A stretch of 58,008 bases of DNA, filler included, from an uncultured Myxococcia bacterium (lineage in GTDB: Bacteria > CAZTWC01): the NCBI GenBank assembly GCA_964617105.1. It is 3 parts of 3 records of this genome, joined end to end, with 100 filler letters (N's around TTAATTAATTAA, not from the genome) between each part and the next. Parts side by side here need not be neighbours in the genome. Positions count along the whole stretch, not along the records: positions 1 to 19,557 come from CAZTWC010000038.1; 2 more parts are not named here. One strand, given 5' to 3'. The position numbers were made by a program, and so were the translations under genes. The notes under the pieces were generated by a model that was not told where the DNA came from, did not search any database, and worked only from the letters and a program-made list of their open reading frames with translations. Positions 1-58,008 of this stretch are shown here, piece by piece. How positions within the stretch are numbered: the first letter of the stretch is position 1; each line of letters begins with the position of its first letter.

Positions 1-2
1 AA

Positions 3-1040
3 CAGGCGGAAGCAATTTTTCGTCAAACCGGCAACAGCACTATCCTGTTTGTGGATGAGATCCACCGCTTCAACAAAGCTCAACAGGATGCCTTTTTACC
101 CTTTGTGGAGCGGGGTGAAATAATATTAATTGGTGCGACTACAGAGAATCCCTCTTTTGAGATCATTACCCCCCTGTTGTCCAGGCTGCAAATTTTTCGG
201 CTGGAACAATTAACCGAAGAAGATATCGGGCAGATTCTTAAAAATGCCCTGGATTCATCCACAGGGTACAACGGTCAATATCCTCAAAACCAGGAGGTGA
301 TCTCCTTTATCATCTCCAGATCTGGAGGCGATGGCCGCCGCGCCTTGATGATGATGGAAATAGTGATTAGGGAATTAGGCGATAATCAGGCTGACCAAGA
401 GAAATTGGAACAAATATTCTCCTCCACCTCCTTTTGGTATGACAAGCGGGGAGATCAACATTTCAATCTAATCTCCGCCCTGCATAAAAGTCTGCGCAAC
501 AGTGATCACCAGGCCTCCCTTTACTGGTTGGCCAGAATGTTGACCGCTGGAGAAGACCCTCTCTATATTGCCAGACGCATGGTGCGTTTTGCCAGTGAAG
601 ATGTGGGGCTGGCTGATCCACAAGCGCTCCAGGTGGCCATGGCTGCTAAAGATTCGGTTCACTTTTTAGGAATGCCGGAGGGTAACCTGGCCCTGGCCCA
701 GGCGGCAGTCTATCTTGCCACCGCGCCTAAGAGCAATGCTCTCTACTTTGCCTATAAAAAAATTGAAAAGGATTTGAAAAAAGGGAAAGCTTTTCCCCCG
801 CCTCTGCATATCTGTAACGCCCCCACTTCGCTGATGAAAAAAGAGGGGTATGGCAAAGGTTACCAATATGCACACAATCTAAAAGAGAAGGTGGCCAATA
901 TGGAATGCCTGCCATCTCAATTATCGGGGACCGTCTATTATCAACCCGGCCCAATGGGATTTGAAAAGAGTATTGCCGCCCGAATAGACTATTGGCAGCG
1001 AATGAAAGATGGGCTGCATAAAGAGCAAGATGACCAATAG
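3..1040 (+). CDS. rarA: Replication-associated recombination protein A (RarA/MgsA AAA+ ATPase), 5'-truncated by window edge
   Basis: Walker B region ILFVDEIHRFNKAQQD, GATTENP, ISALHKSLR, ASEDVGLADP, GYQYAH; frame is open back to position 3. Confidence 0.95.
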   Translation, partial: QAEAIFRQTGNSTILFVDEIHRFNKAQQDAFLPFVERGEIILIGATTENPSFEIITPLLSRLQIFRLEQLTEEDIGQILKNALDSSTGYNGQYPQNQEVISFIISRSGGDGRRALMMMEIVIRELGDNQADQEKLEQIFSSTSFWYDKRGDQHFNLISALHKSLRNSDHQASLYWLARMLTAGEDPLYIARRMVRFASEDVGLADPQALQVAMAAKDSVHFLGMPEGNLALAQAAVYLATAPKSNALYFAYKKIEKDLKKGKAFPPPLHICNAPTSLMKKEGYGKGYQYAHNLKEKVANMECLPSQLSGTVYYQPGPMGFEKSIAARIDYWQRMKDGLHKEQDDQ

Positions 1041-1049
1041 TATCAACAA

Positions 1050-1967
1050 CTAGCCAATAATCGAAGTCAAAGCCTCTTGCAGAAGATATGAGCATCCCTG
1101 GCGCCGGTATTGCACTGATGAGCGGATATCGTCAATGGGGGTGGCTTCCAGCGCCACCTGGTGGGCGGCCTGGGTAATTAGTTCCTGGGTCAAAGAGGAG
1201 CCGGCCAGCATCTTTTCGGTTTCAGGCGCCCTGATTACGGTGGGGGCCACTGCTCCCAGGGCGATTCTGGCCTCAACTATCCGGGCCTGGCCTTTATCAT
1301 TATCATCTCGTTCTATTCTGGTCCACAAAGCCAAAGAAACTTTGGAGATGGCCAGGGCAGCTCTCTGTCCCAGCCGTAAAAAACGATGAAACGTTTCCTG
1401 GCCCTTCCGGGCCGGAGTTTTATCCGTCATCTGACCTACCCGACCAAGAGGGGTGAAATTGACTCTGGTGAGTAGTTCGTCATCCTCAACTATCGACTGG
1501 CCAGGGCCGGTAAAAAAATCTTCTATGGCCACCTGCCGTTCTCCCTGACTGCTCGATCTCAAAATTACCGAAGCTGCCAAGGTATATAGAGGCGGAATTA
1601 GATCGCCGGCTGGTGAGGCGTTGGCCAGATTTCCCCCCAGGGTGCCGCGGTTGCGAATTTGGGGTGAACCAATCAGAGCCGCTGCTTCACATAGGCCTGG
1701 TGCATGTTGGGCCAGAAGGGGCGAGCCGGCAATCTGGCTGTGAGTGGTCAGAGCGCCCATACTGATAAGACCATTCTGAAGGGAGATCCCCTTCAACTCC
1801 TCTAAGGAAACAATGTTAATAAACTCCAGCCCCAGACGGGGAGTATCTTTAAACCTTACCAGTAAATCGGTGCCACCAGCCAGGATAAAGGCCTGGTTTC
1901 TCTTTTCAGCCATTCGTACCAGACACTTGTCCAGGCTTTTGGGAGTATAAGTTATGGGATCTATCAT
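1050..1967 (-). CDS. Xanthine dehydrogenase-family FAD-binding subunit (CoxM/XdhB-like)
   Basis: LAGGTDL, SPQIRNRGTLGGNLANASPAGD, PIDDIRSS motifs; clustered with Mo and Fe-S subunits. Confidence 0.93.
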   Translation of the reverse strand: MIDPITYTPKSLDKCLVRMAEKRNQAFILAGGTDLLVRFKDTPRLGLEFINIVSLEELKGISLQNGLISMGALTTHSQIAGSPLLAQHAPGLCEAAALIGSPQIRNRGTLGGNLANASPAGDLIPPLYTLAASVILRSSSQGERQVAIEDFFTGPGQSIVEDDELLTRVNFTPLGRVGQMTDKTPARKGQETFHRFLRLGQRAALAISKVSLALWTRIERDDNDKGQARIVEARIALGAVAPTVIRAPETEKMLAGSSLTQELITQAAHQVALEATPIDDIRSSVQYRRQGCSYLLQEALTSIIG

Positions 1968-1975
1968 ACTGTTCT

Positions 1976-2761
1976 CTAATTTTTATTGAGTATATCTATC
2001 ATTTTAGCCATTATACTCACCGCAATCTCAAAAGGAGTCTTGGATTTGATGGGCAAACCCATGGGCGAGTCTATCCTGGCTAACAAAGAATCATCCACTC
2101 CTTGCTGGCTGAATTTTTGGAAAATTTTATCCCGCTTCCGCTTGGAAGATATCATCCCCAGGTAGTTGTAGGGCTTTTCCACCAAATTGCGCAACACTAC
2201 CTCATCATGGGCATGGCCATAGGTCATAATAGCCAAAAAATCCCGGGGACTGGTCTGCAAATCCTGCGAAATCTGCTCAAAATCCCCCAGCATCACCTGG
2301 GCTCCGGGAAAATTATTTTGGTTGGCCCACTCAGGGCGATGATCAACCACCAGGCATCTAAATCCCTGCTTAATAGCCAGGGATGCCAGTTCCCGGGACA
2401 CATGACCGGCGCCAAAAATAACCAGGCGTTGGGCAGAAAGGAGCGGTTCGATAAAAATGGTCATTTTACCGCCGCACAACATCCCTATCCCTTTCCCATC
2501 TTCTCCCCCGGCTCCCTCTTCGAAAATTTCAAACTCTTTTAGGCAGGGTTTTCCCTCTTGCAAAGCCGATACCGCCTCTTTAATAGTCAGCAACTCCACC
2601 TTGCCGCCGCCTATGGTACCCCGGATCTGTCCTTCCGGGTCAACCAGCATGTGAGAACCCGTCCCTCGCGGAGTTGAACCCTGGGCATTTACCACGGTAA
2701 CCAGAGCCACATCCAAATTTTGCTGCAAATAGTTACTTAGATCATCAATAATTTCTCGCAT
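1976..2761 (-). CDS. xdhC: XdhC/CoxI-family molybdenum cofactor insertion accessory protein
   Basis: GSTPR, GTIGGG, GMLCGG, IFGAGHV, YLGMISS, SPMGL, TPFEIAVSI. Confidence 0.92.
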   Translation of the reverse strand: MREIIDDLSNYLQQNLDVALVTVVNAQGSTPRGTGSHMLVDPEGQIRGTIGGGKVELLTIKEAVSALQEGKPCLKEFEIFEEGAGGEDGKGIGMLCGGKMTIFIEPLLSAQRLVIFGAGHVSRELASLAIKQGFRCLVVDHRPEWANQNNFPGAQVMLGDFEQISQDLQTSPRDFLAIMTYGHAHDEVVLRNLVEKPYNYLGMISSKRKRDKIFQKFSQQGVDDSLLARIDSPMGLPIKSKTPFEIAVSIMAKMIDILNKN

Positions 2762-2765
2762 AGTA

Positions 2766-3218
2766 TTATCCTTTCACTTGTTCTGCTGCCTCCATCACCC
2801 TTTGATACCCGGTGCAGCGGCATAAATTACCGGAGATGGCAGTGGCCACCTCAAGCCGGTCAGGGTGGGGATTCTGTATAAATAGGGCTTTTAAGGAAAT
2901 CACCAATCCGGGAGTGCAAAAGCCACACTGAACCGCTCCCTGGTCAATAAAAGCCTGTTGAAGCACATCCAGTTTTTCGCCATTACTTATCCCCTCGATA
3001 GTGATAATCTCTGCCCCCTCCACCTGGCTGGCCATCACCAGACAGGAGTTTACCGCCAGACTATTAATAAGCACTGTGCAGGCTCCACACTCCCCTTTTC
3101 CACATCCCTCTTTGGTGCCAATCAAGCCAAACTTCTGGCGCAATAGATCCACCAACCGCAAGTCATACTCCAACTCCACTACCTTTTGCTCACCGTTTAT
3201 GCTAAAATTTATTTCCAA
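2766..3218 (-). CDS. Xanthine dehydrogenase-family 2x[2Fe-2S] subunit
   Basis: GTKEGCGKGECGACTV, VNSC, QCGFCTPG, GNLCRCTGY; TTG start. Confidence 0.95.
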   Translation of the reverse strand: MEINFSINGEQKVVELEYDLRLVDLLRQKFGLIGTKEGCGKGECGACTVLINSLAVNSCLVMASQVEGAEIITIEGISNGEKLDVLQQAFIDQGAVQCGFCTPGLVISLKALFIQNPHPDRLEVATAISGNLCRCTGYQRVMEAAEQVKG

Positions 3219-3253
3219 TTTTTATCTCAACTTTCGATCTAACCAAGAACTAA

Positions 3254-5581
3254 TTACTCTTCATTTAAATTGGCCAGAGCGGCCAGCATTCTCTCCGGGG
3301 TGGCCGGGATGGTGGTCAGCCTGACGCCGGTAGCGTGATAAATGGCATTGGTAATAGCAGGCGCTACTCCCATCAAAGGTTGTTCACCAAAACCTTTGGC
3401 CCCGTAAGGCCCCTGTTCAAAAGCACTTTCTACTATCAGCGGCTCCACCTGTGGCGCATCCAAAGATGATGGGATTATATAGGTAGAAAAATTGGTATTT
3501 TGCATCTCTCCCGCCGGATTGTGCAAAATCTCCTCCATAGTGCCGTACCCAGCACCTTGAACTGTGCCCCCCTGAATCTGCGCCTCCACCTGGTCTGGAT
3601 TTATGGCCTTACCTACATCGTGGGCAGCAATAACTTTTATTACCTTTACTTCGCCGCTTTGGGTATTTACCTCAACTTCAGCGATATTGGTAGCCCAGGC
3701 ATAAGTCATGTAAGCCTTGCCCCGGCCAGTTTCAGCATTCCAGTCCATTGACGGCACTTTGAACCAGCCGTGTCCTGACAACTGCCGTTTCTTTTCAGCA
3801 CAGCCTTTTATCACCTGGCTGATTTTTATCCCTGGTTGCCTACTATCTTTAAAAACCATCTCCTGTCCCCGGATCTCCAACTCCTCTATAGCCACCCCGC
3901 CCAACATTATTGCTCCCTCCAGAAAAAGGGAATGTCGGATGGGCCGGCAAGCATCGATAAGAGCATTGCCCGATACGGTGGTGGCGCGGGAAGCTACTGT
4001 GGGACCGCTGTCTGGAACACGGGAGGTATCAGCCGGATCCATCCTTACATTGACATAATCTATCCCCAACTGCTGGGCTACTATTTGGCTTAACACCGTG
4101 GTCATCCCCTGGCCCATTTCGGTGGTGCCCACCGCAAAACTGGCGCTGCTGTCAAACTCTAACTGCACATATGCCCCCGCCCGGGAGAGCTTATGTCCTG
4201 CTGATCCAAGCCCAACTCCATAATAAATAGTGGAAATTCCTAATCCTTTTTGAATCCATTTCGGTTTTTTTTTGGTTTTATCGCAACTGTTATCCTGTCT
4301 GGCATTGTCCTGTTCAAAGAGCCGACGCCGCTGATTCCAATCCGACTTCTCCAGCGCCTTTTCTAAAGTTTCGCCAATGCCTACGCTGCTTTCCAGTTGC
4401 TGGCCAGACCCGGTAAAGTCGCCTGATTTGAGGATATTAAGCCGTCTGATCTCAGCCGGATCCATCCCCAACTTAGCAGCCAACATATCCATGGCCGACT
4501 CCACGGCAAACAGGATTTGGGGAGAGCCAAAACCGCGAAAAGCGCCGCAAGGCACTTTGTTGGTGGCAACAGCATAGGATTTAAGCCACACATTGGGTAC
4601 CTGGTAAGATCCAAAAGCGTGGATAGTTCCTCGCCAGAGCACCACCGGACTTAGGGTGCTGTAGGCGCCGGCATCCAAAATGTAGGTCACCTGAGCGGCC
4701 AGCAATTTTCCCTGCCCATCGGCAGCCAGGCGGTAACGAATATGACCTGGATGGCGTTTACTCATGGATACCATATCCTCTTCCCGGGTATAGATCAATT
4801 TCACCGGCCGGCCGGTGTGCCAGGCTGCCAACGCCGCCTGGGACGCCACTAGCGAAGGAACATCCTCCTTACCGCCAAAAGCGCCGCCCGTAGTGGTCTG
4901 TATCACCTTAACCCGGCTCAATTTCATCCCCAAAACCTCGGCAACCCCTTCCCGCACATAAAAGGGACACTGCATAGAGCCATAAATCTCTATTCCGGTG
5001 GCGCCAGGCACCGCCACCATTCCCTGAGGCTCCAGGTAGGCATGCTCTTGGTATGGGGTGTGAAATTCGGCCTGCACTACGGCAGCCGCCTCCCCAAAAG
5101 CGCTATCCACATCACCGTATTGGTTGTGATATTTACTAAAAATATTATCCTGGCCGTAAATTTTGGGGGCATCTTTTGCCATGCCCAGCTCGGCATCCAA
5201 CACCGCCTCCATAGGTTTACACCGCACCACCACCTTTTGAGCGGCAAAACGCGCCATATCCCTGGTGGTAGCCGCTACCACCGCCACCGGCTCACCACAA
5301 TATCTGACCTCTTTTTCTGCCAGGCAGGGTTGATCGCGCAGTACAACCGGCACAATATTGCACCCAGGTATATCAACGGCGGTAAAAACCCCTTTTACCT
5401 GAGATAATTCATCAAGAGCCGAACTATCCAGACCCTCTATAACTCCCCGGGCCACCGGGCTTCTTACCACGGCAGCATATAATTGCCCGCTAAAAGAGAT
5501 ATCATCAATAAACAAAGCCTGGCCCCGCACTTTGGCTTTGGCATCGGTTCTGGGCAACCGGGATCCCACAAATTCGGACAT
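3254..5581 (-). CDS. Xanthine dehydrogenase-family molybdopterin-binding subunit
   Basis: QEHAYLEP, GGAFGGK, AFRGFG, EMGQG, TVASR, AKGFGE (catalytic Glu retained); substrate not determinable from motifs. Confidence 0.93.
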   Translation of the reverse strand: MSEFVGSRLPRTDAKAKVRGQALFIDDISFSGQLYAAVVRSPVARGVIEGLDSSALDELSQVKGVFTAVDIPGCNIVPVVLRDQPCLAEKEVRYCGEPVAVVAATTRDMARFAAQKVVVRCKPMEAVLDAELGMAKDAPKIYGQDNIFSKYHNQYGDVDSAFGEAAAVVQAEFHTPYQEHAYLEPQGMVAVPGATGIEIYGSMQCPFYVREGVAEVLGMKLSRVKVIQTTTGGAFGGKEDVPSLVASQAALAAWHTGRPVKLIYTREEDMVSMSKRHPGHIRYRLAADGQGKLLAAQVTYILDAGAYSTLSPVVLWRGTIHAFGSYQVPNVWLKSYAVATNKVPCGAFRGFGSPQILFAVESAMDMLAAKLGMDPAEIRRLNILKSGDFTGSGQQLESSVGIGETLEKALEKSDWNQRRRLFEQDNARQDNSCDKTKKKPKWIQKGLGISTIYYGVGLGSAGHKLSRAGAYVQLEFDSSASFAVGTTEMGQGMTTVLSQIVAQQLGIDYVNVRMDPADTSRVPDSGPTVASRATTVSGNALIDACRPIRHSLFLEGAIMLGGVAIEELEIRGQEMVFKDSRQPGIKISQVIKGCAEKKRQLSGHGWFKVPSMDWNAETGRGKAYMTYAWATNIAEVEVNTQSGEVKVIKVIAAHDVGKAINPDQVEAQIQGGTVQGAGYGTMEEILHNPAGEMQNTNFSTYIIPSSLDAPQVEPLIVESAFEQGPYGAKGFGEQPLMGVAPAITNAIYHATGVRLTTIPATPERMLAALANLNEE

Positions 5582-5591
5582 CTTTAAACTC

Positions 5592-6920
5592 CTAAAAATT
5601 TTCCCAAATTTCAGTGGCCAACTCGGTGGCCCTGGCTGCCAGCCTGGGCTGGTCTATATCTATCTTTAATTGCCTATCTTTCATGAGTACTTTACCGCCA
5701 CAGATGGTGGTGTTGACAAAGGACTGAGAAAGACCAAAGGCCAGATGTCCCATAAAGGAATTACTATCAAAAGGAGTAGGGGAAAAATAATCTATTAGGA
5801 TAATATCAGCAGCATTTCCCTCTTTTAATTGCCCCAGTCCTATATCCCAATATTTATTGGCAATAACCGCGTTGTTGACCAGCAGAGTGTTCAAGGATTC
5901 ACAAAATCCCTTCGAAGGGTTGTTTTTCTCCAGGTGATGTAGCCACAGGGCCGCCCTGACCTCCTCCATCATGTTGACTGTCATGGCATCGGTGCCCAGG
6001 CCAACGCAAAGTCCCTTTTCAGTCATGCCGATAATATCGGCTATACCCACGGCGTTGTTGGTGTTGGATTGGGGATTGTGCACCACCGCACTACCGCTTT
6101 TTTGGATTAACTCCATCTCCGATTGGTCAATATGGACACAGTGGGCAGTAATCGACTTTGGTCCCAACAGGCCAAACTTATCCAGCCGCTCTACCACCCT
6201 GATGCCATAATTTTTCAGACTGTATTCCTGATCAGACAAGGCCTCTGCTGTATGGATATGGAAACCGGTATCCAACCCCTGAGCCGCCTCTCTGACGGCT
6301 TGCAGGGTTTTATCACTCAGGGTAAAGGCGGCATGTAAGCCAAAAAGCCCCCGTAAATAGGGGTCATTTTCAGTTTGACATCTACGCAAAAAATCAACAT
6401 TTTCCTGGATCCCATCCTGGGCCACCTTCTCTCCATCACGATCAGAAACCTCGTAACATAGGCTAGCCCTTATCCCCACCTCTTTGACCGCTTTGGCGAT
6501 AATATTCAGAGAACCACGGACCGCTCCCGGGCTGGCGTGGTGGTCGATAATAGTGGTGGTTCCTCTGCTGACGGCATCGATTAAGGGCAGCATGGCGCTG
6601 ACATAACAACCTTCCAGAGTTAGCAATTTATCCAATTTCCACCAGAGGTTATTTAGCACTTCCACAAAGTTGGTAGATGGTTGAATTTTATAGAGCCCCC
6701 GGGCCAGGCTGCTGTAAAAATGCATGTGAGCGTTGATAAAACCGGGCATAACCACTTTACCCCCGGCATCTATAATCTGTTGGTAGGAGCCGGTAAAATC
6801 GGAATCTGGTCTAATTTTACTGATTTTATCTTCCTCAATCAACAGAGAATGCCCGTTAAGCACTTGATTTTCCAGACCTAAGGTGACAATAGTACCGTTT
6901 TTTATTAAAATGTCAGTCAT
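5592..6920 (-). CDS. ssnA: SsnA-family putative aminohydrolase (amidohydrolase superfamily)
   Basis: PGFINAHMHFYSSLARG, WWKLD, GTTTIIDHHASP, GLHAAFTLSD, HNPQSNTNNAVG, LGTD. Confidence 0.9.
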   Translation of the reverse strand: MTDILIKNGTIVTLGLENQVLNGHSLLIEEDKISKIRPDSDFTGSYQQIIDAGGKVVMPGFINAHMHFYSSLARGLYKIQPSTNFVEVLNNLWWKLDKLLTLEGCYVSAMLPLIDAVSRGTTTIIDHHASPGAVRGSLNIIAKAVKEVGIRASLCYEVSDRDGEKVAQDGIQENVDFLRRCQTENDPYLRGLFGLHAAFTLSDKTLQAVREAAQGLDTGFHIHTAEALSDQEYSLKNYGIRVVERLDKFGLLGPKSITAHCVHIDQSEMELIQKSGSAVVHNPQSNTNNAVGIADIIGMTEKGLCVGLGTDAMTVNMMEEVRAALWLHHLEKNNPSKGFCESLNTLLVNNAVIANKYWDIGLGQLKEGNAADIILIDYFSPTPFDSNSFMGHLAFGLSQSFVNTTICGGKVLMKDRQLKIDIDQPRLAARATELATEIWENF

Positions 6921-6984
6921 TATTCTTTATCCTTCCTGATTCGGTTCTACTATTTCACGGGAACTCATAAATTGATTAACAGGC

Positions 6985-9505
6985 TCAATCCTCCCGTAAG
7001 GCCGCTTTTTCAGCAGCATCTCTCTGGCGCATATAGAGAGCGCCAGACACACATTTTTTTACGCATATAGAGCAGCCAATGCATCGGGAAGGATCGGTTT
7101 TAGGTATTTTATCATTATCCAAAGATACCGCCAAATAGGGACAGCGGGTGCAGTTGCCGCAAGAGATGCATAGATCTCCATTAACACAGGATACTTTTTT
7201 GTCTGCCGGTAACTCCATAAAGTCAGCAATGGGGTTGGGTAAGGCTCTACCTATCAACTGGGATACCGACTCAATGCCCCGCTGCTGGAGAAGGTGACTG
7301 AGGCCGGAGCACAACTCGTGGATAATATCATACCCATATTTCATGGCCAAAGTGCAAAACTGCACGGTGCTGGCGCCCAAAGCCAGGAAATTGGCCGCAG
7401 CCAGATAATCCATGGGACCGCCGTTTCCGGAAATGGTCACGCCCAGAGGGGCGGCATTGGCCAGGGTCATGTAACTGATGGGGGTAATGCCGTCACCGCT
7501 CATCCCAACCACGATCCCCGGGTCCCACCCAGGTTGACCGCTATCGCCAGCTCCCTTGTCATCTCTACGAAAGGCCAGGCTGGGAAAAGAGTTAGCCAGG
7601 GTAACACCGGCCTTTTTATCAGGAAAACCGGCCAGGGTTTGGTTAACCGCCATTATAATCGGCTTAATGGAGGTCACCGCCCCGGTCATCTTGAACAGTT
7701 TAGGTACCTGGGGTTGGGAGGCTTCCATTATCCAGCCAATAATTTTGGCAGTCAAAGCAGCATTCTGGGAGACAATATCTCCTTCGGTGCCGTCCCCGCC
7801 CTGAGGACAAGAGAGACTGTATTCAATACTCATGGCGCCGGCGTCTTCCAACATTCTGGTATTCTCTTGCCAGATTTGTCTATCGGCCTGGTCGTCACCG
7901 GTCACCGGACCGCCGGTAGACGCTATGGTCAGCCGGTCTGGGTATTTTTCCACCAACTGTTCCACCTCCCGGCAAATCCGATCTAGAGGATGTCCTGAGA
8001 CATTATCGCAATTAGCATAGGTCAGCCGGTNNNNNNNNNNGAATATGGATGGGTAATCCGTTAAAAGCGGTTTTCATAACCCCACCGGCCCAACCGGCCT
8101 GATAGGCCTTCTCCATCTGCTCCAAGCCGTCAGTGGGCGGAGCGGCAGAAAGTAAAAAGGGCGAAATCAGAGCCCGGCCGAAATAATCGGTTTCCAAATC
8201 CACCGGAACCTGGTGGTAACCGGGTATGGTAAAAGTGCTTTTAATATTGCTATCTTCTGGTTTGGAAGTATCTGGGGCAGTTTGCTGCAAAGCGGCGGAC
8301 AGTTTGATGGCCGCATTTTTACCAGAGGCCACCGCCTCCACCACAGTAGTGGGGCCATTGTGGCAGTCACCGGCATAGACTATATGTTCCTTGACGCTAT
8401 CAGATTGTTTAAGAGGCATATTTCTACTGCCAATAGCCACGATTATCAGGTCAATATCATCTCGCACCTGCACAGTGCCCTCTTGGTCACTAATTTTAGT
8501 CAAATCGAAACTATCACCATCTAACTCAATCCTTTTTAATTTGAGTCGGGAGATCTTATCATTGCTACTCTCTATGGAAACTAACTTGCAACGTCCGGTA
8601 ATCTCCACCCCGGCCAGGATAATCTCTTCCCGTTCATCCTGGGTCAAAGGCATCTCACCCGCTTTTTCCAAACAAACCATCTCCACTGAAGAGCACCCTA
8701 TACTGCTGGCAATCAACGCACAGTCAGCAGCGGTAGCGCCGCCGCCAATCACCATAACTTTACCTGAAGCCTGGTCTGTGCCCAGATGTTTTTTTGGCCG
8801 GGCTAAAAAATCGAGTCCGCTCACAGTAGTCTCTTCACCGGGGATGCCCAATTTTATTGGCGCCATTAGGCCGGTGGCCGCCACCACTCCATTATAGCCC
8901 TGGGTAAAAAAATCACTTAGATCTTGTATAGCCTGTTGAGTAAATAGGTTTATCCCATCCAGGGAGAGAATAAACTCCAAATCTCTGTCCAACACCTCTT
9001 GGGGAAGCCTTTGGGAGGGGATAATATTGCACATCCCGCCAGCGGTTTCTCCCTGTTCATAAATATCAACTTGAAAGCCCAACTGAACCAGGCTGGCAGC
9101 AGCCGCCAGGCCGGCCGGGCCAGCCCCCGCTATGGCCACTTTTTGACCGTTTTTCTTCCTGGCCATAAAATTGGGAGTCTGTCCTATTTGGCTGGCTTTT
9201 TCAATGATAGTCATTTGCACCGATGGGATATCCACCGGCTGGTTAAGTTTCTTATACACACAGGCGCTCATGCAGTGTTGGTCGGGACATACCGCCCCGC
9301 ACACTCCTCCCAGAGGATTGCAACTTAAAATCATGGCCGCCGCCCTCTTCAGGTCAGCCGGCTCCATTTTTCTGGCCGCCATGATAAAATCAGCCGGACT
9401 GCAGTGAGCCGGACATTTATCCTGGCACGGTTTCTCCTGGCAATATTCACACTTCTCCATCTCCTGACGCAATTGTGCATCGCTTAATAGACCTTTTTTC
9501 AACAT
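6985..9505 (-). CDS. Single-chain dihydropyrimidine dehydrogenase-like flavo-Fe-S oxidoreductase (PreT-like + PreA-like + 2x[4Fe-4S]); one gene interrupted by the 10-N gap at 8031-8040
   Basis: N-terminal CEYC/PCQDKCP/CGAVCP Fe-S motifs and GAGPAG, GGGATAADC nucleotide motifs run into the FMN-barrel start SPFLLSAAPP...GGVMKT. The downstream frame is open up to the gap (RLTYANCDNVSGHPLDRICREVEQ), then SLSCP, GNGG and two ferredoxin-type Cys clusters. Confidence 0.85.
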
Positions 9506-9520
9506 AATTTTTTTGTCACC

Positions 9521-11338
9521 TTATTTTCTTTCTTGAACGCCATCCAATAGGCCAAAAGCGTTGGTATCCAATTCGGCGGCATTGGCTTCATCAGTATCCA
9601 AATGCATGGCCAGTTTGGCTTTGTCGCTTACTCGAACGTGAACTCCGCCAAATATAACTTCCCGCTCTCCCGGAATCTTGATCCGTACCACATCCTGGTT
9701 ACACAAACTGTATTTCTTGGCGTCTTCCGAAGTCATATGGATATGTCGTAAGGGACAAATAACCCCCTTTTCCATTTTTATCCTGTCCTCGTTGCCCTCC
9801 AACACAATACCGGGAGTATTGTCCAGTTCGCCGGAAAGCCTTAGCGGAGCATCGATACCAAGCCTGCACTCTTCGGTTCTGGTTATCTCCACCTGAGTTT
9901 TTTCCCGCACCGGCCCAATGATGCGGACATGAGGAATCATATCACGGGGGCCAATCAAGGTTACAGTTTCCTCGGCTACAAACTGTCCTGGTTGAGAAAT
10001 ATCCCTGGTTTTGGTAAGAGTATAACCTTGGCCAAAGAGTTTTTCCAAATCTTCCTGGCAGAGGTGGATGTGTTGATCAGCGGTGATAATCGGCACTTTA
10101 AACTCCTCTTGAACCCTGTCCTCGCTGGCCTGCTGATATCCAACCCGGGTGGCGGTTTCCCTGGCAATCATCAAATCTTCTCTGGTTTTGACCACCAAAA
10201 CCTTGGTCTTGGATGAATCGCTGTGAATCTCAAATATCCCACTGTTATTCGGATTCCGAAAAATATTTTTCATCTCATCCAGGGCCACTCCCATCAAATC
10301 TAATCCCTGACAAGTCCTGGCCCGGATTCCCTTGGAGTTTTCGCCAATACCGCCGGTAAAAATCAAAATATCCAGATGACCCAAAACCGCGGCATAGGCG
10401 CCGATATATTTTTTCAACCGGTAGCAAAAAATCTGGATAGCCAGCAGGGCCTGGTAATTACCATTGTTGGCCTCCTCCATAACCTGCCGTATATCGTTAC
10501 TTAAACCGGATATTCCAGTCAATCCGCTCTGTTTGTTTAACAGTTTGTCGGTTTCGTCTATTGACAGTCCCAACTGCTTTTGTAGAACCAGCACCAGGGC
10601 GGGATCGATATCTCCGCAGCGGGTTCCCATAATCAGTCCCTCCAAAGGTGTCAAACCCATGCTGGTGTCGATGGAGCGTCCCTTTTCGATAGCACAGATA
10701 CTGGCGCCATTGCCCAAATGACAACTTATTATATTCAGCTCGTTCATCTCCTTGCCCAGATATTCGGCGGCCTTGTTAGCCACATAGGCGTGTGAAGTGC
10801 CGTGAAAACCGTAGCGGCGAAAGCCATGATCCCGGTATAAGTTGTAGGGAATGCCGTAAACATAGGCCCTCGCTGGCATAGAGGAATGAAAGGCGGTATC
10901 AAAAACAGCCACATGAGGAATATTGGGCATCAATTCCTGGCAAGCATCAATACCAGCCAGATTGATGGGATTGTGCAAAGGAGCCAGGTCAATACACTTT
11001 TTAATTTGCTCTTTCACTTCCGGGGTAATCACTCTGGAACTGGTCATCTTTTCACCGCCGTGCACTACCCGATGGCCCACTGCCTGAATCTCCTCCAGGT
11101 TGCTCAGAACGGGATTATCCTTCGCCACCAGGTTATTCAGGGCAAGTCTAACCGCTGCCAGGTGGTCTTTTACCTCTTTCACTTCCTTAACGGTCTGAAC
11201 ATCTTTCATAAAGGTATGGGCGCTGTCTTTCTGGCCGATATTTTCCACCAACCCTCCAGCCAGTTTTTCCCCTTCCTGGACATTGATGAGATCATATTTC
11301 AACGATGAACTTCCGCAATTAATTATTAGTATTATCAT
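9521..11338 (-). CDS. ackA: Acetate/propionate kinase fused to a C-terminal PduL-type phosphotransacylase
   Basis: AckA motifs NCGSSSLK, HRVVHGG, APLHN, FDTAFH, YGFHGTSH, CHLGNGAS, TGGIGEN. Last ~191 aa (9524-10096) carry PduL motifs HIHL, SQPGQF, QVEI, RHIHM, MHLDTDEANAA. AAGGAG RBS precedes ATG 11338. Confidence 0.92.
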   Translation of the reverse strand: MIILIINCGSSSLKYDLINVQEGEKLAGGLVENIGQKDSAHTFMKDVQTVKEVKEVKDHLAAVRLALNNLVAKDNPVLSNLEEIQAVGHRVVHGGEKMTSSRVITPEVKEQIKKCIDLAPLHNPINLAGIDACQELMPNIPHVAVFDTAFHSSMPARAYVYGIPYNLYRDHGFRRYGFHGTSHAYVANKAAEYLGKEMNELNIISCHLGNGASICAIEKGRSIDTSMGLTPLEGLIMGTRCGDIDPALVLVLQKQLGLSIDETDKLLNKQSGLTGISGLSNDIRQVMEEANNGNYQALLAIQIFCYRLKKYIGAYAAVLGHLDILIFTGGIGENSKGIRARTCQGLDLMGVALDEMKNIFRNPNNSGIFEIHSDSSKTKVLVVKTREDLMIARETATRVGYQQASEDRVQEEFKVPIITADQHIHLCQEDLEKLFGQGYTLTKTRDISQPGQFVAEETVTLIGPRDMIPHVRIIGPVREKTQVEITRTEECRLGIDAPLRLSGELDNTPGIVLEGNEDRIKMEKGVICPLRHIHMTSEDAKKYSLCNQDVVRIKIPGEREVIFGGVHVRVSDKAKLAMHLDTDEANAAELDTNAFGLLDGVQERK

Positions 11339-12416
11339 GGGCAACTCCTTTTATGTTTTCTATGAACCATTTTTCAAACTCTGGATTAAAATAGATCACT
11401 CTCTGTTTCTTGAATTCCCTGGTACTCAGACATATCCTATAATTGGTTTGGCCCGAAGCCGCAGTCATATGCTCCACGATCGCCTCCAGATCTTCCCTGC
11501 TCCTGGCGTGAATCATAGTGTAAAGTTGGTAGGGCCACTGTGGGAATGAATTTCTTATATAACAATGACTTACCGGTTTATAAGAGGAAAACTTGCGCCC
11601 CAGATTGTCCAGATCTTTATCATCCACCTGCCAGGTCACCATGCCGTTAAATAGAAAACCACTTTTCCGGTGGTCCAATATGGCAGAAATGCGGCGCAAA
11701 ATCCCCTTTTCCTGCATCACTTGAAGCCGCTTAACCAACTCATCCTGGCTGATACCAAGGGTAGTGGCCGCCTCTTTAAAGGGATAGCGCACAAGTTGTA
11801 TCTCTTTTTGGACTTGACAGATTATCTGCCGGTCCAACTGGTCATAACTACGTTTGATAGCATCATCTCTGACCCCCCCTTGATCCTGGTTAATTTCAAG
11901 ATCCTGATCTTTCTCCCCTTTCTCCCGGTTCTTAAGATCTAGCACCACCCCGATTTTAAAACGTTTTATGGTTTTGAACAGAAGCAGATCTTGGCAGAGG
12001 GGCTGAGCACGAAAATACTCAGTTACCGCTTCAAAAGAAAGACCCGGAGGGACTGCCAGAGTAAACCACAATTGATAGGGAACATCCCTCTGGTAATTGT
12101 GGCTGACACCAGGGCAACGATTTATAATATGAGACATCTCCTCTTCCTGGCCGGGTTTCACTTTCATGGCCAGCAGGGAGCTAGAAAAGCCCATGGCGGT
12201 GGTGTCGAATATGGCAGAAAATTTACGGATAATGCCCGCTTTTTTAAAATACTCTATGGCTTGCCACACATCTTCCACCGACAGATTCAATTGACGGGCA
12301 ATTACCTGGAAAAGATGTTTATCAATGGGCTGAGGTCGTTGAAGATGGTCGAGAATTCTGACCTCTTTTTGAGTCAACATTTGCCGTCGAGTGAGCATCG
12401 GATTAGAAGTTGCCAT
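11319..12416 (-). CDS. Fused siroheme decarboxylase AhbA/AhbB (NirDL-like, two Lrp/AsnC-like halves)
   Basis: First half VSHNYQRD..LWFTL..FKIGV; second half VSHCYIRN..WPYQLYTMIHAR..STREFKK. Confidence 0.88.
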   Translation of the reverse strand: MATSNPMLTRRQMLTQKEVRILDHLQRPQPIDKHLFQVIARQLNLSVEDVWQAIEYFKKAGIIRKFSAIFDTTAMGFSSSLLAMKVKPGQEEEMSHIINRCPGVSHNYQRDVPYQLWFTLAVPPGLSFEAVTEYFRAQPLCQDLLLFKTIKRFKIGVVLDLKNREKGEKDQDLEINQDQGGVRDDAIKRSYDQLDRQIICQVQKEIQLVRYPFKEAATTLGISQDELVKRLQVMQEKGILRRISAILDHRKSGFLFNGMVTWQVDDKDLDNLGRKFSSYKPVSHCYIRNSFPQWPYQLYTMIHARSREDLEAIVEHMTAASGQTNYRICLSTREFKKQRVIYFNPEFEKWFIENIKGVAHDNTNN

Positions 12417-12446
12417 TTACTTGCTCGAAAAAGAACCAGATTTGGT

Positions 12447-13400
12447 TTAGTTATTTAAAATTTTATCAATTTTTTCCGGTGCCCATGATTGCCCGGTAAG
12501 ACGGCAATAGGATAAACAACGCTCCTGGATCTGCTCCCGGTTTAGAGAGGTTATCCCCTCCAGGCTAAAATGTTCCACATTGAAAGAAGCCAATACTGTA
12601 CCAAAAATAGTGGCCAATTGAATATCCTGGAAAGAGAGGGCCTGTTGTCGTTCATATAAAAGGGACAAAACCCCCATGGTGCCACCAGCAAAAGTATCTC
12701 CCGCTCCGGTGGGATCCACCACCTCTTGCAAAGGATAGGCTGGAGCGATATATAGGTAATCCTTATACTTTATGATCAGTCCATATTCCCCTCGCTTAAC
12801 AACCAATATTTCCGGTCCCATCTGCTGAACCTTTTTAATGGCCCTGAAGATATTGTCTACATTGCTCAACATCCTCACTTCCCCATCGTTGATAACCAAC
12901 ATATTTACCTGTTTTAAAACTCGGGATAATTCTTTAGGGGTGCCCTGTATCCAAAAATTCATGGTATCAATGGCCACAAATTTAGCGCCTCCGGCCTGTT
13001 TCACTACTGTTTCTTGTAGAGAGGGGTGAATGTTGGCCAAAAACAACACCGGTATCTGACTATCAACCTGGGAGAGACGGGGTTTAAAATCTTGAAAAAC
13101 ATTTAATTCAGTGGTAATAGTTTCCGCCTGGTTCATATCGCCACTGTATTTGCCTTCCCAAAAAAAGGTTTTTCCTTCAGCCAGTACTTCCAAACTATCC
13201 AGGTTAACCCCTTTTGAACTTAACAAATCAATATGTTTTTTAGGAAAATCTTCCCCTACCACCGCCACCACCTTAGACTGAGTAAAATAGGAGGAGGCCA
13301 CTGAAAAATAGGAGGCAGAACCTCCCAGGCACCTCTCCCGTTTACCAAAAGGTGTTTCAACCGTATCCAGGGCTACCGAACCTACAACTAATAAGGGCAT
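12447..13400 (-). CDS. PfkB/ribokinase-family sugar or nucleoside kinase
   Basis: VGSVALD, LGGSASY, DTMNFWI, VKRGEYG, DPTGAGDTFAGG; start taken at MPLLVVG. Confidence 0.9.
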   Translation of the reverse strand: MPLLVVGSVALDTVETPFGKRERCLGGSASYFSVASSYFTQSKVVAVVGEDFPKKHIDLLSSKGVNLDSLEVLAEGKTFFWEGKYSGDMNQAETITTELNVFQDFKPRLSQVDSQIPVLFLANIHPSLQETVVKQAGGAKFVAIDTMNFWIQGTPKELSRVLKQVNMLVINDGEVRMLSNVDNIFRAIKKVQQMGPEILVVKRGEYGLIIKYKDYLYIAPAYPLQEVVDPTGAGDTFAGGTMGVLSLLYERQQALSFQDIQLATIFGTVLASFNVEHFSLEGITSLNREQIQERCLSYCRLTGQSWAPEKIDKILNN

Positions 13401-13560
13401 GGTTTTTTCTCCTATAACTAAGACAACCGCGACAACCGCCAGATTTTCCATATTACATTTTATTATTTATTAAACTAGTTAATTTAAACAGGGAAATTTA
13501 TCAAAGTCAAATTAATTCAGACTGATACAGCAGGCTGGTTGCGGATCTGAGCCTTTCAAC

Positions 13561-13589
13561 TTGACAATTGTGGAATAAGGGGATATTTT
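13561..13589 (+). promoter_or_regulatory. Putative sigma70 promoter for the cytochrome/porin genes
   Basis: TTGACA (13561-66), 17-bp spacer, TATTTT (13584-89); same -10 hexamer as the putative groES promoter. Confidence 0.5.
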
Positions 13590-13596
13590 ACCTCCT

Positions 13597-14496
13597 ATGA
13601 ATAATAGAGATGTTACAATCTACCGGATAATAAAATCAGGCTGGAAAATAGGCTTAAAAGCCCTTCTGTTTCTACTTTTTGTTACTTTTCTGTCTGTATG
13701 CGGCGATTTGCGCAACTTTCAGGATAAATCTGCCAATCGTGGAGAAAACGACTGCGCCTATTGCCATTACAACATCATGCCTCACGAGCCCCAGCCCTCC
13801 CATTGCGGAAAGGACTTGTGCCAGACCGATTGCCGGCCCAACTATTCCCATTGCGGTGATGATTGCCCCGATTGTCCCTGTGATTGCAAAAAAGAGGACG
13901 ACCTTCACAAAACCCATCTGGTCGAAGGTAATTTAACTACCCGTCTCCAGTGTCAAGACTGCCACCTTACACCTAAGCGCTGGGATGATATCGGACATTT
14001 GGATTCTCCTGCTCCAGCAGAGGTGGTATTCAGTTCAAAAGCCTCACGAGGCGGTCTAAATCCGACTTATACCAATAAAACCTGCAACAATATCTACTGT
14101 CACGGCGCTTCTATTAAAGGAGGGGGCAATGGATCGCAGATGAAATGGCAGGACTCTAAAAGTTTGCAATGCTCCTCCTGTCACGGCAATCCACCATCGG
14201 GACACCTGGAAAAAGTCAATAATTGCCAGGCTTGTCATCGCCTCAGTTTTCAGAACAACGACCTGGACAAAAAACGGCACATAAACGGCCGGGTGGAGAT
14301 GGTTCCTTTTGATTTTGAAACCGACACTCCCAACTGTGGAACCTGTCACAGTCTACCTCCCAATAACCAGCATACACCCGCCACAAAAGATTGTTCCCAG
14401 TGCCACCCCAAATATCCGCTCTACGACCCTGGCAAAGAGGATAAATCCAGCCAGTGGTCCACCCACATGAACGGAAAAATAGAGATAGTAAAATGA
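13597..14496 (+). CDS. Multiheme c-type cytochrome, CxxxxCH/CxxCH (Geobacter-type) domain; probable lipoprotein
   Basis: Six CxxCH (CAYCH, CQDCH, CSSCH, CQACH, CGTCH, CSQCH) plus CNNIYCH; HING/HMNG motifs; hydrophobic stretch ending LSVC. Confidence 0.9.
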   Translation: MNNRDVTIYRIIKSGWKIGLKALLFLLFVTFLSVCGDLRNFQDKSANRGENDCAYCHYNIMPHEPQPSHCGKDLCQTDCRPNYSHCGDDCPDCPCDCKKEDDLHKTHLVEGNLTTRLQCQDCHLTPKRWDDIGHLDSPAPAEVVFSSKASRGGLNPTYTNKTCNNIYCHGASIKGGGNGSQMKWQDSKSLQCSSCHGNPPSGHLEKVNNCQACHRLSFQNNDLDKKRHINGRVEMVPFDFETDTPNCGTCHSLPPNNQHTPATKDCSQCHPKYPLYDPGKEDKSSQWSTHMNGKIEIVK

Positions 14497-15830
14497 TAAA
14501 TAGACCCCCAAATTTCGCTTCAAAAAGGCGGACCGGCTGGAAAGTTTTCTGGTCGTTTTTTCAATCTCTGGTTGCTTTGTCAATAATCCTGGCAATTTTA
14601 TCAACCTGGTATTCACAGGCCTGGAGTACGGAATTATCTGCCCAAACCACCAGTTTTTTGCAGTTCAGGGCTGAAGACTATGAAAACCAGGTGACCCACC
14701 GAATCCCTTTTTGCCAGTATCTCAATCTCTACGGAATGGATTTAGCCGGGGCCCAGGGGCTGTCAATAGCCATTGGCGGGTGGGGGATGTACGACCTTTA
14801 CCAGTGGCGAACCAAAGATCGGGCTGATGGTGATCTTAATTTTGGCTATCTGGACTACCAGTTCATTGACGGGGTCTCTCTGCGCCTGGGTAGGCAATTT
14901 ATCTACGAAAGGGCTTCCCTGGTCAAACAGGTTGATGGACTGCGGCTGCAAATTAACGGCCTGGGCGGTTTTGGACTCAGCCTGTTTGGCGGAAATGTTT
15001 CACCGCCCCGATTCGATTACAGCCACAAATTTGGCCAGGATGATTACCTGGCCGGTGGACGTCTTTACTACCGGATGTTGGACATAGGACAGTTTGGTAT
15101 CTCCGCTGCGGTAACCACAGATGAAGGTTTTGTGTCTCGCGCCGATCTGGGGGTCGACTTTTCCCTGCGCTCATATAGATATTTTAACTGGGCCGTCCTG
15201 GAGGGCAGCGCCCTTATGGATGCTCCAGGCAAGCAATTAGCAGAATTAAATACCGTTATTCATCTCTACCCCCACCAGAATTTAGTCCTGGATATGGGTG
15301 TGAATCATTCCAAAATCGGCGCTTTGCTGCCCAAAACCTCTATTTTTTCGATATTTGCCGCCGACAATTACACCAAAGCCTATTTGGCTTTGAATTATCA
15401 GGCTTTGACCTTTCTCAACACCGGCCTGGAGGCCAGTCAAAGTTTCTTTGACCATGGCGAAAACGGATATGCGGCTGGTTTCCACTCGACCCTATACCTG
15501 GATCCCAAAAAACAAGATATGTTGGGAGTTAAACTATTTCGGGTCAAAGAGAAAACCAACGCCTTTTGGCGATTACGCAGTTTCTGCCTGTTCAATTTCA
15601 TCAACACCCTGTACACCACTTTTGAGTTGGAGGGGCTGATATTCGACCATAACCTACGGAACCAGTCTTATTCCTTAAGCAGTTATGGTTCCCTGGGCGC
15701 CCGTTTAGGGCCAGTTGAGTTGGCGGGTGAAATCGGAGTTTCCTCCAATCCAATTTTTGAACGGGAACTCTACGGAATGTTAAAATTGAGCCTGAACCGA
15801 CAAGTAAACTATTCAACTGCATCAAAGTGA
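14493..15830 (+). CDS. Putative outer-membrane beta-barrel (porin of a porin-cytochrome complex)
   Basis: Signal peptide (..SQAWS), LRLGRQF..VDGL motif, alternating aromatic/aliphatic strands; overlaps both flanking cytochrome genes by 4 nt. Confidence 0.7.
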   Translation: MINRPPNFASKRRTGWKVFWSFFQSLVALSIILAILSTWYSQAWSTELSAQTTSFLQFRAEDYENQVTHRIPFCQYLNLYGMDLAGAQGLSIAIGGWGMYDLYQWRTKDRADGDLNFGYLDYQFIDGVSLRLGRQFIYERASLVKQVDGLRLQINGLGGFGLSLFGGNVSPPRFDYSHKFGQDDYLAGGRLYYRMLDIGQFGISAAVTTDEGFVSRADLGVDFSLRSYRYFNWAVLEGSALMDAPGKQLAELNTVIHLYPHQNLVLDMGVNHSKIGALLPKTSIFSIFAADNYTKAYLALNYQALTFLNTGLEASQSFFDHGENGYAAGFHSTLYLDPKKQDMLGVKLFRVKEKTNAFWRLRSFCLFNFINTLYTTFELEGLIFDHNLRNQSYSLSSYGSLGARLGPVELAGEIGVSSNPIFERELYGMLKLSLNRQVNYSTASK

Positions 15831-16903
15831 ACAACAATATCATGGCAAAATATAGAGTTACCGTTCTTTTGCTGGCTTTTTTGGCGATTATTTTACTTTT
15901 TGCGGCCTGCCGCTATTTTGTGGATAAATCGGATCAGATAATTTTTTCCCACCAGACCCATCTGGACCAGGGGAAGGAGTGTCAAAACTGCCATAGCGAA
16001 ATAGAGGAAGCCACCTCCCTGAATACCAGTTTTTTACCCAAAAAGGCTACCTGCGAGCGGTGCCATCTAGAGGTTATGAATAAGTGCGAAAGGTGTCACA
16101 CCAACCCTCAACAGGCATCCACCTATCTGGTGCGAGAGCACAAGTTAAACTTCTCCCACCAAAAACATTTAAAAACCGAAAACTCCGCCAAAGAGAAAAT
16201 AAAAGGTAAATCGCAGTGTCTGGTCTGCCACCAACAGGCCGCTACTTCTAACAGCCACCATCTGGCTGGTCATCAGGAGTGCAGCGGTTGTCACCAGGAA
16301 AGGCTGGACAAATTAAACTGCTCTGCCTGCCACATAGACCTGCACCGTTATACCAAAAAACCAACCCGGTTCTTCAGTCACAAAGGTAATTTCAGTCGTA
16401 ATCACGGTCAGATGGCCAAATCTGGTTCCGATGTTTGCCGCCAGTGCCATCATACAGGTTTTTGTTCTGACTGCCACAGCCAGCGGGATAATCTCAGACC
16501 CTCGGTTAAAAATCGGGGAAAAATGGAAAGTAATTTTATTCATAGAATGGATTGGTTGTCCCGCCACAGCGTAGAAGCCAGATTAGACCCTAATTACTGC
16601 TCCAAATGTCACGGCAGCAGCAGTTGTCAGGATTGTCATACCCATCACGGCATCGCTCCCAACTCCGAAAAGAAATTCAACAACCATCCCCAGGGTTGGG
16701 TAACACTTCATGGCTCAGCCGCCAGGCGGAATATAGTCAGTTGCGCCGCCTGCCATGACCAGGGTGCGGCCAGCAATTGTGTCCGCTGCCACAAAAGCGG
16801 CAGTATAGGCGGTAATCCGCATCCACCGGGCTGGGACAGTTCTATCAACCAATCTAACCGCCGGATGTGCAACATCTGCCATAAAGCAGGCATCGCCCCC
16901 TAG
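15827..16903 (+). CDS. 13-heme c-type cytochrome lipoprotein (cytochrome c3/c7-like repeats)
   Basis: 13 CxxCH motifs counted; FSHxxH distal-ligand motifs; lipobox FAAC. Confidence 0.92.
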   Translation: MNNNIMAKYRVTVLLLAFLAIILLFAACRYFVDKSDQIIFSHQTHLDQGKECQNCHSEIEEATSLNTSFLPKKATCERCHLEVMNKCERCHTNPQQASTYLVREHKLNFSHQKHLKTENSAKEKIKGKSQCLVCHQQAATSNSHHLAGHQECSGCHQERLDKLNCSACHIDLHRYTKKPTRFFSHKGNFSRNHGQMAKSGSDVCRQCHHTGFCSDCHSQRDNLRPSVKNRGKMESNFIHRMDWLSRHSVEARLDPNYCSKCHGSSSCQDCHTHHGIAPNSEKKFNNHPQGWVTLHGSAARRNIVSCAACHDQGAASNCVRCHKSGSIGGNPHPPGWDSSINQSNRRMCNICHKAGIAP

Positions 16904-16914
16904 AAGATGCGCTG

Positions 16915-18690
16915 CTATCGTTGCCCGCCCCCTCCTGGAAACTCTTGGCAGAGTTGCAACACCTGCGCAGCCTTCTCCTGATTGAGAGCCTGATTGGCCA
17001 GCCGGACGGCATCTTTAATGGATATTCGGGAGATCAACTCTTTTATTCTGGGCAAGGCTTGCAAATTGACGCTAAAAGTGTCCAAACCCAGCCCTAACAG
17101 CAGGGGGCAGTACTCCTCCCGGGCCGCCATCTCTCCACAGAGAGAAACTTCTATGCCCGCCCGGTTCCCGTTTTCTATCACCTGTTTTAAAACTCGTAAA
17201 ACCGCCGGATGGTGAGGGAGATAAAGATCTGCCATCTTTTCTTCGGAACGGTCTACCGCCAACAGGTATTGAACCAGATCGTTGGTGCCAATACTGAAAA
17301 AATCGGTGCGGGCGGCTAAAATATCGCTCACCACTGTGGCTGAAGGCACTTCGATCATTACTCCCACTTTTACCTGCCGGTTGAACTCCTTACCCTGAAC
17401 AATCAACTCTCCCTTCACTTCCTCAATGATCTCTCCTATCTTCTCAACCTCTTCCACCCCGGAAATCATGGGCAACATCAAACGCAAATCCCCCTGGGTA
17501 GAAGCCCGAAGAATTGCTCTCAGTTGATTCTTGAACATCTCTTTAAACTTAGAATGTAAAGGATTATCTGCCGGCAGCAAGTAAAGACGAACAGCCCGCA
17601 GGTCAAGGGCTGGATTCTCCGCCTCTTTCTGATCGGAACTCAATTTGTCACCACCCAGGTCAAAAGTACGAACTATCACCGGATGGGGAGATACCGCCGC
17701 CACCACCCGACAGTAATCTCTATAGAGATGTTCCACAGAGATTGAATATTCATCTCTGGTGTTCATATATTGATATTCGGTCCTATACAGACCAATACCA
17801 TCTGCCGCTTGGAGCAAAGGATCCTCCAGTTGCTGTAAAAGTTCTATATTGGCCCTGAGAAATATCCGTTTTCCATCTTTACTGTGAGTTTTATCTTCTT
17901 TCCTGGTTCCAGTACCGTTTATAACCGTCCTTTTCAAATTGTTTTTCTGTCTCCGCCTATAACTTTCCAAACTAGCCCGATCTGGACTACAAACTAAAAG
18001 CCCTTGCTGGCAGTCTACAATCAAATGCTCCCCATCCTGCACCTGGGAAGAGAGACCCGCATCTCCTTTCAACAGAGGTAGTCCCATAGCCCTGGTCAGA
18101 ATAGCCACGTGGGAAGTGGGACCGCACTTTTCCAGAACAAATCCGCCCGCCCGGCCTTCAATCAGGTTCACCGCATCCAAGGGTAGGAGTCGAGTCGCAA
18201 TGATCACTTTCCCCTGGGAGGAAAGGGTGGTAAAATTAACCTCATTTTCCTGACCTAAGAGCGCGGAAAAAATTTGCTGGAAAATATCCTTGACATCATC
18301 CCAACGCTCCTGGAAATAATCACTGTCCGATTCTAAAAAAATCTGCTGGTATTTTGCCCGGGCTTTTGATAGAGCCCACTCGGCATTGATCCCGTCCTGA
18401 TGTACTATATCCACCGTCTCCTGCAAAAAAGCCTGATCTTTTAACATCATCCCCTGAATGGCGACAATCTCCTGCAACTCAGTTTGGATTTTACTATGGG
18501 TGATTTTTTGCTGGCGGTTTTCAAACCAAGTGGATGCCTGAGCAAAGGCTTTCTCCAGCCTCTGGCTCTCCAGTGAAGATTGATTTTTATCTATATGTTT
18601 CTGAAGAAAAGTGAAGTCGGCTTGCTCAAAATAAAGGGCATCGCCTATAGCGATACCCGGGCTAATGGTAGTACCGGAGATGGTTTTCAT
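16915..18690 (-). CDS. ptsI: PEP-protein phosphotransferase (PTS enzyme I)
   Basis: TSHVAIL phospho-His, GIGLYRTE, RTFDLGGDK, MIEVPS, FSIGTNDL, CGEMA. Confidence 0.95.
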   Translation of the reverse strand: MKTISGTTISPGIAIGDALYFEQADFTFLQKHIDKNQSSLESQRLEKAFAQASTWFENRQQKITHSKIQTELQEIVAIQGMMLKDQAFLQETVDIVHQDGINAEWALSKARAKYQQIFLESDSDYFQERWDDVKDIFQQIFSALLGQENEVNFTTLSSQGKVIIATRLLPLDAVNLIEGRAGGFVLEKCGPTSHVAILTRAMGLPLLKGDAGLSSQVQDGEHLIVDCQQGLLVCSPDRASLESYRRRQKNNLKRTVINGTGTRKEDKTHSKDGKRIFLRANIELLQQLEDPLLQAADGIGLYRTEYQYMNTRDEYSISVEHLYRDYCRVVAAVSPHPVIVRTFDLGGDKLSSDQKEAENPALDLRAVRLYLLPADNPLHSKFKEMFKNQLRAILRASTQGDLRLMLPMISGVEEVEKIGEIIEEVKGELIVQGKEFNRQVKVGVMIEVPSATVVSDILAARTDFFSIGTNDLVQYLLAVDRSEEKMADLYLPHHPAVLRVLKQVIENGNRAGIEVSLCGEMAAREEYCPLLLGLGLDTFSVNLQALPRIKELISRISIKDAVRLANQALNQEKAAQVLQLCQEFPGGGGQR

Positions 18691-18965
18691 TTGGTTACTT
18701 CTTCACCAATACCATCAACAATAAATTTGTATATCGCGTTCATGGCGTCTTGACAGTCCTCACCCCTGGTTTCGATGGATATGGTTTTGTCCAGCACATT
18801 GGCGCCAATATGTAAGACGCCCATTATACTCCTGCCGTTGACTCGAATATTATCCCGGCAAAAAGTTATGTCCGATTTGTATTTGCTTACCAGGTTTACC
18901 AATTTGGATGCTGCTCGTCCATGAAGTCCAAGTTCATTGGTAATTTTAAAACTTTTCTTAACCAT
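18687..18965 (-). CDS. ptsH: HPr-family phosphocarrier
   Basis: GLHGRAAS (His15 equivalent) and GRSIMGVL (Ser46 equivalent). Confidence 0.9.
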   Translation of the reverse strand: MVKKSFKITNELGLHGRAASKLVNLVSKYKSDITFCRDNIRVNGRSIMGVLHIGANVLDKTISIETRGEDCQDAMNAIYKFIVDGIGEEVTK

Positions 18966-18992
18966 TTTATTACCTCTTTTGCTCCACGGGAA

Positions 18993-19400
18993 TTATTTTT
19001 TTAACAAACGGCCGGCAGATACTATATTTTTCTTCCCATATTCTTCCAGCATTTGTGCCATTTCACCGAGAGTTAGTTCATTATTTTTACTACGACAGGT
19101 TGAGAGTTTGATCAGCAGGGGTAAATTAACCCCTGCCACAATATCAATTTTCCCCTCTTCTAAAAAACTGAGGCTGACATTACCCACGCTGCCCCCGAAC
19201 AGATCGTTTAGAATCAAAATTCCATCTCCGCTGTCAACCGATTTAATGGCTTTTTCAATTGCATCAGTTATCTTTCCGGGAGATGTATCCAGCGCGATGG
19301 AAACCGCAGTTATGCCTTCCATCTTGCCAACTATTAACTCCGCAGTTTTTAGCAAAATCTCGGCTAATCCATTGTGGGTAGCTATTACAACACCAATCAT
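18993..19400 (-). CDS. PTS mannose/fructose-family EIIA component
   Basis: MIGVVIATH, DLFGGS, AGVNLPLL. Confidence 0.9.
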   Translation of the reverse strand: MIGVVIATHNGLAEILLKTAELIVGKMEGITAVSIALDTSPGKITDAIEKAIKSVDSGDGILILNDLFGGSVGNVSLSFLEEGKIDIVAGVNLPLLIKLSTCRSKNNELTLGEMAQMLEEYGKKNIVSAGRLLKK

Positions 19401-19557
19401 AACTAAAATCTCTGTAACAAAAGTCACCAGATCTTTAAGTGCACTAACCGCAGGTGAGCAATTAAGAATATTTCTAATTAATGTTGCTGAATTTTTTTTT
19501 GTATGAAAATTATAGTTTTCATTAAGATAACCACTGTAAATTGTATTTGACCAAAAA

Positions 19558-19657
19558 NNNNNNNNNNNNNNNNNNNNNNNNNNNNNNNNNNNNNNNNNNN
19601 NTTAATTAATTAANNNNNNNNNNNNNNNNNNNNNNNNNNNNNNNNNNNNNNNNNNNN
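19558..19657. other. Artificial contig linker (44 N + TTAATTAATTAA + 44 N)
   Basis: Six-frame stop 12-mer at 19602-19613 inside an N run; identical structure at 38826-38925. Confidence 0.97.
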
Positions 19658-19658
19658 G

Positions 19659-20828
19659 GAGATCATCACCTGCGGCGCCACTCACGGTTTTTTGCCCTTG
19701 ATGATTACCGAAGAGGCGGTTAGAGCGCAGATTGCAGTGGCGGTAAATAACTATAGAAAACATTTTGGAGTAAGTCCCCGGGGTATCTGGTTGCCGGAAT
19801 GTGCGTATTATCCTGGCTTAGAGGCCATTTTAAAGGAGAATGGGATCCAGTATTTTATTCTGGACTCTCATGGTCTGCTAAACGGTAGTCCTACTCCCCA
19901 TCATGGTATTTTTTCACCGGTTTTTTGTCCCAACGGGGTGGTTGCCCTGGGCCGGGATATCGAATCTTCCCGTCAGGTATGGAGCGCTGAAATTGGTTAT
20001 CCAGGTGACATCGATTACCGGGAATTTTACCGTGACCTGGGCTACGATGCTGACTACGACTATATCAGCCCCTATCTTCACAGGGATGGAATCAGGCGCA
20101 GCCTGGGGGTTAAGTACCATCGGGTTACTGGTCAGGTGGAGTTACACCAGAAGCAGTTGTACGATCCACCTACTGCCCGGGAGAAGGCAGCCTCTCATGC
20201 AGGTAATTTTTTATTCAACCGCCAGCACCAGATAAAACATTTGCGGGGATTGATGGGGCGCCAGCCTCTGGTGATATCCCCTTACGATGCCGAACTGTTT
20301 GGCCATTGGTGGTTTGAAGGTCCAGACTTTATTGAATATTTATTCAGAAAAATTCACTACGACCAGGATGAACTTGAACTAATCACCCCCAGCCAGTTTA
20401 TTGAGCGTAATCCGGTTAACCAGGTAAGCCAGCCGGCGATGTCTTCCTGGGGCGCCAATGGCTATTATGAGGTTTGGCTAAACGGCAGCAACGATTGGAT
20501 CTACCGTCATTTGCATGTTTGCGAAGAGAGGATGGTTGCCTTGACCAACAAATACCCTCAGGCCACCGGACTTCAGCGCAGAGCCCTCAACCAGGCGGCT
20601 CGGGAATTGTTACTGGCTCAAAGTTCTGACTGGGCCTTTATTATGACCACTGGAACTTGTGTCCCCTATGCCCATAAACGCACTAAGGTGCATTTGCTCA
20701 ACTTTAACGGCCTATACCTGCAAATAGAACAAAATCGACTGGAGGAGGATTGGATTGCTCATCTGGAGTGGCAGAACAATATCTTCAGCGAGATAGACTA
20801 CCGAGTTTATTGTGCCAAAACTAGTTAA
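19659..20828 (+). CDS. GH57 1,4-alpha-glucan branching enzyme (DUF1957), 5'-truncated by contig start
   Basis: THGFLPL, GIWLPECAY, YREFYRD, PYDAELFGHWWFEG, RELLLAQSSDWAFI. Confidence 0.93.
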   Translation, partial: EIITCGATHGFLPLMITEEAVRAQIAVAVNNYRKHFGVSPRGIWLPECAYYPGLEAILKENGIQYFILDSHGLLNGSPTPHHGIFSPVFCPNGVVALGRDIESSRQVWSAEIGYPGDIDYREFYRDLGYDADYDYISPYLHRDGIRRSLGVKYHRVTGQVELHQKQLYDPPTAREKAASHAGNFLFNRQHQIKHLRGLMGRQPLVISPYDAELFGHWWFEGPDFIEYLFRKIHYDQDELELITPSQFIERNPVNQVSQPAMSSWGANGYYEVWLNGSNDWIYRHLHVCEERMVALTNKYPQATGLQRRALNQAARELLLAQSSDWAFIMTTGTCVPYAHKRTKVHLLNFNGLYLQIEQNRLEEDWIAHLEWQNNIFSEIDYRVYCAKTS

Positions 20829-20946
20829 GGACTCGTCTGAGAGTTCATTTCGTAGCTATAATTCTCGGACGGAAATATGCATGTCGATTTCTACCTTGCG
20901 ATGTTTGTGGTATTTTATATTTCCTGGTGGACACTAATTGATAATA

Positions 20947-20955
20947 TGATATAAT
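20947..20955 (+). promoter_or_regulatory. Putative extended -10 promoter (TGnTATAAT)
   Basis: TGATATAAT about 45 nt upstream of ATG 21000. Confidence 0.45.
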
Positions 20956-20999
20956 TCAACACGTTTATGGTTTTATACAGACAATTGTTAGGGATAAAA

Positions 21000-22151
21000 A
21001 TGAAAATGAAATTGGTGTTCACCTATATCATTATTATATATGCCCTCTCTTTTGCCAATTGCAGCCTGTTTTTTACCAGCTTTCAGCCAGCGGAAAAGAT
21101 TTCACCGCCAGCAGTGGAAAAGATTAGTAAAAAAATAGTCGAAAAAAAAGTAGTTGCCAAAACTCCTCCAAAGATTATCAATAAAAAAGTTGTCCAAACC
21201 GATGCCTTAAAAATATTACCAGATTGGCAAACTTATGAAACTCAATACGATTTAGCCTGTTATCCCCCCCTGGTCAAAGTACGCCAGCCCAAAAAAGTGG
21301 AAATAGGGGGAAAAACTTATTTGTTTGAAGGCTCGGTATTACGGGTGCTAAACCAGGACCAAGATGATCGGGCGGTATTGGGGGTACTGTCAGCCACCAA
21401 AGATTATTTCAAAGCCTCCCAGAGAAATGTCAGATATTTTCTTAGAGAATTTAAGCGCCACGGGGTGGAAGCCATTGTGATGAATGGCGACATAGCCTAC
21501 GAGGAAGAGGATTTGAAATATATCATCGAAGATGTGGCGGCTATTAGTAAATTACCGGTATTTGTTCAGGCTGGCAATAGTGAGTCTGCCGGGAATATGA
21601 GCATGGCGGTTTTGGATCTACAGGAAAAGTTACCCAACCTGATCAATATGTCTTTGGTTAAGTTTGTGGATGGTGATGATTACGACCTTCTAAGCCTGCC
21701 TGGTTACTACAATAAAAAATATACCCACAATACCGGCAGTTGTATCTATTGGTCCGAACATTTTTTGCCTCTGGGGCAAATGGTAAAATTTGCCAATGAT
21801 CCCCTGGTGTTCGTGTCCCACGGTCCGCCCAGAACTCCGGGAAAAAACGGAATTGATATGATTCCAGACGGAACTCATGTGGGTGACATCCACATAAGCG
21901 AGTTTTTACAGAAACACCAGATTAAGTTCGGCATTTTCGGCCATATTTTAGAAGCAGGAGGCAAGGGTTGCGATTTGAGCGGTGAAACCTATTTGTCCGC
22001 TGGTAAATGGCACGATTCGCTCTATGTAAACGCTGGTTCTTCCAGTTCCGTTCCCTGGAAGATGAATAATGGCACTGTTAGCAAGGGGATGGCCATGATA
22101 TACAGTATCAAGGGAAAAAAGGCTATGTACAAACTGCTAAAGGCTCGGTAG
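21000..22151 (+). CDS. Metallophosphoesterase-fold lipoprotein with atypical metal motifs
   Basis: Lipobox FANC; NGDI, GNSE, SHGPP, GHILE, VNAG; start could be 20967, 21000 or 21006. Confidence 0.7.
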   Translation: MKMKLVFTYIIIIYALSFANCSLFFTSFQPAEKISPPAVEKISKKIVEKKVVAKTPPKIINKKVVQTDALKILPDWQTYETQYDLACYPPLVKVRQPKKVEIGGKTYLFEGSVLRVLNQDQDDRAVLGVLSATKDYFKASQRNVRYFLREFKRHGVEAIVMNGDIAYEEEDLKYIIEDVAAISKLPVFVQAGNSESAGNMSMAVLDLQEKLPNLINMSLVKFVDGDDYDLLSLPGYYNKKYTHNTGSCIYWSEHFLPLGQMVKFANDPLVFVSHGPPRTPGKNGIDMIPDGTHVGDIHISEFLQKHQIKFGIFGHILEAGGKGCDLSGETYLSAGKWHDSLYVNAGSSSSVPWKMNNGTVSKGMAMIYSIKGKKAMYKLLKAR

Positions 22152-22226
22152 AAGCCTGAGGCGATTTGATGGAAACCAAGTAAACCGAACCAAATTATTA
22201 CCAAAATGATTTTACAGGAGGTATTC

Positions 22227-23999
22227 ATGCAAAAGGTGTTAAGAGCAATCTTGATTTGTCTGTTGGTTTTAACCTTACCGGTATCCTCCTTTGGCCAGGA
22301 AGAGGCAAAGGAAGATTTTAACCACCAGGATTGGGATGAGATCCAATGGCAGGAAGAGGTAGCCCCGAAGTTACAGTTTTTTGAAATGAATGGCTATTTC
22401 CGTATGCGGGCCAATCTTTTTCAAAACTTGGATATGGACGTAAATGGCAAAGGTAAAAAGATTAAGTTGCCAAACCAGCAGCAAGAGGTGGATATTAAAT
22501 CAATGGGCCTGCCGGAGCCTGCATATAACGAGCTGGATGGCCGAGAAAGCGATACACTGGCTGGGGCTAATTTGCGTCTCAGATTAAAACCGATAATCAA
22601 CATTAGTGAGGATATGCGGGTTAAGTCAACTTTGGATATACTCGATAACTTGGTTATGGGCTCTACTCCCGAAGGTAGAACTATGGGCTTTCAAGTGCCG
22701 GTACTAGCTCTCAGCCAGACCCAGGTTCAGCCCGAAAAAGGACTTAACTCGGTTTCCGATGCTCTGGTAATAAAGCATGTTTGGGGTGAATTGATGACCC
22801 CTTTTGGAGAGTTAAAGTTTGGCCGCATGCCCTTCCATTTTGGCCTGGGGATTTTTGCCAACGATGGCCTGGATCTTGATGCGGATGGAGGTACCACAGT
22901 TGACAGAGTGATGTTGACTGTAAAGGCCATGGAACATTATTTCTCTCTGGGGTGGGATTTTATTTCAGAAGGCGCGACTAGCGCCTATTTGACCAGCAAA
23001 GGTTCTGCTAACAATTATACCCAACTAGATCCTGCCATGGATGCGGATCAGATCGATGATATAAACCAGTTTGTCTTTATTCTGGCTAAAAAAGATAAAG
23101 AAGATGTAATACGGGAGAAGTTGGCCAATCAGCAGATAGTGTTGAACTATGGCACGGTCCTGGCTCTGCGTGTTCAGGCTCGGAGTGTTTCCGACTATAA
23201 ACCCCAAGCCGGCAACAGTACTCTGTTTGCAAAAGACGACCATTACGGTGCCAAGATATATATCCCTGATTTTTGGGTAAAATTTATCTGGCGTAAACTC
23301 TACCTGGAGGCTGAGGCTCTGGGGGTAATGGGCGAAATCCAGGGTCTGGACGGAAAAGATATCACCATCTCGCAGTGGGGCGGGGTAGCCAGAATGCACT
23401 ACAAGTTTCTAAACGATACTCTAACCTTTAAACTGGAATTCGGTATTGCTTCTGGGGATGATGCCCCCGGCATGGGAATAAATCCAGGAGTTGACCAAAA
23501 TCCCCAGCCCGGTTCTTTGGATGGCTGGCAGGCTCCAGGCAATGACAAAACTATCAACAACTTCCGTTTTCATACCGATTACTATGTGGACATGATCCTG
23601 TTTAGGGAGATACTGGGCGGTTTCAGCGATGCTATGTATGTCAAACCCACTATCAAATACGAGTTAAATGAGGGTTTTGGCGCCTGGTTAGACGTAATTT
23701 TTTCTCGTGCTCTTTATGACACCTCTACTCCCGGCCAGGAAAAAGAGTTGGGCCTGGAGTTCAATCTCAATATTTTTTATGTTTCCACTGATAATTTTCA
23801 TGCTTTTTTACGTTACGGCCTGCTAGTTCCCTTTGCCGGTTTGCGCCACCTGGGCAATTATCAGCAGCCGGGACAGAAAGATCGCTGCGAAAACGGCTTT
23901 AGCGGTTTTGGCGACAGTGAAAACAACGCTACCTGCGGAACCTATTTGGAACCTTCGGTAGTGCAGTCAGTACAAATAAATTTCGTAATGCCCTTCTAA
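22227..23999 (+). CDS. TIGR04551-type outer-membrane beta-barrel protein
   Basis: Signal peptide; NGYFRMRA, ANLRLRLKP, LDNLVMGSTPEG, TPFGELKFGRMP, NFRFHTDYYVD; C-terminal Phe; AGGAGG RBS before ATG 22227. Family recognised from memory. Confidence 0.75.
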   Translation: MQKVLRAILICLLVLTLPVSSFGQEEAKEDFNHQDWDEIQWQEEVAPKLQFFEMNGYFRMRANLFQNLDMDVNGKGKKIKLPNQQQEVDIKSMGLPEPAYNELDGRESDTLAGANLRLRLKPIINISEDMRVKSTLDILDNLVMGSTPEGRTMGFQVPVLALSQTQVQPEKGLNSVSDALVIKHVWGELMTPFGELKFGRMPFHFGLGIFANDGLDLDADGGTTVDRVMLTVKAMEHYFSLGWDFISEGATSAYLTSKGSANNYTQLDPAMDADQIDDINQFVFILAKKDKEDVIREKLANQQIVLNYGTVLALRVQARSVSDYKPQAGNSTLFAKDDHYGAKIYIPDFWVKFIWRKLYLEAEALGVMGEIQGLDGKDITISQWGGVARMHYKFLNDTLTFKLEFGIASGDDAPGMGINPGVDQNPQPGSLDGWQAPGNDKTINNFRFHTDYYVDMILFREILGGFSDAMYVKPTIKYELNEGFGAWLDVIFSRALYDTSTPGQEKELGLEFNLNIFYVSTDNFHAFLRYGLLVPFAGLRHLGNYQQPGQKDRCENGFSGFGDSENNATCGTYLEPSVVQSVQINFVMPF

Positions 24000-24008
24000 A
24001 AGTCATGG

Positions 24009-24116
24009 ATAGCGGTGCATCTGCGGCGCCTTGCATCGGCCCCACTCTCATGGCCTTTAGTTGTTGTAATAGCGGAGCATCTGAGGCCGAAGCCGCAGGT
24101 GATCCCTGTAGGGACG
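24009..24116. repeat. REP-like palindromic repeat (one partial and one full copy, 60-bp period)
   Basis: ATAGCGGTGCATCTGCGGC at 24009; ATAGCGGAGCATCTGAGGCCGAAGCCGCAGGTGATCCCTGTAGGGACG at 24069; matches 28452-28490. Confidence 0.75.
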
Positions 24117-24127
24117 GCTGGTTATGG

Positions 24128-25594
24128 TTATGAAGAGGGTTGCTTCTGGGGAGTCATTATCGGCAATTCCAGGATGAACTCTTTGTCTCCCTGGTTTGAG
24201 TGACGATAATAAAGGTTTCCTTTCATTTCCTGCATTAGGGAGTATGAGATAGATAAACCCAATCCCGTGCCTTTGTTGGGATCTTTGGTGGTGAAAAAAG
24301 GATCGAAGATTTTAGACTTATGATTCACAGGAATCTGAGGGCCGCTGTCGGCAATAACGATTTCTATCATGTTTTTGCCGATTTGTTTCCCGGCCACTTT
24401 GATCCAGCCACCCTCATCATTGGAGGCTTCTATGGCATCTTTGGCATTGAGGAGAAGGTTTAAAAATACCTGTTCCAATCCCGGCCGGCTGCCAGACGCT
24501 GCCGGTAGATCTGGAGGCAGATCGATTTGCAGGGAAATCTCAGAATTGTCCAGCAAGGGTTTTAGCATCACCAGGCAACCGTCCAGGGCATCTTTAGCAT
24601 TTACCACGGAGATATCAGCCAATCCCCTGGGATTGGCAAAGGCTTTGATTTTTTGGATAATGACGGCCATTCGTTTAGACAGTTGGTAGATATCTTGCAA
24701 CATCTCGGTAGTTTTCTGAGGACTGGTTTTTTTGTTTAGTATCTGGCTACAAAAGATAGTTATTCCCGTGAGAGGCTGGTTCAGTTCATGGGCAATACCT
24801 GTTCCAAGTTCACCCAGGGCCGCTAACTTGCTGGCTTGAAACAACTGGGCTTGAATTTGTCGCTGTTCGGTTTCATCCCTGAATATTCCAATAAACTCGC
24901 CTATATCGTCGTTACCATGGTAAAACATCGTCCCTTTCAATATTCCTGTCAAAATATCGCCATTTTTACATAACAGTTTTAATTCCGTGTTTACCGAAGA
25001 TTGACGTTCAATCAGGGGCAGTTTGATTTTATCCTTAATGGATTCCCTATCCTCTGGAAGGAGCAAATCAAAGAAGAATTTTCCCAATAACTCCTCTTCC
25101 CCATAGCCGCTAATTTGGCACAGCGCCGGGTTTACCCTGATAAATTTAGCCTGGCTATCCACCACCATAATGGCGTCCATGGCATTGTTGATAATCGAAT
25201 CAGTGTATTGTTTTGCTTTTTCAATCTCTTTGACCCGATTCCGTTCCAGTTCGGCTGCCTGCCGGGTCAGGTATAATTCCACCTCCTTTTTCATCGCTGT
25301 ATTTTTGATATTCTCAATATTTTGGAGATTATCGATCATCATGTTGATTCCCATGGCGATGGCATCCAACGCATCGGCGCTATCTGAAATATCGGCCTGG
25401 ATGGTGAAATTACCTTCAGATACCTTGCGAACTACCTGGAGCAGTTTTTCTATCCGCTTAGTTTGAAGTAAGTTGGTCTGATTGTATATTTCCAACGCCC
25501 TTTTTTCTATCTGGTCTTCAAGAATTTGACGGGCCAGCCTCTCCCTGGCCAAGGTTTTTTCCAGCGCATCTATTTTTTTTTGGTAATAATTCAT
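24128..25594 (-). CDS. H-NOX-associated cytoplasmic histidine kinase (HAMP-like, PAS, HisKA, HATPase)
   Basis: RERLARQILE N-terminus, PAS VNPALCQISGY, AHELNQPL, NLLLNAKDA, FDPFFTTK, GTGLGL; no transmembrane segment. Confidence 0.92.
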   Translation of the reverse strand: MNYYQKKIDALEKTLARERLARQILEDQIEKRALEIYNQTNLLQTKRIEKLLQVVRKVSEGNFTIQADISDSADALDAIAMGINMMIDNLQNIENIKNTAMKKEVELYLTRQAAELERNRVKEIEKAKQYTDSIINNAMDAIMVVDSQAKFIRVNPALCQISGYGEEELLGKFFFDLLLPEDRESIKDKIKLPLIERQSSVNTELKLLCKNGDILTGILKGTMFYHGNDDIGEFIGIFRDETEQRQIQAQLFQASKLAALGELGTGIAHELNQPLTGITIFCSQILNKKTSPQKTTEMLQDIYQLSKRMAVIIQKIKAFANPRGLADISVVNAKDALDGCLVMLKPLLDNSEISLQIDLPPDLPAASGSRPGLEQVFLNLLLNAKDAIEASNDEGGWIKVAGKQIGKNMIEIVIADSGPQIPVNHKSKIFDPFFTTKDPNKGTGLGLSISYSLMQEMKGNLYYRHSNQGDKEFILELPIMTPQKQPSS

Positions 25595-25619
25595 GCTACA
25601 GTGTTTTTGTGTTTGGCTT

Positions 25620-26168
25620 TCAGGAGTTCTTAAATTTTATCTCAAAGGTACACTCGTTGTCATTTTTGAGCATACATTTAGACTGATGAAAAGAAATATC
25701 GGTTTGGTAATATTGAGCCACCCCTTTTATCAGACCCTCCATAAAAAGACAGAGTTTTCTGTTTGAATGGTAGGTCATGGTCAATGTGTCTGGCGTTGAA
25801 ATTTTGTAGGTAAATTTTGGCGGCGTGGATTCTTTAAATAACTTGATTACTTCTTTGTGAATAATTGGATCTATATTCAGTAACAATTCCCTGGCAGTTT
25901 TAAAGGGTTCAATAAGGCTTTGGTATCTTTTTGCCAATTTTAAAAATGTATATTGGCCAAAGGAATGGAGCGCATTGGTTTGGTTAAGATTTTTCAAGGT
26001 AATGGCCGTAGTGACTAAGGCAAAAAAATCCTCATCAGGGTATGTCATTGGGGCAACGAACACCAGGCCGGATTTCAGGTTTGCTTTTTCCAGCACCGTG
26101 TTCCAGGTTTCAATGTCAAAGTTATCCACAATAAAATCTTCAAAAACATTAAAGATAATCCCTTTCAT
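25620..26168 (-). CDS. H-NOX (heme NO-binding) domain protein
   Basis: MKGIIF start, TYPDE, proximal His IHKEVIKL, PP, YHSNR (YxSxR). Confidence 0.93.
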   Translation of the reverse strand: MKGIIFNVFEDFIVDNFDIETWNTVLEKANLKSGLVFVAPMTYPDEDFFALVTTAITLKNLNQTNALHSFGQYTFLKLAKRYQSLIEPFKTARELLLNIDPIIHKEVIKLFKESTPPKFTYKISTPDTLTMTYHSNRKLCLFMEGLIKGVAQYYQTDISFHQSKCMLKNDNECTFEIKFKNS

Positions 26169-26336
26169 AATTTTGAACCTCGATATTTTTTAAGACCCAA
26201 TGGCCATTGTAGAATAATTACAATACTTAATTAACCAGGTTGCATATATATTATAATAAAAAAATAATTTTTCAATATATTTATGACCAGAGGCTTTCGA
26301 CTTTTGACAATTTTCTAAATTTTTTTCTTTTCTCTA

Positions 26337-26365
26337 TTGACTTTTTAACAATCAGGCTTTATTTT
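26337..26365 (+). promoter_or_regulatory. Putative sigma70 promoter of groESL
   Basis: TTGACT, 17-bp spacer, TATTTT, immediately upstream of the CIRCE. Confidence 0.55.
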
Positions 26366-26366
26366 A

Positions 26367-26393
26367 TTAGCACTCTAAAAAGGAGAGTGCTAG
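26367..26393 (+). promoter_or_regulatory. CIRCE element (HrcA operator)
   Basis: TTAGCACTC-N9-GAGTGCTAG, one mismatch to consensus, upstream of groES. Confidence 0.93.
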
Positions 26394-26489
26394 TAAAAGG
26401 TAGTTGTCATCTGGAACCCCCCTTCTGCTGCGAAGTGAATTCCAGGACGGCAACCAGGTAGAATTTTATTTATTTTAAGGAGGTTTTAT

Positions 26490-28431
<1,942 letters not shown>

Positions 28432-28451
28432 TTTCTAGTCGGTCGTTGATT

Positions 28452-28490
28452 GCGGCGCATCTGAGGCCGCAGGTGATCCCTTTAGGGACG
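28452..28490. repeat. REP-like palindromic repeat copy
   Basis: GCGGCGCATCTGAGGCCGCAGGTGATCCCTTTAGGGACG, near-identical to 24072-24116. Confidence 0.75.
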
Positions 28491-28512
28491 TATCTATAAC
28501 CATACTATAAAT

Positions 28513-28546
28513 AATCCCCTGTCAGGTTTGGCGGGGGATTTTTTTT
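28513..28546 (+). terminator. Rho-independent terminator of groESL
   Basis: AATCCCCTGTCA-ggtt-TGGCGGGGGATT stem (with G-U pairs) followed by a T run. Confidence 0.8.
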
Positions 28547-28556
28547 GAGATATTAT

Positions 28557-29570
28557 ATGCTGGTATTAGGAATCGAAACCTCCTGTGATGAAACCGCAGC
28601 GGCAGTGGTTGGATCTGGTGGGGAACTTTTATCCTCAGTGGTCTCAACTCAATTGGAATTGCACCGGCCTTTTGGGGGAGTGGTTCCGGAAATAGCCTCC
28701 CGAAGCCACCTGGAAAACGTTCTTCCCGTGGTGGATCAGGCCATACAAGAGGCGGGAGTGGAACTGTCCCAGATTCAGGGGATTGGTGTCACCTACGGTC
28801 CAGGATTGGTGGGCGCTCTGCTGGTGGGATTACAGGCTGCCAAAGGATTGAGCCTGGCTCTCAATATCCCCTTTGTTGGGGTCAATCACCTGGAAGGTCA
28901 CCTATTTGCCAGTTTTATCCCTCCGGCTAATCCCTCTTTTCCCCTGGTGGGAATGGTGGTTTCTGGCGGGCATACCTCTCTGTTTTTAGTGGAAGCCAAA
29001 GGTAAATACCGGCGCCTGGGTAAAACTCTGGATGATGCGGCGGGCGAATCTTTTGACAAGGTGGCTAAAATGCTTGGTTTAGGATATCCTGGCGGTCCGG
29101 CTATTTCAAAGTTGGCAACCCAGGGAGATCCAAAAGCCCATAGGTTTCCCCGGGCCATGGCCAAGAGAGATAACTTGGATTTTAGCTTTTCCGGTTTAAA
29201 AACTGCCGTGATGATGCATCTGCGTAAAAATCCTGTCCAGGACGATAATACCAAACAAAAGGCAGATATCTGCGCCTCTTTTCAGCAGGCAGTAGTTGAT
29301 GTATTGAAGATCAAAAGTATAAAAGCGGTTAAATTTACCGGCTGCCGCCACCTGGTAATCAGTGGTGGGGTCGCCTGTAACTCCAGATTGCGAGAGGATC
29401 TCAGTATAGCCTGTCAGCAGGAGGGAATAGAGTGTGTTATACCCTCTCCTGAATTTTGTACAGACAACGCAGCCATGATAGCGCTTTGCGGCCAATACTA
29501 CCTATCCAATAACCACCTATCTCCCTTTGATTTAAATGCAATTGCCAATCTGAAACTGGGAGCGGGGTAG
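28557..29570 (+). CDS. tsaD: tRNA N6-threonylcarbamoyltransferase TsaD
   Basis: GIETSCDET, GGVVPEIASRSH, NHLEGH, SGGHT, DDAAGESFDK, FSFSGLKT, TDNAAMI. Confidence 0.97.
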   Translation: MLVLGIETSCDETAAAVVGSGGELLSSVVSTQLELHRPFGGVVPEIASRSHLENVLPVVDQAIQEAGVELSQIQGIGVTYGPGLVGALLVGLQAAKGLSLALNIPFVGVNHLEGHLFASFIPPANPSFPLVGMVVSGGHTSLFLVEAKGKYRRLGKTLDDAAGESFDKVAKMLGLGYPGGPAISKLATQGDPKAHRFPRAMAKRDNLDFSFSGLKTAVMMHLRKNPVQDDNTKQKADICASFQQAVVDVLKIKSIKAVKFTGCRHLVISGGVACNSRLREDLSIACQQEGIECVIPSPEFCTDNAAMIALCGQYYLSNNHLSPFDLNAIANLKLGAG

Positions 29571-29576
29571 GGTAAT

Positions 29577-29876
29577 CTATTCCTCGGGAAATTGTTTCAA
29601 ATGATGAGGATTGGATGCTACAATATCAAAGGCTTCTTCTATTTGTCTGATAATCTCCTGGTCATCGACTTTTTGACTGATTTCTTTTTCCAGATCAGAT
29701 ACCACGTAGTTGGCAGGGCAGCGGTTAAGAACTATGGCTGCCACATCAAGGCGGCAGTCCCGGCATCGGCACATTGAAGGACTCCGGTTAAGCATCTCTT
29801 CAATCAGCGGCAAGACTCTTTCTTTGAGCCTGTTTTGCAGCACTTCCATGTCGTAATCATCGAAAAAACTGGTCAT
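29577..29876 (-). CDS. ComFB-family protein (late competence development ComFB domain)
   Basis: CRCRDCRLDVAAIVLNRCPANYV...VASNPHH family signature. Confidence 0.85.
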   Translation of the reverse strand: MTSFFDDYDMEVLQNRLKERVLPLIEEMLNRSPSMCRCRDCRLDVAAIVLNRCPANYVVSDLEKEISQKVDDQEIIRQIEEAFDIVASNPHHLKQFPEE

Positions 29877-29988
29877 GTGAACACCTCTTTATATTTTGGA
29901 AAAATCGAGGACCGAATAAAGTTGAATTGGTTTTTGAACCCCTTTTATTTGACGTTCTAAAAGTTTTTCTACAGTAAAGAATTTTTCC

Positions 29989-31932
29989 TTATTGGAAATA
30001 TTTATTTAGCCAGAGATGGAGGTTTACCACCATCCAGATTTTCAACTCTCCATTGTTGTGGCTTTGGACATCAAGCCATGAGCGCAGGTTATCTGGGTTA
30101 AAACAATACTCAGTCAAGGGATTTTTAAATAGCATATTCTTGATATTACCGATCTGTTCCGGTCCAAACCAACGTTGTAAAGGAACCGGAAAGGCAAATT
30201 TGTTTCGCTGAAAGATTTCCTGGGGAAGTTTGTCCTGAAAACTTTTTCTAAGGATATATTTGGTATAATCAAGATTTTGGGAAATTTCGGTGCTGTTATG
30301 GCTCCAGGCGGCGAGCCGGTCATCTTCGCTTTTCCATTTCATTTTGTATTTAACCGGCATGTTGAAGACAAATTCCACCAGTTCATGATCGCAATATGGC
30401 ACCCGTCCCTCAACCGATGCAGCCATGGTAGAGGTGTCCAGTCGGTGTAGCAGTCCTTCCAGATGGATTTTTTCCAGTATATATATGTATTTATCATAAT
30501 GGTTAAGATCTTTAACTTCCTTGAACTGCTGGTCCCAAAAATTGAAGAATTGTTTGTCTTCATCCAATTGGGATTTGAACTCATTGGAGAGGATAGAATT
30601 TTTATCGGCAAAATTTAACCAGGAGTAAAGCACTAAAAAGAAGTCCACTTCGCTGTCAAAGAAAAAATAACTGTAACGTCTACGGATGGCTGCCATCATT
30701 TTATCCTGTTGATCCTGGGAGAAAAAGTTGGGACAGCGGGTGACAAAACGAGCCATTTCGTAATCAAAAGGCGCCCGGTTTAACATTCCATAACCAGCGA
30801 ACAACTCGTCGGCCCCCTCTCCAGACAAAACAACTGTAATATCTTTTTTCAACTGCTTGGAAAGTACATGTAGTGGAACTTCGTTGGCAACCGCCAAAGG
30901 GAGGTCTTTGTATTCAATTAAGTCTTCCAATACTTCCATGTATTGGGAGAGTCCCATTACCACCTCTTGGTGATCAGTTTTGTAGCGTTCTACCATTAGC
31001 CGGGAGAATTCAAATTCACTGGTGCCGTCATCGTACCCAACGCTAAAAGTTTTTAGTTTGTCTCCAACCCCGCGTTCCTGCAGTATTTCACTCATCAAAG
31101 ATACAATGATGCTGGAATCCAGGCCACCGCTCAGATATGCGCCCAGGGGCACATCACTTATCATTCTTCGCTGCACCGATTTTTTTAACAAATCGCGCGT
31201 TGTTTCCAGGTAATAGTCTTCACCCAGGTCCTTTTTATCGTTGTCAGGCACCAGGGGGATTTTCCAGTATTGGCGTTTGTGGAGATCACCGCTTTTGTCT
31301 ATGGTCAAGAAATATCCCGGGGGAACCATATAAATACCCTTAAACAGGGTTTCTTCATCCTGGTAGATTCTAAAACAGGAGAGGTAGGTTGAGATTGCCG
31401 GCGGATTGGGGCGGGGAGCAACCTGGGGATGTTTTAACAGGGCTTTGATTTCCGATGCAAAAAGAAAATCTGTGCCCCCCATCTGGGTCCAAAACAAAGG
31501 TTTTATTCCAAGCCTGTCCCTGGCGATTACCAGTTTTTGTTCTCTTTTATCCCACAGCCCCAGAGCAAACATGCCGTTCAGTTTAGAGAGAAAATCGAGT
31601 CCATATTCCTGGTAACAGTAAATGATCACTTCGGTATCGGAATTAGTCTGGAATTGGTGTCCCCGTTTTTCTAACTCTTCTCGCAACTCCAGGTAATTGT
31701 AAATTTCGCCATTAAAGGTTATCCAGATTTGTCCCTCATGGTCGCTCATTGGCTGCTGACCGCTCTCCAGGTCGATTATCTCTAAGCGGCGGTGGCCGAA
31801 TGCTATGCCTCCATCAAAGTAATAACCGCTGTCATCCGGTCCCCGGTGAGTCATGGAATCGGTCATCTCTTTTAGGAGTTTTTGTTCGATATTTTTTCCC
31901 TGGTTGGAAAAGAATCCTACAATACCACACAT
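29989..31932 (-). CDS. asnB: Asparagine synthase (glutamine-hydrolysing)-family amidotransferase
   Basis: MCGI, HRGPD, NGEIYN, RDRLGIKPL, LSGGLDSS, SGEGADELFAGY, EGRVPY. Confidence 0.92.
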   Translation of the reverse strand: MCGIVGFFSNQGKNIEQKLLKEMTDSMTHRGPDDSGYYFDGGIAFGHRRLEIIDLESGQQPMSDHEGQIWITFNGEIYNYLELREELEKRGHQFQTNSDTEVIIYCYQEYGLDFLSKLNGMFALGLWDKREQKLVIARDRLGIKPLFWTQMGGTDFLFASEIKALLKHPQVAPRPNPPAISTYLSCFRIYQDEETLFKGIYMVPPGYFLTIDKSGDLHKRQYWKIPLVPDNDKKDLGEDYYLETTRDLLKKSVQRRMISDVPLGAYLSGGLDSSIIVSLMSEILQERGVGDKLKTFSVGYDDGTSEFEFSRLMVERYKTDHQEVVMGLSQYMEVLEDLIEYKDLPLAVANEVPLHVLSKQLKKDITVVLSGEGADELFAGYGMLNRAPFDYEMARFVTRCPNFFSQDQQDKMMAAIRRRYSYFFFDSEVDFFLVLYSWLNFADKNSILSNEFKSQLDEDKQFFNFWDQQFKEVKDLNHYDKYIYILEKIHLEGLLHRLDTSTMAASVEGRVPYCDHELVEFVFNMPVKYKMKWKSEDDRLAAWSHNSTEISQNLDYTKYILRKSFQDKLPQEIFQRNKFAFPVPLQRWFGPEQIGNIKNMLFKNPLTEYCFNPDNLRSWLDVQSHNNGELKIWMVVNLHLWLNKYFQ

Positions 31933-31933
31933 A

Positions 31934-33469
31934 TTATTCCCCTTCTCTTGGTTGAGATGAGTATTTTAACATTGGATTACGAGCGGCAAAAGTCTCATCA
32001 ACTCTTTTTACCACGGTTTTGTGCGGCTGGCCAATCACCTTTTTTGGGTCATTTTCAGCCATTTGAGCAATTTCAATCAAGGCAGAGGCAAAAGCATCTA
32101 TCTCTTGTTTACTTTCAGTTTCAGTTGGCTCAATCATCAGGGCGCCATCCACATTGATGGGAAAATAAATCGTTGGCGGGTGAAAACCACACTCAATCAA
32201 GGCTTTGGCTATCTCCATAGTGGTGACTTTATTATCTTTTTGGTTTTTATGGGTAAAAACACATTCGTGCATACAAGTTCCAGGAAAGGGAAGGTGGTAG
32301 TAAGGTTTTAAAATCGTCATCAGGTAGTTGGCATTTAAAACCGCCATTTGAGCCGCTTGCCGTAAATGTTTATATCCCATCTCCCGAATGTAGGTATAGG
32401 CCTTGACCATCACTCCGAAATTACCGTAAAAAGAACGCATTTTGCCGATAGATAGAGGGCGGTCATAATTGAGCCGCAGATAGTCTTTGCGGTCCTTTTC
32501 AACTATTGGTACCGGCAGAAAGGGGGCGAGTTCCTTTTTTACGCAAACCGGGCCTGAACCAGGTCCGCCGCCTCCGTGGGGGGTGGAAAAGGTTTTATGA
32601 AGATTCAATTGAACTACATCAAACCCCATGTCTCCTGAACGGGCAATTCCCATGATGGCATTAAGGTTGGCTCCATCACCATAGAGCAGGCCTCCTTTAG
32701 CGTGGACAATTTGCGCTGCTTTGACAATATCTTTTTCAAAAATTCCCAGGGTGTTTGGATTAGTGATCATCAAGGCTGCTACCGTTTCATCCATGGCTTT
32801 TTCCAGGTCATCCAGACTAATGCAGCCATCCTGCCGGGATTGTACTTTTTTTGTTTTGAATCCACAAAGAGCGCTGGAAGCCGGGTTCGTGCCGTGGGCC
32901 GTATCCGGAATAAGCACGGTTTCCCGGTTTTCACCGCTTTGATTCATAAAGGACTTAATCATCATTAATCCGCACAGTTCACCCTGTGCTCCAGCGGAGG
33001 GTTGTAGGCTTACAGCGTCAAAACCGCTTATCTGCGCCAGCAGACGTTCCAGGTCAAAGAGCAATCTCAAAGAACCCTGGCAAAAGATCTCCGGGGCCAG
33101 GGGGTGTTGGTCGGTAAAAAGTGGTATTCTGGAAACCGTTTCATTTACTTTGGGGTTGTACTTCATGGTGCAGGAGCCCAAAGGATAGAAGCCGCTGTCT
33201 ATTCCGTAATTCCATTGTGATAGGCGGGTAAAATGACGAACCACATCGATTTCACTGACCTCTGGAAAACCCGCCACCTCCTCTCGGCGGTATAGGGTTG
33301 GAAATTTTTGGGCCAACTCTTGCTCTCTTTCTAAAGAGAGAGGGGGAAAGATATCAGTGGTTCGGCCGGTACGGGAGCGTTGAAAAATCACCGCCTCTTT
33401 AAAGACCAAGCCGCTGATTCCCGGGGTTGTTTTTTTCGATTGTGATGAATTATTTACCTGGTTCTGCAA
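31934..33469 (-). CDS. gcvPB: Glycine decarboxylase P-protein subunit 2
   Basis: YPLGSCTMKYNP, AHGTNPAS, NLHKTFSTPHGGGGPG, IEPTETE. Confidence 0.97.
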   Translation of the reverse strand: MQNQVNNSSQSKKTTPGISGLVFKEAVIFQRSRTGRTTDIFPPLSLEREQELAQKFPTLYRREEVAGFPEVSEIDVVRHFTRLSQWNYGIDSGFYPLGSCTMKYNPKVNETVSRIPLFTDQHPLAPEIFCQGSLRLLFDLERLLAQISGFDAVSLQPSAGAQGELCGLMMIKSFMNQSGENRETVLIPDTAHGTNPASSALCGFKTKKVQSRQDGCISLDDLEKAMDETVAALMITNPNTLGIFEKDIVKAAQIVHAKGGLLYGDGANLNAIMGIARSGDMGFDVVQLNLHKTFSTPHGGGGPGSGPVCVKKELAPFLPVPIVEKDRKDYLRLNYDRPLSIGKMRSFYGNFGVMVKAYTYIREMGYKHLRQAAQMAVLNANYLMTILKPYYHLPFPGTCMHECVFTHKNQKDNKVTTMEIAKALIECGFHPPTIYFPINVDGALMIEPTETESKQEIDAFASALIEIAQMAENDPKKVIGQPHKTVVKRVDETFAARNPMLKYSSQPREGE

Positions 33470-33502
33470 CTCTTATCTCCTTTACACATTCCGGAATTGA
33501 GT

Positions 33503-34858
33503 CTAGGATGGGTTAGAAAGTTCTTCAGCCAATAATTCCAGATCTTTTGAACTGTGAATCTCGGTAAAATTAAGCAACAGACAGTTTTTTAATTCTGGAT
33601 AGTAATTGGTCAGAGGAAGCCCGGGAATAATATTTCGAGCCAGCAAACTAGGATAGGTAGATTCCAAATCACCATTGATTTCAACCGCCACTTCGTTAAA
33701 TTGCGGTGAAGTAAAGCGAGGTTTAATCCCCTTTTGGCCTAATATTTTAATCGCTTGCTCGGTTATATCTATATTAATGTAAGATAGATTTTTGAATCCG
33801 CTTTTGCCCAACATGCTCAAGTAAATGGTAGAGGTCAGGGCGCATAAATTTTGATTGGTGCATATATTGGAGGTGGCCTTCTCCCTCCTTATATGCTGCT
33901 CTCTGGTTGAAAGGGTTAAGGTATAGCAACTGTTATTTTCACAGTCTCTGGTACGACTCACTAGCCTGCCTGGTACTTGCCGCTTATACATATCTTTGGT
34001 GGCGAAAAATCCCAGGCCGGGACCGCCGAAGTTCAGTTTGTTTCCTAAAGATTGCCCCTCTCCAATTACAATATCAGCACCAAAATCACCTGGCGGGGTC
34101 AGAGCGCCCAGGGATAGTGGTTCTGGTACAGTTACCACCAGTAAAATATTATGCTTGACGCAGATCTCTTTTATCTCAGCCAGAGGTTCCAAACAGCCGA
34201 AAAAATTTGGGTAACTCACCACCAAAGCAATAACTTCACCATCCTCTTGTAGCCTGGCTTCTAGATGTTCCAGGTCCAGACAGCCTTTTTGGGTATGGTA
34301 ATCAACCGGCTGGAGGGGGATATCCTGAAAATTAAAATAGGTCTGGCAAGTTTGCCTGTACTCTGGATGAAGAGAAGAAGCCACCAGTATCCGTTTTCCC
34401 TTTTTCTTTATTCTGCTGGCCATCAACAGGGCTTCGGCTGTGGCCGAGGCTCCATCATACATGGAAGCATTACTGATTTCCATGCCTGTTAGTGCACAGA
34501 TCAGGGATTGGAATTCGAACATAGCCTGTAGAGTTCCTTGACTGACTTCTGGTTGGTAAGGAGTGTAGGCGCTGTAAAATTCAGACCTTGACAGCAGGTG
34601 ATCCACTGCGCTGGGGCAAAAATGGTGATAGTACCCGGCCCCTAAAAAAGAGAGGTAATTCTTTGGGTCTATATTTTTCCCGGCCAAAGCCTGCATCTCT
34701 TTGAGCAGTTCCATCTCATAAAGGGGCTCTGGCATGGGCAGGGGTTCTTTAAGTTTTAAATGATCTGGTATACTGGAGAAAAGATCGTCTATTGAGTCAA
34801 CGCCGATTTTATCCAGCATTTGTCGTGTATCTTCACTGGTGTGGGGGATATAACGCAT
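33503..34858 (-). CDS. gcvPA: Glycine decarboxylase P-protein subunit 1
   Basis: MRYIPHT, YTPYQPEVSQG, NASMYDGA, TREQHIRREKATSNIC. Confidence 0.97.
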   Translation of the reverse strand: MRYIPHTSEDTRQMLDKIGVDSIDDLFSSIPDHLKLKEPLPMPEPLYEMELLKEMQALAGKNIDPKNYLSFLGAGYYHHFCPSAVDHLLSRSEFYSAYTPYQPEVSQGTLQAMFEFQSLICALTGMEISNASMYDGASATAEALLMASRIKKKGKRILVASSLHPEYRQTCQTYFNFQDIPLQPVDYHTQKGCLDLEHLEARLQEDGEVIALVVSYPNFFGCLEPLAEIKEICVKHNILLVVTVPEPLSLGALTPPGDFGADIVIGEGQSLGNKLNFGGPGLGFFATKDMYKRQVPGRLVSRTRDCENNSCYTLTLSTREQHIRREKATSNICTNQNLCALTSTIYLSMLGKSGFKNLSYINIDITEQAIKILGQKGIKPRFTSPQFNEVAVEINGDLESTYPSLLARNIIPGLPLTNYYPELKNCLLLNFTEIHSSKDLELLAEELSNPS

Positions 34859-34865
34859 GTTAAGC

Positions 34866-35255
34866 CTACTCTTCTTCTTCCTGAATATATTTTTGGTATT
34901 GTTCAGCGGATAGTAGGGAGTCTATCTCTTTCATGTTGCTATAGGTTATTTTGAGCAGCCAGCCTTCATCGTAGGGATCCTGGTTGATAATAGCCGGGTC
35001 CTCAACCACCGGGGAGTTGATCTCGGTTACAACACCAGAAACCGGGGCGAGAAGGTCACTCACGGTTTTTACTGACTCCACCACCCCAAAAGAATCTCCT
35101 TGAGCGACTTCAACGCCCTCTTCCGGCAACTCTACGTAAACAATATCCCCCAGGTGTTCCTGGGCGTAATCTGTAAGTCCAACTATCCCAGATTGGCCTT
35201 CAATCCGTAGCCATTCGTGGTCGTTGGTATATTTTAAATCATTAATAACGTTCAT
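34866..35255 (-). CDS. gcvH: Glycine cleavage H protein
   Basis: YTNDHEW, LGDIVYV, lipoyl-Lys VESVKTV, DPYDEGW. Confidence 0.97.
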   Translation of the reverse strand: MNVINDLKYTNDHEWLRIEGQSGIVGLTDYAQEHLGDIVYVELPEEGVEVAQGDSFGVVESVKTVSDLLAPVSGVVTEINSPVVEDPAIINQDPYDEGWLLKITYSNMKEIDSLLSAEQYQKYIQEEEE

Positions 35256-35272
35256 TATTCTCCTCCAAAAAA

Positions 35273-36376
35273 TTAATTTTTATAAAAGGGCGGTTTGATG
35301 ATTTTACAGGGGACCATCCGTTTTCTAACAGCCACCTTGATAACTGTACCTTCTTTTGCCAGAGATGACTTTACATAACCTATGCCAATTGGATGTTTTA
35401 AAGAAGGTGACATGGTTCCGCTGGTAACTATTCCTATTTTACTCTGTTCTTGGGCATCAAACAGTTCATAACCCTGCCTGGGGATACCCTTCTCTAGAGG
35501 GATAAAACAAACCAGTTTACGGTCGGGGCCCTCTTTTTTTACTTTTTTTAAGGCATCTCTTCCGATAAAGTCATCTTTTTTAGTTTTTACTGCCCAACTA
35601 AGCCCTGCTTCGATCGGATTGGTTTCCTCCCAGATATCATTACCATATAAAGGATACTTAACCTCCATGCGCAAAGTGTCTCTGGCTCCCAAACCTATGG
35701 GTTGTATATGGTATTTTTGTCCTATTTCCAGAACCTGGTTCCAAAAAGGTAATCCTTTTTCTTCCGGAAGGTAGATCTCAAAACCATCTTCACCAGTGTA
35801 CCCGGTTCGCGAAATAATAATTTGAGCATCCCTAAAGTCAGTAGTTTTGGCTTTAAACGGAGCCAGTGACTCTATGATGCGGGGAAAAATGTTAGTCAAC
35901 AATGGGGCGGCATTGGGACCTTGCACTGCTATCTGGGCGAATTTGTCACTGCTGTTTTCTATTTGGCAGTTACCCAGGTTATTCTCTTTGATCCACTGGA
36001 AATCTTTTTCTGCATTGGAGGCGTTGAGGCAAAACAGAAAATGTTCAACCCCCAGTTTATATACCAGCAGATCGTCCACAATACCCCCGTTAGGATAGCA
36101 CATAGGGGCATAGAGCACATCACCAACTTTCATTTTGTTGGTGTTATTGGTAACCAGGTTTCTTACGGTTTCAGGAGCGCCTTGGCCCCTAAATTCCACT
36201 TCTCCCATGTGGCTTACATCAAATAACCCCACTTTTTGTCTGACCACCAGGTGTTCCTCTATTATATTGCTAAATTGCACTGGCATGGCCCAACCGTGGA
36301 AGTTGACCACTTTGGGACTGAATTGTTTATAACCGGGATAGATTGGCGTTTGTTTTATTTCGGTTTTAATATTCAT
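35273..36376 (-). CDS. gcvT: Glycine cleavage aminomethyltransferase T
   Basis: FHGWAMP, FDVSHMG, RTGYTGEDGFE, GLGARDTLRME. Confidence 0.97.
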   Translation of the reverse strand: MNIKTEIKQTPIYPGYKQFSPKVVNFHGWAMPVQFSNIIEEHLVVRQKVGLFDVSHMGEVEFRGQGAPETVRNLVTNNTNKMKVGDVLYAPMCYPNGGIVDDLLVYKLGVEHFLFCLNASNAEKDFQWIKENNLGNCQIENSSDKFAQIAVQGPNAAPLLTNIFPRIIESLAPFKAKTTDFRDAQIIISRTGYTGEDGFEIYLPEEKGLPFWNQVLEIGQKYHIQPIGLGARDTLRMEVKYPLYGNDIWEETNPIEAGLSWAVKTKKDDFIGRDALKKVKKEGPDRKLVCFIPLEKGIPRQGYELFDAQEQSKIGIVTSGTMSPSLKHPIGIGYVKSSLAKEGTVIKVAVRKRMVPCKIIKPPFYKN

Positions 36377-36388
36377 CTGCCTGCTCTT

Positions 36389-37231
36389 TTATAGTCTTTG
36401 GGCTGCTGCTTTTACAGTATTTGCCAACAACATAGTAATGGTCATGGGGCCAACTCCTCCTGGAACCGGAGTGATAGCCAGTGCTCTTTGGGCTGCTTCT
36501 TGAAATTGCACATCGCCTACTACCCGGTCATCCACTCTATTAATGCCTACATCTATGACCACCGCTCCCGGTTTAATCCATTCCCCTTTTATAAAATAGG
36601 GCCTGCCAATGGCTGCTACCAGGATATCCGCATCCCTTACTTTTTTGTCCAGGTCTTTGGTTCGGGAATGGCAAATAGTACAAGTGGCATTTTTTTCCAT
36701 AAGCATGGCAGCCATGGGTTTGCCCACAATATTGCTGCGTCCCACAATAACTGCCTCTTTTCCCTGGATATCATAATTGATATGCTCCAACATAGCCATA
36801 ATTCCGGCCGGAGTACAGGGCCGCAGAGCAGGGATACCTTGAATCAGGCATCCAGTATTGTATGGATGAAGACCATCCACATCTTTTTGTGGAGAGATGG
36901 TTCTTAACACTTTGGCTTCATCAATTTGGGGTGGGAGAGGTAGTTGAACCAGGATGCCATGCACATCGGCGGTTTGGTTGTATTCCTCCACTGTTTCTAT
37001 CAAAGTTTCAGTAGAAAGATCTTCTGGCAGATGCAAAGTGTGGGATTGGATTCCGATTTTTTTGGCTGCTTTTTTTTTCAGTCTAACATATATTTTAGAG
37101 GCCGGGTTATCACCCACCAGGAGAACATTAAGTTTTGGATGAATACCTTTGGCCACCAGTTTTTCTACTTGAGTCTTAAGGTCTTTTTTTATTATTTTTC
37201 CAATTGCTTTACCGTCAATGATCTGTTCCAT
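36389..37231 (-). CDS. folD: Methylene-THF dehydrogenase/cyclohydrolase
   Basis: GILVQLPLP, KDVDG, PCTP, GRSNIVGKP, TPVPGGVGPMT. Confidence 0.98.
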   Translation of the reverse strand: MEQIIDGKAIGKIIKKDLKTQVEKLVAKGIHPKLNVLLVGDNPASKIYVRLKKKAAKKIGIQSHTLHLPEDLSTETLIETVEEYNQTADVHGILVQLPLPPQIDEAKVLRTISPQKDVDGLHPYNTGCLIQGIPALRPCTPAGIMAMLEHINYDIQGKEAVIVGRSNIVGKPMAAMLMEKNATCTICHSRTKDLDKKVRDADILVAAIGRPYFIKGEWIKPGAVVIDVGINRVDDRVVGDVQFQEAAQRALAITPVPGGVGPMTITMLLANTVKAAAQRL

Positions 37232-37236
37232 AAGAA

Positions 37237-38319
37237 TTACTCCTCATACATGGAAAGATTTTTTGTTTCACACTTTTTAGTGCTTTTTTTTCTTGTCTTT
37301 TTTATTTTACTCTTGCGAAGGTTCCTGTCAATAATTTCTGGTGTACCCTGCCAACTTTTTGTGTTAGAGCGATAAAAAGTCCGGCCATGGATTTTAGAAA
37401 AATTACTCCAATTAGAGGCCTGGGTAGATTGTTCGGAAAGAATACCAGTTATATTGGTTACTTTAGCGTCTATTTCGTCTAAAAAGTAAATCACCTGTGC
37501 TTCGGTAATGGAGGGGAGTTTTGGAGAACCATATTCATATTTGCCATGATGGCTGAGAATAATATGAAGAAAAATGGTTTTTAACTCCTCTGGGAAGTTG
37601 GTGATGCCGCTAACTTTTTCTTGGAACAGTTCGGCGCCAAGATACAGGTGACCCAGTAGTTTACCCTGGTCGGTATATTCAAATCCCATATCAATGGAAA
37701 TTTCAAAGATTTTGCCCATATCATGGAGAAAAGAACCGGCAATTAAAAGGTCGCCATTTAATTGAGGATAGAGTTGGGATATTTGGTGAGCCAACTTAAC
37801 CACATGAAGAGTATGAAAGAGCAAGCCTCCGATAAAATTGTGATGGATTTTTTTAGAAGCCGGAGAGTGTTTAAAGGCCTGGCAAAATTCGGAGTCTTCT
37901 AAAAATTGGTGGATTACTGACTTGACAAAAGGATTGGTTATATTGCCCAACAATTGCCGCATCTCTTTCCACATAGTTTCTACTGGAATGGGAGACTGGG
38001 GTAGAAAATTGATTACTTGATATTGCTCCTGTTGATCTGGGGACAGGTTAAAAATTTGTTCAATCTTTATTTGCCGGGTTCCCTGGTAATCGATTATTAC
38101 CCCTTTAACTTGAACGATATCTCCAGAGGCAATTTGTTTATCCAACTGGTCGGCCTGTTCCCAGATTTTTCCGTCAATATCTCCACTCTGATCACCCAGG
38201 GTTATATTAAGGTATGGTTTTCCGGCTCTGGTGAGGGCAATAGACTTACCCTTCAGCAGCAATGGCTGGTTAATTGAGGCAGATACGGGCAAATTTTTTA
38301 GCAACGATTTATTTTTCAT
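37237..38319 (-). CDS. YhaM/Cbf1-family OB-fold + HD-domain 3'-5' exoribonuclease
   Basis: LGDQSGDIDGKIW, IHHNFIGGLLFH, LHDMGK, LLGHL, SHHG..YGSP; start uncertain. Confidence 0.88.
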   Translation of the reverse strand: MKNKSLLKNLPVSASINQPLLLKGKSIALTRAGKPYLNITLGDQSGDIDGKIWEQADQLDKQIASGDIVQVKGVIIDYQGTRQIKIEQIFNLSPDQQEQYQVINFLPQSPIPVETMWKEMRQLLGNITNPFVKSVIHQFLEDSEFCQAFKHSPASKKIHHNFIGGLLFHTLHVVKLAHQISQLYPQLNGDLLIAGSFLHDMGKIFEISIDMGFEYTDQGKLLGHLYLGAELFQEKVSGITNFPEELKTIFLHIILSHHGKYEYGSPKLPSITEAQVIYFLDEIDAKVTNITGILSEQSTQASNWSNFSKIHGRTFYRSNTKSWQGTPEIIDRNLRKSKIKKTRKKSTKKCETKNLSMYEE

Positions 38320-38825
38320 AATCCAAAAATTAAACATAAATTTTTCCGATTGGCAAGGGTAGAAAGCCAATCAATGATTTTAGGCTAAAAAAAAAAATCA
38401 TAAAGTCGATCATTTTTATTAAATATTTTCTGAAATAATCCGATATAAGTAGTAGATAGACAAAAAATACTGTTTCTGAATTTACTGTAGAAAGGAAGTT
38501 AATAGTCTCAAATTAAAATTAAAATTGCCGTTGCGCTCACACTGAATCTCACGCTGTTTTTGCGACCCGCTCCTGCTCCCGGCTGAACCTCAAGTTAGTT
38601 CTCCAGTTACCATTACTAATCGTTTTACCAGTTACAATTGTTGTTGATGCTGTTGCGGTTTCTGTGGATCCCACATGACTTGCCTATTTGGCATCTATTA
38701 TTTGTAGCCCAAAATATTTTTTACAAACTGATGTAACGCGGAGAATTTTACTCCTGCGATAATATATAAGTTTATATATTTTAATCAGATTGTATTCACC
38801 GTGCCAATTACCGGGGATGGTGCGA

Positions 38826-38925
38826 NNNNNNNNNNNNNNNNNNNNNNNNNNNNNNNNNNNNNNNNNNNNTTAATTAATTAANNNNNNNNNNNNNNNNNNN
38901 NNNNNNNNNNNNNNNNNNNNNNNNN
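38826..38925. other. Artificial contig linker (44 N + TTAATTAATTAA + 44 N)
   Basis: Six-frame stop 12-mer at 38870-38881 inside an N run. Confidence 0.97.
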
Positions 38926-39341
38926 ATTTTATGGCGTTCAATTTCCGTTGGCGCATTGACAGCCCTGGGATTAACAGCAATTCCCCCAAAGAAGTAATCA
39001 CGCAGGGCCTTGGCCGCTTCGTTCTGGTATACCTCCAATTTTGGCCGAATGTTTTCATTTACCCTTGAAGGCTCGATGGTTGCCAGCCACATAGGTAAAC
39101 AGTCGAGATGCACGCAGAAAGTCTCCTGTTTTCGGCCAATTNNNNNNNNNNGAACACAGTTCATCTGTGTTCGTGCCCATTTCTTCTTTTTTAATTTTTC
39201 TACCTGGCCGTGGGCTTGAAGTCCAAGTGATTCACACACCCGTTTGACAACAACCCACAAATCCAGACTATCTTTAAAAACCTCGATGTCATCACCCTGA
39301 AAATTAAATTTGACCATGCTGTTTTCCATTTTCTTCTCCAT
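38926..39341 (-). CDS. Phage antirepressor N-terminal (P22_AR_N-like) protein, 3'-truncated by contig edge, with a 10-N gap at 39142-39151
   Basis: VVVKRVCESLGL..Q..KL and LPMWLATIEPSRV..IRPKLEVYQNEAAKALRDYF..GIAVNPR. Confidence 0.8.
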
Positions 39342-39374
39342 TGCCGGTTATTGACAATCAAATTTACCCTCTAT

Positions 39375-41351
39375 AAAGGGTGTTGAAAAGTACCAAATCC
39401 ACTTCGACTAAATTTATCCAAAATGACATTTGTCACCATTTTTTCTATACTCTCCAGCATAATTCTATCAAATTTCACCTGCCGAATTGTTTTTTGCCTG
39501 TTTGATTTTTAAAAATCAGGCCAGTCGTAAAGGACAAGCAATTTTTGAGTTGAATGGCATAGATAAATAGCAAAATCTAATACCTTTTATAAAGCCTTCT
39601 CCCAATGGGTGAATGGTAAGGTAAATACAAAACAAATTAACGATCCATTATCCTGGGGCTAGAGCCGCCAGGCTTTATGCCTACACCCCTCCGGGGTTTA
39701 ATTCATCAGGTGTTCTTTGCAACTATGACGCTAATTTAAATAGTTCCATCTGTTCCATATTTTTCTTTTTCTTCTTTCGGAAACCAGCCATCTCAATCAG
39801 CAAGGTTGCCATATTGCCAACGGCACATTTTACTATCAACGAACCCTGGCTCCGTACTCGAACCTGCTCCAAACCTTCCCGTTTTTTCAACAGGTTAAAA
39901 GGCCTTTCTGAATTCTTGCGAATAGATATCGCCTCATCAGCCAATTTTCCATCTATCGGTATTCGTTGGAAAATACCGCTGTCTAATGGAATTTCACGAT
40001 ATTGATGACAACTTGACGCATAAGTACATTCACCATTTTCAGCATTACATTTATATTCATGCATCATATCTGTGCTGCCCACTCGTTCCATCGGAATCTC
40101 GCAATTTTCGTTGCAATATACACGCAACGGATCCGTTTCCACATTCTCAGGCAATTCGACTTTTGCATCTGGCGGTGTAATTACACGAACATCGGTATCA
40201 TTAAAAAGGGAGCCATCTTTATCATGGTAGGCTTCATCGGCTGTTATCAATTTCATCTCGATTCCCATTTTTTGAGCCAATTTGACCAGAGGCTTTAAGA
40301 AATTACTGTCATGGTGATTGCCAGGTGCCAATAGCGACATCAATGGAAAATTATGGCCTGTTTTGGCATTGATCGCTGTTAAAGTGTGCAGACGATAACC
40401 AACGAAATATGTAGACTTATCACGTTTTTTGCGTCTCGTCCCGCAATCACAGTCCAAATCTGTATAAATCTTGACTATTTTCTTATCCTTGTTTTTGCCT
40501 TTTACTTCAATCGTGCAGATAGGTCGGCAATATTCATTTGCCAATTCGGTGGAATCTACTCCAAAAAGACCATCTTTGGACAATATTCCGCTTTTGAAAA
40601 AATGGTAGAGGATATAAACCAGCACATTGGCAATCTGGCTGAACGCGAGGTTTGAACGAAATTTACACAATTGCGTATGATCTATCATTTTTTTCTTGTG
40701 AACAGGCAAACCCATGAACTCCAAATTTTCTTTTTGATGGAGCCCAAAATAGTCCTTAGTGCAATATTTTCGGTAACCAATCTCCGGATATTTAAGTGAT
40801 TTCAACAATTCAGCCTTGAAAAAATTGCAGGGGAAAAAATCACGCATAGAAGGCGTGTACCCGTCGTATGACAACAGACTGTTTAGTATTTCATTGTCCA
40901 TCATATCATCAATAAATTTCAATTCCTTGTCGGTTATATAAGAACGAGGCCTCTTGTATTTTCGAATAGACATCATCGAACCATTGTAAAAATTTTCAAC
41001 AAAATGCTCCATCTCATTTACATCCATTATACCTTCGGCAAAACATTGATCATCTATGCCCAGCAAGGATTCTACGGGTTCGTCAATCTCTTTTTTGTAA
41101 TCATAATCATCTGTCACCTCGACCATCACTTGATTGCAAAGTTCCTTTTTTTCCTTTTTGGTCATGCGGCTCCAGTTGGGAAATCTCTTTTTGAGTTGTC
41201 TTTTTATCTGTAGTTTGATATTCTTTTCATGCATAGGGAAGCCTCTTTGGAGAAAAGTTATTAACTTTTATAAACACTCCAATTATAGAGGCTTTTCTTA
41301 TTTAAACAATTGATTTTTCACATGAAAACACTATTCTTTTCAACACCCTTT
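39375..41351 (-). mobile_element. Insertion sequence (~1.98 kb, DDE; IS4 superfamily, IS1182/IS5-like) with 16-bp terminal inverted repeats
   Basis: AAAGGGTGTTGAAAAG (39375-90) and its exact reverse complement CTTTTCAACACCCTTT (41336-51) bracket the transposase; no clear target-site duplication, so ends are uncertain by about 3 nt. Confidence 0.85.
39723..41234 (-). CDS. DDE transposase
   Basis: GVDST, GYRLH, ADEAYH, RKNSERPFNLLK; Cys-rich insertion before the catalytic Glu. Confidence 0.88.
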   Translation of the reverse strand: MHEKNIKLQIKRQLKKRFPNWSRMTKKEKKELCNQVMVEVTDDYDYKKEIDEPVESLLGIDDQCFAEGIMDVNEMEHFVENFYNGSMMSIRKYKRPRSYITDKELKFIDDMMDNEILNSLLSYDGYTPSMRDFFPCNFFKAELLKSLKYPEIGYRKYCTKDYFGLHQKENLEFMGLPVHKKKMIDHTQLCKFRSNLAFSQIANVLVYILYHFFKSGILSKDGLFGVDSTELANEYCRPICTIEVKGKNKDKKIVKIYTDLDCDCGTRRKKRDKSTYFVGYRLHTLTAINAKTGHNFPLMSLLAPGNHHDSNFLKPLVKLAQKMGIEMKLITADEAYHDKDGSLFNDTDVRVITPPDAKVELPENVETDPLRVYCNENCEIPMERVGSTDMMHEYKCNAENGECTYASSCHQYREIPLDSGIFQRIPIDGKLADEAISIRKNSERPFNLLKKREGLEQVRVRSQGSLIVKCAVGNMATLLIEMAGFRKKKKKNMEQMELFKLAS

Positions 41352-41473
41352 TTTAATAGATTTTTCTACGGTTATCTGCTAAAATCAGTTCATATTTTAT
41401 CTGTTTTTATCTTATAAAATAATTAGGCCTATCATTAACATCGGCAATTTACTTAAAAACTTAAAAGGAAAAG

Positions 41474-42907
41474 ATGAAAAAAAAGATTTTAGTTGTAGAA
41501 GACATTAATGCTATTAGAAAAAAACTTATCTCTTGCATCGCTGATGATAATGAGAATTATGATGTAAGTGAGGCAGAGAACGGTTTTGCGGCTTTAAATT
41601 TACTTCGGGATGATTATTTTGATTTGATTGTCAGCGATGTGGAGATGCCCAAGATGGATGGCCTCTCTTTGCTGAAAATAGTCAAACAGACTGAAAAAGC
41701 CACTTCGGTAATCATGCTAACCACTTTGCAAGATGAAAAGACTATAAACAAGGTATTTCAATTGGGTGGTGATGACTATATTGTTAAAAATGATATTGAA
41801 AAGCAGATTCCTTTGCTAAGAGCCAAAATAAAAAAAGCCTTGGCCGATGCAGAAGTAAAATTGCTAATTCAGGAGTTGGAGATGCGCAATGAACAGGTGC
41901 TGATCCAAAGAGGCGAGTTGCTTAATTATCACTATCAACTTTCTAAAGACAGAACTACCAATCCTTTTGCCAACTATCATGTGCTGGTATTGGAGGAGAA
42001 GAGAGGGTTGAGAAAATCGATTGTCAGAACTCTGTCTACCACCGGAAGTCATCTCTATACAGCGGCAAGTAAAGAGGAGTTGGGTGAGATCATCGCCAGA
42101 ACACCAGTCAATGTATGTATAATAAATTCTGAGAATCTTTCCTCCCTTAAATATATTAAAGAAAAGTTACCTTCAGCCAAGGTTATGATACTGACTAAGG
42201 GAAGAATAGAGGGCATTTTTGAGCAGATCACTCCATATGCGCATATCAATAATATCGTATCTCTCTCATCAGACAGCAACTATTTTTCATTTAACTCTGA
42301 AATGCTGAATACCTACTATAAAATGATCAACAATTCCGATATTTTTGGATTAGAAAAATATATTCGCTGTTTTTTCCCCCCCATCCAGAAAAAAGTTTAT
42401 GATACCTTTAAAAGGGAGGAGCAAATAACCGAAATTACAGACTATATAAAACAATTGGGAGTGCGGAAAAGGTTTATAAACGCCGCTGCCGAGGTGTTGG
42501 ATGAATTTTTGATGAATGCCATGTATGATGCTCCGGTGGATCAAAATGGAAAAAGTAAATATCATTTCAATAAACGGACTGAGCAGCTGATTTTAGAAGA
42601 GAATGAGGCTCCTTCGGTGAGTTATCTGTGTGATGGCGAAACCCTGGGCGTGGCGGTATCAGATCCTTTTGGCGCTATCACCAGGGACAAAATCGTCAAC
42701 TACCTGGCTAAATGTTTTAGAAAAGATAAAAACCAGATCGACAAGAAAAAAGGTGGCGCGGGGTTGGGTCTTTACAAGATATTCAATGCAGTCAACTGTA
42801 TGGTGGTCAACTTGGAGCCTGGAAAAAGGACTGAGTTTATCGCTATTTTCGATCTAAATGTCAAAACACAGTCTCGGCGGGGCTCATTTCATTTTTTTCA
42901 GACATGA
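41474..42907 (+). CDS. Response regulator: REC, coiled coil, degenerate REC, HATPase-like domain without HisKA
   Basis: ILVVED..SDVEMPKMDG..DYIVK; C-terminal EFLMNA, VSDPFG, GGAGLGL. Confidence 0.75.
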   Translation: MKKKILVVEDINAIRKKLISCIADDNENYDVSEAENGFAALNLLRDDYFDLIVSDVEMPKMDGLSLLKIVKQTEKATSVIMLTTLQDEKTINKVFQLGGDDYIVKNDIEKQIPLLRAKIKKALADAEVKLLIQELEMRNEQVLIQRGELLNYHYQLSKDRTTNPFANYHVLVLEEKRGLRKSIVRTLSTTGSHLYTAASKEELGEIIARTPVNVCIINSENLSSLKYIKEKLPSAKVMILTKGRIEGIFEQITPYAHINNIVSLSSDSNYFSFNSEMLNTYYKMINNSDIFGLEKYIRCFFPPIQKKVYDTFKREEQITEITDYIKQLGVRKRFINAAAEVLDEFLMNAMYDAPVDQNGKSKYHFNKRTEQLILEENEAPSVSYLCDGETLGVAVSDPFGAITRDKIVNYLAKCFRKDKNQIDKKKGGAGLGLYKIFNAVNCMVVNLEPGKRTEFIAIFDLNVKTQSRRGSFHFFQT

Positions 42908-42963
42908 TAGTCACCATAACCAGCAATCCCATCCAAATATAAGTTCAATCCAGGGGAAAGATT

Positions 42964-43725
42964 ATGCTGCTGGCCATCGATATAGGCAACACCAATACCG
43001 TATTTGGCGTATTTAACGGACTCGATTTGCTGGTCAACTGGCGGACTGAGACCGCGGCCGACCGCCAATTGGATGAGTGGGGCATCCAGATCATCTCTAT
43101 AATGAAATATTTTAAACTCTGCCCCGACCAAATTACCGGAATTATTATCTCCAGTGTAGTTCCTACTCTGATGTGGAATTTTAACCGCATGGCCAACCGC
43201 TATTTTAAAATCGATCCGATGATCGTATCTCCGGAGATCAAAACCGATATCAAAATTATGCTGGATAATCCCCAGGAAGTGGGAGCAGATCGTATTGTCA
43301 ATGCCACCGCTGCTTATAACCGCTATAAAAATGCGGTTATTGTGGTCGACTTTGGCACTGCCACCACCTTTGACAGTATCAGTCACCGGGGAGAGTACTG
43401 TGGTGGTGTAATTACCCCGGGCTTTAATATATCCATGGATGCTCTTTTTGGTAATGCTTCAAAATTACCCCGGGTGGAGTTGAAAAAACCAGAGGTAGTG
43501 GTGGGACGAAATACTATTGAAAGTATCCAGTCTGGTCTTATCAACGGTTATGTCTGCATGGTTGACGGTATAGTAAAAAAGATGTGGCAAGAGAGGGGGG
43601 GCAAGTGTCATGTGTTGGCTACCGGCGGACTGGCGTTGATGTTGATAACTGAGTCGGAAACTATTGAAGATGAAGATGAGTTTCTTACTTTGAGAGGATT
43701 ATCCTTGCTATATCAACGTAATTAA
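42964..43725 (+). CDS. coaX: Type III pantothenate kinase
   Basis: IDIGNTN, SSVVP, GADR, DFGTATT, ATGG. Confidence 0.96.
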   Translation: MLLAIDIGNTNTVFGVFNGLDLLVNWRTETAADRQLDEWGIQIISIMKYFKLCPDQITGIIISSVVPTLMWNFNRMANRYFKIDPMIVSPEIKTDIKIMLDNPQEVGADRIVNATAAYNRYKNAVIVVDFGTATTFDSISHRGEYCGGVITPGFNISMDALFGNASKLPRVELKKPEVVVGRNTIESIQSGLINGYVCMVDGIVKKMWQERGGKCHVLATGGLALMLITESETIEDEDEFLTLRGLSLLYQRN

Positions 43726-43735
43726 GCTAAAGGCC

Positions 43736-44113
43736 CTAAGGATTAAACACCTCACCTACTGTGGTCAGCAACTCCTCTTTGCTAAGGGGTTTATTCAGAT
43801 ATTTTTTTGCCCCTACGTTTATCCCTTCGATANNNNNNNNNNCACTCTGGGGGTCTGACTTGGCAGTGAGAAAGATGATGGGTATATTTTTGGTTTCTTC
43901 CCTGTTTTTTAGCGCTTTGGCCAACTTGAAGCCGTCCAGATTGGGCATGGTGATGTCGGTAATAATCAGATCAAATTTGTTTTGATTGGTTTTTAACAGG
44001 GCCTGTAAACCATCGGCTGCATCTTGAACCTCATATTGATTTATGGAGGTCAGGGTGGTTACGATCATTTTACGAACTAGGTTTTCATCTTCAACGACAA
44101 GGATTTTTTTCAT
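43736..44113 (-). CDS. Single-domain response regulator (10-N gap at 43833-43842)
   Basis: ILVVEDE, TDITMPNLDG, IIFLTA, YLNKP. Confidence 0.92.
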   Translation of the reverse strand: MKKILVVEDENLVRKMIVTTLTSINQYEVQDAADGLQALLKTNQNKFDLIITDITMPNLDGFKLAKALKNREETKNIPIIFLTAKSDPQSXXXXIEGINVGAKKYLNKPLSKEELLTTVGEVFNP

Positions 44114-44229
44114 AATATCACCTGCAAATAAACCAACAATAATGTTTAACTATAAAGAATTGACGCCCTTGAGTCAATAAATTATTCAACCCGGGATTGA
44201 AAAAGGCAGACCCTGGTCCGGGAGCCAAA

Positions 44230-44774
44230 GTGAAGTTATTTTTATTTTTTTTGTTTCTATTGCTATCCAATTTTTCGGCCTGGATTTGGAACGGCTGGCT
44301 AAGAACAATTTCCAGATACTGGTTTCTGAGGATAAACCGGTTACTCACCGGCAGGAAGATGGTCAAATGACGCCCCAATACTCTTTTAATTTTGATGAGA
44401 GAAAGAACCGGATAGATTTAAATAGCGCCCAGGCTCTGTTTAAAAGGGGCAAGAGATATTATTTGCAGATTGTGAATTTTGCCGGCCAGGGGGCTTTTTT
44501 TATCCTGAAAACTGACATTATTTTAAAACCCCCACCTTTCACCCCTCATTCTCCAGAGGAGGAGGAATTTGAACACACCTCGGAGAACAACGGCCATCTA
44601 AGTGGTCATCAGCCGGAGTTTTCTGAGAGTGAGATTCTAAGAACCAACCAACCGACAAAATTGAAACCAATTATTGATGAGGATGAATTAGGGCTGAGAG
44701 CACCTTTAAACAATAGCGGGGAAGATACTGAAAATAGCACCGAGCGAGGTGGTTGCAGTTGTTCGGTGCTATAA
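44230..44774 (+). CDS. Hypothetical exported protein ending GGCSCSVL; apparent frameshift in a T8 run at 44245-44252
   Basis: GGGAG RBS and GTG at 44230; one extra T gives [23 protein letters not shown]... continuous with ORF 44286-44774. Confidence 0.55.
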
Positions 44775-44775
44775 C

Positions 44776-46806
44776 ATGGCCGAATTTTCTGAACATAAGT
44801 TTGAACTGATTAGCCCCTGGAACCCTGGAGGTGATCAGCCTCAGGCTATCCAGCAATTGCTGGAAGGGGTAAGAGGCCAGGAGCGTCATCAGGTGCTGCT
44901 GGGCGTAACCGGCAGTGGTAAAACCTTTACCATGGCCAATGTGATTCATCATCTGCAACGTCCCACTTTGGTGCTGGTTCACAACAAGACTCTGGCGGCC
45001 CAACTGTACAGTGAGTTCAAACAACTTTTCCCCAACAATGCGGTAGGTTATTTTGTCAGTTATTATGACTATTACCAGCCCGAAGCCTATTTGCCCGTCA
45101 CTGACACCTATATTGACAAGGATGCTAAGATCAACGATGAGATCGATCGGATGCGTCACTATGCCACTTATGCTTTGCTTACCCGGCCGGACGTTATAAT
45201 CGTATCCAGTGTTTCCTGTATTTATGGCATTGGGGCAGCAGAGTCTTATTACAACATGTTGGTAAAAGTGGCAGTTGGGGATAATCTGGAGAGAAGCGAT
45301 TTTTTAAAGTCCCTGGTGGAAGCCCAGTATGAAAGAAATGATTACGATTTTTATCGGGGCAAGTTCAGGGTGCGGGGGGATGTGGTGGAGATTTTTCCCG
45401 CCTATCAGAACAGTAAGGCCATAAGGGTGGAGTTTTTTGGCGATGAAGTTGATTCCATTAAGGAGTTTGATCCTCTTACCGGCCAGGTAATTTGTGCCCG
45501 GAACCGGGAGGCTATTTTTCCCAACAGCCACTATGTGAGCGACCAAGTAACCAGGCAGGAAGCCATAGAGTCGATACGGCAGGAGTTGACTTTGAGGCTG
45601 CAGGAGTTGGAGAAGCAGGGGAAACTTTTGGAGCGGCAGCGGTTGGAGCAGAGAACCATGTATGATCTGGAGATGATGGAGGAGTTGGGGTTTTGCAGTG
45701 GTATCGAGAACTATTCCCGCCATTTCTCGGGCCGCAACCCGGGTGAACCGCCCCCTACTCTGGTGGACTATTTTCCCGAGGATTTTTTGCTATTTATTGA
45801 TGAGAGTCATGTGACCGTACCCCAGATAGGCGCCATGTATTACGGCGACCGATCCAGGAAGAAAAATCTCATCGATTTTGGCTTTCGCCTTCCCAGCGCT
45901 TTGGACAACCGGCCGCTTAAGTTTGATGAGTTTCAGCAGGTAAAGAGTTATCTGATTTACGTTTCTGCCACCCCGGGTGATTATGAATTGGAAAAGTGTC
46001 AGGGCGTAGTGGTGGAACAGATAGTCAGGCCAACCGGCCTAATAGACCCACAACTGCACATCCAACCAGTGGCCGGCCAGGTGGATGATCTGATGTCAGA
46101 ATTGGTGGCGGAAAGCAAACAAGGTAAACGGGTGCTGGTAACCACCTTGACCAAGAGAATGGCAGAAGATCTTACCGATTACTATTGCGAATTGGGAATT
46201 AGAGCCAAATATCTCCATTCCGATATTGGCACCGTGGAGCGGGTGGAATTGATCAGCGCTCTACGGCGAGGAGAGTTTGATGTGCTGATTGGCATTAATT
46301 TGCTACGGGAGGGCCTGGATATTCCGGAAGTGAGCCTGGTGGCCATATTGGATGCTGACAAAGAGGGTTTTTTACGCTCCGCCCGCTCCCTGGTACAGAC
46401 TTTTGGCCGGGCGGCCAGGAACGTGGACGGCCGGGTGATTCTATACGCCGACCGGATCACTGGTTCTATGCAAAAGGCTATTGATGAAACCGAAAGAAGG
46501 CGCAGTATTCAGGAGCAGTACAACCGGGAGCACCATATTGAGCCTAAGACCATTGTTAAACCTATACGCGATTTAAGCCAGGAGTTTGGCCAAAAGAAGT
46601 CTTCCAGCCCATCACTCCGGGAAAAGCCGACTGATTATGGAAAAAATGCTTACCCCAAAAAAATAGATTTGTCTTCTCTGCCCGCTGCGATTAAAGAGTT
46701 AGAAGATAAAATGTTTGCTGCTGCTGAAAAGTTGGAGTTTGAAGAGGCGGCAAAATTTCGAGATGAAATTTTCCAACTTAAGCAGTTGGAGTTGGAGATT
46801 GGATAG
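44776..46806 (+). CDS. uvrB: Excinuclease ABC subunit B
   Basis: [44 protein letters not shown]-terminal UVR domain. Confidence 0.99.
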
Positions 46807-46819
46807 CAAGTCTTTTACC

Positions 46820-48661
46820 ATGCCAAACCGGCTGGCTCAAATAAATGAACAAATAGGCCGTTTTCCGAATGAGCCGGGTGTATATTTAATGAAGGACCGC
46901 CTAGGGGCCCCCATCTATATAGGTAAGGCTAAAAATTTACGGCAGAGGGTAAAGAGTTATTTCAGAGCCTCTGGCGATAACCGGGCTTTTATCCCCCTGC
47001 TGGAAAAATATCTCTTTCAGATAGATTATATTGTTACTTTAGATGAAAAAGAGGCGCTGCTTCTGGAAAATGACCTCATCAAGGAGCATTGGCCCAAATT
47101 TAATGTCCTACTCAAAGATGACAAAAATTTTATCCGTCTAAAGTTGGATTTGAACCAAACTTGGCCACGTTTTGAGATGGTTAGAACCATAAAGCGGCAG
47201 GTTAATGTTATCTATTTTGGTCCATACTCTTCGGCCCGTTCTATCCGCCAGACCCTGAAAGTGGTCAATCGCTATTTTCAGTTGCGCACCTGCAGCAATA
47301 AAAATTTTAACAGCCCCCGTTCCTGTTTGCAGCACCAGATGAAGCGTTGCTCCGCCCCCTGTCTAGGCCAGGTTGACCGGGAGCAATACCGGCAACAATT
47401 AAAGGGCGCTATCATGTTTTTGCGAGGCCGGGGACAGGAGGTATGTGCCGCAATTGAGCAGGAGATGATGAGCCTGGCTGGACAATTGCGCTTTGAGGAG
47501 GCTGCTCAGTTGAGAGATCGGATCAAAATGATCAAAAACAGCCTTACCGAACAAAAGGTAGATTTTGCCAATATCACCAGGGCCGATGTGCTGGGGTATT
47601 ACCGGGAGGGTTCCTGCGCGGAAATTTGTCTGTTGCAGATTAGAAACCAGCGGATGCTATCCAGCCAGGGACACAGTTTGGAGCAGTTTTTTCAGGATGA
47701 TGGCGAGATGCTGCGTGATTTTATCCTCAATTTTTATTCCCAGAAACAGATGGATGCTAAAATATTGGTTTGCCCTTTTAAGGCGGCGGATCAGGCGGTG
47801 ATAGAGGAGTTACTGGCAGAGAGTTGTTCCTTGCGGGTAGAGGTTAGGGTGCCGTGCCGGGGGGAGTTGCGTAGATTGGTGTTGATGGCCAACCGAAATG
47901 CCCAGAGCAACTTTAGAGAGAAACGCCGCCCCCAGCAGGCTGGCGAGGAAACCGTAAAAGCCCTGATGGGCAGGCTAAAATTGCCCGATTTACCTCAACG
48001 CATAGAGGCTTTTGATATCTCCAATCTGCAGGGTACAAACCCGGTGGCTTCTATGGTGGTTTTCAGCAATGGGCAGCCTGACAAAAAACAGTATAGGCGC
48101 TATCATATCAGAGATATCCAGGGGGCCAACGATTTTGCTATGATTTTTCAGGTGGTGAGCCGGCGTTTACAGCGGGGAAAGAAGGATGGGAATTTGCCCA
48201 ACCTGATGGTTATAGATGGTGGCAAGGGGCAGATGAACGCGGCCCAAAAGGCGATGCAGGAGTTAGGTCTGGATTTACCTCTGGTAGGCCTGGCCAAGCG
48301 GCGGCCAGATAATGAAGATAATCACCCGGATAGGGATAAAAATTTTGACCGTATTTTTCAGCCAGGAGTAAAAAATCCTTTGCTAATCAGATCCAACTCC
48401 CCGGAGTTTTTTCTATTGCAGAGTATCAGGGATGAATCACACCGTTTTGCCATCGACTTTCATCGCCAGACCAGAAAAAAGAGTCGAATCAATTCCCTTT
48501 TGTTGGCCATAGAGGGGATAGGACCAAAGAGGAGCCAGAGACTGCTCAAACACTTTGGGGGTTTGAAGAAAGTAAAACAGGCATCTAGAACTGACCTTCA
48601 GGAGGTTGAGGGGATTTCACCCCGGTTGGCGGAGTTGATCTATAGTCATTGGCGCTTATAG
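46820..48661 (+). CDS. uvrC: Excinuclease ABC subunit C
   Basis: PGVY..YIGKAKNL (GIY-YIG), FDISN, IDGGKGQ, RDESHRFA, helix-hairpin-helix tail. Confidence 0.97.
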   Translation: MPNRLAQINEQIGRFPNEPGVYLMKDRLGAPIYIGKAKNLRQRVKSYFRASGDNRAFIPLLEKYLFQIDYIVTLDEKEALLLENDLIKEHWPKFNVLLKDDKNFIRLKLDLNQTWPRFEMVRTIKRQVNVIYFGPYSSARSIRQTLKVVNRYFQLRTCSNKNFNSPRSCLQHQMKRCSAPCLGQVDREQYRQQLKGAIMFLRGRGQEVCAAIEQEMMSLAGQLRFEEAAQLRDRIKMIKNSLTEQKVDFANITRADVLGYYREGSCAEICLLQIRNQRMLSSQGHSLEQFFQDDGEMLRDFILNFYSQKQMDAKILVCPFKAADQAVIEELLAESCSLRVEVRVPCRGELRRLVLMANRNAQSNFREKRRPQQAGEETVKALMGRLKLPDLPQRIEAFDISNLQGTNPVASMVVFSNGQPDKKQYRRYHIRDIQGANDFAMIFQVVSRRLQRGKKDGNLPNLMVIDGGKGQMNAAQKAMQELGLDLPLVGLAKRRPDNEDNHPDRDKNFDRIFQPGVKNPLLIRSNSPEFFLLQSIRDESHRFAIDFHRQTRKKSRINSLLLAIEGIGPKRSQRLLKHFGGLKKVKQASRTDLQEVEGISPRLAELIYSHWRL

Positions 48662-50690
48662 GTTTAGGTTTTTTGGAATTCTTATAACAGGTATTATTTT
48701 GCTGGTGGGAGAGTTGGGCGTAGTTTTCCACCAGGTTCCGGGAGTGAGCCTGCCATAATTTTAGTTTCTGATAGTATTTTTTTACTAAATCTGGATGGGC
48801 AATGGCCAGATTATTTTTCTCGTCCGGATCCACACTGGTATCGTAAAGTTCGCGAAAATCGCTCTCCTGGGTAAGGATAAATTTCCAGGGTTGATCTAAA
48901 AGGCCAAACATAGAGGCTGGCGGACGAGAGCCGAAAAATACTATTTTTGGCTGGCGGCTGCGGGTCAGGTCGCGGCCTTTCATGGCTCCAGGCACCGGTA
49001 TTCCCATTAGCCCCAGCACCGTGGGGGCGATATCTATGTGGCTGGTGGGGAAATTTACCTGCTTCCGGACTCCGGCTAGTTGAGGACCCTTGATTACCAG
49101 GGGGATGTGCACCGCCTCATCGTATACATTGTTACCGTGGCATTTGGCGTTGAGACGCCTATCAAACCCTTCGCCATGATCAGAGACCAGAACCAGCATG
49201 GTGTTTTCCAGCAAGTTGCGTTTTTTTAACATGGTTTCGACCTGGGCTATTTTTTGGTCAATATAATTCAGGCAGCGGTAATAGGCTTTTTTCTCTTGGG
49301 CAATGTCCGAAGGGATAAATTTGGGCGCTCCGGGGAAAGAGTAGGGGTGGTGTCCGGTAGCTATAATGTAAGTGATGGCAAAGTTTTCTTTAGATAAATC
49401 CAAGCCGTCTACCCATTGGAACATAGCTTTGATAGTGGCTTCCTCATCTATTCCCCAGCGGTTGCTCCAGGCTTTTTCCCTGCCCGGCATGGTGTACATG
49501 TCTCTAATCAGGTCATATTTGCGAAACTTGAAAAAGTTGATCATCCAGACAAAGTTTAAATCCACTGAGGAGAAAAGCGCAGTATTAAAATTCTGCTCTT
49601 TCAACACTTCAAACAGGGAGGGGCAGGGTATGCCGGGGTTGAGATAGGGGATAGGATAATAATCTGGATGGGGCGATTCGGAACAAAGGATACTAAACAG
49701 CGATTTCATGCTCAAAGGCCAGGTGGAGTAGTGAGAGTTGAAATATACACTTGAGCCTTCCTGCCAGAGCCGTTGCAGATTGGGCATTGGATGGGTATTT
49801 TTTGGGGTTTGTTTTAAGTATGGTTGGGCCACCGATTCCAGCACTATCAGCAGCAGGTTGCTATGTTTTCTTTTTGAACTGTCTGTATCGGAAATAATTA
49901 AGGGATTATTTTTTAAAGGTTTTTTTTGGGCCAGAGAGTTGTGATCAAAGCAGAATTGGTTGGGGAAATTGTATTTTTTCAGAAATAAGCGCCTGATGGG
50001 CGGCTTTAGATAACTACTTAAAAAATAAACAAAAGGGCTTCTTTCCAGGGCATAGGTTTCAATATTAATATTATAAACCTCGCCGTTTCTGAAATAGGTT
50101 GAAACTATAATGGTCAGAAGTAACATGGTAGCCATGCCTACCAGAATCCCTCGCTTGAAATATTGGCCAAGGCCTGGTAAGAGGCGGGTTGCCATCCAGA
50201 CGCTGCCTACTGAAATTGCCATAGCCATTGCCAAGAATGCAAATGATGTTAAAGATAAATAGAGAAAAATCGATTCCCAGATGGGGCTGCTGGTTTGGCT
50301 GCTGCCCAAAAAAGCGATATCCAGGGCTGTTTTGTCCAGCGGAGAGCCCACCGCCCGGTTGACATAGTAACTTACCACCAAAAAACCGCTATGGATAAGA
50401 TGAATCGGGGCAGCAAAAAGGGCGAAGCGTAGTTTCCTAAGACCCAAAACGGCAATTGCGCCAATGATAGCGGCTCCTACTACATCCCAACCCAGGCAAA
50501 AGATAGTTTTGCCAATGGTATGGTAATAGATATTTTTCTGTCCTTCCAGGGAGATTAGATTTAACAGCAGGGCTGCTTTTACTACCATCAGGATCAGGAA
50601 AGCCCCCAGGGTGTTAGCCAACCATAAAGTCACCCAGGGGAAGTTTATATTTTGTTTCTTAATTGATTTTTGGTTTAAATGGTTTTTCAT
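48585..50690 (-). CDS. LTA synthase/alkaline-phosphatase-superfamily membrane protein (paralog 1)
   Basis: ~5 N-terminal transmembrane segments; LIVLES, TWPLS, GHHPY, SDHGE, SHIDIAPT. Confidence 0.8.
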   Translation of the reverse strand: MKNHLNQKSIKKQNINFPWVTLWLANTLGAFLILMVVKAALLLNLISLEGQKNIYYHTIGKTIFCLGWDVVGAAIIGAIAVLGLRKLRFALFAAPIHLIHSGFLVVSYYVNRAVGSPLDKTALDIAFLGSSQTSSPIWESIFLYLSLTSFAFLAMAMAISVGSVWMATRLLPGLGQYFKRGILVGMATMLLLTIIVSTYFRNGEVYNINIETYALERSPFVYFLSSYLKPPIRRLFLKKYNFPNQFCFDHNSLAQKKPLKNNPLIISDTDSSKRKHSNLLLIVLESVAQPYLKQTPKNTHPMPNLQRLWQEGSSVYFNSHYSTWPLSMKSLFSILCSESPHPDYYPIPYLNPGIPCPSLFEVLKEQNFNTALFSSVDLNFVWMINFFKFRKYDLIRDMYTMPGREKAWSNRWGIDEEATIKAMFQWVDGLDLSKENFAITYIIATGHHPYSFPGAPKFIPSDIAQEKKAYYRCLNYIDQKIAQVETMLKKRNLLENTMLVLVSDHGEGFDRRLNAKCHGNNVYDEAVHIPLVIKGPQLAGVRKQVNFPTSHIDIAPTVLGLMGIPVPGAMKGRDLTRSRQPKIVFFGSRPPASMFGLLDQPWKFILTQESDFRELYDTSVDPDEKNNLAIAHPDLVKKYYQKLKLWQAHSRNLVENYAQLSHQQNNTCYKNSKKPKPISANDYRSTPPTGVKSPQPPEGQF

Positions 50691-50740
50691 AATATATCCG
50701 TAAATTAGAGGGGCTGACAGAGCACTCCTCCGAGAATCAA

Positions 50741-51466
50741 CTAATAAGGTGGCCGCTGCCGTCTGATTTCCCACATTTTCAAAAGCGCTTCTTTGATTAT
50801 TTTACCGCTCATTTTACTGTACCCTCTCTCCCGCTCCGGGAAAATTATCGGGAACTCTTTTACCCTAAAGCCCGCTTTTATCGCCCGAAAGGTGACTTCA
50901 ACCTGAAAGATAAAACCAGAGGAGGTAATTGAACCGGGGTTGATGGCTTCCAGCACCTGGCGGCGAAAGCATTTGAAACCACCGGTTAGATCTTTTATAT
51001 TTACTCCCAGGATAGATCGGGCATAAATACTGCCGCCCCGGCTGAGTATTTTTCGTTTTAAAGGCCAGTTAACTACTCCTCCACCTTTTACATAACGGGA
51101 GCCGATGGCCAGGTCAAATTTGCTTCTGATGACGTTCTTTTTCAAAATGGGTAAATAGCGGGGCTGATGGGAAAAATCAGCATCCATTTGCAGGATAGTT
51201 TGATAGTCCCTTTCCAGAGCCCATTTAAATCCAGATTTGTACGCCTCTCCCAACCCTGATTTTCCTTTTTTGGTCAGCAGATGGATGTGAGGATCGTCAG
51301 CCGCCAGTTTTTTTACAATCTCCCCGGTTTGGTCAGGGGAGTTGTCATCCACCACCAGCACCTCTGTATTAATGGTTTGTAAAATTTTAGGGATGATGGA
51401 GCCGATATTTTCATTTTCGTTATAAGTGGGGATTATCACTAAGGTTTGGTCTGTAAGTTTAGCCAT
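50741..51466 (-). CDS. Polyprenol-monophosphomannose synthase-like GT2 (Ppm1/Dpm1 family)
   Basis: IIPTYNE, VVDDNSPD, QMDADFSH, GSRY, DLTGGF, SKMS. Confidence 0.92.
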   Translation of the reverse strand: MAKLTDQTLVIIPTYNENENIGSIIPKILQTINTEVLVVDDNSPDQTGEIVKKLAADDPHIHLLTKKGKSGLGEAYKSGFKWALERDYQTILQMDADFSHQPRYLPILKKNVIRSKFDLAIGSRYVKGGGVVNWPLKRKILSRGGSIYARSILGVNIKDLTGGFKCFRRQVLEAINPGSITSSGFIFQVEVTFRAIKAGFRVKEFPIIFPERERGYSKMSGKIIKEALLKMWEIRRQRPPY

Positions 51467-51467
51467 A

Positions 51468-52619
51468 TTATAAAACCGGGTTATACACTTTCTGATGGGC
51501 CCGGGCAACACAGCCCAGGGAACTTTGCTCCCGGTATCTGGTCAACCCCGCAATTATTTCTTTTTTCAGGTCAGCATCTTTTAAAATCATGGTTATCGAT
51601 CTTGCCCAGGCCCGGGCATCCCGGGGTGGCACCGCAGTTTTTGCCGAGGTGTTTTCGATAATATCTTCAAATTTTTTTATGTTGGAGCAGACAAACGGCT
51701 TGGCTGCGGCCACAGCCTGGTGGGCCACTCCTGATGCGGAGCCGTATCCCTGGCGGTGTGGGAGCAGCACCATATCGGCTGCTGCATAATAGTCATCCAC
51801 TTCCTGGGAGGCAACAAAGCGGTTTTCCAGAATAATTTGCTTTGGTTTTAGCCGGCTTTTACGTAATCTCTGCAAGTATTGCAAGTAGAACCGATTGTAC
51901 CACACACTATCGTGGATGGATCCTACTATCAGCAGATGGGCATCAGGGATCTCTTTAAGCAGATGGGGCATGGCCTTTAGCAGAATGCCAATATTTTTTT
52001 GGATACGGATAAATCCGAAAAACAACAGCAGGGGAGCATCTGCAGGGATGGAATATTTTTTTCTCACCCGGGTGCTATCTCCAGCCATTTTATTTCCGGT
52101 CCAGTGGGGAATCACCTCGATTTTCTCTATTGGCACCCCATCAGAAACCAGAATTTGGGCGCATGATTTTTGGTGGACGATAATTTTGTCTAAATGTTGG
52201 CCCATTTTGGAATGATAATATGAAACCCGGGGATATCCTTCCAAAAGACCGCTAAAAGGGGTGAAAACAGTGTGCATAGTGATCAGCCGTTTGATTTGCC
52301 GCTTATCCAACTCCTCCAGCAGAGACAGGAGTTCCCGGCTCAGTCCAAACAGGTCGGGAGCATGTTGGATATGGATTAGATCTGGCTTGATCTTATCAAT
52401 CTTTGTCAATATCGATTCTTTAAAGTTTTTTCCCACCTGAAAAGTGGGATGAACCGAGAATTTATCCGACTGAAGAGAAAGGGCATCATGGCTGGCGATT
52501 ATGGACAACTCTTCTCCTTTCAGGCAGTTAAAATCGGTCAGGCTTTTAGCCAACTGTTGGCAATAGTTACCAATACCGCATTGCCGGGGGGGAAAAGTTG
52601 AAATCAGAGCGACTTTCAT
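51468..52619 (-). CDS. GT4-family glycosyltransferase
   Basis: STFPPRQCGIGNY, HIQH, FFGFIRIQKN, AADMVLLP..SASGV. Confidence 0.88.
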   Translation of the reverse strand: MKVALISTFPPRQCGIGNYCQQLAKSLTDFNCLKGEELSIIASHDALSLQSDKFSVHPTFQVGKNFKESILTKIDKIKPDLIHIQHAPDLFGLSRELLSLLEELDKRQIKRLITMHTVFTPFSGLLEGYPRVSYYHSKMGQHLDKIIVHQKSCAQILVSDGVPIEKIEVIPHWTGNKMAGDSTRVRKKYSIPADAPLLLFFGFIRIQKNIGILLKAMPHLLKEIPDAHLLIVGSIHDSVWYNRFYLQYLQRLRKSRLKPKQIILENRFVASQEVDDYYAAADMVLLPHRQGYGSASGVAHQAVAAAKPFVCSNIKKFEDIIENTSAKTAVPPRDARAWARSITMILKDADLKKEIIAGLTRYREQSSLGCVARAHQKVYNPVL

Positions 52620-52635
52620 TAGAATCTCCACTTAA

Positions 52636-53682
52636 TTAGGCTTTGAAATTAGTCTTAGTGCTGTAATCAGTTTCAGGTTCTGTAAGTTTTTTGGTCATAG
52701 AGGAGGTTTTTCCCTTGGCTATTAAGGCTAGTAAGACCAGGCCGCTTATTTGGAAAAAGATTTTGCGAATCCGCCTGATAATCTCCATAGAAAAGCCGTC
52801 TGCCGGGTTCATGCCCAGAGCGCCAAAGATCAGATATGTGCTACCCTCTAAAAATCCTTCCCGGGCGGGTAGCACCATCAATAGGTAGTTGGCCAGAGAG
52901 GTAGCGGCAAAGACCATGGCCACCACCGGTATAGAAGATGGCAATTCCAGTTTATAGAGGATTATCCAAACCTCCGCCACCTGGATCAGACGGTCGATTA
53001 TTAGCCACACCACGCTTTTTAACAGATTGCCGGGATAATCGGAAGCAAAATATTTGAGCCGTTCGTCCACAGTAACCGCTCCCTGCAAACTTTTTTGAGA
53101 AGGGCGCAGAATTTTCAAGGGCTGGTGCTCCAGCCAGGAAAAAATTTTCTGCAACAACCCCAGCCGTAAAAAAATACCCAAAAAGGCGGTGCTGGCCAGT
53201 ACTAAAATGCTGATTATAAGCACGGTCAGGGAGACGGTATAGTCGAAGGTTCCGGCCCAAAAGGGGATGGCGGCCAATCCAGCCACCACCAGGGAAGTGG
53301 TCAGGATATGCAGGTAGTTGTAGACTAGCAGGGAGGAGATTATTTCTGCTGGTGGCGCTTCATCTCTCACCAGATTGCCTTTTGCCAGTTCTCCAGCCTG
53401 ACCAGTAGGCAAGGCGCCTGCCACAGCCAGACTGGCGAAGTTAGTGAGCACCAGTTTGCTTAATCGCACTTTGTACCGGGGTATAAAGGCATAATACCAG
53501 CCCGTACTGGCGGCAATGTTAGAGAGAATTTCGATTAGCAGCACTAATAAAAAGACGGTGCCAAAGGCCAAAAGTTGGTCTACAAGTCTGGCCAGGGTAA
53601 CTTCCCGAATAAGCAGCACCAAGGCTGAGAGACCAACCGCCAAAAATAGCAGATTTATGGTTTTACGGCTAAAAAACTTCAT
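52636..53682 (-). CDS. Flippase-like membrane protein (lysylphosphatidylglycerol synthase TM/UPF0104 family)
   Basis: Multiple transmembrane segments; LPTGQAGE, PAREGFLEG, IIRRIR. Confidence 0.78.
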   Translation of the reverse strand: MKFFSRKTINLLFLAVGLSALVLLIREVTLARLVDQLLAFGTVFLLVLLIEILSNIAASTGWYYAFIPRYKVRLSKLVLTNFASLAVAGALPTGQAGELAKGNLVRDEAPPAEIISSLLVYNYLHILTTSLVVAGLAAIPFWAGTFDYTVSLTVLIISILVLASTAFLGIFLRLGLLQKIFSWLEHQPLKILRPSQKSLQGAVTVDERLKYFASDYPGNLLKSVVWLIIDRLIQVAEVWIILYKLELPSSIPVVAMVFAATSLANYLLMVLPAREGFLEGSTYLIFGALGMNPADGFSMEIIRRIRKIFFQISGLVLLALIAKGKTSSMTKKLTEPETDYSTKTNFKA

Positions 53683-55697
53683 AACTGATCGCTCTTTATG
53701 CCAGTTTGGCAGTTATGGCCTTCAAGGCGGAGAATCTGGGCATAATTTTCTATCAGGTTGGCTGAATGTATTTTCCATAAGCCAAGCCTTTTTTGAAGTT
53801 TCGAGGCTAGTTCAGGGTGTTGTTGGGCCAGGTTGTTTTTTTCTCCTGGATCGGTATGCAGGTCAAAGAGTTGGATATAACCGGTTTCTTCCGCTTCAAT
53901 CAATTTCCAGTGTCCATCCCGGATACCATAATGGGCATTGGGGGGCCTTCCACTGAAAATAGCCAGATTTGGCTGGCTGTTTCTGGTTAGATCTCTGCCT
54001 TTCATGGTAATGGGCGGATCTCTCCCTAAAAGACCAAGCAAGGTGGGGGCGATATCCAGGTGGCTGGTGACGAAATCCACTACCGCCCCTTTGGCGGGTA
54101 AATTGGGAGTCAGGAGCACCAGGGGCACATTCACAATTTCATCGTAAACATGAGGTCCGTGGCTCCTGGCCTCTGGATGTTGGTTGAAGGCCTCTCCGTG
54201 ATCGGCAAAAATAGCCACCACCGTATTGGCCAATAGGTCGGTTTGTCGCAGGTTTTCCACTACCTCCTTCACCCGTAGGTCAATGTAAGTAAGAGAGCGC
54301 AAATAGGCCTGGTGTTCCTCTTCCAGGGTAGGTTTTGGCTTTTGGGCACCGGGAAAGATATAGGGGTGGTGGCCGGTAGCCATCTTGTAAACCGCGAAAA
54401 AGGGGGCCTTTTTTCTTTGCATTTGCCGGGTCCAATGGAGCATGGTTTTGATGGTCACCTGTTCATCAATACCCCAGGAGATGCTCCAGGCATTCTCCCG
54501 ATTCGGCATGGAATGCATATCATACATCAGATGGAATTTGCGATTTTTAAGAAAACGGATTTTACGTTCATATCCCAAGTCATCAGAAGCAAATAGGGCG
54601 GTCTGCCAACCAGCCTTCCTCAACACCTCCATAATACTCTGGCAGGGGATAGCCGGGTTGCTGTAAGAGATAGGCAGATAATGGGGTTGAATATTTTCGG
54701 AGCAATAGAAACTGAAAAGAGCCTTCAAGGTCTGGGGCCAGGTAGTGTAATGGGCTCGGAAAAACACCCCCTCTTCTCTGGCTAATTTTTGCAGGTAAGG
54801 CATGGGATTGGGATTATGTTTGAGATACACGGTGGCGACTGATTCCAGGATGATGACTACCAGGTTCTTAGGAGAAGAATTTTGCTGATTATTTTGCTCT
54901 AAGAGAAGAGGATTGTGAGGTAAAGAACCAGATTCTACCACTGAACTCATATCCAGACAAAAGGGGTCGGCCAGGTTTTTTTGCTTTTTGAACAGGTCTT
55001 GATAAAGAGGTTTTAGATAACTACCTGCCAGGTAGACAAAGTGGCTGCGCTCTAAACCATAGGTGTGTATTCTTACCCCAAAGATTTCACCGTTTCGGAT
55101 ATTGGGGATCACTATTACCGAAATGATCACCAGCAGGGCTAACATGGCATAAATGCAATAGCGGGTGATTTTAGTTATTTTAGGCCACCATCTTATTAGT
55201 AGTAAAGTGACTATAAATGATACCAGTCCGGAGCCGGCCAACAAGAGGAATACCTCAAAGGTTAAATAGTGTCCCACCGAACTCCAGATGCCTTTGCCGG
55301 TTTCACTGGTAGCAACACTCTCTTCATAATTGAGAAATCCCAGGTCGATGGTGGTCTTGTCCAGAGGGCCTCCCAGGGTCCGGTTGGTGAAGAAACTGAA
55401 TACCAGGTATACACCATGAGACAGGTGAATGGGCAGAGCGATGAGCAGGGCTCGGGTGGAGGTTAGAAATTGCCGGAAGGGAAAAATAAACAAATATATG
55501 ATGGCAGCCAGGAAAAAACCGCCAACCACGTCCCAGCCCAGGCATAAAGAGATTTTGGTCCAGGTTTTAAATATCTCTATTTTGCCTTCTGCCCCGGAGG
55601 TGGTGTGTAGAAACAGAAATAGTTTAACTATAAACAGCAGGATGAAGGCACCAAGACTATTGGCCAGGAAGAAGATTTTCCAGCGGTTATTGTTCAT
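53679..55697 (-). CDS. LTA synthase/alkaline-phosphatase-superfamily membrane protein (paralog 2)
   Basis: N-terminal transmembrane segments; IILES, TWPQT, GHHPY, ADHGE, SHLDIAPT; collinear with 48585-50690. Confidence 0.8.
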   Translation of the reverse strand: MNNNRWKIFFLANSLGAFILLFIVKLFLFLHTTSGAEGKIEIFKTWTKISLCLGWDVVGGFFLAAIIYLFIFPFRQFLTSTRALLIALPIHLSHGVYLVFSFFTNRTLGGPLDKTTIDLGFLNYEESVATSETGKGIWSSVGHYLTFEVFLLLAGSGLVSFIVTLLLIRWWPKITKITRYCIYAMLALLVIISVIVIPNIRNGEIFGVRIHTYGLERSHFVYLAGSYLKPLYQDLFKKQKNLADPFCLDMSSVVESGSLPHNPLLLEQNNQQNSSPKNLVVIILESVATVYLKHNPNPMPYLQKLAREEGVFFRAHYTTWPQTLKALFSFYCSENIQPHYLPISYSNPAIPCQSIMEVLRKAGWQTALFASDDLGYERKIRFLKNRKFHLMYDMHSMPNRENAWSISWGIDEQVTIKTMLHWTRQMQRKKAPFFAVYKMATGHHPYIFPGAQKPKPTLEEEHQAYLRSLTYIDLRVKEVVENLRQTDLLANTVVAIFADHGEAFNQHPEARSHGPHVYDEIVNVPLVLLTPNLPAKGAVVDFVTSHLDIAPTLLGLLGRDPPITMKGRDLTRNSQPNLAIFSGRPPNAHYGIRDGHWKLIEAEETGYIQLFDLHTDPGEKNNLAQQHPELASKLQKRLGLWKIHSANLIENYAQILRLEGHNCQTGIKSDQL

Positions 55698-55740
55698 TTT
55701 AAGAAATAATGTTCATTTAGAAAAGCCGGACTAACATCCG

Positions 55741-56109
55741 TTATCGTTCGATAATTCTTTTTATCTTTAGAACCAGGTCACTCATCCGGGTTCCTTTGGT
55801 CAGGAACCCGTTGGCGTTGGTCTTATCTGATAGTTCCATTAACTCTTCTTCCGAAAGGGAGGAGTAATAGACAATTTTAATATCAGGATATAAATCTCTA
55901 AGATTTTTACAAATTTTGTCTCCATCAAATCCAAAGGAATCCAGGTTGACGTCTAAAAGGATAAGGTCTGGTCTAAAGGATGGTAAAAGTTTGGACATTT
56001 GGGCCCAATGACTGCATATTTCCACCTGGAAACCAAAAGAGGAGAGTGATTTTTGAGCAATCTCCAGGGTAATTTTATTGTCATCTATGATTAGTACCCG
56101 ATAGTTCAT
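55741..56109 (-). CDS. Single-domain response regulator
   Basis: VLIIDD, LLDVNL, YSS, FLTKG. Confidence 0.88.
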   Translation of the reverse strand: MNYRVLIIDDNKITLEIAQKSLSSFGFQVEICSHWAQMSKLLPSFRPDLILLDVNLDSFGFDGDKICKNLRDLYPDIKIVYYSSLSEEELMELSDKTNANGFLTKGTRMSDLVLKIKRIIER

Positions 56110-56550
56110 CTTTAGACGGTTTTCCTCTTCTGCTCTTTTCGTTGTGTAGTTTTCAAAATTCTTCCACCTCTGTTGGATAGATATTATATCCCTTTGATAT
56201 TATCATATCTTTTTTTCTTTCTACAATATAAAAATATCCTTTCTTATCCGTTTTAGCAATATAACTGGTAAAAAATCAACCTTATCCGGCCATTTCGCTC
56301 AATTTGTTCAGTTGATTGTCGGTTCCCAGCGAGATCAGCAGCAGGGCCGAGATGATCAGCCGGTTTTGCATCTCCGGGTATTGATTGGACGGATCTATAA
56401 CCATATCTATAAATGGTATCTAAATTTATTAGTTTTGCAAGTCATTTTACTCCCCGCTTCTAAATACAAAATCTCTTCTTGCCTCTGTATTTCAGGTAAG
56501 TTATGGTAGAGTATGACTATAAAAAGTTTTTTAACGGAGAGAGCAAACAT

Positions 56551-57987
56551 ATGTTGATTCAAAAAAAAACCAGATATAAGTTGGCAATGCTTTTATTTCT
56601 CGCTTGCCATATTTTTACATTATCCTGCGGCAGTTCCGGTTCTTTTAAGTTGAAGTTATCCGCCAGCGCTACCGAGATTCCGGCAGATGGGATCTCCTCG
56701 GCAAAATTAATTGCCCTGGTAACCTCTGGAGGTGATCCTGTGCAGGATGGCAATGTGGTCAATTTTCAAACCACCTCCGGCAGTTTTACCGCTGATAGTG
56801 AAACCCAGCAGATAAACGAAAGTACTGTGGGCGGCAAGGCGATGGCCAGCTTATATAGCCCTGACCAGATTGGTGAGGCCCAGGTTACAGCCAGTTTTAC
56901 CGATTTGAATGGTGGTGTCATGGAACAGACCATTACCATTAAGTTCGGGCAGACAGAGCCGGCTGACTCCAGCAAATTCACTTTCACCTGCGCATCCAGG
57001 AATATTGGTGCTCTGGAGAAGAAAGATTTAAAAGTCCTTTGCCATATTTCGGCTAAGAACAGCCAGGGCCAGAGTATCAAAAATCCCCAGGTGAAGTTTC
57101 TCTCTGAGGCGGGCCGGATAGAGGTGGTAAAACCTTACCAGCCGCAAGACCCGGTCAAGTATTACTACATCCCAATGCCGGGAGAGCCTTTGGATGTTCC
57201 CCCCCTGCAGTTTGAGTCCAAACGCAGTGGGTTAGGAGGCCGGATTTTCAATCCCCGGGATGGCCTGGTTTCGGTGGTGGCGGTTATCCGCGGATATGAA
57301 ACTTATAAAGATGACAACGGCAACGGTAAGCACGATGACACAGAACTGTTTACCGATACCACTGAGCCGTTTGTGGACAGCGATGACAATATGCAATGGG
57401 ATCAGGGTGAGGAGTTTTTGGATATCAATGGCAACGGCATTTGGGATCGGGGCAACGGCAAATGGGATGCTGACACCATGGTCAGCCGAACTTTCAAGAT
57501 AATGTGGACAGGAAAAATTCATAAATCCTCCCAGACCAGTCGTTTTCTTTCCGCTGAAAAAATGCCCTCTTTCAAAGTACCCTATCATCAGCAGACCAAT
57601 CTTTTACTATATGTAATGGATGAAAACATGAATCCCCTGGCTTTTAATAATCCCACTTCTGATTATATCAATCTAGAAACAGTTGGCGGCGGTGAACTGC
57701 CGGCAGGAAACGATATTACCTTACAGAATTGCCTGGGAATGAAACTGGCTTCCTCCAAATATGGTGATGATGGGTCAGTGCTGGGTGAGGAGAGCAAAGA
57801 CTGTACCTTTTTTTCCGTTTCTCTAAGAGACGATGACACTGGTGAGCATGAAGATGTCAATGTTACGGTTAAGGGGGATATCAACTATACCCCTGCTCCT
57901 GACGATCAGGAGAACAGTTACCAGCAACTTTCAACTCAACTGCCACCCATTTCCGGGCAGATAATGGGCCAGGAAGTTACGCCCTAG
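56551..57987 (+). CDS. Lipoprotein with Big-1 (invasin-type Ig-like) domain and Ca-binding DxDxNG-type loops
   Basis: Lipobox TLSC; IPADG...VNFQTTSG...GEAQVTA; DDNGNGKHD, DSDDNMQWD, DINGNGIWD; start uncertain (56503 or 56551). Confidence 0.7.
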   Translation: MLIQKKTRYKLAMLLFLACHIFTLSCGSSGSFKLKLSASATEIPADGISSAKLIALVTSGGDPVQDGNVVNFQTTSGSFTADSETQQINESTVGGKAMASLYSPDQIGEAQVTASFTDLNGGVMEQTITIKFGQTEPADSSKFTFTCASRNIGALEKKDLKVLCHISAKNSQGQSIKNPQVKFLSEAGRIEVVKPYQPQDPVKYYYIPMPGEPLDVPPLQFESKRSGLGGRIFNPRDGLVSVVAVIRGYETYKDDNGNGKHDDTELFTDTTEPFVDSDDNMQWDQGEEFLDINGNGIWDRGNGKWDADTMVSRTFKIMWTGKIHKSSQTSRFLSAEKMPSFKVPYHQQTNLLLYVMDENMNPLAFNNPTSDYINLETVGGGELPAGNDITLQNCLGMKLASSKYGDDGSVLGEESKDCTFFSVSLRDDDTGEHEDVNVTVKGDINYTPAPDDQENSYQQLSTQLPPISGQIMGQEVTP

Positions 57988-58008
57988 TTTCTGGTAAGTC
58001 AAAATGAA

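Follow-up and report, generated by a model that had tools for sequence, protein, structure and literature searches.

Uric acid can be broken down without oxygen by a reductive route that runs through 2,8-dioxopurine ('yanthine'), and the described gene sets of this route closest to the locus analysed here are the ygfK-ssnA-ygfM-xdhD genes of E. coli and the UacX cluster of C. difficile. According to Li et al. (2025, PMC12507026), YgfK is replaced in C. difficile by a homologue of PydA, UacX, which together with SsnA converts 2,8-dioxopurine to ureidomethyl-hydantoin in vitro. The same paper describes UacX as an FMN domain only, which probably uses ferredoxin, and highlights an active-site Glu606 insertion as a feature of XdhD. 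In this study, we report the computational analysis of a run of nine genes, six of which (9505 down to 1050) probably make up the upper, ring-attacking module of this pathway, with the YgfK/UacX step taken by a full-length, fused enzyme of the dihydropyrimidine dehydrogenase (DPD) type. The locus is a variant of the known oxygen-free route of uric-acid breakdown, not a new pathway.

Organisation of the locus

The window, meaning the whole analysed stretch of 58,008 nucleotides (filler included), consists of three contigs placed end to end (C38, C39 and C40), and physical contiguity holds for positions 1-19557 only. The nine genes are co-oriented on the minus strand at 1050-13451 (Table 1). Read from the PfkB gene to the FAD subunit gene, the intergenic gaps were 30 nt, an overlap (AhbAB/AckA-PduL), 15, 64, 10, 35, 4 and 8 nt, and these coordinates bear out the first-pass annotation of the DNA, which had described nine co-oriented genes separated by at most 64 nt or overlapping. 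A consensus scan placed no terminator-like site in the gaps. Next to the run lie a convergent rarA at one end and, at the other end, divergent multihaem cytochrome genes, so that hyuA and ygeW/X/Y are absent from contig C38. The source is a marine bacterium, and its assembly is 96.5% complete with an estimated contamination of 3.35%. The GC content of C38 is 0.48 against a mean of 0.439, the third-highest among the 122 contigs of at least 10 kb, and its tetranucleotide distance lies at the 88th percentile. If C38 were mis-binned, claims on genes elsewhere in the genome would be weaker.

Table 1. The nine genes of the run, in order from the PfkB gene, with window coordinates and supporting matches
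Product	Position	Strand	Evidence
PfkB-family kinase, first gene of the run	12447..13451 (likely start 13400)	-	PF00294 75 bits; PDB 3kd6
Fused AhbA-AhbB sirohaem decarboxylase (alternative haem synthesis)	11319..12416	-	NF040708 223.6 bits (cut-off 140); NF040707 216.5 (cut-off 125)
AckA-PduL fusion	9521..11344 (likely start ATG at 11338)	-	PF00871 510.5 bits, residues 5-395; PF06130 231.2 bits, residues 421-592
Fused DPD-like flavoprotein, candidate NAD(P)H:2,8-dioxopurine reductase	6985..9505	-	Pfam and NCBIfam matches; pig DPD co-linearity
SsnA amidohydrolase, putative opener of the reduced purine ring	5592..6920	-	NF005540 541.8 bits (cut-off 444); TIGR03314 511.2 (cut-off 455.5)
Molybdopterin (Mo) subunit, XDH-family hydroxylase	3254..5581	-	PF02738 286.9 bits; PF20256 253.7; PF01315 76.1
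2x[2Fe-2S] subunit	2766..3218	-	PF01799 100.1 bits; PF00111
XdhC-type Mo-cofactor insertion chaperone	1976..2761	-	PF13478 130.3 bits; PF02625 72.8 bits
FAD subunit, predicted NAD(P)(H) entry point of the Mo enzyme	1050..1967	-	PF00941 144.4 bits; PF03450 74.2 bits

The first three genes were each found in 0 of 80 related ssnA loci. The only PDB match of the PfkB kinase was 3kd6 ('Carbohydrate kinase, PfkB family'; 266.6 bits, residues 18-319), and its start was placed as in Table 1 because this agrees with an alignment that begins at residue 18. AhbAB is present in one copy in the assembly. AckA-PduL, which carries both of its domains in one chain, is the sole acetate kinase match of the assembly. 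The enzyme converts acetyl-CoA to acetyl phosphate and then to acetate and ATP, and would handle acetyl-CoA from any source. The same fusion was seen in all of the best 120 database matches, most of which have an additional C-terminal cNMP-binding domain that the window protein (605-607 aa) lacks. Such fusions were noted in 2016 (Erbilgin et al., PMC4784909) and proposed as a variant of the Pta-Ack pathway; as described there, they share with the window protein an acetate kinase joined to a PduL-type phosphotransacylase and the lack of an encapsulation peptide. PfkB probably lies outside the purine module, and all three genes are probably housekeeping neighbours that are transcribed along with it. 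The counts in related loci do not support AhbAB and PfkB as members of the cluster to which they had been assigned, and together with the single acetate kinase and the commonness of the fusion they speak against the proposed role of AckA-PduL as a pathway-specific ATP module.

The fused reductase and its linkage to ssnA

As assembled, the DPD-like gene is broken into one ORF at 8012-9505 and another, in a different frame, at 6985-7965, a seeming split caused by a 10-N scaffold gap at 8031-8040. The N run was bridged in contigs from two of four public DNA runs, with 14 extra letters, giving a true gap of 24 nt or 8 codons; in the other two runs, contigs end on either side of it. Joined by the 24-nt bridge, the frames form one ORF of 844 aa by our own count. 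The encoded domains follow the order N-terminal 4Fe-4S, FAD/NAD(P)H, FMN barrel and C-terminal 2x[4Fe-4S], so that once the gap is bridged all parts of the DPD architecture are present in one chain. Pfam searches recovered PF14691, PF07992, Fer4 and, weakly, PF01180, which scored 21.9 bits on the gap-truncated fragment (cut-off 27) and 28.4 and 29.8 bits on two intact orthologues. The N-terminal part is co-linear with residues 73-363 of pig DPD, and the C-terminal part with 631-849 and 914-996, in order.

Similarity to YgfK was restricted to part of the protein: the YgfK model TIGR03315 gave 146.2 bits against a cut-off of 835.3, over profile positions 442-836 only, and BLASTP against E. coli YgfK aligned the GltD-like module only (25% over 439 residues). 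The C-terminal part scored 152.2 bits with the PreA model NF006183, below its cut-off of 335, and identity to the assembly's own PreT/PreA was about 28-31%. Close relatives of the protein are publicly named 'dihydropyrimidine dehydrogenase subunit PreA'.

Seven residues of pig DPD, Asn609, Glu611, Asn668, Ser670, Cys671, Asn736 and Thr737, are taken here to have uracil-binding roles, and their positions were read from the pig DPD and PreA alignments. In the window enzyme and all 61 members of its clade, Asn668 is replaced by Ser and Glu611 by Asp, so the full pyrimidine-pocket set is not present; both residues are unchanged (Asn, Glu) in E. coli PreA and in the assembly's own PreA. The clade retains the equivalents of Asn609, Ser670, the catalytic Cys671 and Asn736, while position 737 is Thr in 39 members and Ser in 22. 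Judged from the alignments, the Ser/Asp changes would fit an altered substrate. The full-length NAD(P)H-type architecture with this pocket signature is one of the modest novelties of the locus.

Linkage of the DPD-like reductase gene to ssnA is conserved. Of 80 loci from other species, 73 have the fused gene immediately upstream of ssnA and in the same orientation; the seven exceptions include four loci with less than 300 nt of upstream sequence and one with the DPD-like gene downstream. Among the 64 full-length cases, 60 have the gene as one uninterrupted ORF. The pair occurs in Elusimicrobia, Ignavibacteria, Bacteroidota, Armatimonadota, Acidobacteria, Verrucomicrobia and other MAGs. Genes of the known pathway were also seen in the 80 loci (YgeY in 29, YgeW in 17, HyuA in 14 and an XDH-family Mo subunit in 22), and one locus, L078, has the order DPD-like, SsnA, YgeY, PLP enzyme, HyuA-like, Mo, FeS, YgeW, PLP enzyme, MocA-like. 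An amidohydrolase adjoins the pair in 19 of the 80 loci, and is 55% identical to a gene on contig C2 of the assembly, which scores above the cut-off of the 8-oxoguanine deaminase model (634 bits; cut-off 532).

SsnA, the molybdenum hydroxylase and pathway genes elsewhere

SsnA clears both curated cut-offs, equivalog and subfamily, over residues 4-442, and is 33.7% identical to E. coli SsnA. The hydroxylase belongs to the XDH family, having MoCoBD_1, MoCoBD_2 and hammerhead domains with separate 2Fe-2S and FAD subunits. Its Mo subunit falls under every NCBIfam equivalog cut-off (top match pucD, 502 bits against 783.65) and has 1jro_B as best PDB match (374 bits). We take Glu232, Arg310, Phe344, Phe459, Thr460 and Glu730 (R. 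capsulatus numbering) as the purine-binding set. The equivalents of Gln197, Glu232, Arg310, Phe344 and Glu730 are retained, and Phe459-Thr460 of canonical XDHs is replaced by Leu-Gly. Assignment as a canonical xanthine dehydrogenase (pucD, XdhA or xdhB) was rejected on the sub-threshold scores and this replacement. The mark of an E. coli XdhD-type urate dehydroxylase is also lacking, the 'GEGK' insertion that holds Glu606 being a gap in this subunit; the insertion is present in a second Mo enzyme on contig C161, which at 42% identity is nearer to E. coli XdhD. Contig C42 carries part of a third Mo subunit. The tree sets the window subunit apart from E. coli XdhA and XdhD and groups it with Mo genes inside or beside ssnA clusters, and this apparently separate, ssnA-linked clade would be a modest novelty.

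A selenium-dependent Mo hydroxylase trait is defined, in a preprint (bioRxiv 10.1101/2025.04.24.650524), by YqeB, YqeC and SelD all being in the genome. SelD alone of the three markers was found (360 bits, in-frame TGA), with no match to YqeC (TIGR03172) or YqeB (TIGR03309) in the 96.5%-complete assembly. The absence of these two markers is counted among the modest novelties.

A search of the assembly for YgfK found none: with TIGR03315, the highest score was 321 bits against the cut-off of 835. A canonical pyrimidine cluster with PreT, PreA (549.8 bits against 335, NF006183), dihydropyrimidinase, a ureidopropionase-like gene and an aminotransferase lies on contig C61, and because the true PreT/PreA sits there, the window enzyme is a paralogue that would serve a different function. 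YgeY (TIGR03526, 351 bits against 321.5) is truncated by the end of its contig, and other contigs hold two hydantoinase-family genes, a YgeW/OTC-like carbamoyltransferase and a carbamate kinase. The best hydantoinase is located in the pyrimidine cluster, the sole ThrC-like PLP gene is housekeeping in appearance, and a YgeX-type lyase was not found in the assembly. The lower-pathway genes are thus scattered and partly ambiguous.

These results sustain the core of the earlier interpretation, in which a reductase of DPD architecture replaces YgfK beside ssnA: the linkage in other species and the separate PreT/PreA agree with it, and a YgfK elsewhere in the assembly, which would have spoken against it, was not found. 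The search that it had proposed for the remaining genes recovered YgeY, YgeW/OTC-like and hydantoinase-family genes, and did not recover a YgeX-type lyase, YqeB or YqeC. Its observation that the downstream genes are missing from the cluster stands; the different route that it read into their absence is not supported, since YgeY, hydantoinases, carbamoyltransferase and carbamate kinase are present on other contigs.

Proposed pathway and comparison with known systems

In the proposed pathway, the three-subunit Mo hydroxylase, matured by XdhC, would interconvert oxopurines, most likely making 2,8-dioxopurine from urate with NAD(P)H delivered through the FAD subunit, as in E. coli XdhD-YgfM. NAD(P)H electrons would then enter the 844-aa flavoprotein at FAD and pass over the Fe-S clusters to FMN, where the C5=C6 bond of the pyrimidine half would be reduced with the conserved Cys of the SLSCPQG motif as proton donor; this would amount to DPD chemistry on a pyrimidin-2-one fused to an imidazolone. 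SsnA is predicted to hydrolyse the reduced ring and therefore to pull the unfavourable reduction forward, a coupling demonstrated for E. coli SsnA with YgfK or UacX and extended to the window proteins by analogy only. Hydantoinase, YgeY, carbamoyltransferase with carbamate kinase, and PLP enzymes from other contigs may finally take the ureido products to pyruvate.

Several points count against this explanation: the C161 enzyme is nearer to XdhD, and the reaction assigned to the window Mo enzyme is tentative; the lower-pathway genes are scattered and partly ambiguous; and C38 may be mis-binned. The reductase and SsnA could instead act on another oxidised purine or related N-heterocycle, such as xanthine directly or a product of 8-oxoguanine, with the substrate set by the window Mo enzyme. 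The separate clade and the Leu-Gly pair of that enzyme and the amidohydrolase beside the reductase/SsnA pair point this way, and the XdhD-like enzyme on C161 could be the true urate dehydroxylase. We nevertheless regard this as unlikely, as the product of 8-oxoguanine deaminase is urate, which enters the known route, the same pair is found in loci holding the whole known lower pathway, and the score of SsnA is that of an equivalog within the characterised family. The public name of the reductase's relatives and the retained Cys and Asn609, Ser670 and Asn736 equivalents would suit a second reductive pyrimidine route, in which uracil or thymine is reduced, SsnA serves as dihydropyrimidinase and the xdh genes are unrelated neighbours. 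Of the alternatives this receives the least credence, given the sub-threshold PreA score, the two pocket residues altered in 61 of 61 clade members, the pyrimidine genes already grouped on C61, and the occurrence of the pair with YgeY, YgeW and Mo hydroxylases, none of which takes part in pyrimidine breakdown.

It is also improbable that the nine genes are no functional unit, whether because housekeeping and purine genes, with promoters inside the run, came to lie together by chance or because the contig stems from another organism. The absence of PfkB, AhbAB and AckA-PduL from related loci would be in keeping with the former, and the composition of C38 and the contamination estimate with the latter; against this, the genes are tightly spaced or overlapping, no terminator-like site was placed between them, and the six-gene purine module coheres by synteny regardless of binning.

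The uric-acid reading of the six genes leads to a wider proposal, which we offer tentatively. Fused DPD-like proteins of about 810-880 aa with the Ser/Asp pocket signature, publicly annotated as PreA or dihydropyrimidine dehydrogenase, may all be NAD(P)H-dependent 2,8-dioxopurine reductases of one family. In free-living anaerobes such as Elusimicrobiota, Ignavibacteriota and this marine lineage, SsnA would usually be paired with a member of this family, which would act together with a separate clade of Mo hydroxylases carrying Leu-Gly at the Phe-Thr site and matured by XdhC without YqeB/YqeC. If true, reductive urate/purine breakdown outside guts would be a common process that needs no selenium and that annotation routinely mistakes for pyrimidine catabolism.

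Compared with the C. difficile UacX cluster as published, the locus likewise has an FMN enzyme of the DPD/PydA family in the place of YgfK, beside SsnA and XDH-family genes, and the same proposed chemistry, in which the uracil-like half of 2,8-dioxopurine is reduced and SsnA hydrolysis acts as the pull. Unlike UacX, compared here by that description only, the window enzyme has a fused N-terminal Fe-S and FAD/NAD(P)H module, and unlike C. difficile XdhD as described there, the window Mo enzyme has an FAD subunit. With the E. coli genes it shares an SsnA orthologue, an adjoining Mo, FeS and FAD hydroxylase and a reductase that is likely NAD(P)H-dependent; it differs in the permuted domain order of the reductase, a Mo subunit without the XdhD Glu606 insertion, lower-pathway genes that are not adjacent, and an assembly in which no YqeB, YqeC or ygeX was found. 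The five-domain layout and cofactor motifs of the reductase are those of pig DPD, whereas its genomic partner is SsnA and not a dihydropyrimidinase.

The nine-gene operon and its surroundings

The nine minus-strand genes were recovered as one co-oriented series, running from position 13451 down to 1050, by open reading frame (ORF) listing and family scans, and the first-pass annotation had correctly described them as separated by gaps of at most 64 nt or overlapping. The operon is real, and its purine module, comprising the DPD-like, SsnA, Mo, Fe-S, XdhC and FAD genes, represents a modified form of a pathway type already described. The assembly consists of 489 contigs (4.07 Mb, 96.5% complete, 3.35% contamination). 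Runs of N at window positions 19558-19657 and 38826-38925 join three unrelated contigs, C38, C39 and C40 (58 kb); contiguity is thus limited to 1-19557 (C38), and features beyond 19557 are no neighbours of the operon. On C38 the operon is flanked on one side by a convergent rarA fragment and on the other by divergent multihaem cytochrome genes, which lie near the sirohaem decarboxylase gene.

Features of the operon, its flank and related genes of the same assembly
Feature	Contig	Position	Strand
Operon, in order from the 13451 end: PfkB kinase, AhbA-AhbB, AckA-PduL, DPD-like, SsnA, Mo, 2Fe-2S, XdhC, FAD	C38	1050-13451	-
DPD-like gene	C38	6985-9505	-
CxxxxCH/CxxCH multihaem cytochrome, 299 aa	C38	within 13597-16903	+
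ORF without family match, 458 aa	C38	within 13597-16903	+
c7/MtrC-like multihaem cytochrome, 358 aa	C38	within 13597-16903	+
Pyrimidine cluster: MMSDH, ureidopropionase-like, dihydropyrimidinase, aminotransferase, PreT, PreA, ADH	C61	5675-15607 (locus L006)	
Second XDH-family operon: FAD, FeS, Mo, MocA	C161	3105-7519 (locus L007)	
SelD	C90	11607-12533	
True YgeY	C33, C459	split over contig ends	
Two hydantoinase-family genes	C61, C202		
YgeW/OTC-like carbamoyltransferase	C61		
Carbamate kinase	C209		
Homologue of cluster-linked CysK-like PLP enzyme, 61% identity	C78		
8-oxoguanine deaminase	C2		

The GC content of C38 was 0.48, compared with 0.439 on average for the assembly, and rose to 0.51-0.53 in the FAD, Mo and DPD-like genes. 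Since this is the third highest value among the 122 contigs of at least 10 kb, the binning of C38 is not certain, and horizontal origin or mis-binning could be the cause of the raised GC. Eight sequencing runs matched window positions 8041-13600, all of them from marine or seawater DNA. A consensus scan returned 28 promoter-like sites (16.5 expected) and 25 terminator-like sites (14 expected), mostly intragenic and with no usable signal.

The three upstream genes are best interpreted as probably co-transcribed housekeeping neighbours. Neither AckA-PduL nor AhbAB nor PfkB was present in any of the 80 ssnA loci of other species, and the earlier proposal that AckA-PduL may serve as the ATP and carbon-exit module of the cluster was not supported. 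The PfkB kinase had a sole PDB match, 3kd6, presumably a nucleoside kinase. Both halves of the fused AhbA-AhbB sirohaem decarboxylase, which is single copy in the assembly, exceeded the NCBIfam cut-offs, and the enzyme is consistent with the cytochrome neighbours. The AckA-PduL fusion (607 aa) was the sole acetate kinase match in the assembly, which encodes two PTA_PTB-domain proteins elsewhere; both domains were found in all 120 of the best database matches, most of which also carried a cNMP-binding domain, and a metagenome scan using the fusion as query found no relative. Such a fusion is noted by Erbilgin et al. 2016 (PMC4784909).

The DPD-like reductase and its linkage to ssnA

The DPD-like gene was seen as two ORFs in different frames owing to 10 N at 8031-8040. 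In two of the four marine metagenome runs, contigs crossed the N run with 14 extra letters, indicating a true gap of 24 nt, which unites both frames in one ORF of 844 aa (our own count). A real frameshift or pseudogene was considered and rejected in view of the N run and of the contigs that span it. Orthologues of the protein are 812-880 aa long, with about ten residues at the gap site. The description of the reductase as having DPD architecture was correct, because its N-terminal part matches pig DPD residues 73-363 and its C-terminal part residues 631-849 and 914-996. Stand-alone proteins of 361-438 aa (P0137, P0150, P0153, P0157, P0210 and P0224) were also observed, with 66-70% identity to the C-terminal FMN/Fe-S half; the contigs that carry them range from 117 kb to 1.5 Mb. 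A two-gene split form of the family probably exists too.

The window SsnA, which passed both curated cut-offs in the family scan, was used as query to collect 80 loci (54-65% identity, one genome per species, all MAGs) from Elusimicrobia, Ignavibacteria, Bacteroidota, Armatimonadota, Acidobacteria, Verrucomicrobia and other groups. The association of ssnA with a fused DPD-like gene held across these species: the DPD-like gene was located immediately upstream of ssnA, in the same orientation, in 73 of the 80 loci; of 64 full-length copies, 60 were uninterrupted. The remaining seven comprised four with less than 300 nt of upstream sequence, one with the gene downstream and two without a DPD-like gene. 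An XDH-family Mo subunit was encoded in 22 loci, YgeY in 29, YgeW in 17 and HyuA in 14; the full order in the Ignavibacteria locus L078 was DPD-like, SsnA, YgeY, PLP enzyme, HyuA-like, Mo, FeS, YgeW, PLP enzyme and MocA-like. A relatives search covering 40 same-domain genomes gave an SsnA-like match in seven (39-48% identity), and no PreA- or UacX-like neighbour was found around these matches with the queries used.

A pyrimidine reductase of the PreA type would be an unlikely alternative reading of the DPD-like gene. When 61 orthologues were aligned with the PreA proteins of E. coli and of contig C61, equivalents of pig Asn609, Ser670, Cys671 and Asn736 were invariant. Ser at the Asn668 position and Asp at the Glu611 position were found in all 61 orthologues and in the window protein; all six positions have roles in uracil binding in DPD structures. 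The window protein scored 152 bits against the PreA model (cut-off 335), and a canonical PreT/PreA pair is encoded on C61, its PreA scoring 549.8 bits. The complete reductive pyrimidine cluster on C61 ends in an odd member, a YgeW/OTC-like carbamoyltransferase with 250.7 bits against a YgeW model cut-off of 453. YgfK was absent from the assembly (best score 321 bits against 835), and E. coli YgfK could be aligned to the DPD-like protein over the GltD-like module only. The missed PreA cut-off, the separate PreT/PreA, the pocket changes and the absence of YgfK argue for a changed substrate of the DPD-like enzyme, here a candidate 2,8-dioxopurine (yanthine) reductase. The proposal that ring reduction is carried out by an enzyme of DPD architecture rather than YgfK was right, though known in kind.

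Molybdenum hydroxylases, selenium markers and lower-pathway genes

The top PDB match of the window Mo subunit was R. capsulatus XDH chain B (374 bits), and equivalents of Gln197, Glu232, Arg310, Phe344 and Glu730 were retained, with Leu-Gly at Phe459-Thr460. A quick tree was built from 24 Mo subunits, in which placement is provisional owing to several long branches. The sister of the window subunit was an Elusimicrobiaceae enzyme (46% identity, SH-aLRT 98), and the window subunit fell within a group of Mo genes located inside ssnA clusters or next to them; E. coli XdhA, XdhD and the canonical XDHs with the 'ISFT' motif stood outside this group. The Mo subunit on C161 clustered in this tree with E. 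coli XdhD (42% identity), and has both the XdhD-specific insertion bearing Glu606 and a Gln in place of Glu232; the true urate dehydroxylase may be this enzyme. C42 carries a third Mo subunit, which is partial. Synteny favours the window Mo enzyme as the maker of 2,8-dioxopurine, with the chances about evenly balanced.

No family match to YqeB or YqeC was found in the assembly, and the operon carries XdhC in their place, which in an assembly 96.5% complete points to a version of the pathway without the labile-selenium cofactor. The SelD gene contains one in-frame TGA, probably encoding selenocysteine.

Lower-pathway genes were sought in the assembly by family scans and by searches that used proteins of E. 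coli and Ignavibacteria. Of the genes named in the first-pass annotation as ones to seek outside the cluster, YgeY, a YgeW/OTC-like gene and hydantoinase genes were recovered, and YgeX, YqeB and YqeC were not. For the YgeX-type lyase, tblastn with E. coli YgeX and a TIGR01747 search were used; a weak match (39 bits against 274) was rejected as the assembly's single ThrC-like gene, in a housekeeping context. No YgeX-type lyase was found in the 80 loci either (tblastn with E. coli YgeX, E ≤1e-10). A ThrC-like PLP gene follows YgeY in 22 loci and has the one housekeeping-looking counterpart in the assembly, and a CysK-like PLP gene (481 aa) follows YgeW in 20; both were seen in L078, L075, L074, L062 and others, from Ignavibacteria and other groups, and are candidates to take over the final step of the pathway.

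An amidohydrolase gene, with 55% identity to the 8-oxoguanine deaminase on C2, lies beside the DPD-like/SsnA pair in 19 of the 80 loci, mostly of Elusimicrobia (L021, L025, L028-L032, L034, L037, L038, L046, L047, L051, L053, L081, L086, L089, L090 and L092), which hints at oxidised guanine as one entry substrate. This count was taken at an identity of at least 45%; a count of 62 was rejected as inflated by SsnA cross-matches.

Comparison with the published urate pathway

It was in gut bacteria, and not before 2025, that the reductive urate pathway was worked out. In the main text of Li et al. 2025 (PMC12507026), urate is reduced to 2,8-dioxopurine by XdhD-YgfM, and 2,8-dioxopurine to ureidomethyl-hydantoin by SsnA with YgfK or with UacX, a PydA homologue of C. 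difficile; SsnA neighbourhoods are stated to hold YgfK, UacX (PF01180) or an F420-type enzyme. A preprint by Liu et al. (bioRxiv 10.1101/2025.04.24.650524) names the pathway and ties it to the selenium-cofactor markers YqeB, YqeC and SelD. Because conversion by UacX and SsnA is published, the central inference of a DPD-type enzyme in place of YgfK is known in kind; both the logic of the pathway and the replacement of YgfK by a PydA homologue have been published, and the gain here is incremental.

Judged by this locus and its 73 syntenic relatives, a third reductase architecture prevails in environmental phyla. It is of DPD type, fused and full-length, and is partnered by a clade of putative Mo hydroxylases; in this assembly no YqeB/YqeC markers accompany it. 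Annotations of 'PreA' or 'dihydropyrimidine dehydrogenase' adjoining ssnA should not be taken as pyrimidine enzymes. The DPD-like/SsnA route may serve to recycle purine nitrogen where marine waters or groundwater are anoxic, and for urate-lowering engineered strains a fused reductase could be easier to use than the Fe-S-rich YgfK or the ferredoxin-dependent UacX. The word 'fused' is absent from the main text of PMC12507026, whose Fig. 3c and Supplementary Fig. S1a may show fused forms. According to that paper, UacX consists of just the FMN domain, whereas the window reductase is full-length and includes a fused NAD(P)H module, and its family is a candidate NAD(P)H-driven yanthine reductase in a single polypeptide.

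Follow-up and report, generated by a model that had tools for sequence, protein, structure and literature searches.

It was only in 2025 that the reductive urate pathway was elucidated, in Escherichia coli and Clostridia, and its ring-reducing step has so far been described in two forms, YgfK and, by inference, UacX. According to the accessible text of PMC12507026, YgfK of E. coli reduces 2,8-dioxopurine and needs coupling to SsnA, and the available part of a preprint (bioRxiv 10.1101/2025.04.24.650524) reports that the enzyme chose this compound over its two isomers. For C. difficile, the accessible text of PMC12507026 proposes that YgfK is replaced by the PydA homologue UacX (UniProt Q181U4), which is described there as having no FAD/NAD domain and as probably ferredoxin-dependent. 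In the locus reported here, the role of YgfK and UacX is most likely filled by an enzyme with the layout of dihydropyrimidine dehydrogenase (DPD), a solution that the literature searched does not describe.

Gene neighbourhood and predicted substrate

The locus resides in the window, i.e., the whole stretch of 58,008 nucleotides (filler included) of an uncultured Myxococcia bacterium that was analysed. The reductase gene and its neighbours were assigned as follows:

6985..9505, minus strand: whole reductase gene (open reading frames on both sides of an assembly gap, in-frame bridge, homologues)
5592..6920, minus strand: ssnA (amidohydrolase), predicted ring-opening partner, 64 bp downstream of the reductase gene (NF005540, 541.8 bits, cut-off 444)
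3254..5581, minus strand: molybdopterin subunit of the xanthine-dehydrogenase (XDH) family (pucD/xdhB-type profiles, 470-502 bits, all under their cut-offs)
2766..3218, minus strand: XDH [2Fe-2S] subunit (NF043084, 177.6 bits, under the cut-off of 217)
1976..2761, minus strand: XdhC-type maturation factor (NF045664, 258 bits, under the cut-off of 350)
1050..1967, minus strand: XDH FAD-binding subunit, YgfM/XdhB role (NF043083, 191.5 bits, under the cut-off of 310)

Of the features of a reductive urate cluster, SsnA above its cut-off (34% identical to E. coli SsnA) and four XDH-family genes were found. The order reductase-ssnA-XDH (Mo, FeS, XdhC, FAD), with intergenic distances of 4-64 bp, parallels that of ygfK-ssnA-ygfM-xdhD in E. 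coli. Neither HyuA nor YgeW/UacY, YgeY or YgeX was found within the window. A scan for promoters and terminators gave 28 and 25 sites (17.6 and 14.5 expected), none of them telling in its location. In the remaining genome, a 489-contig draft, YgeY is present, split over two contig ends and adjoining chemotaxis genes, a second hydantoinase reached 327 bits (under the cut-off of 393) and YgeW-like proteins 230-250 bits (under the cut-offs of 453-500), while YgeX was not found in this draft (45 bits).

For the family sharing the DPD layout, at least 561 loci were counted in a species-level collection, in which each species is represented by one genome, along with more than 2,342 long proteins. 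It occurs in Ignavibacteriota, Elusimicrobiota, Acidobacteriota, Chloroflexota, Myxococcota and other phyla, the habitats being soil, groundwater, sediment and sea water. An SsnA homologue was detected in 68 of 80 related loci, in 65 of them on the same strand, downstream and less than 1 kb away. Expressed for the 74 informative loci, ssnA lies directly downstream in 65, across many phyla; in six of the 12 loci devoid of SsnA, the sequence available downstream is shorter than 450 bp. XDH genes accompany the family in 40 of the 80 loci. YgeY, YgeW and HyuA were encountered near 23, 19 and 17 family genes, respectively, their cluster representatives exceeding the NCBIfam cut-offs, and at least one of the three is present in 30 loci and at least one pathway neighbour in 73. 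In the place of YgeX, uncharacterised ThrC-like and CysK-like PLP enzymes were observed at 18 and 17 of the 80 loci, respectively. AckA-PduL, AhbAB and PfkB were also considered as conserved partners and were rejected (0 of 80 loci). Public databases annotate the relatives as 'dihydropyrimidine dehydrogenase', 'PreA' or 'FAD-dependent oxidoreductase'.

On the basis of this context, we conclude that the product of the gene probably reduces 2,8-dioxopurine (yanthine) with NAD(P)H as a step of the reductive urate pathway. The neighbouring XDH-family molybdenum enzyme would convert urate to 2,8-dioxopurine (yanthine, isoxanthine) by removal of the 6-oxo group, and the FAD site of the reductase would accept two electrons from NAD(P)H. 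An (A/C)LE-type motif suggests that the donor is NADH; at the end of beta-2 of the second Rossmann fold, CLE is found here and YRR in YgfK and NfnB. The electrons would reach the FMN of the barrel via four [4Fe-4S] clusters, on a route that probably crosses a head-to-tail dimer like that of DPD. From the FMN a hydride would be passed to C6 of the purine, with the conserved loop Cys protonating C5. This chemistry would be that of uracil reduction. SsnA would then hydrolyse the reduced ring and thereby pull the unfavourable reduction forward. The pyrimidine pocket may be adapted to a bicyclic substrate by the Asn-to-Ser exchange of the catalytic loop, together with further residues around it that are specific to the family (QGGDGT, TYANCDNVSGHP).

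Against this reading, the identity of the molybdopterin subunit to E. coli XdhD (27%) is no closer than that to XdhA (30%), so that its regiochemistry, and hence the substrate of the reductase, may differ from those proposed. The slightly nearer XdhA would fit an SsnA-coupled reductase acting on another oxopurine or heterocycle (xanthine, 6,8-dioxopurine, urate or a ring derived from 8-oxoguanine), whose product would then be processed, in environmental anaerobes, by a downstream route that differs in part. The same can be said of the missing YgeX, in whose place the PLP enzymes occur at many loci. Two further points that favour such a substrate also speak against the yanthine reading: half of the related loci (40 of 80) show no XDH inside the fetched flanks, and the barrel has no significant sequence similarity to that of YgfK. 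In addition, the later pathway genes are incomplete in this draft by NCBIfam cut-offs, which likewise stands against yanthine. Nevertheless, we regard another oxopurine as an unlikely substrate, as YgeY, YgeW and HyuA, which process the ring-opened 2,8-dioxopurine product, recur beside the family, the SsnA of the window exceeds the SsnA equivalog cut-off and E. coli YgfK itself preferred 2,8-dioxopurine to the two isomers (see the preprint cited above, as far as available).

Catalytic loop and relation to pyrimidine reductases

It had been predicted that the catalytic loop retains its Cys, that the pyrimidine-binding Asn is replaced by Ser, that a later NT motif reads NS, and that the substrate may therefore be neither uracil nor thymine. 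Both motifs were located in the barrel:

7804..7824, minus strand: catalytic loop EYSLSCP (alignment to pig DPD 1gt8; read on the DNA)
7588..7593, minus strand: N-S at the position of DPD N736-T737 (laNS aligned with atNT of pig DPD 1gt8; read on the DNA)

In the alignment, ieySlsCp of this enzyme faces elNlsCp of pig DPD 1gt8. The acid Cys (pig C671) is kept, and Ser replaces Asn668, the substrate-binding Asn of DPD three residues before the Cys. At this position Asn is present in the characterised uracil reducers inspected (pig DPD and E. coli PreA) and in the PreA and PyrD proteins of the same genome, which bore out the predicted exchange. Among the 80 related loci, all have Ser at this position and 79 the complete EYSLSCP loop. 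The equivalents of N609 and N736 are kept here, and the family shows no variation at the catalytic Cys, FMN Lys and substrate Asn residues of the barrel. The NS motif is true of this gene, but did not hold as a family signature, since 72 of the 80 relatives have NT and only eight NS.

Ser alone is no mark of a purine substrate, because a sister group with the loop ECSFSCP likewise has Ser at the Asn position; in the four Bacillota genomes examined, a PreT-like gene lies alongside the gene of this group and ssnA is not in its vicinity. A search with P0289, which is of the ECSFSCP type, yielded a tally of 112 out of 301 Bacillota genomes (including G128, G178 and G238, flagged as unpublished, on which none of the conclusions depends), the four best of which contain split PreT-like/PreA-like pairs, with ssnA absent. 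A phylogeny including PreA, as proposed along with the original prediction, was constructed for the barrel; the EYSLSCP family forms a clade of its own (100*) with a long stem (1.5), separate from the PreA clade.

Elsewhere in the genome, on contig C61, a PreT-like gene and preA (550 bits, cut-off 335) belong to a canonical pyrimidine-degradation cluster together with genes for dihydropyrimidinase, an amidase, an aminotransferase and MMSDH; PyrD/PyrK are also present, separately. As PreT/PreA sit in this Pyd cluster, uracil reduction is already covered in this genome. Together with the position of the gene and its family beside ssnA and XDH genes, this supports the notion of a substrate other than uracil or thymine. 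An ordinary dihydropyrimidine dehydrogenase, fused by chance and merely adjoined by purine genes, would be in line with the complete DPD fold and cofactor set, with the conservation of the catalytic Cys and two of three Asn, and with the public annotation of relatives as 'dihydropyrimidine dehydrogenase' or 'PreA'. We consider it very unlikely, however, because the PreA equivalog cut-off (NF006183, 335 bits) was reached neither by the C-part (164 bits) nor by a full-length relative, P0003 (201 bits), and because it is at odds with the Ser at all 80 loci, the separate PreT/PreA, the long-stem clade and a conserved partner that is SsnA and not dihydropyrimidinase plus ureidopropionase.

It is also hardly credible that the protein lacks a substrate of its own and serves to feed electrons from NAD(P)H into the neighbouring XDH-family enzyme. 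Its gene does abut the molybdenum-enzyme genes, and GltD-type Fe-S/FAD modules, whose relatives AegA and YgfT were among the profile matches, are often electron donors, but the XDH of the window possesses its own FAD subunit, the catalytic Cys, FMN Lys and substrate Asn of the barrel are invariant, and the tightest partner is SsnA (68 of 80 loci), XDH being found at 40.

Returning to the yanthine reductase reading, the EYSLSCP clade might be a 2,8-dioxopurine reductase of a third type not recognised so far, maybe the commonest outside guts. It would have arisen from a PreT/PreA-like pyrimidine reductase by fusion and re-tooling of the substrate pocket, with the Asn-to-Ser exchange as one key switch of specificity, and would fill the supposed absence of such a reductase in Chloroflexota. 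We put this forward tentatively, as a possibility rather than a probability. On this view, the published neighbourhood analysis probably missed the clade because the barrel scores at or below the PF01180 threshold of Pfam.

Domain layout and continuity of the reductase gene

The domains of the reductase were assigned by profiles and alignments:

9188..9484, minus strand: N-terminal 2x[4Fe-4S] domain, amino acids 8-106 (PF14691 Fer4_20, 61.8 bits, cut-off 25.8)
8321..9142, minus strand: FAD and NAD(P)H domains, amino acids 122-395 (PF07992 Pyr_redox_2, 68.2 bits; GltD, NfnB and DPD matches)
8041..8200, minus strand: start of the FMN barrel, amino acids 436-488, including the lysine of VMKTAF (positions 3-46 of PreA profile NF006183; alignment with relatives)
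8031..8040, no strand: assembly gap, 10 N representing 24 nt, nine codons including the flanking partial codons
7243..8030, minus strand: rest of the FMN barrel, DHOD/DPD-type (PreA profile positions 72-403, 164 bits, cut-off 335)
7021..7185, minus strand: C-terminal 2x[4Fe-4S] ferredoxin domain, last ~60 residues (Fer4_9, Fer4_6 and Fer4_10 matches)

The N-terminal 2x[4Fe-4S] domain aligned to NfnB and, from residue 73 on, to pig DPD. The alignments of both halves reach residues 73-363, 607-848 (barrel behind the gap, E 1.7e-21) and 914-996 (C-terminal ferredoxin domain) of the pig enzyme. Hence the five-domain layout of DPD (2x[4Fe-4S], FAD, NAD(P)H, FMN barrel, 2x[4Fe-4S]) is present. For the structure we used a model of the relative P0003, which is 70% identical and has no gap (pLDDT 75, pTM 0.71). 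In comparison with known structures, pig DPD chains took all listed ranks 1-27 (TM 0.70-0.72, approximately 975 columns), and NfnB and GltD matches were limited to the N-half; in this model, the full-length fold matches pig DPD with a TM of 0.71. The domain order of the original prediction was thus confirmed by profiles, alignments and model. Its description of the single chain as eukaryote-style had to be abandoned, as the layout is common in bacteria. Besides the loci and long proteins counted above, 29 PydA candidates from bacteria whose polypeptide also includes the NAD domain (Pyr_redox_2) were counted in 2020, according to the accessible text of PMC7332683. Fusion as a rare eukaryotic trait was therefore rejected.

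An ORF scan of the minus strand disclosed an N-part (9505..8041) open for 488 codons and, in the frame from 8028, a C-part of 347 open codons with a stop at 6985, the remaining two frames being rich in stops. Taking the gap literally as 10 nt gives a total of 2521 nt and puts the halves out of register. The gap is bridged by one contig of the public run X3 (record 6, 394 nt) and by one of the public run X4 (record 11, 1077 nt). Relative to the window, both have an insertion of 14 letters behind 8040 and no other letters, so that the gap truly comprises 24 nt and is in frame. The corrected gene has 1465+24+1046 = 2535 nt or 845 codons, with a predicted product of 844 amino acids. On the coding strand the 14 inserted letters keep the frame and encode P-A-E-Y-M, where homologues have P[SA]EYM; neither a stop nor a new start, both looked for, occurs in them. 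This reading covers 14 of the 24 letters, the 10 letters beneath the Ns not being displayed, and the nine residues missing at the gap were predicted from an alignment with eight full-length relatives. Contigs of the runs X1 and X2 end at 8010 and 8051, short of crossing the gap, which is neutral evidence. As had been surmised, the barrel starts before the gap, with 53 residues ahead of it, and then resumes. A single alignment spans the whole protein in 78 of the 80 related loci, and there are single-chain homologues of 825-842 amino acids (64-70% identity). Thus, the two ORFs at 6985-9505 are one gene, as originally proposed. Long contigs also encode proteins of this family that consist of barrel plus ferredoxin alone (P0145, 405 amino acids; P0239, 438 amino acids). 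These and the letters beneath the Ns might be adduced for separate PreT-like/PreA-like genes or a broken gene joined by a gap artefact, but the barrel crossing the gap, the in-frame join and the alignments spanning the whole protein make the chance of this very small.

Comparison with known systems

If the assignment to 2,8-dioxopurine is true, the family is a further form of the ring-reducing step in a pathway reaching well past gut bacteria. It would also be a natural experiment in which the pocket of a pyrimidine reductase was converted for a purine, relevant to the enzymology of DPD, the enzyme that clears 5-fluorouracil. Current annotations are suggested to mislabel thousands of proteins. 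A single-polypeptide, NAD(P)H-linked reductase could suit urate-degrading probiotics, being a simpler part than the YgfK protein of 1032 amino acids.

Like the gene described here, that of E. coli YgfK (DOPOR, NAD(P)H:2,8-dioxopurine oxidoreductase) lies directly upstream of ssnA, with XDH-family genes after it. In both enzymes the set of cofactors follows the same logic, with a GltD-like Fe-S/FAD/NAD module, a barrel and a ferredoxin domain, and the identity between the GltD parts is 26% (E 7e-25). The order is permuted, however: YgfK is arranged barrel-GltD-ferredoxin (1032 amino acids), this enzyme GltD-barrel-ferredoxin (~844 amino acids). The YgfK profile TIGR03315 gave 146 bits (cut-off 835), in the GltD region only, and no significant similarity was detected between the barrels (BLAST E 0.22; hhalign probability 0.5%, E 0.11), so a function in common with YgfK would be analogous or very distant. 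The NADPH-type site is YRR in YgfK and (A/C)LE in this family. By eye, YgfK reads LSTMHGCP, without Asn; there is no valid alignment of this stretch to the barrel of the family.

UacX, as described in the accessible text of PMC12507026, resembles this enzyme in its PydA/PreA-type FMN barrel and ferredoxin domain, in its uricolytic cluster with SsnA and in its proposed job. It differs by that description in the NAD(P)H module (Pyr_redox_2 plus Fer4_20), which the enzyme described here carries in one chain. In the Bacillota sample (301 genomes), SsnA was found in 49, and ygfK follows just after ssnA in 16 of the 30 loci listed; in the 14 other loci, up to 20 kb each, no PreA-like gene was found near ssnA. 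A search for homologues of nearly the same length mostly returned fragments of the fused family.

With mammalian DPD (pig 1gt8/1h7w) and PreT/PreA, the enzyme shares the five-domain order, four Fe-S cluster motifs, the FMN Lys and the catalytic Cys. Compared with DPD and PreA, it has Ser for the loop Asn668 and family-specific inserts (STGGPVTGxDExD), and in length it falls ~180 residues short of pig DPD. Its partner gene is ssnA, whereas PreT/PreA are accompanied by Pyd enzymes. Clostridial PydAc is, according to the accessible text of PMC7332683, a ferredoxin-dependent uracil reducer without FAD/NADPH domains that is encoded in Pyd clusters. PydAc shows that electron-input modules are exchanged within the DPD family, with the barrel retained.

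Continuity of the reductase gene across the assembly gap

The reductase gene on the minus strand (6985-9505) is interrupted by 10 Ns at 8031-8040, and the original prediction had regarded the ORFs on either side as one gene. The upstream part begins with an ATG at 9505 (-) and comprises 488 open codons that reach right up to the Ns. Past them, the sole open frame starts at 8028 and continues over 347 codons until the stop at 6985; as written with 10 Ns, this frame is not in phase with the upstream one. When eight full-length relatives were aligned, exactly 9 residues proved to be lacking between ...PIHI and RLTYANCDN..., so that the true gap should be 24 nt long. To test the gap length, public contigs were placed on positions 7600-8500. 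Two contigs, one of 394 nt and one of 1077 nt, cross the gap at a depth of only about 3; they stem from two runs of a single study, and these runs may include the source sample. Both contain 14 extra letters behind 8040 and are otherwise identical in the displayed part, outside which the 10 letters under the Ns lie. Together, 10 and 14 letters give 24 nt and thus a gene of 2535 nt or 845 codons. The gap could in this way be closed in frame, as the visible bridging letters read P-A-E-Y-M, the same as in the homologues, without a stop. Furthermore, one alignment extends from residue ≤60 to ≥800 in 78 of 80 related loci. Thus, both predicted ORFs are a single gene of approximately 844 codons.

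Domain architecture and the altered substrate loop

The following domains were identified in the protein, which is encoded on the minus strand.

Domains of the window protein (Pfam/NCBIfam; PreA profile, NCBIfam)
aa 8-106 (-): DPD-type 2x[4Fe-4S] domain
aa 122-395 (-): FAD/NAD(P) Rossmann domains
from aa 436 (-): PreA profile match, before the gap (profile 3-46), then after it (profile 72-403)
C-terminus (-): 2x[4Fe-4S] ferredoxin domain

Among solved structures, the part before the gap matches NfnB, GltD and residues 73-363 of pig DPD, the part behind it pig DPD residues 607-848 and 914-996. An AlphaFold model of a full-length relative (P0003, 70% identical) reached a mean pLDDT of 75 and a pTM of 0.71, being weak in the C-terminal ferredoxin domain and the active-site loops. 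Searches with this model returned pig DPD chains at every listed rank from 1 to 27 (TM 0.70-0.72, ca. 975 columns), while NfnB and GltD cover its N-terminal half only. Profiles, alignments and the model match therefore bear out the predicted DPD domain order. The window protein also has a 7-residue GAGDSGQ-like insert (approximately 7498-7518 (-), residues ~171-177 behind the gap), absent from all aligned relatives and positioned in a low-confidence model loop (P0003 residues 642-669).

Aligned with LELNLSCPHG of pig DPD, the loop reads IEYSLSCPQG, in which Ser takes the place of Asn668 and the catalytic Cys remains, as had been proposed. Equivalents of N609 (yaNcdnvs) and N736 are present as well; T737 has become Ser. 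The loop Asn is present in E. coli PreA (ECNFSCP) and in the PreA (ELNFSCP) and PyrD (EVNISCP) of the source genome. EYSLSCP was found in 79 of the 80 related loci and EFSLSCP in one; since these loci were fetched by the patterns TY[AG]NCDNV and CPQGGDGT, the stretch beside CP was partly selected for. The Asn-to-Ser exchange is, judged by these alignments, a family trait. The likewise predicted change from NT to NS in the later motif holds for the window gene, but was rejected as a family trait (NT in 72 loci, NS in eight).

The protein is not assigned to any NCBIfam model (PreA, 164-201 bits vs. 335; YgfK, 146 vs. 835). A quick IQ-TREE phylogeny was calculated from 69 barrel-plus-ferredoxin segments, rooted on the genome's PyrD and with the loop column kept; it included 59 of 149 representatives of 50% clusters plus 10 added sequences, the remaining representatives being shorter than 370 aa or devoid of a recognisable loop. 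All 36 Ser-type sequences lie on the same side of a branch (SH-aLRT 98). The EYSLSCP clade (100) has a long stem of 1.5 substitutions per site, and E. coli PreA, together with the PreA of the source genome, belongs to a separate Asn-type clade (100). The nearest Ser-type relatives, 33-39% identical and fused or split, possess an ECSFSCP loop. In this sister group (P0285, P0288, P0289, P0292, P0297, P0299, P0310) the loop reads ECSFSCPQG(T/S)(L/M)G, and fused forms have 830-861 aa. In the four best Bacillota genomes (L173-L176), the ECSFSCP gene lies beside a PreT-like gene, and neither ssnA nor hyuA occurred in the fetched flanks; Ser alone is thus not proof of a purine substrate. SsnA is encoded elsewhere in all four genomes.

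Gene neighbourhood in the source genome and in related loci

Only positions 1-19557 of the window are one contig (C38) of the source assembly, a 489-contig draft (96.5% complete); the other parts lie on further contigs, so linkage claims past 19557 are unsafe. On the minus strand, C38 encodes a PfkB-type kinase, a fused AhbA-AhbB, a fused acetate kinase-PduL phosphotransacylase, the reductase, SsnA (541.8 bits, cut-off 444) and the Mo, [2Fe-2S], XdhC-like and FAD proteins of an XDH, in this order, with intergenic distances of 4-64 bp or short overlaps. The core order matches ygfK-ssnA-ygfM-xdhD of E. coli; among Bacillota SsnA loci (L104-L120), ssnA followed by ygfK, the reverse of E. coli, was found in 16 of 30. 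The Mo subunit shows no specific likeness to XdhD, and later genes of the reductive urate pathway are patchy in the genome.

Further ORFs on C38
9521-11344 (-): 607 aa, acetate/propionate kinase (TIGR00016, 504 bits) fused to PduL-type phosphotransacylase (NF011652, 237 bits), with its end 15 bp before the start of the reductase gene
11319-12416 (-): 365 aa, both siroheme decarboxylase halves (AhbA 224 bits, AhbB 217 bits, each above cut-off), overlapping the start of the preceding gene by 26 bp
13597-16903 (+): three divergently transcribed ORFs, two with multihaem c-type cytochrome motifs (CxxCH domain, triheme c7-type)

The AckA-PduL fusion could link the pyruvate/acetyl-CoA end of the pathway to ATP formation. 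None of the 80 related loci has AckA-PduL, AhbAB or PfkB as a neighbour. The cytochrome motifs fit a metal- or sulfur-respiring host of deltaproteobacterial type. The GroEL encoded on a different contig of the window most resembles proteins of Thermodesulfobacteriota/Deltaproteobacteria (about 78%), and the sequencing runs holding the gene are marine or seawater metagenomes (two studies).

A complete reductive pyrimidine cluster resides on contig C61 (locus L018, 5675-15607), encoding split PreT-like/PreA (PreA 550 bits, cut-off 335), dihydropyrimidinase (578 bits), a nitrilase-type amidase, an aminotransferase and methylmalonate-semialdehyde dehydrogenase. An alcohol dehydrogenase and an OTC-like carbamoyltransferase are also encoded there. 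A PyrD/PyrK pair is additionally present on contig C88. Beside these two systems, the fused enzyme is therefore a third paralogue and not the uracil reductase of the cell. The suggestion that its substrate may be neither uracil nor thymine was supported by the separate pyrimidine cluster and by the ssnA and XDH genes adjoining the fused gene.

A search with the part behind the gap yielded 2,342 long proteins (E≤1e-10), of which the top 120 are mostly 820-842 aa long (some shorter or partial), 64-70% identical and annotated as 'FAD-dependent oxidoreductase' or 'dihydropyrimidine dehydrogenase'. At least 561 loci were confirmed (one genome per species); the 80 related loci, all from MAGs of many phyla, were taken from these. 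By tblastn with the window proteins, an SsnA homologue was detected in 68 of them, always downstream on the same strand and in 65 within 1 kb (mostly 4-200 bp). Six of the 12 loci without it have less than 450 bp of downstream DNA, so that the proportion among informative loci is 65 of 74. In 40 loci XDH genes are present, and de novo clustering of neighbouring ORFs disclosed YgeY in 23 (representative, 594 bits), YgeW in 19 (639 bits) and HyuA in 17 (437 bits). At least one pathway neighbour is present in 73 of the 80. Where YgeX would be expected, some of the loci L021-L100 contain uncharacterised PLP enzymes of two kinds, one threonine-synthase-like (18 loci; e.g., L045:15206-16375) and one CysK-like of ~483 aa (17 loci; e.g., L077:6768-8219).

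In all ten Chloroflexota loci, likewise MAGs (L080, L081, L085, L087, L089, L090, L092, L093, L097, L099), the gene of the fused reductase immediately precedes that of an SsnA homologue (four scored, 532-544 bits, cut-off 444), and eight of the loci also encode an F420-type LLM oxidoreductase. In its accessible text, one study credits Chloroflexota with the F420 enzyme only and with neither YgfK nor UacX, the C. difficile PydA homologue proposed in the YgfK role (PMC12507026). When 13 family members were tested with PF01180, five reached the Pfam cut-off, and all three Anaerolineales members stayed below it; this sub-threshold scoring likely explains the published absence.

Predicted reaction and comparison with known reductases

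According to the accessible text of two 2025 studies (PMC12507026; bioRxiv 10.1101/2025.04.24.650524), urate is reduced by an XDH homologue, and YgfK reduces the resulting 2,8-dioxopurine further; one study could detect this second reduction only with SsnA coupling, and the other reports it with NADPH. The ring is opened by SsnA, and HyuA, YgeW or UacY, YgeY and YgeX complete the pathway. The words 'fused', 'fusion' and 'dihydropyrimidine' were not found in that text. A literature search on urate, isoxanthine, yanthine or dioxopurine reduction retrieved no paper with a reductase of DPD order for the ring-reduction step. The PydAc paper of 2020 mentions, in the part accessible, Pyr_redox_2 in the same polypeptide in 29 of 3,419 bacterial PydA candidates, which were not studied there (PMC7332683).

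The gene most likely encodes a 2,8-dioxopurine reductase of DPD architecture working with SsnA. By analogy with DPD, NAD(P)H would reduce FAD, electrons would pass via four clusters to FMN, and a hydride would be transferred from FMN to C6, with the loop Cys protonating C5. The product of 2,8-dioxopurine would be a dihydro compound subsequently hydrolysed by SsnA. Nucleotide preference was read from the end of beta-2 of the NAD-binding fold by general Rossmann-fold rules. The (A/C)LE of the family at this position resembles ARE in E. coli PreT and SLE in the PreT of the source genome; the motif suggests NADH rather than NADPH.

The EYSLSCP-type reductase would thus provide a new form of an already described pathway step, with a wide distribution and incorrect annotations. 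Stand-alone EYSLSCP barrel-plus-ferredoxin proteins (P0145, P0239, P0162; 403-438 aa) start exactly at the barrel, and the contigs encoding them measure 30 kb to 1.5 Mb. Both split and fused forms seem to occur in the family, as with PreT/PreA relative to DPD. Compared with YgfK, only the GltD-like half is alike (26%, E 7e-25), the barrels not being alignable, and YgfK and NfnB carry YRR at the end of beta-2, whereas the EYSLSCP family has (A/C)LE.

Follow-up and report, generated by a model that had tools for sequence, protein, structure and literature searches.

Do three adjacent genes, here called A, B and C and located at positions 13597-16903 of the window (the whole 58,008-nucleotide stretch of DNA analysed), encode an electron conduit through the outer membrane? 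A preliminary description of this locus had proposed a porin-cytochrome conduit with heme counts unlike those of the Mtr proteins, in a Myxococcota-like host and possibly supplied with electrons by a divergent catabolic cluster. To our knowledge, porin-cytochrome conduits are the only known carrier-free electron route across the Gram-negative outer membrane; the only solved conduit structure that we know of is that of the Mtr complex, and we are aware of genetic support for only a few Geobacter clusters.

Gene layout, heme motifs and conserved pairing

Three plus-strand open reading frames (ORFs) were confirmed at these positions (Table 1), that of B opening upstream of its ATG at GTG 14454. 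The 4-nt overlaps reported earlier are both present in the sequence, as ATGA at 14493-14496 between A and B and GTGA at 15827-15830 between B and C, but the second may vanish. The first Met of 10 C homologues aligns with Met6 of C (ATG 15842), so the true start of C may lie 11 nt past the stop of B, leaving no overlap. Based on this alignment, ATG 15842 is the likely start; depending on the start codon chosen, 0-11 nt separate C from the end of B. Both gene junctions are bridged with 0 differences by contigs built from further public DNA runs, some of which may be the source sample. No RNA run is among those listed as containing the sequence. As for the promoter-like site in front of A, 6 such sites were seen in the region against 4.7 expected from shuffles, and this sigma-70-like site is therefore to be read as a consensus match; if real, it would give A a leaderless or very short-leader transcript. 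In a composition check for horizontal transfer, the operon and its contig both had 48.0% GC, giving no signal of transfer within that contig.

Table 1 Features of the three-gene locus, in window coordinates.
Feature	Position	Strand	Description
Promoter-like site TTGACA-17-TATTTT	13561..13589	+	10/12 consensus matches; ends 7 nt 5' of gene A ATG
Gene A, multiheme c-type cytochrome	13597..14496	+	299 aa; 6 CxxCH + 1 CxxxxCH
Gene B, exported outer-membrane beta-barrel (modelled)	14493..15830	+	445 aa from ATG 14493; no heme motif
Gene C, 13-CxxCH cytochrome	15827..16903	+	358 aa counted from GTG

The heme motif counts given previously for A and C, seven and 13, are borne out, the single CxxxxCH of A being C163-NNIY-CH. 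Such clustering of motifs exceeds chance, since only 15 ORFs in the 4.07-Mb genome carry at least three CxxCH when all ORFs of at least 60 aa are considered. Lipobox-like signals, which had also been noted on both cytochromes, were recovered as well. The hydrophobic N-terminus of A terminates in a cysteine (LSVC35), with a Val at -1 that is atypical against the lipobox consensus, and that of C ends in FAAC28, with Cys at that place in all 11 aligned rows. We infer both heme loading and lipidation from these motifs.

A contains a cluster of eight cysteines (residues 70-97), and it exceeds the cut-offs of TIGR01904, the CxxxxCH/CxxCH domain of NCBIfam (44.6 bits vs 27), and of PF09698 (26.4 vs 21.7) and Cytochrome_C7 (30 vs 24.8) in Pfam. 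TIGR01904 gave no match across 14 control genomes, and a sequence search of the PDB with A returned no match. The CxxxxCH/CxxCH type is typical of Geobacter-like outer-surface cytochromes, and A, a predicted lipoprotein, is a candidate for the conduit's surface or accessory cytochrome, a location suggested by its sequence.

Barrel and cytochrome remain paired in distant genomes. Of 18 loci found in other genomes with the barrel alone as seed, 17 have a multiheme cytochrome with 5-13 CxxCH that starts immediately 3' of the barrel on the same strand; these are 7 of the 8 loci detected among 40 unrelated genomes and all 10 loci of a genome contig collection, the latter found with a 4-row barrel alignment. 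The partner carries 13 CxxCH in 13 of the 17 barrel-cytochrome loci, and at the nearest loci it is likewise a 13-heme lipoprotein of ~350 aa. When the search was reversed and seeded by C, the family holding a metagenome-assembled genome (MAG) titled Anaeromyxobacteraceae yielded one C homologue in 13 of 20 genomes, and all six new loci that were read had the barrel directly upstream. The full set of 13 CxxCH is conserved in 10 of the 11 rows of the C alignment. Both families are large, with at least 1488 representatives of the barrel and at least 760 clusters of C at E ≤ 1e-20. Multiheme cytochromes with Cx3-4CH motifs occur in the cluster at all 10 of the nearest loci and lie upstream of the barrel, as A does, in seven; at locus L017, the cytochrome 5' of the barrel is 35% identical to A over 137 aa (E 2e-20). 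The barrel relatives listed in a large protein collection are all annotated as 'hypothetical protein', and among the matches listed, relatives of the barrel and the 13-heme cytochrome are called only 'hypothetical' or 'cytochrome c3/c7 family'.

Barrel fold and predicted position of the 13-heme cytochrome

The AlphaFold2 model of B (pLDDT 82.7, pTM 0.70) comprises ~22 strands over residues 46-441 and a signal helix at residues 12-39, without a plug domain. Its top Foldseek matches are all outer-membrane barrels. Structural matches include the FimD pore (Z 19.0, rmsd 5.2, 335 aligned), the 22-strand TonB-dependent receptor barrels FyuA (Z 18.7) and BtuB (Z 18.6), and MtrB (6r2q_B; Z 15.8, rmsd 5.0, 336 aligned). 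The model thus agrees with the earlier view of the middle protein as an exported barrel of ~445 aa, and on this basis we are confident in predicting that B is a transmembrane-type beta-barrel, which would be the sheath of the conduit.

Sequence comparison places B apart from named families. No Pfam family matched B at E ≤ 0.1, and in NCBIfam only YaiO did (E 0.0038, under cut-off); among 55 members of the barrel family, NCBIfam models gave no matches and PF11854 (MtrB/PioB) gave one weak match (E 9.3e-5). Judged by these searches, the barrel family lies outside Pfam and NCBIfam coverage. A PDB search with the barrel profile returned weak LptD matches only (best E 0.0037), and no solved Pcc-type barrel was found in PDB sequence searches with A, the barrel profile and C. 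In a tree of 21 barrels, B forms a long, unresolved branch.

To place C relative to the barrel, residues 44-445 of B were co-folded with residues 28-358 of C, the hemes being left out of the model. The B-C pair scored 0.82, whereas the best control reached 0.01 and both unrelated-partner controls stayed at or below that value. Among solved complexes 116 of 157 attain this mark, and among mismatched pairs 2 of 215, counts that are only rough because our own alignments were used as input. Co-fold runs share at least 89% of contacts, with a partner pLDDT of at least 71. The confident interface involves 136 of 402 barrel residues, distributed over 21 of the 22 strands in an i, i+2 pattern, and, on C, 99 residues in the span 149-351. 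Contacts of this kind put that span of C within the lumen of the barrel, the position that the model predicts for it. Resemblance to MtrCAB, a complex of solved structure (6R2Q), may account for part of the score, and family-conserved barrel residues are not enriched in the interface (8/15 vs 136/402; one-sided Fisher p = 0.09). Threading of the barrel by a cytochrome, which the proposed conduit implies, is what the heme-free multimer model depicts.

Modelled alone, C is poorly predicted (pLDDT 46.9), with residues 3-32 drawn as one helix, and this AlphaFold2 model was set aside for the fold search as too poor. Its sequence contains an N-terminal c7-like triheme domain (Pfam Cytochrome_C7, E 6e-10), through which all of its PDB sequence matches arise; the first 60 residues (31-90 in the match) resemble the triheme domain of ACIII ActA chains (6f0k_A, E 2e-7; 6lod_A, E 3.3e-7). 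Together with weak NCBIfam matches to QrcA (26 bits vs a cut-off of 180) and NrfH (15.2 vs 134), this resemblance and the single helix could be taken to mean that C, and perhaps A, is an inner-membrane subunit of a quinone-linked complex of the ActA, QrcA or NrfH type, with B an unrelated porin between them. We regard this as highly improbable. The matches are confined to the c7-like domain and fall far under the family cut-offs, the hydrophobic stretch of C ends in a lipobox Cys in every aligned homologue, and the operon flanks contain no ActB/C, QrcB-D or NrfD-type gene. The adjacency of barrel and cytochrome in other genomes and the co-fold, which sets C in the lumen while unrelated partners fail, also argue against an inner-membrane location.

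Taken together, the barrel fold, the conserved pairing, the co-fold and the non-Mtr sequence make a porin-cytochrome conduit with heme counts other than those of Mtr the best reading, and A, B and C probably form a Pcc-type complex for electron transport across the outer membrane. This core of the preliminary description stands, without the host assignment and the catabolic link attached to it. In such a complex, hemes 5-13 of C, its C-terminal two thirds, would fill the lumen of B as an insulated heme chain, and the N-terminal c7-like domain (hemes 1-4), by the lipid anchor, would protrude from one face of the barrel. The periplasmic face is the simplest assignment and would let this domain exchange electrons with soluble periplasmic cytochromes. 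The predicted 7-heme lipoprotein A would dock on the opposite face of B and exchange electrons with a partner outside the cell, for instance a mineral, a metal chelate or another cell. The face given to each cytochrome and the part played by A, like flow direction and substrate, are our inference.

Host genome, direction of flow and electron partners

The operon comes from a bin that is 96.5% complete, has 43.7% GC and alone represents its phylum among the species compared. The nearest relatives of the operon genes are in Myxococcota MAGs, and those of the barrel in Myxococcota and Anaeromyxobacteraceae MAGs. These relatives are only 24-29% (barrel) and 35-41% (C) identical and come from genomes of 62-73% GC; we therefore do not retain the Myxococcota-like host. 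The suggested electron feed from a divergent catabolic cluster also finds no support. The immediate neighbours encode a pfkB-family kinase, a siroheme-decarboxylase-like fusion and an acetate-kinase fusion, and no quinol dehydrogenase or regulator tying the operon to a respiratory chain was found in the flanks. Elsewhere in the genome, A, B and C have no paralogues save for one weak c7-domain match. Separately, at two other loci of the genome (L023 and L028), exported uncharacterised proteins without a Pfam match adjoin cytochromes.

Heme wires are bidirectional in principle, so the sequence is silent on the direction of flow. The same B-C-A complex could run inward, from an extracellular donor (for instance Fe(II), minerals, cathode-like surfaces or partner cells) through periplasmic cytochromes to a Dsr/Hmc-type chain, a reading that differs from ours in direction only and that we hold to be possible but rather unlikely. 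The bin carries DsrMKJOP, DsrA above cut-off, TmcB/C-like subunits and the hexadecaheme HmcA (511.9 bits vs a cut-off of 400). Inward flow has been proposed for porin-cytochrome conduits of the sulfate-reducing partners of ANME (Murali et al. 2023, PMC10553843), and the Mtr-type relatives PioAB and MtoAB are described as working inward (Shi et al. 2014, PMC4245776). However, AprA was not found in the bin, so the sulfate-reduction pathway may be incomplete, and the GC content of the operon contig exceeds the 95th percentile of bin contigs (47.0%), so the link between operon and Dsr rests on binning.

A related question is what the conduit serves. Instead of minerals or electrodes, its partner could be a particular terminal reductase, either extracellular or facing the periplasm, or else a soluble substrate such as sulfur species, selenite or tellurite, or a DMSO-type compound as for DmsEF. 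Shi et al. 2014 (PMC4245776) also report pcc clusters from organisms without reduction of solid Fe(III) or Mn(IV), among them an anammox bacterium and respirers of S0, selenate and nitrate, and Geobacter ExtHIJKL has been linked to selenite and tellurite reduction (PMC5877670). The presence of the operon sequence in marine and seawater metagenomes fits such a role. We nonetheless think it improbable, because no molybdoenzyme, rhodanese or similar catalytic subunit lies in or beside the operon and because the extra genes at the nearest loci are multiheme cytochromes only (4-heme, 30-heme or more of the Cx3-4CH type).

The conduit proposed here is of a type already known, and one more such cluster is not surprising in itself; the operon is part of a large unnamed branch known from sequence and models. 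B and C nevertheless offer a compact target for structural and heterologous work (~800 residues, two genes) with an unusually confident co-fold, and the locus may extend extracellular electron exchange to a marine lineage without cultured or sequenced kin. More speculatively, and with little probability in our estimate, B and C could typify a very large unnamed family of two-component wires in which the threaded 13-heme cytochrome is a lipoprotein and CxxxxCH lipoproteins such as A are exchangeable surface adaptors, the wire here running inward for sulfur respiration with electrons from particles or partner cells. A lipoprotein as the threaded cytochrome is not described for the inserted cytochromes of Geobacter in the available portions of Shi et al. 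2014 or Jimenez Otero et al. 2018.

Comparison with known conduits

The MtrCAB complex (6R2Q), with its relatives MtoAB, PioAB and DmsEF, follows the same principle of a heme chain sheathed by a barrel. MtrA, which is not known to have a lipid anchor, sits within MtrB, and the B-C co-fold resembles that arrangement. At the sequence level the two systems part: despite its structural likeness to MtrB, B has no match to an MtrB/PioB model (we take TIGR03509 to be the model of that outer-membrane protein family), and TIGR03508, the MtrA/DmsE decaheme model, is absent among the NCBIfam matches of C at E ≤ 0.1; C also has 13 hemes rather than 10. The difference from Mtr in heme counts was described correctly. 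The solved MtrB structure has 26 strands. The number of transmembrane motifs predicted for MtrB is 28 (Shi et al. 2014, PMC4245776), compared with the ~22 strands of B.

OetABI, from syntrophic sulfate-reducing partners of ANME, has three components, namely a cytochrome in the periplasm, a barrel and a lipoprotein cytochrome outside the cell (Murali et al. 2023, PMC10553843). By that description it is, like the one proposed here, a porin-cytochrome conduit in a Dsr-bearing anaerobe, although genes of the OmcS, OmcX and Apc2a types are not found beside the operon here.

The same three-part logic is seen in Geobacter sulfurreducens, whose OmbB-OmaB-OmcB, ExtABCD, ExtEFG and ExtHIJKL conduits are described as having a barrel of 18-21 strands, an inserted multiheme cytochrome and at least one lipoprotein cytochrome in variable gene order (PMC4282303; PMC6148476). 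Compared by description, OmaB and OmcB carry 8 and 12 hemes and ExtA, ExtC and ExtD carry 12, 5 and 12, against 13 in C and 7 in A, and A shares the TIGR01904 domain with the Geobacter cytochromes. The Geobacter complexes are backed genetically and biochemically, whereas the operon here is known from sequence and models. The inserted cytochromes OmaB and ExtA are given as periplasmic (Shi et al. 2014, PMC4245776; Jimenez Otero et al. 2018), whereas C is a predicted lipoprotein, and the topology may thus differ from the textbook picture.

In the broader definition of Shi et al. 2014 (PMC4245776), Pcc porins have 18-22 strands and invariably adjacent genes for partner cytochromes with 5-14 hemes, the clusters mostly include an additional outer-membrane (lipoprotein) cytochrome, and atypical CX3-15CH motifs are confined to the outer-membrane cytochromes of Pcc clusters, as far as the available text covers them; the Ignavibacterium album cluster IALB_1837-1839 is among the nearest published counterparts of the operon. 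The strand number of B, the 13 motifs of C and its place immediately after B, and the CxxxxCH motif, LSVC35 and TIGR01904 match of A, with its presumed outer-membrane location, all agree with this layout, and A-B-C is most likely a Pcc-type porin-cytochrome conduit in that sense. Group IV clusters of Anaeromyxobacter pair a porin with a 'periplasmic' cytochrome of 338-344 aa and 12-14 hemes, for example Adeh_3392 (PMC4245776), close in size and heme number to C; published Anaeromyxobacter strains are presumably among the genomes with C homologues. As described by Shi et al., the Anaeromyxobacter clusters are two-gene units and the component that matches C is periplasmic, whereas the present operon adds the 7-heme lipoprotein A upstream and C is predicted to be lipid-anchored. 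With these differences, the operon is closest to the Anaeromyxobacter-type Pcc clusters and not to MtrAB.

Gene layout and genomic setting

The porin-cytochrome operon formed by genes A, B and C is real and well-formed; its kind is already known, and it lies here on a divergent branch and in an unusual host. The three coupled genes of the preliminary description, namely a 7-motif cytochrome, a 445-aa middle protein and a 13-CxxCH cytochrome, were confirmed in the sequence together with their motif counts and the 4-nt overlaps at the A/B (ATGA) and B/C (GTGA) junctions. Only 15 ORFs genome-wide carry at least three CxxCH motifs (ORFs of at least 60 aa counted), and the heme-motif counts of A and C are therefore not due to chance. 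Both junctions are spanned with zero differences by contigs of further publicly available DNA runs, from two studies of marine and seawater metagenomes, among which the source sample may be included. Because the first Met in ten homologues of C aligns with Met6 (ATG 15842), C may begin 11 nt past the end of B rather than overlap it.

The best sigma-70-like site before gene A (TTGACA-17-TATTTT) ends 7 nt upstream of the ATG, and ACCTCCT, instead of a Shine-Dalgarno sequence, directly precedes the start codon, which hints at a leaderless transcript, unless it is coincidental. Two genes upstream of A lies a fused AsnC-type/NirDL-like pair resembling the siroheme decarboxylase AhbA/B, which points to the alternative heme pathway beside an operon whose product would take up 20 hemes in each complex. 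An adjacent ORF joins an acetate kinase domain (residues 5–395) to a PTAC phosphate propanoyltransferase-type domain (421–592).

The window joins several contigs, and its positions 1–19557 are contig C38 of the assembly (4.07 Mb in 489 contigs, rated 96.5% complete and 3.35% contaminated). Among the genomes searched, no other species belongs to its phylum. The earlier suggestion of a Myxococcota-like host is not supported: the GC content is 43.7%, a phylum-limited search finds only this genome, and the 40 genomes compared as relatives are all kin at domain level only. The operon and its contig both have a GC content of 48.0%, above the bin's 95th percentile of 47.0% (contigs of at least 5 kb), so the assignment of the operon to this Dsr-bearing genome rests on binning and calls for caution.

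Coordinates of the operon, its surroundings and other loci of the genome (window positions unless a contig is named)
Feature	Position	Strand	Length	Content
Gene A	13597-14496	+	299 aa	six CxxCH, one CxxxxCH
Gene B	14493 (ATG)-15830	+	445 aa	zero heme motifs
Gene C	15827 (GTG)-16903	+	358 aa	thirteen CxxCH
Cysteine cluster in A (residues 70-97)	13804-13887	+		eight non-heme cysteines
Sigma-70-like site	13561-13589			
AhbA/B-like fusion	11319-12416	-		
Two-domain ORF	9521-11344	-	607 aa	
8-heme ORF (L023)	C156:4643-5611			
Barrel-cytochrome candidate (L028)	C127:3738-5776			455-aa exported protein, then directly a 210-aa 4-heme cytochrome
Respiratory cluster (L026)	C20:5037-13504			7-heme cytochrome, NrfD-type membrane protein, TtrB/DsrO-like FeS protein, PhsA/QrcB-like molybdopterin protein, 446-aa unknown protein, 6-heme cytochrome, QmoC/HdrC-like protein

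Structure of B and its co-fold with C

That the middle protein is a transmembrane barrel, as had been proposed, is borne out by its AlphaFold2 model (8-row alignment; pLDDT 82.7, pTM 0.70), in which a signal helix (residues 12–39) is followed by ~22 antiparallel strands (46–441) without an N-terminal plug. The top Foldseek matches are outer-membrane barrels only: the FimD and PapC ushers, chitoporin, AlgE and Occ porins. An all-against-all structural search matched B to the FimD pore at Z 19.0 (335 residues aligned, rmsd 5.2) and to 22-strand TonB-dependent receptor barrels at Z 18.6–18.7; MtrB, from the Mtr complex of solved structure, ranked 26th at Z 15.8 (336 residues aligned, rmsd 5.0). 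The mature N-terminus of an outer-membrane barrel is usually periplasmic; if this holds for B, the model would place its long loops (170–184 and 274–292) on the outer face and its short turns on the periplasmic side.

Residues 44–445 of B (55-row alignment) and 28–358 of C (11-row alignment) were co-folded as polypeptides without hemes. The pair scored 0.82 in three runs, with controls at 0.01, 0.00 and 0.00; of 157 solved complexes 116 reach this mark, and of 215 mismatched pairs 2 do, a rough guide only, as our own alignments were used. The runs had at least 89% of contacts in common, with a partner pLDDT of at least 71. On the B side, 136 of 402 residues belong to the confident interface; they occur on 21 of 22 strands, alternating (i, i+2) as side chains that face the lumen do, and also in the two long loops and in several turns on the periplasmic side. 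The 99 residues on the C side all fall within 149–351, and the ~120 N-terminal residues, with four heme motifs, lie outside the barrel. In the model, this is the signature of a C chain threaded end to end through the lumen of B. The Mtr complex being solved, the prediction may in part recall the MtrCAB arrangement. Of the conserved barrel residues, 8 of 15 fall in the interface, which is no significant enrichment (p = 0.09).

A recurrent family of barrel-cytochrome pairs

A word-indexed search found only 8 relatives of B; when a profile was run against 1.84 billion representatives, 1488 matched at E ≤ 0.001, 504 of them at E ≤ 1e-30. In two word-indexed searches every source name given for a relative was "hypothetical protein". 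Barrel matches occur in 8 of 40 genomes of other phyla, and in seven of these eight loci a cytochrome with 5–13 CxxCH starts just 3' of the barrel on the same strand; the one locus that departs from this has the poorest match of the eight (E 4.9e-5). Scanning species-representative genomes for a barrel pattern yielded 10 loci (24–29% identity to B), all in high-GC (62–73%) MAGs titled Deltaproteobacteria, Proteobacteria, Myxococcota, Polyangia, Myxococcales or Anaeromyxobacteraceae. A cytochrome lies directly downstream of the barrel in all 10; eight of these cytochromes have 13 CxxCH, and the other two have 12 and 10. All 10 also have a multiheme lipoprotein of CxxxxCH/CxxxCH modules, as in A, placed upstream of the barrel, as in the window, in seven and downstream in three. 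Searching from the C side, we found a strong homologue, one per genome, in 13 of 20 genomes of the Anaeromyxobacteraceae MAG's family, with a barrel directly upstream in all six of the new loci inspected.

One of the multiheme lipoproteins in the ten loci found via the barrel (L017; 238 aa, 6 CxxCH and 1 CxxxxCH) shares 35% identity with A over 137 residues (E 2e-20). It aligns from residue 104 of A onward only and lacks the cysteine cluster of A (residues 70, 75, 79, 86, 90, 93, 95 and 97), which ends in CPDCPCDC and could be a metal site or a disulfide set in a surface-exposed domain.

The family of C is large: of the candidates scored, 760 clusters reach E ≤ 1e-20. Among the 120 matches listed, lengths centre on ~340–370 aa (range 327–512), and the names given are "hypothetical", "cytochrome c3 family" or "cytochrome c7 and related". 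Ten homologues share 35–41% identity with C, and 10 of the 11 alignment rows retain all 13 CxxCH, the eleventh being apparently frameshifted at its end. Since a Cys closes the N-terminal hydrophobic stretch in all 11 rows, the sequences mark the family as predicted lipoproteins. Likeness of C to known proteins is confined to the first ~60 mature residues, a c7-type triheme domain whose best solved relatives are ActA subunits of alternative complex III (E 2e-7), with a match to QrcA far below threshold. This resemblance would suit a subunit of an inner-membrane complex. Several observations speak against such a placement, however: (i) the partner genes are missing beside the operon, (ii) C has a lipobox, (iii) barrel and cytochrome are syntenic, and (iv) B and C co-fold.

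Proposed electron path and comparison with known conduits

With C inside the outer-membrane barrel B, the c7-like head of C would exchange electrons with carriers in the periplasm; the electrons would travel along hemes 5–13 inside B and would then pass to or from A on the opposite face. The thirteen hemes of C exceed the ten with which MtrA crosses the membrane, and Shi et al. reason in this way about cytochromes of the Pcc (porin-cytochrome) class with 12–14 hemes (PMC4245776). The B-C pair may therefore suffice as a conduit, A acting as an adaptor. Among the genes of the bin are those for DsrMKJOP, a 16-heme HmcA, TmcB/C-like proteins and DsrA above their cut-offs, as well as for an octaheme tetrathionate-reductase-type fusion and NapA; AprA was looked for in the bin and not found. 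Either direction of flow is conceivable, outward to metal oxides or inward toward sulfur respiration.

Elsewhere in the genome, an ACIII/Qrc-like respiratory cluster (L026) is a possible inner-membrane entry point to the periplasmic cytochrome pool. Contig C156 carries an 8-heme ORF, a ferredoxin-flavoprotein oxidoreductase, a 15-heme cytochrome running off the contig end and a 645-aa exported protein to which neither Pfam nor NCBIfam assigns a family; this cluster (L023) may be a second, candidate conduit. L028 could be a further barrel-cytochrome pair, its exported protein having no family and no relation to B, which is without a paralogue in the genome.

The value of the operon lies in its large, anonymous family of barrels and 13-heme lipoproteins and in the clean co-fold, and for these reasons the B-C pair is a good candidate for structural and heterologous work.

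Membership of B in the MtrB/PioB family was rejected: B matches zero Pfam families at E ≤ 0.1 and, in NCBIfam, only a YaiO barrel below threshold, and of 55 barrel family members a single one matches MtrB_PioB of Pfam, weakly (E 9.3e-5), and none has a family in NCBIfam. Pfam and NCBIfam searches likewise place C outside the MtrA/DmsE family. The operon agrees with the Pcc class that Shi et al. described in 2014, which in their account combines 18–22-strand porins with an always-adjacent 5–14-heme cytochrome and restricts atypical CX3-15CH motifs to outer-membrane cytochromes (PMC4245776). Their group IV, from Anaeromyxobacter, is described there with a cytochrome of 338–344 aa and 12–14 hemes, and its member Adeh_3392 as more abundant under Mn(IV) reduction (PMC4245776). 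We infer that the barrel and 13-heme pairs across the Anaeromyxobacteraceae MAG's family are very probably this group IV. By their published descriptions, the Geobacter Omb/Oma/Omc and Ext clusters (PMC6148476) and OetABI (PMC10553843) have their conduit logic in common with A-B-C.
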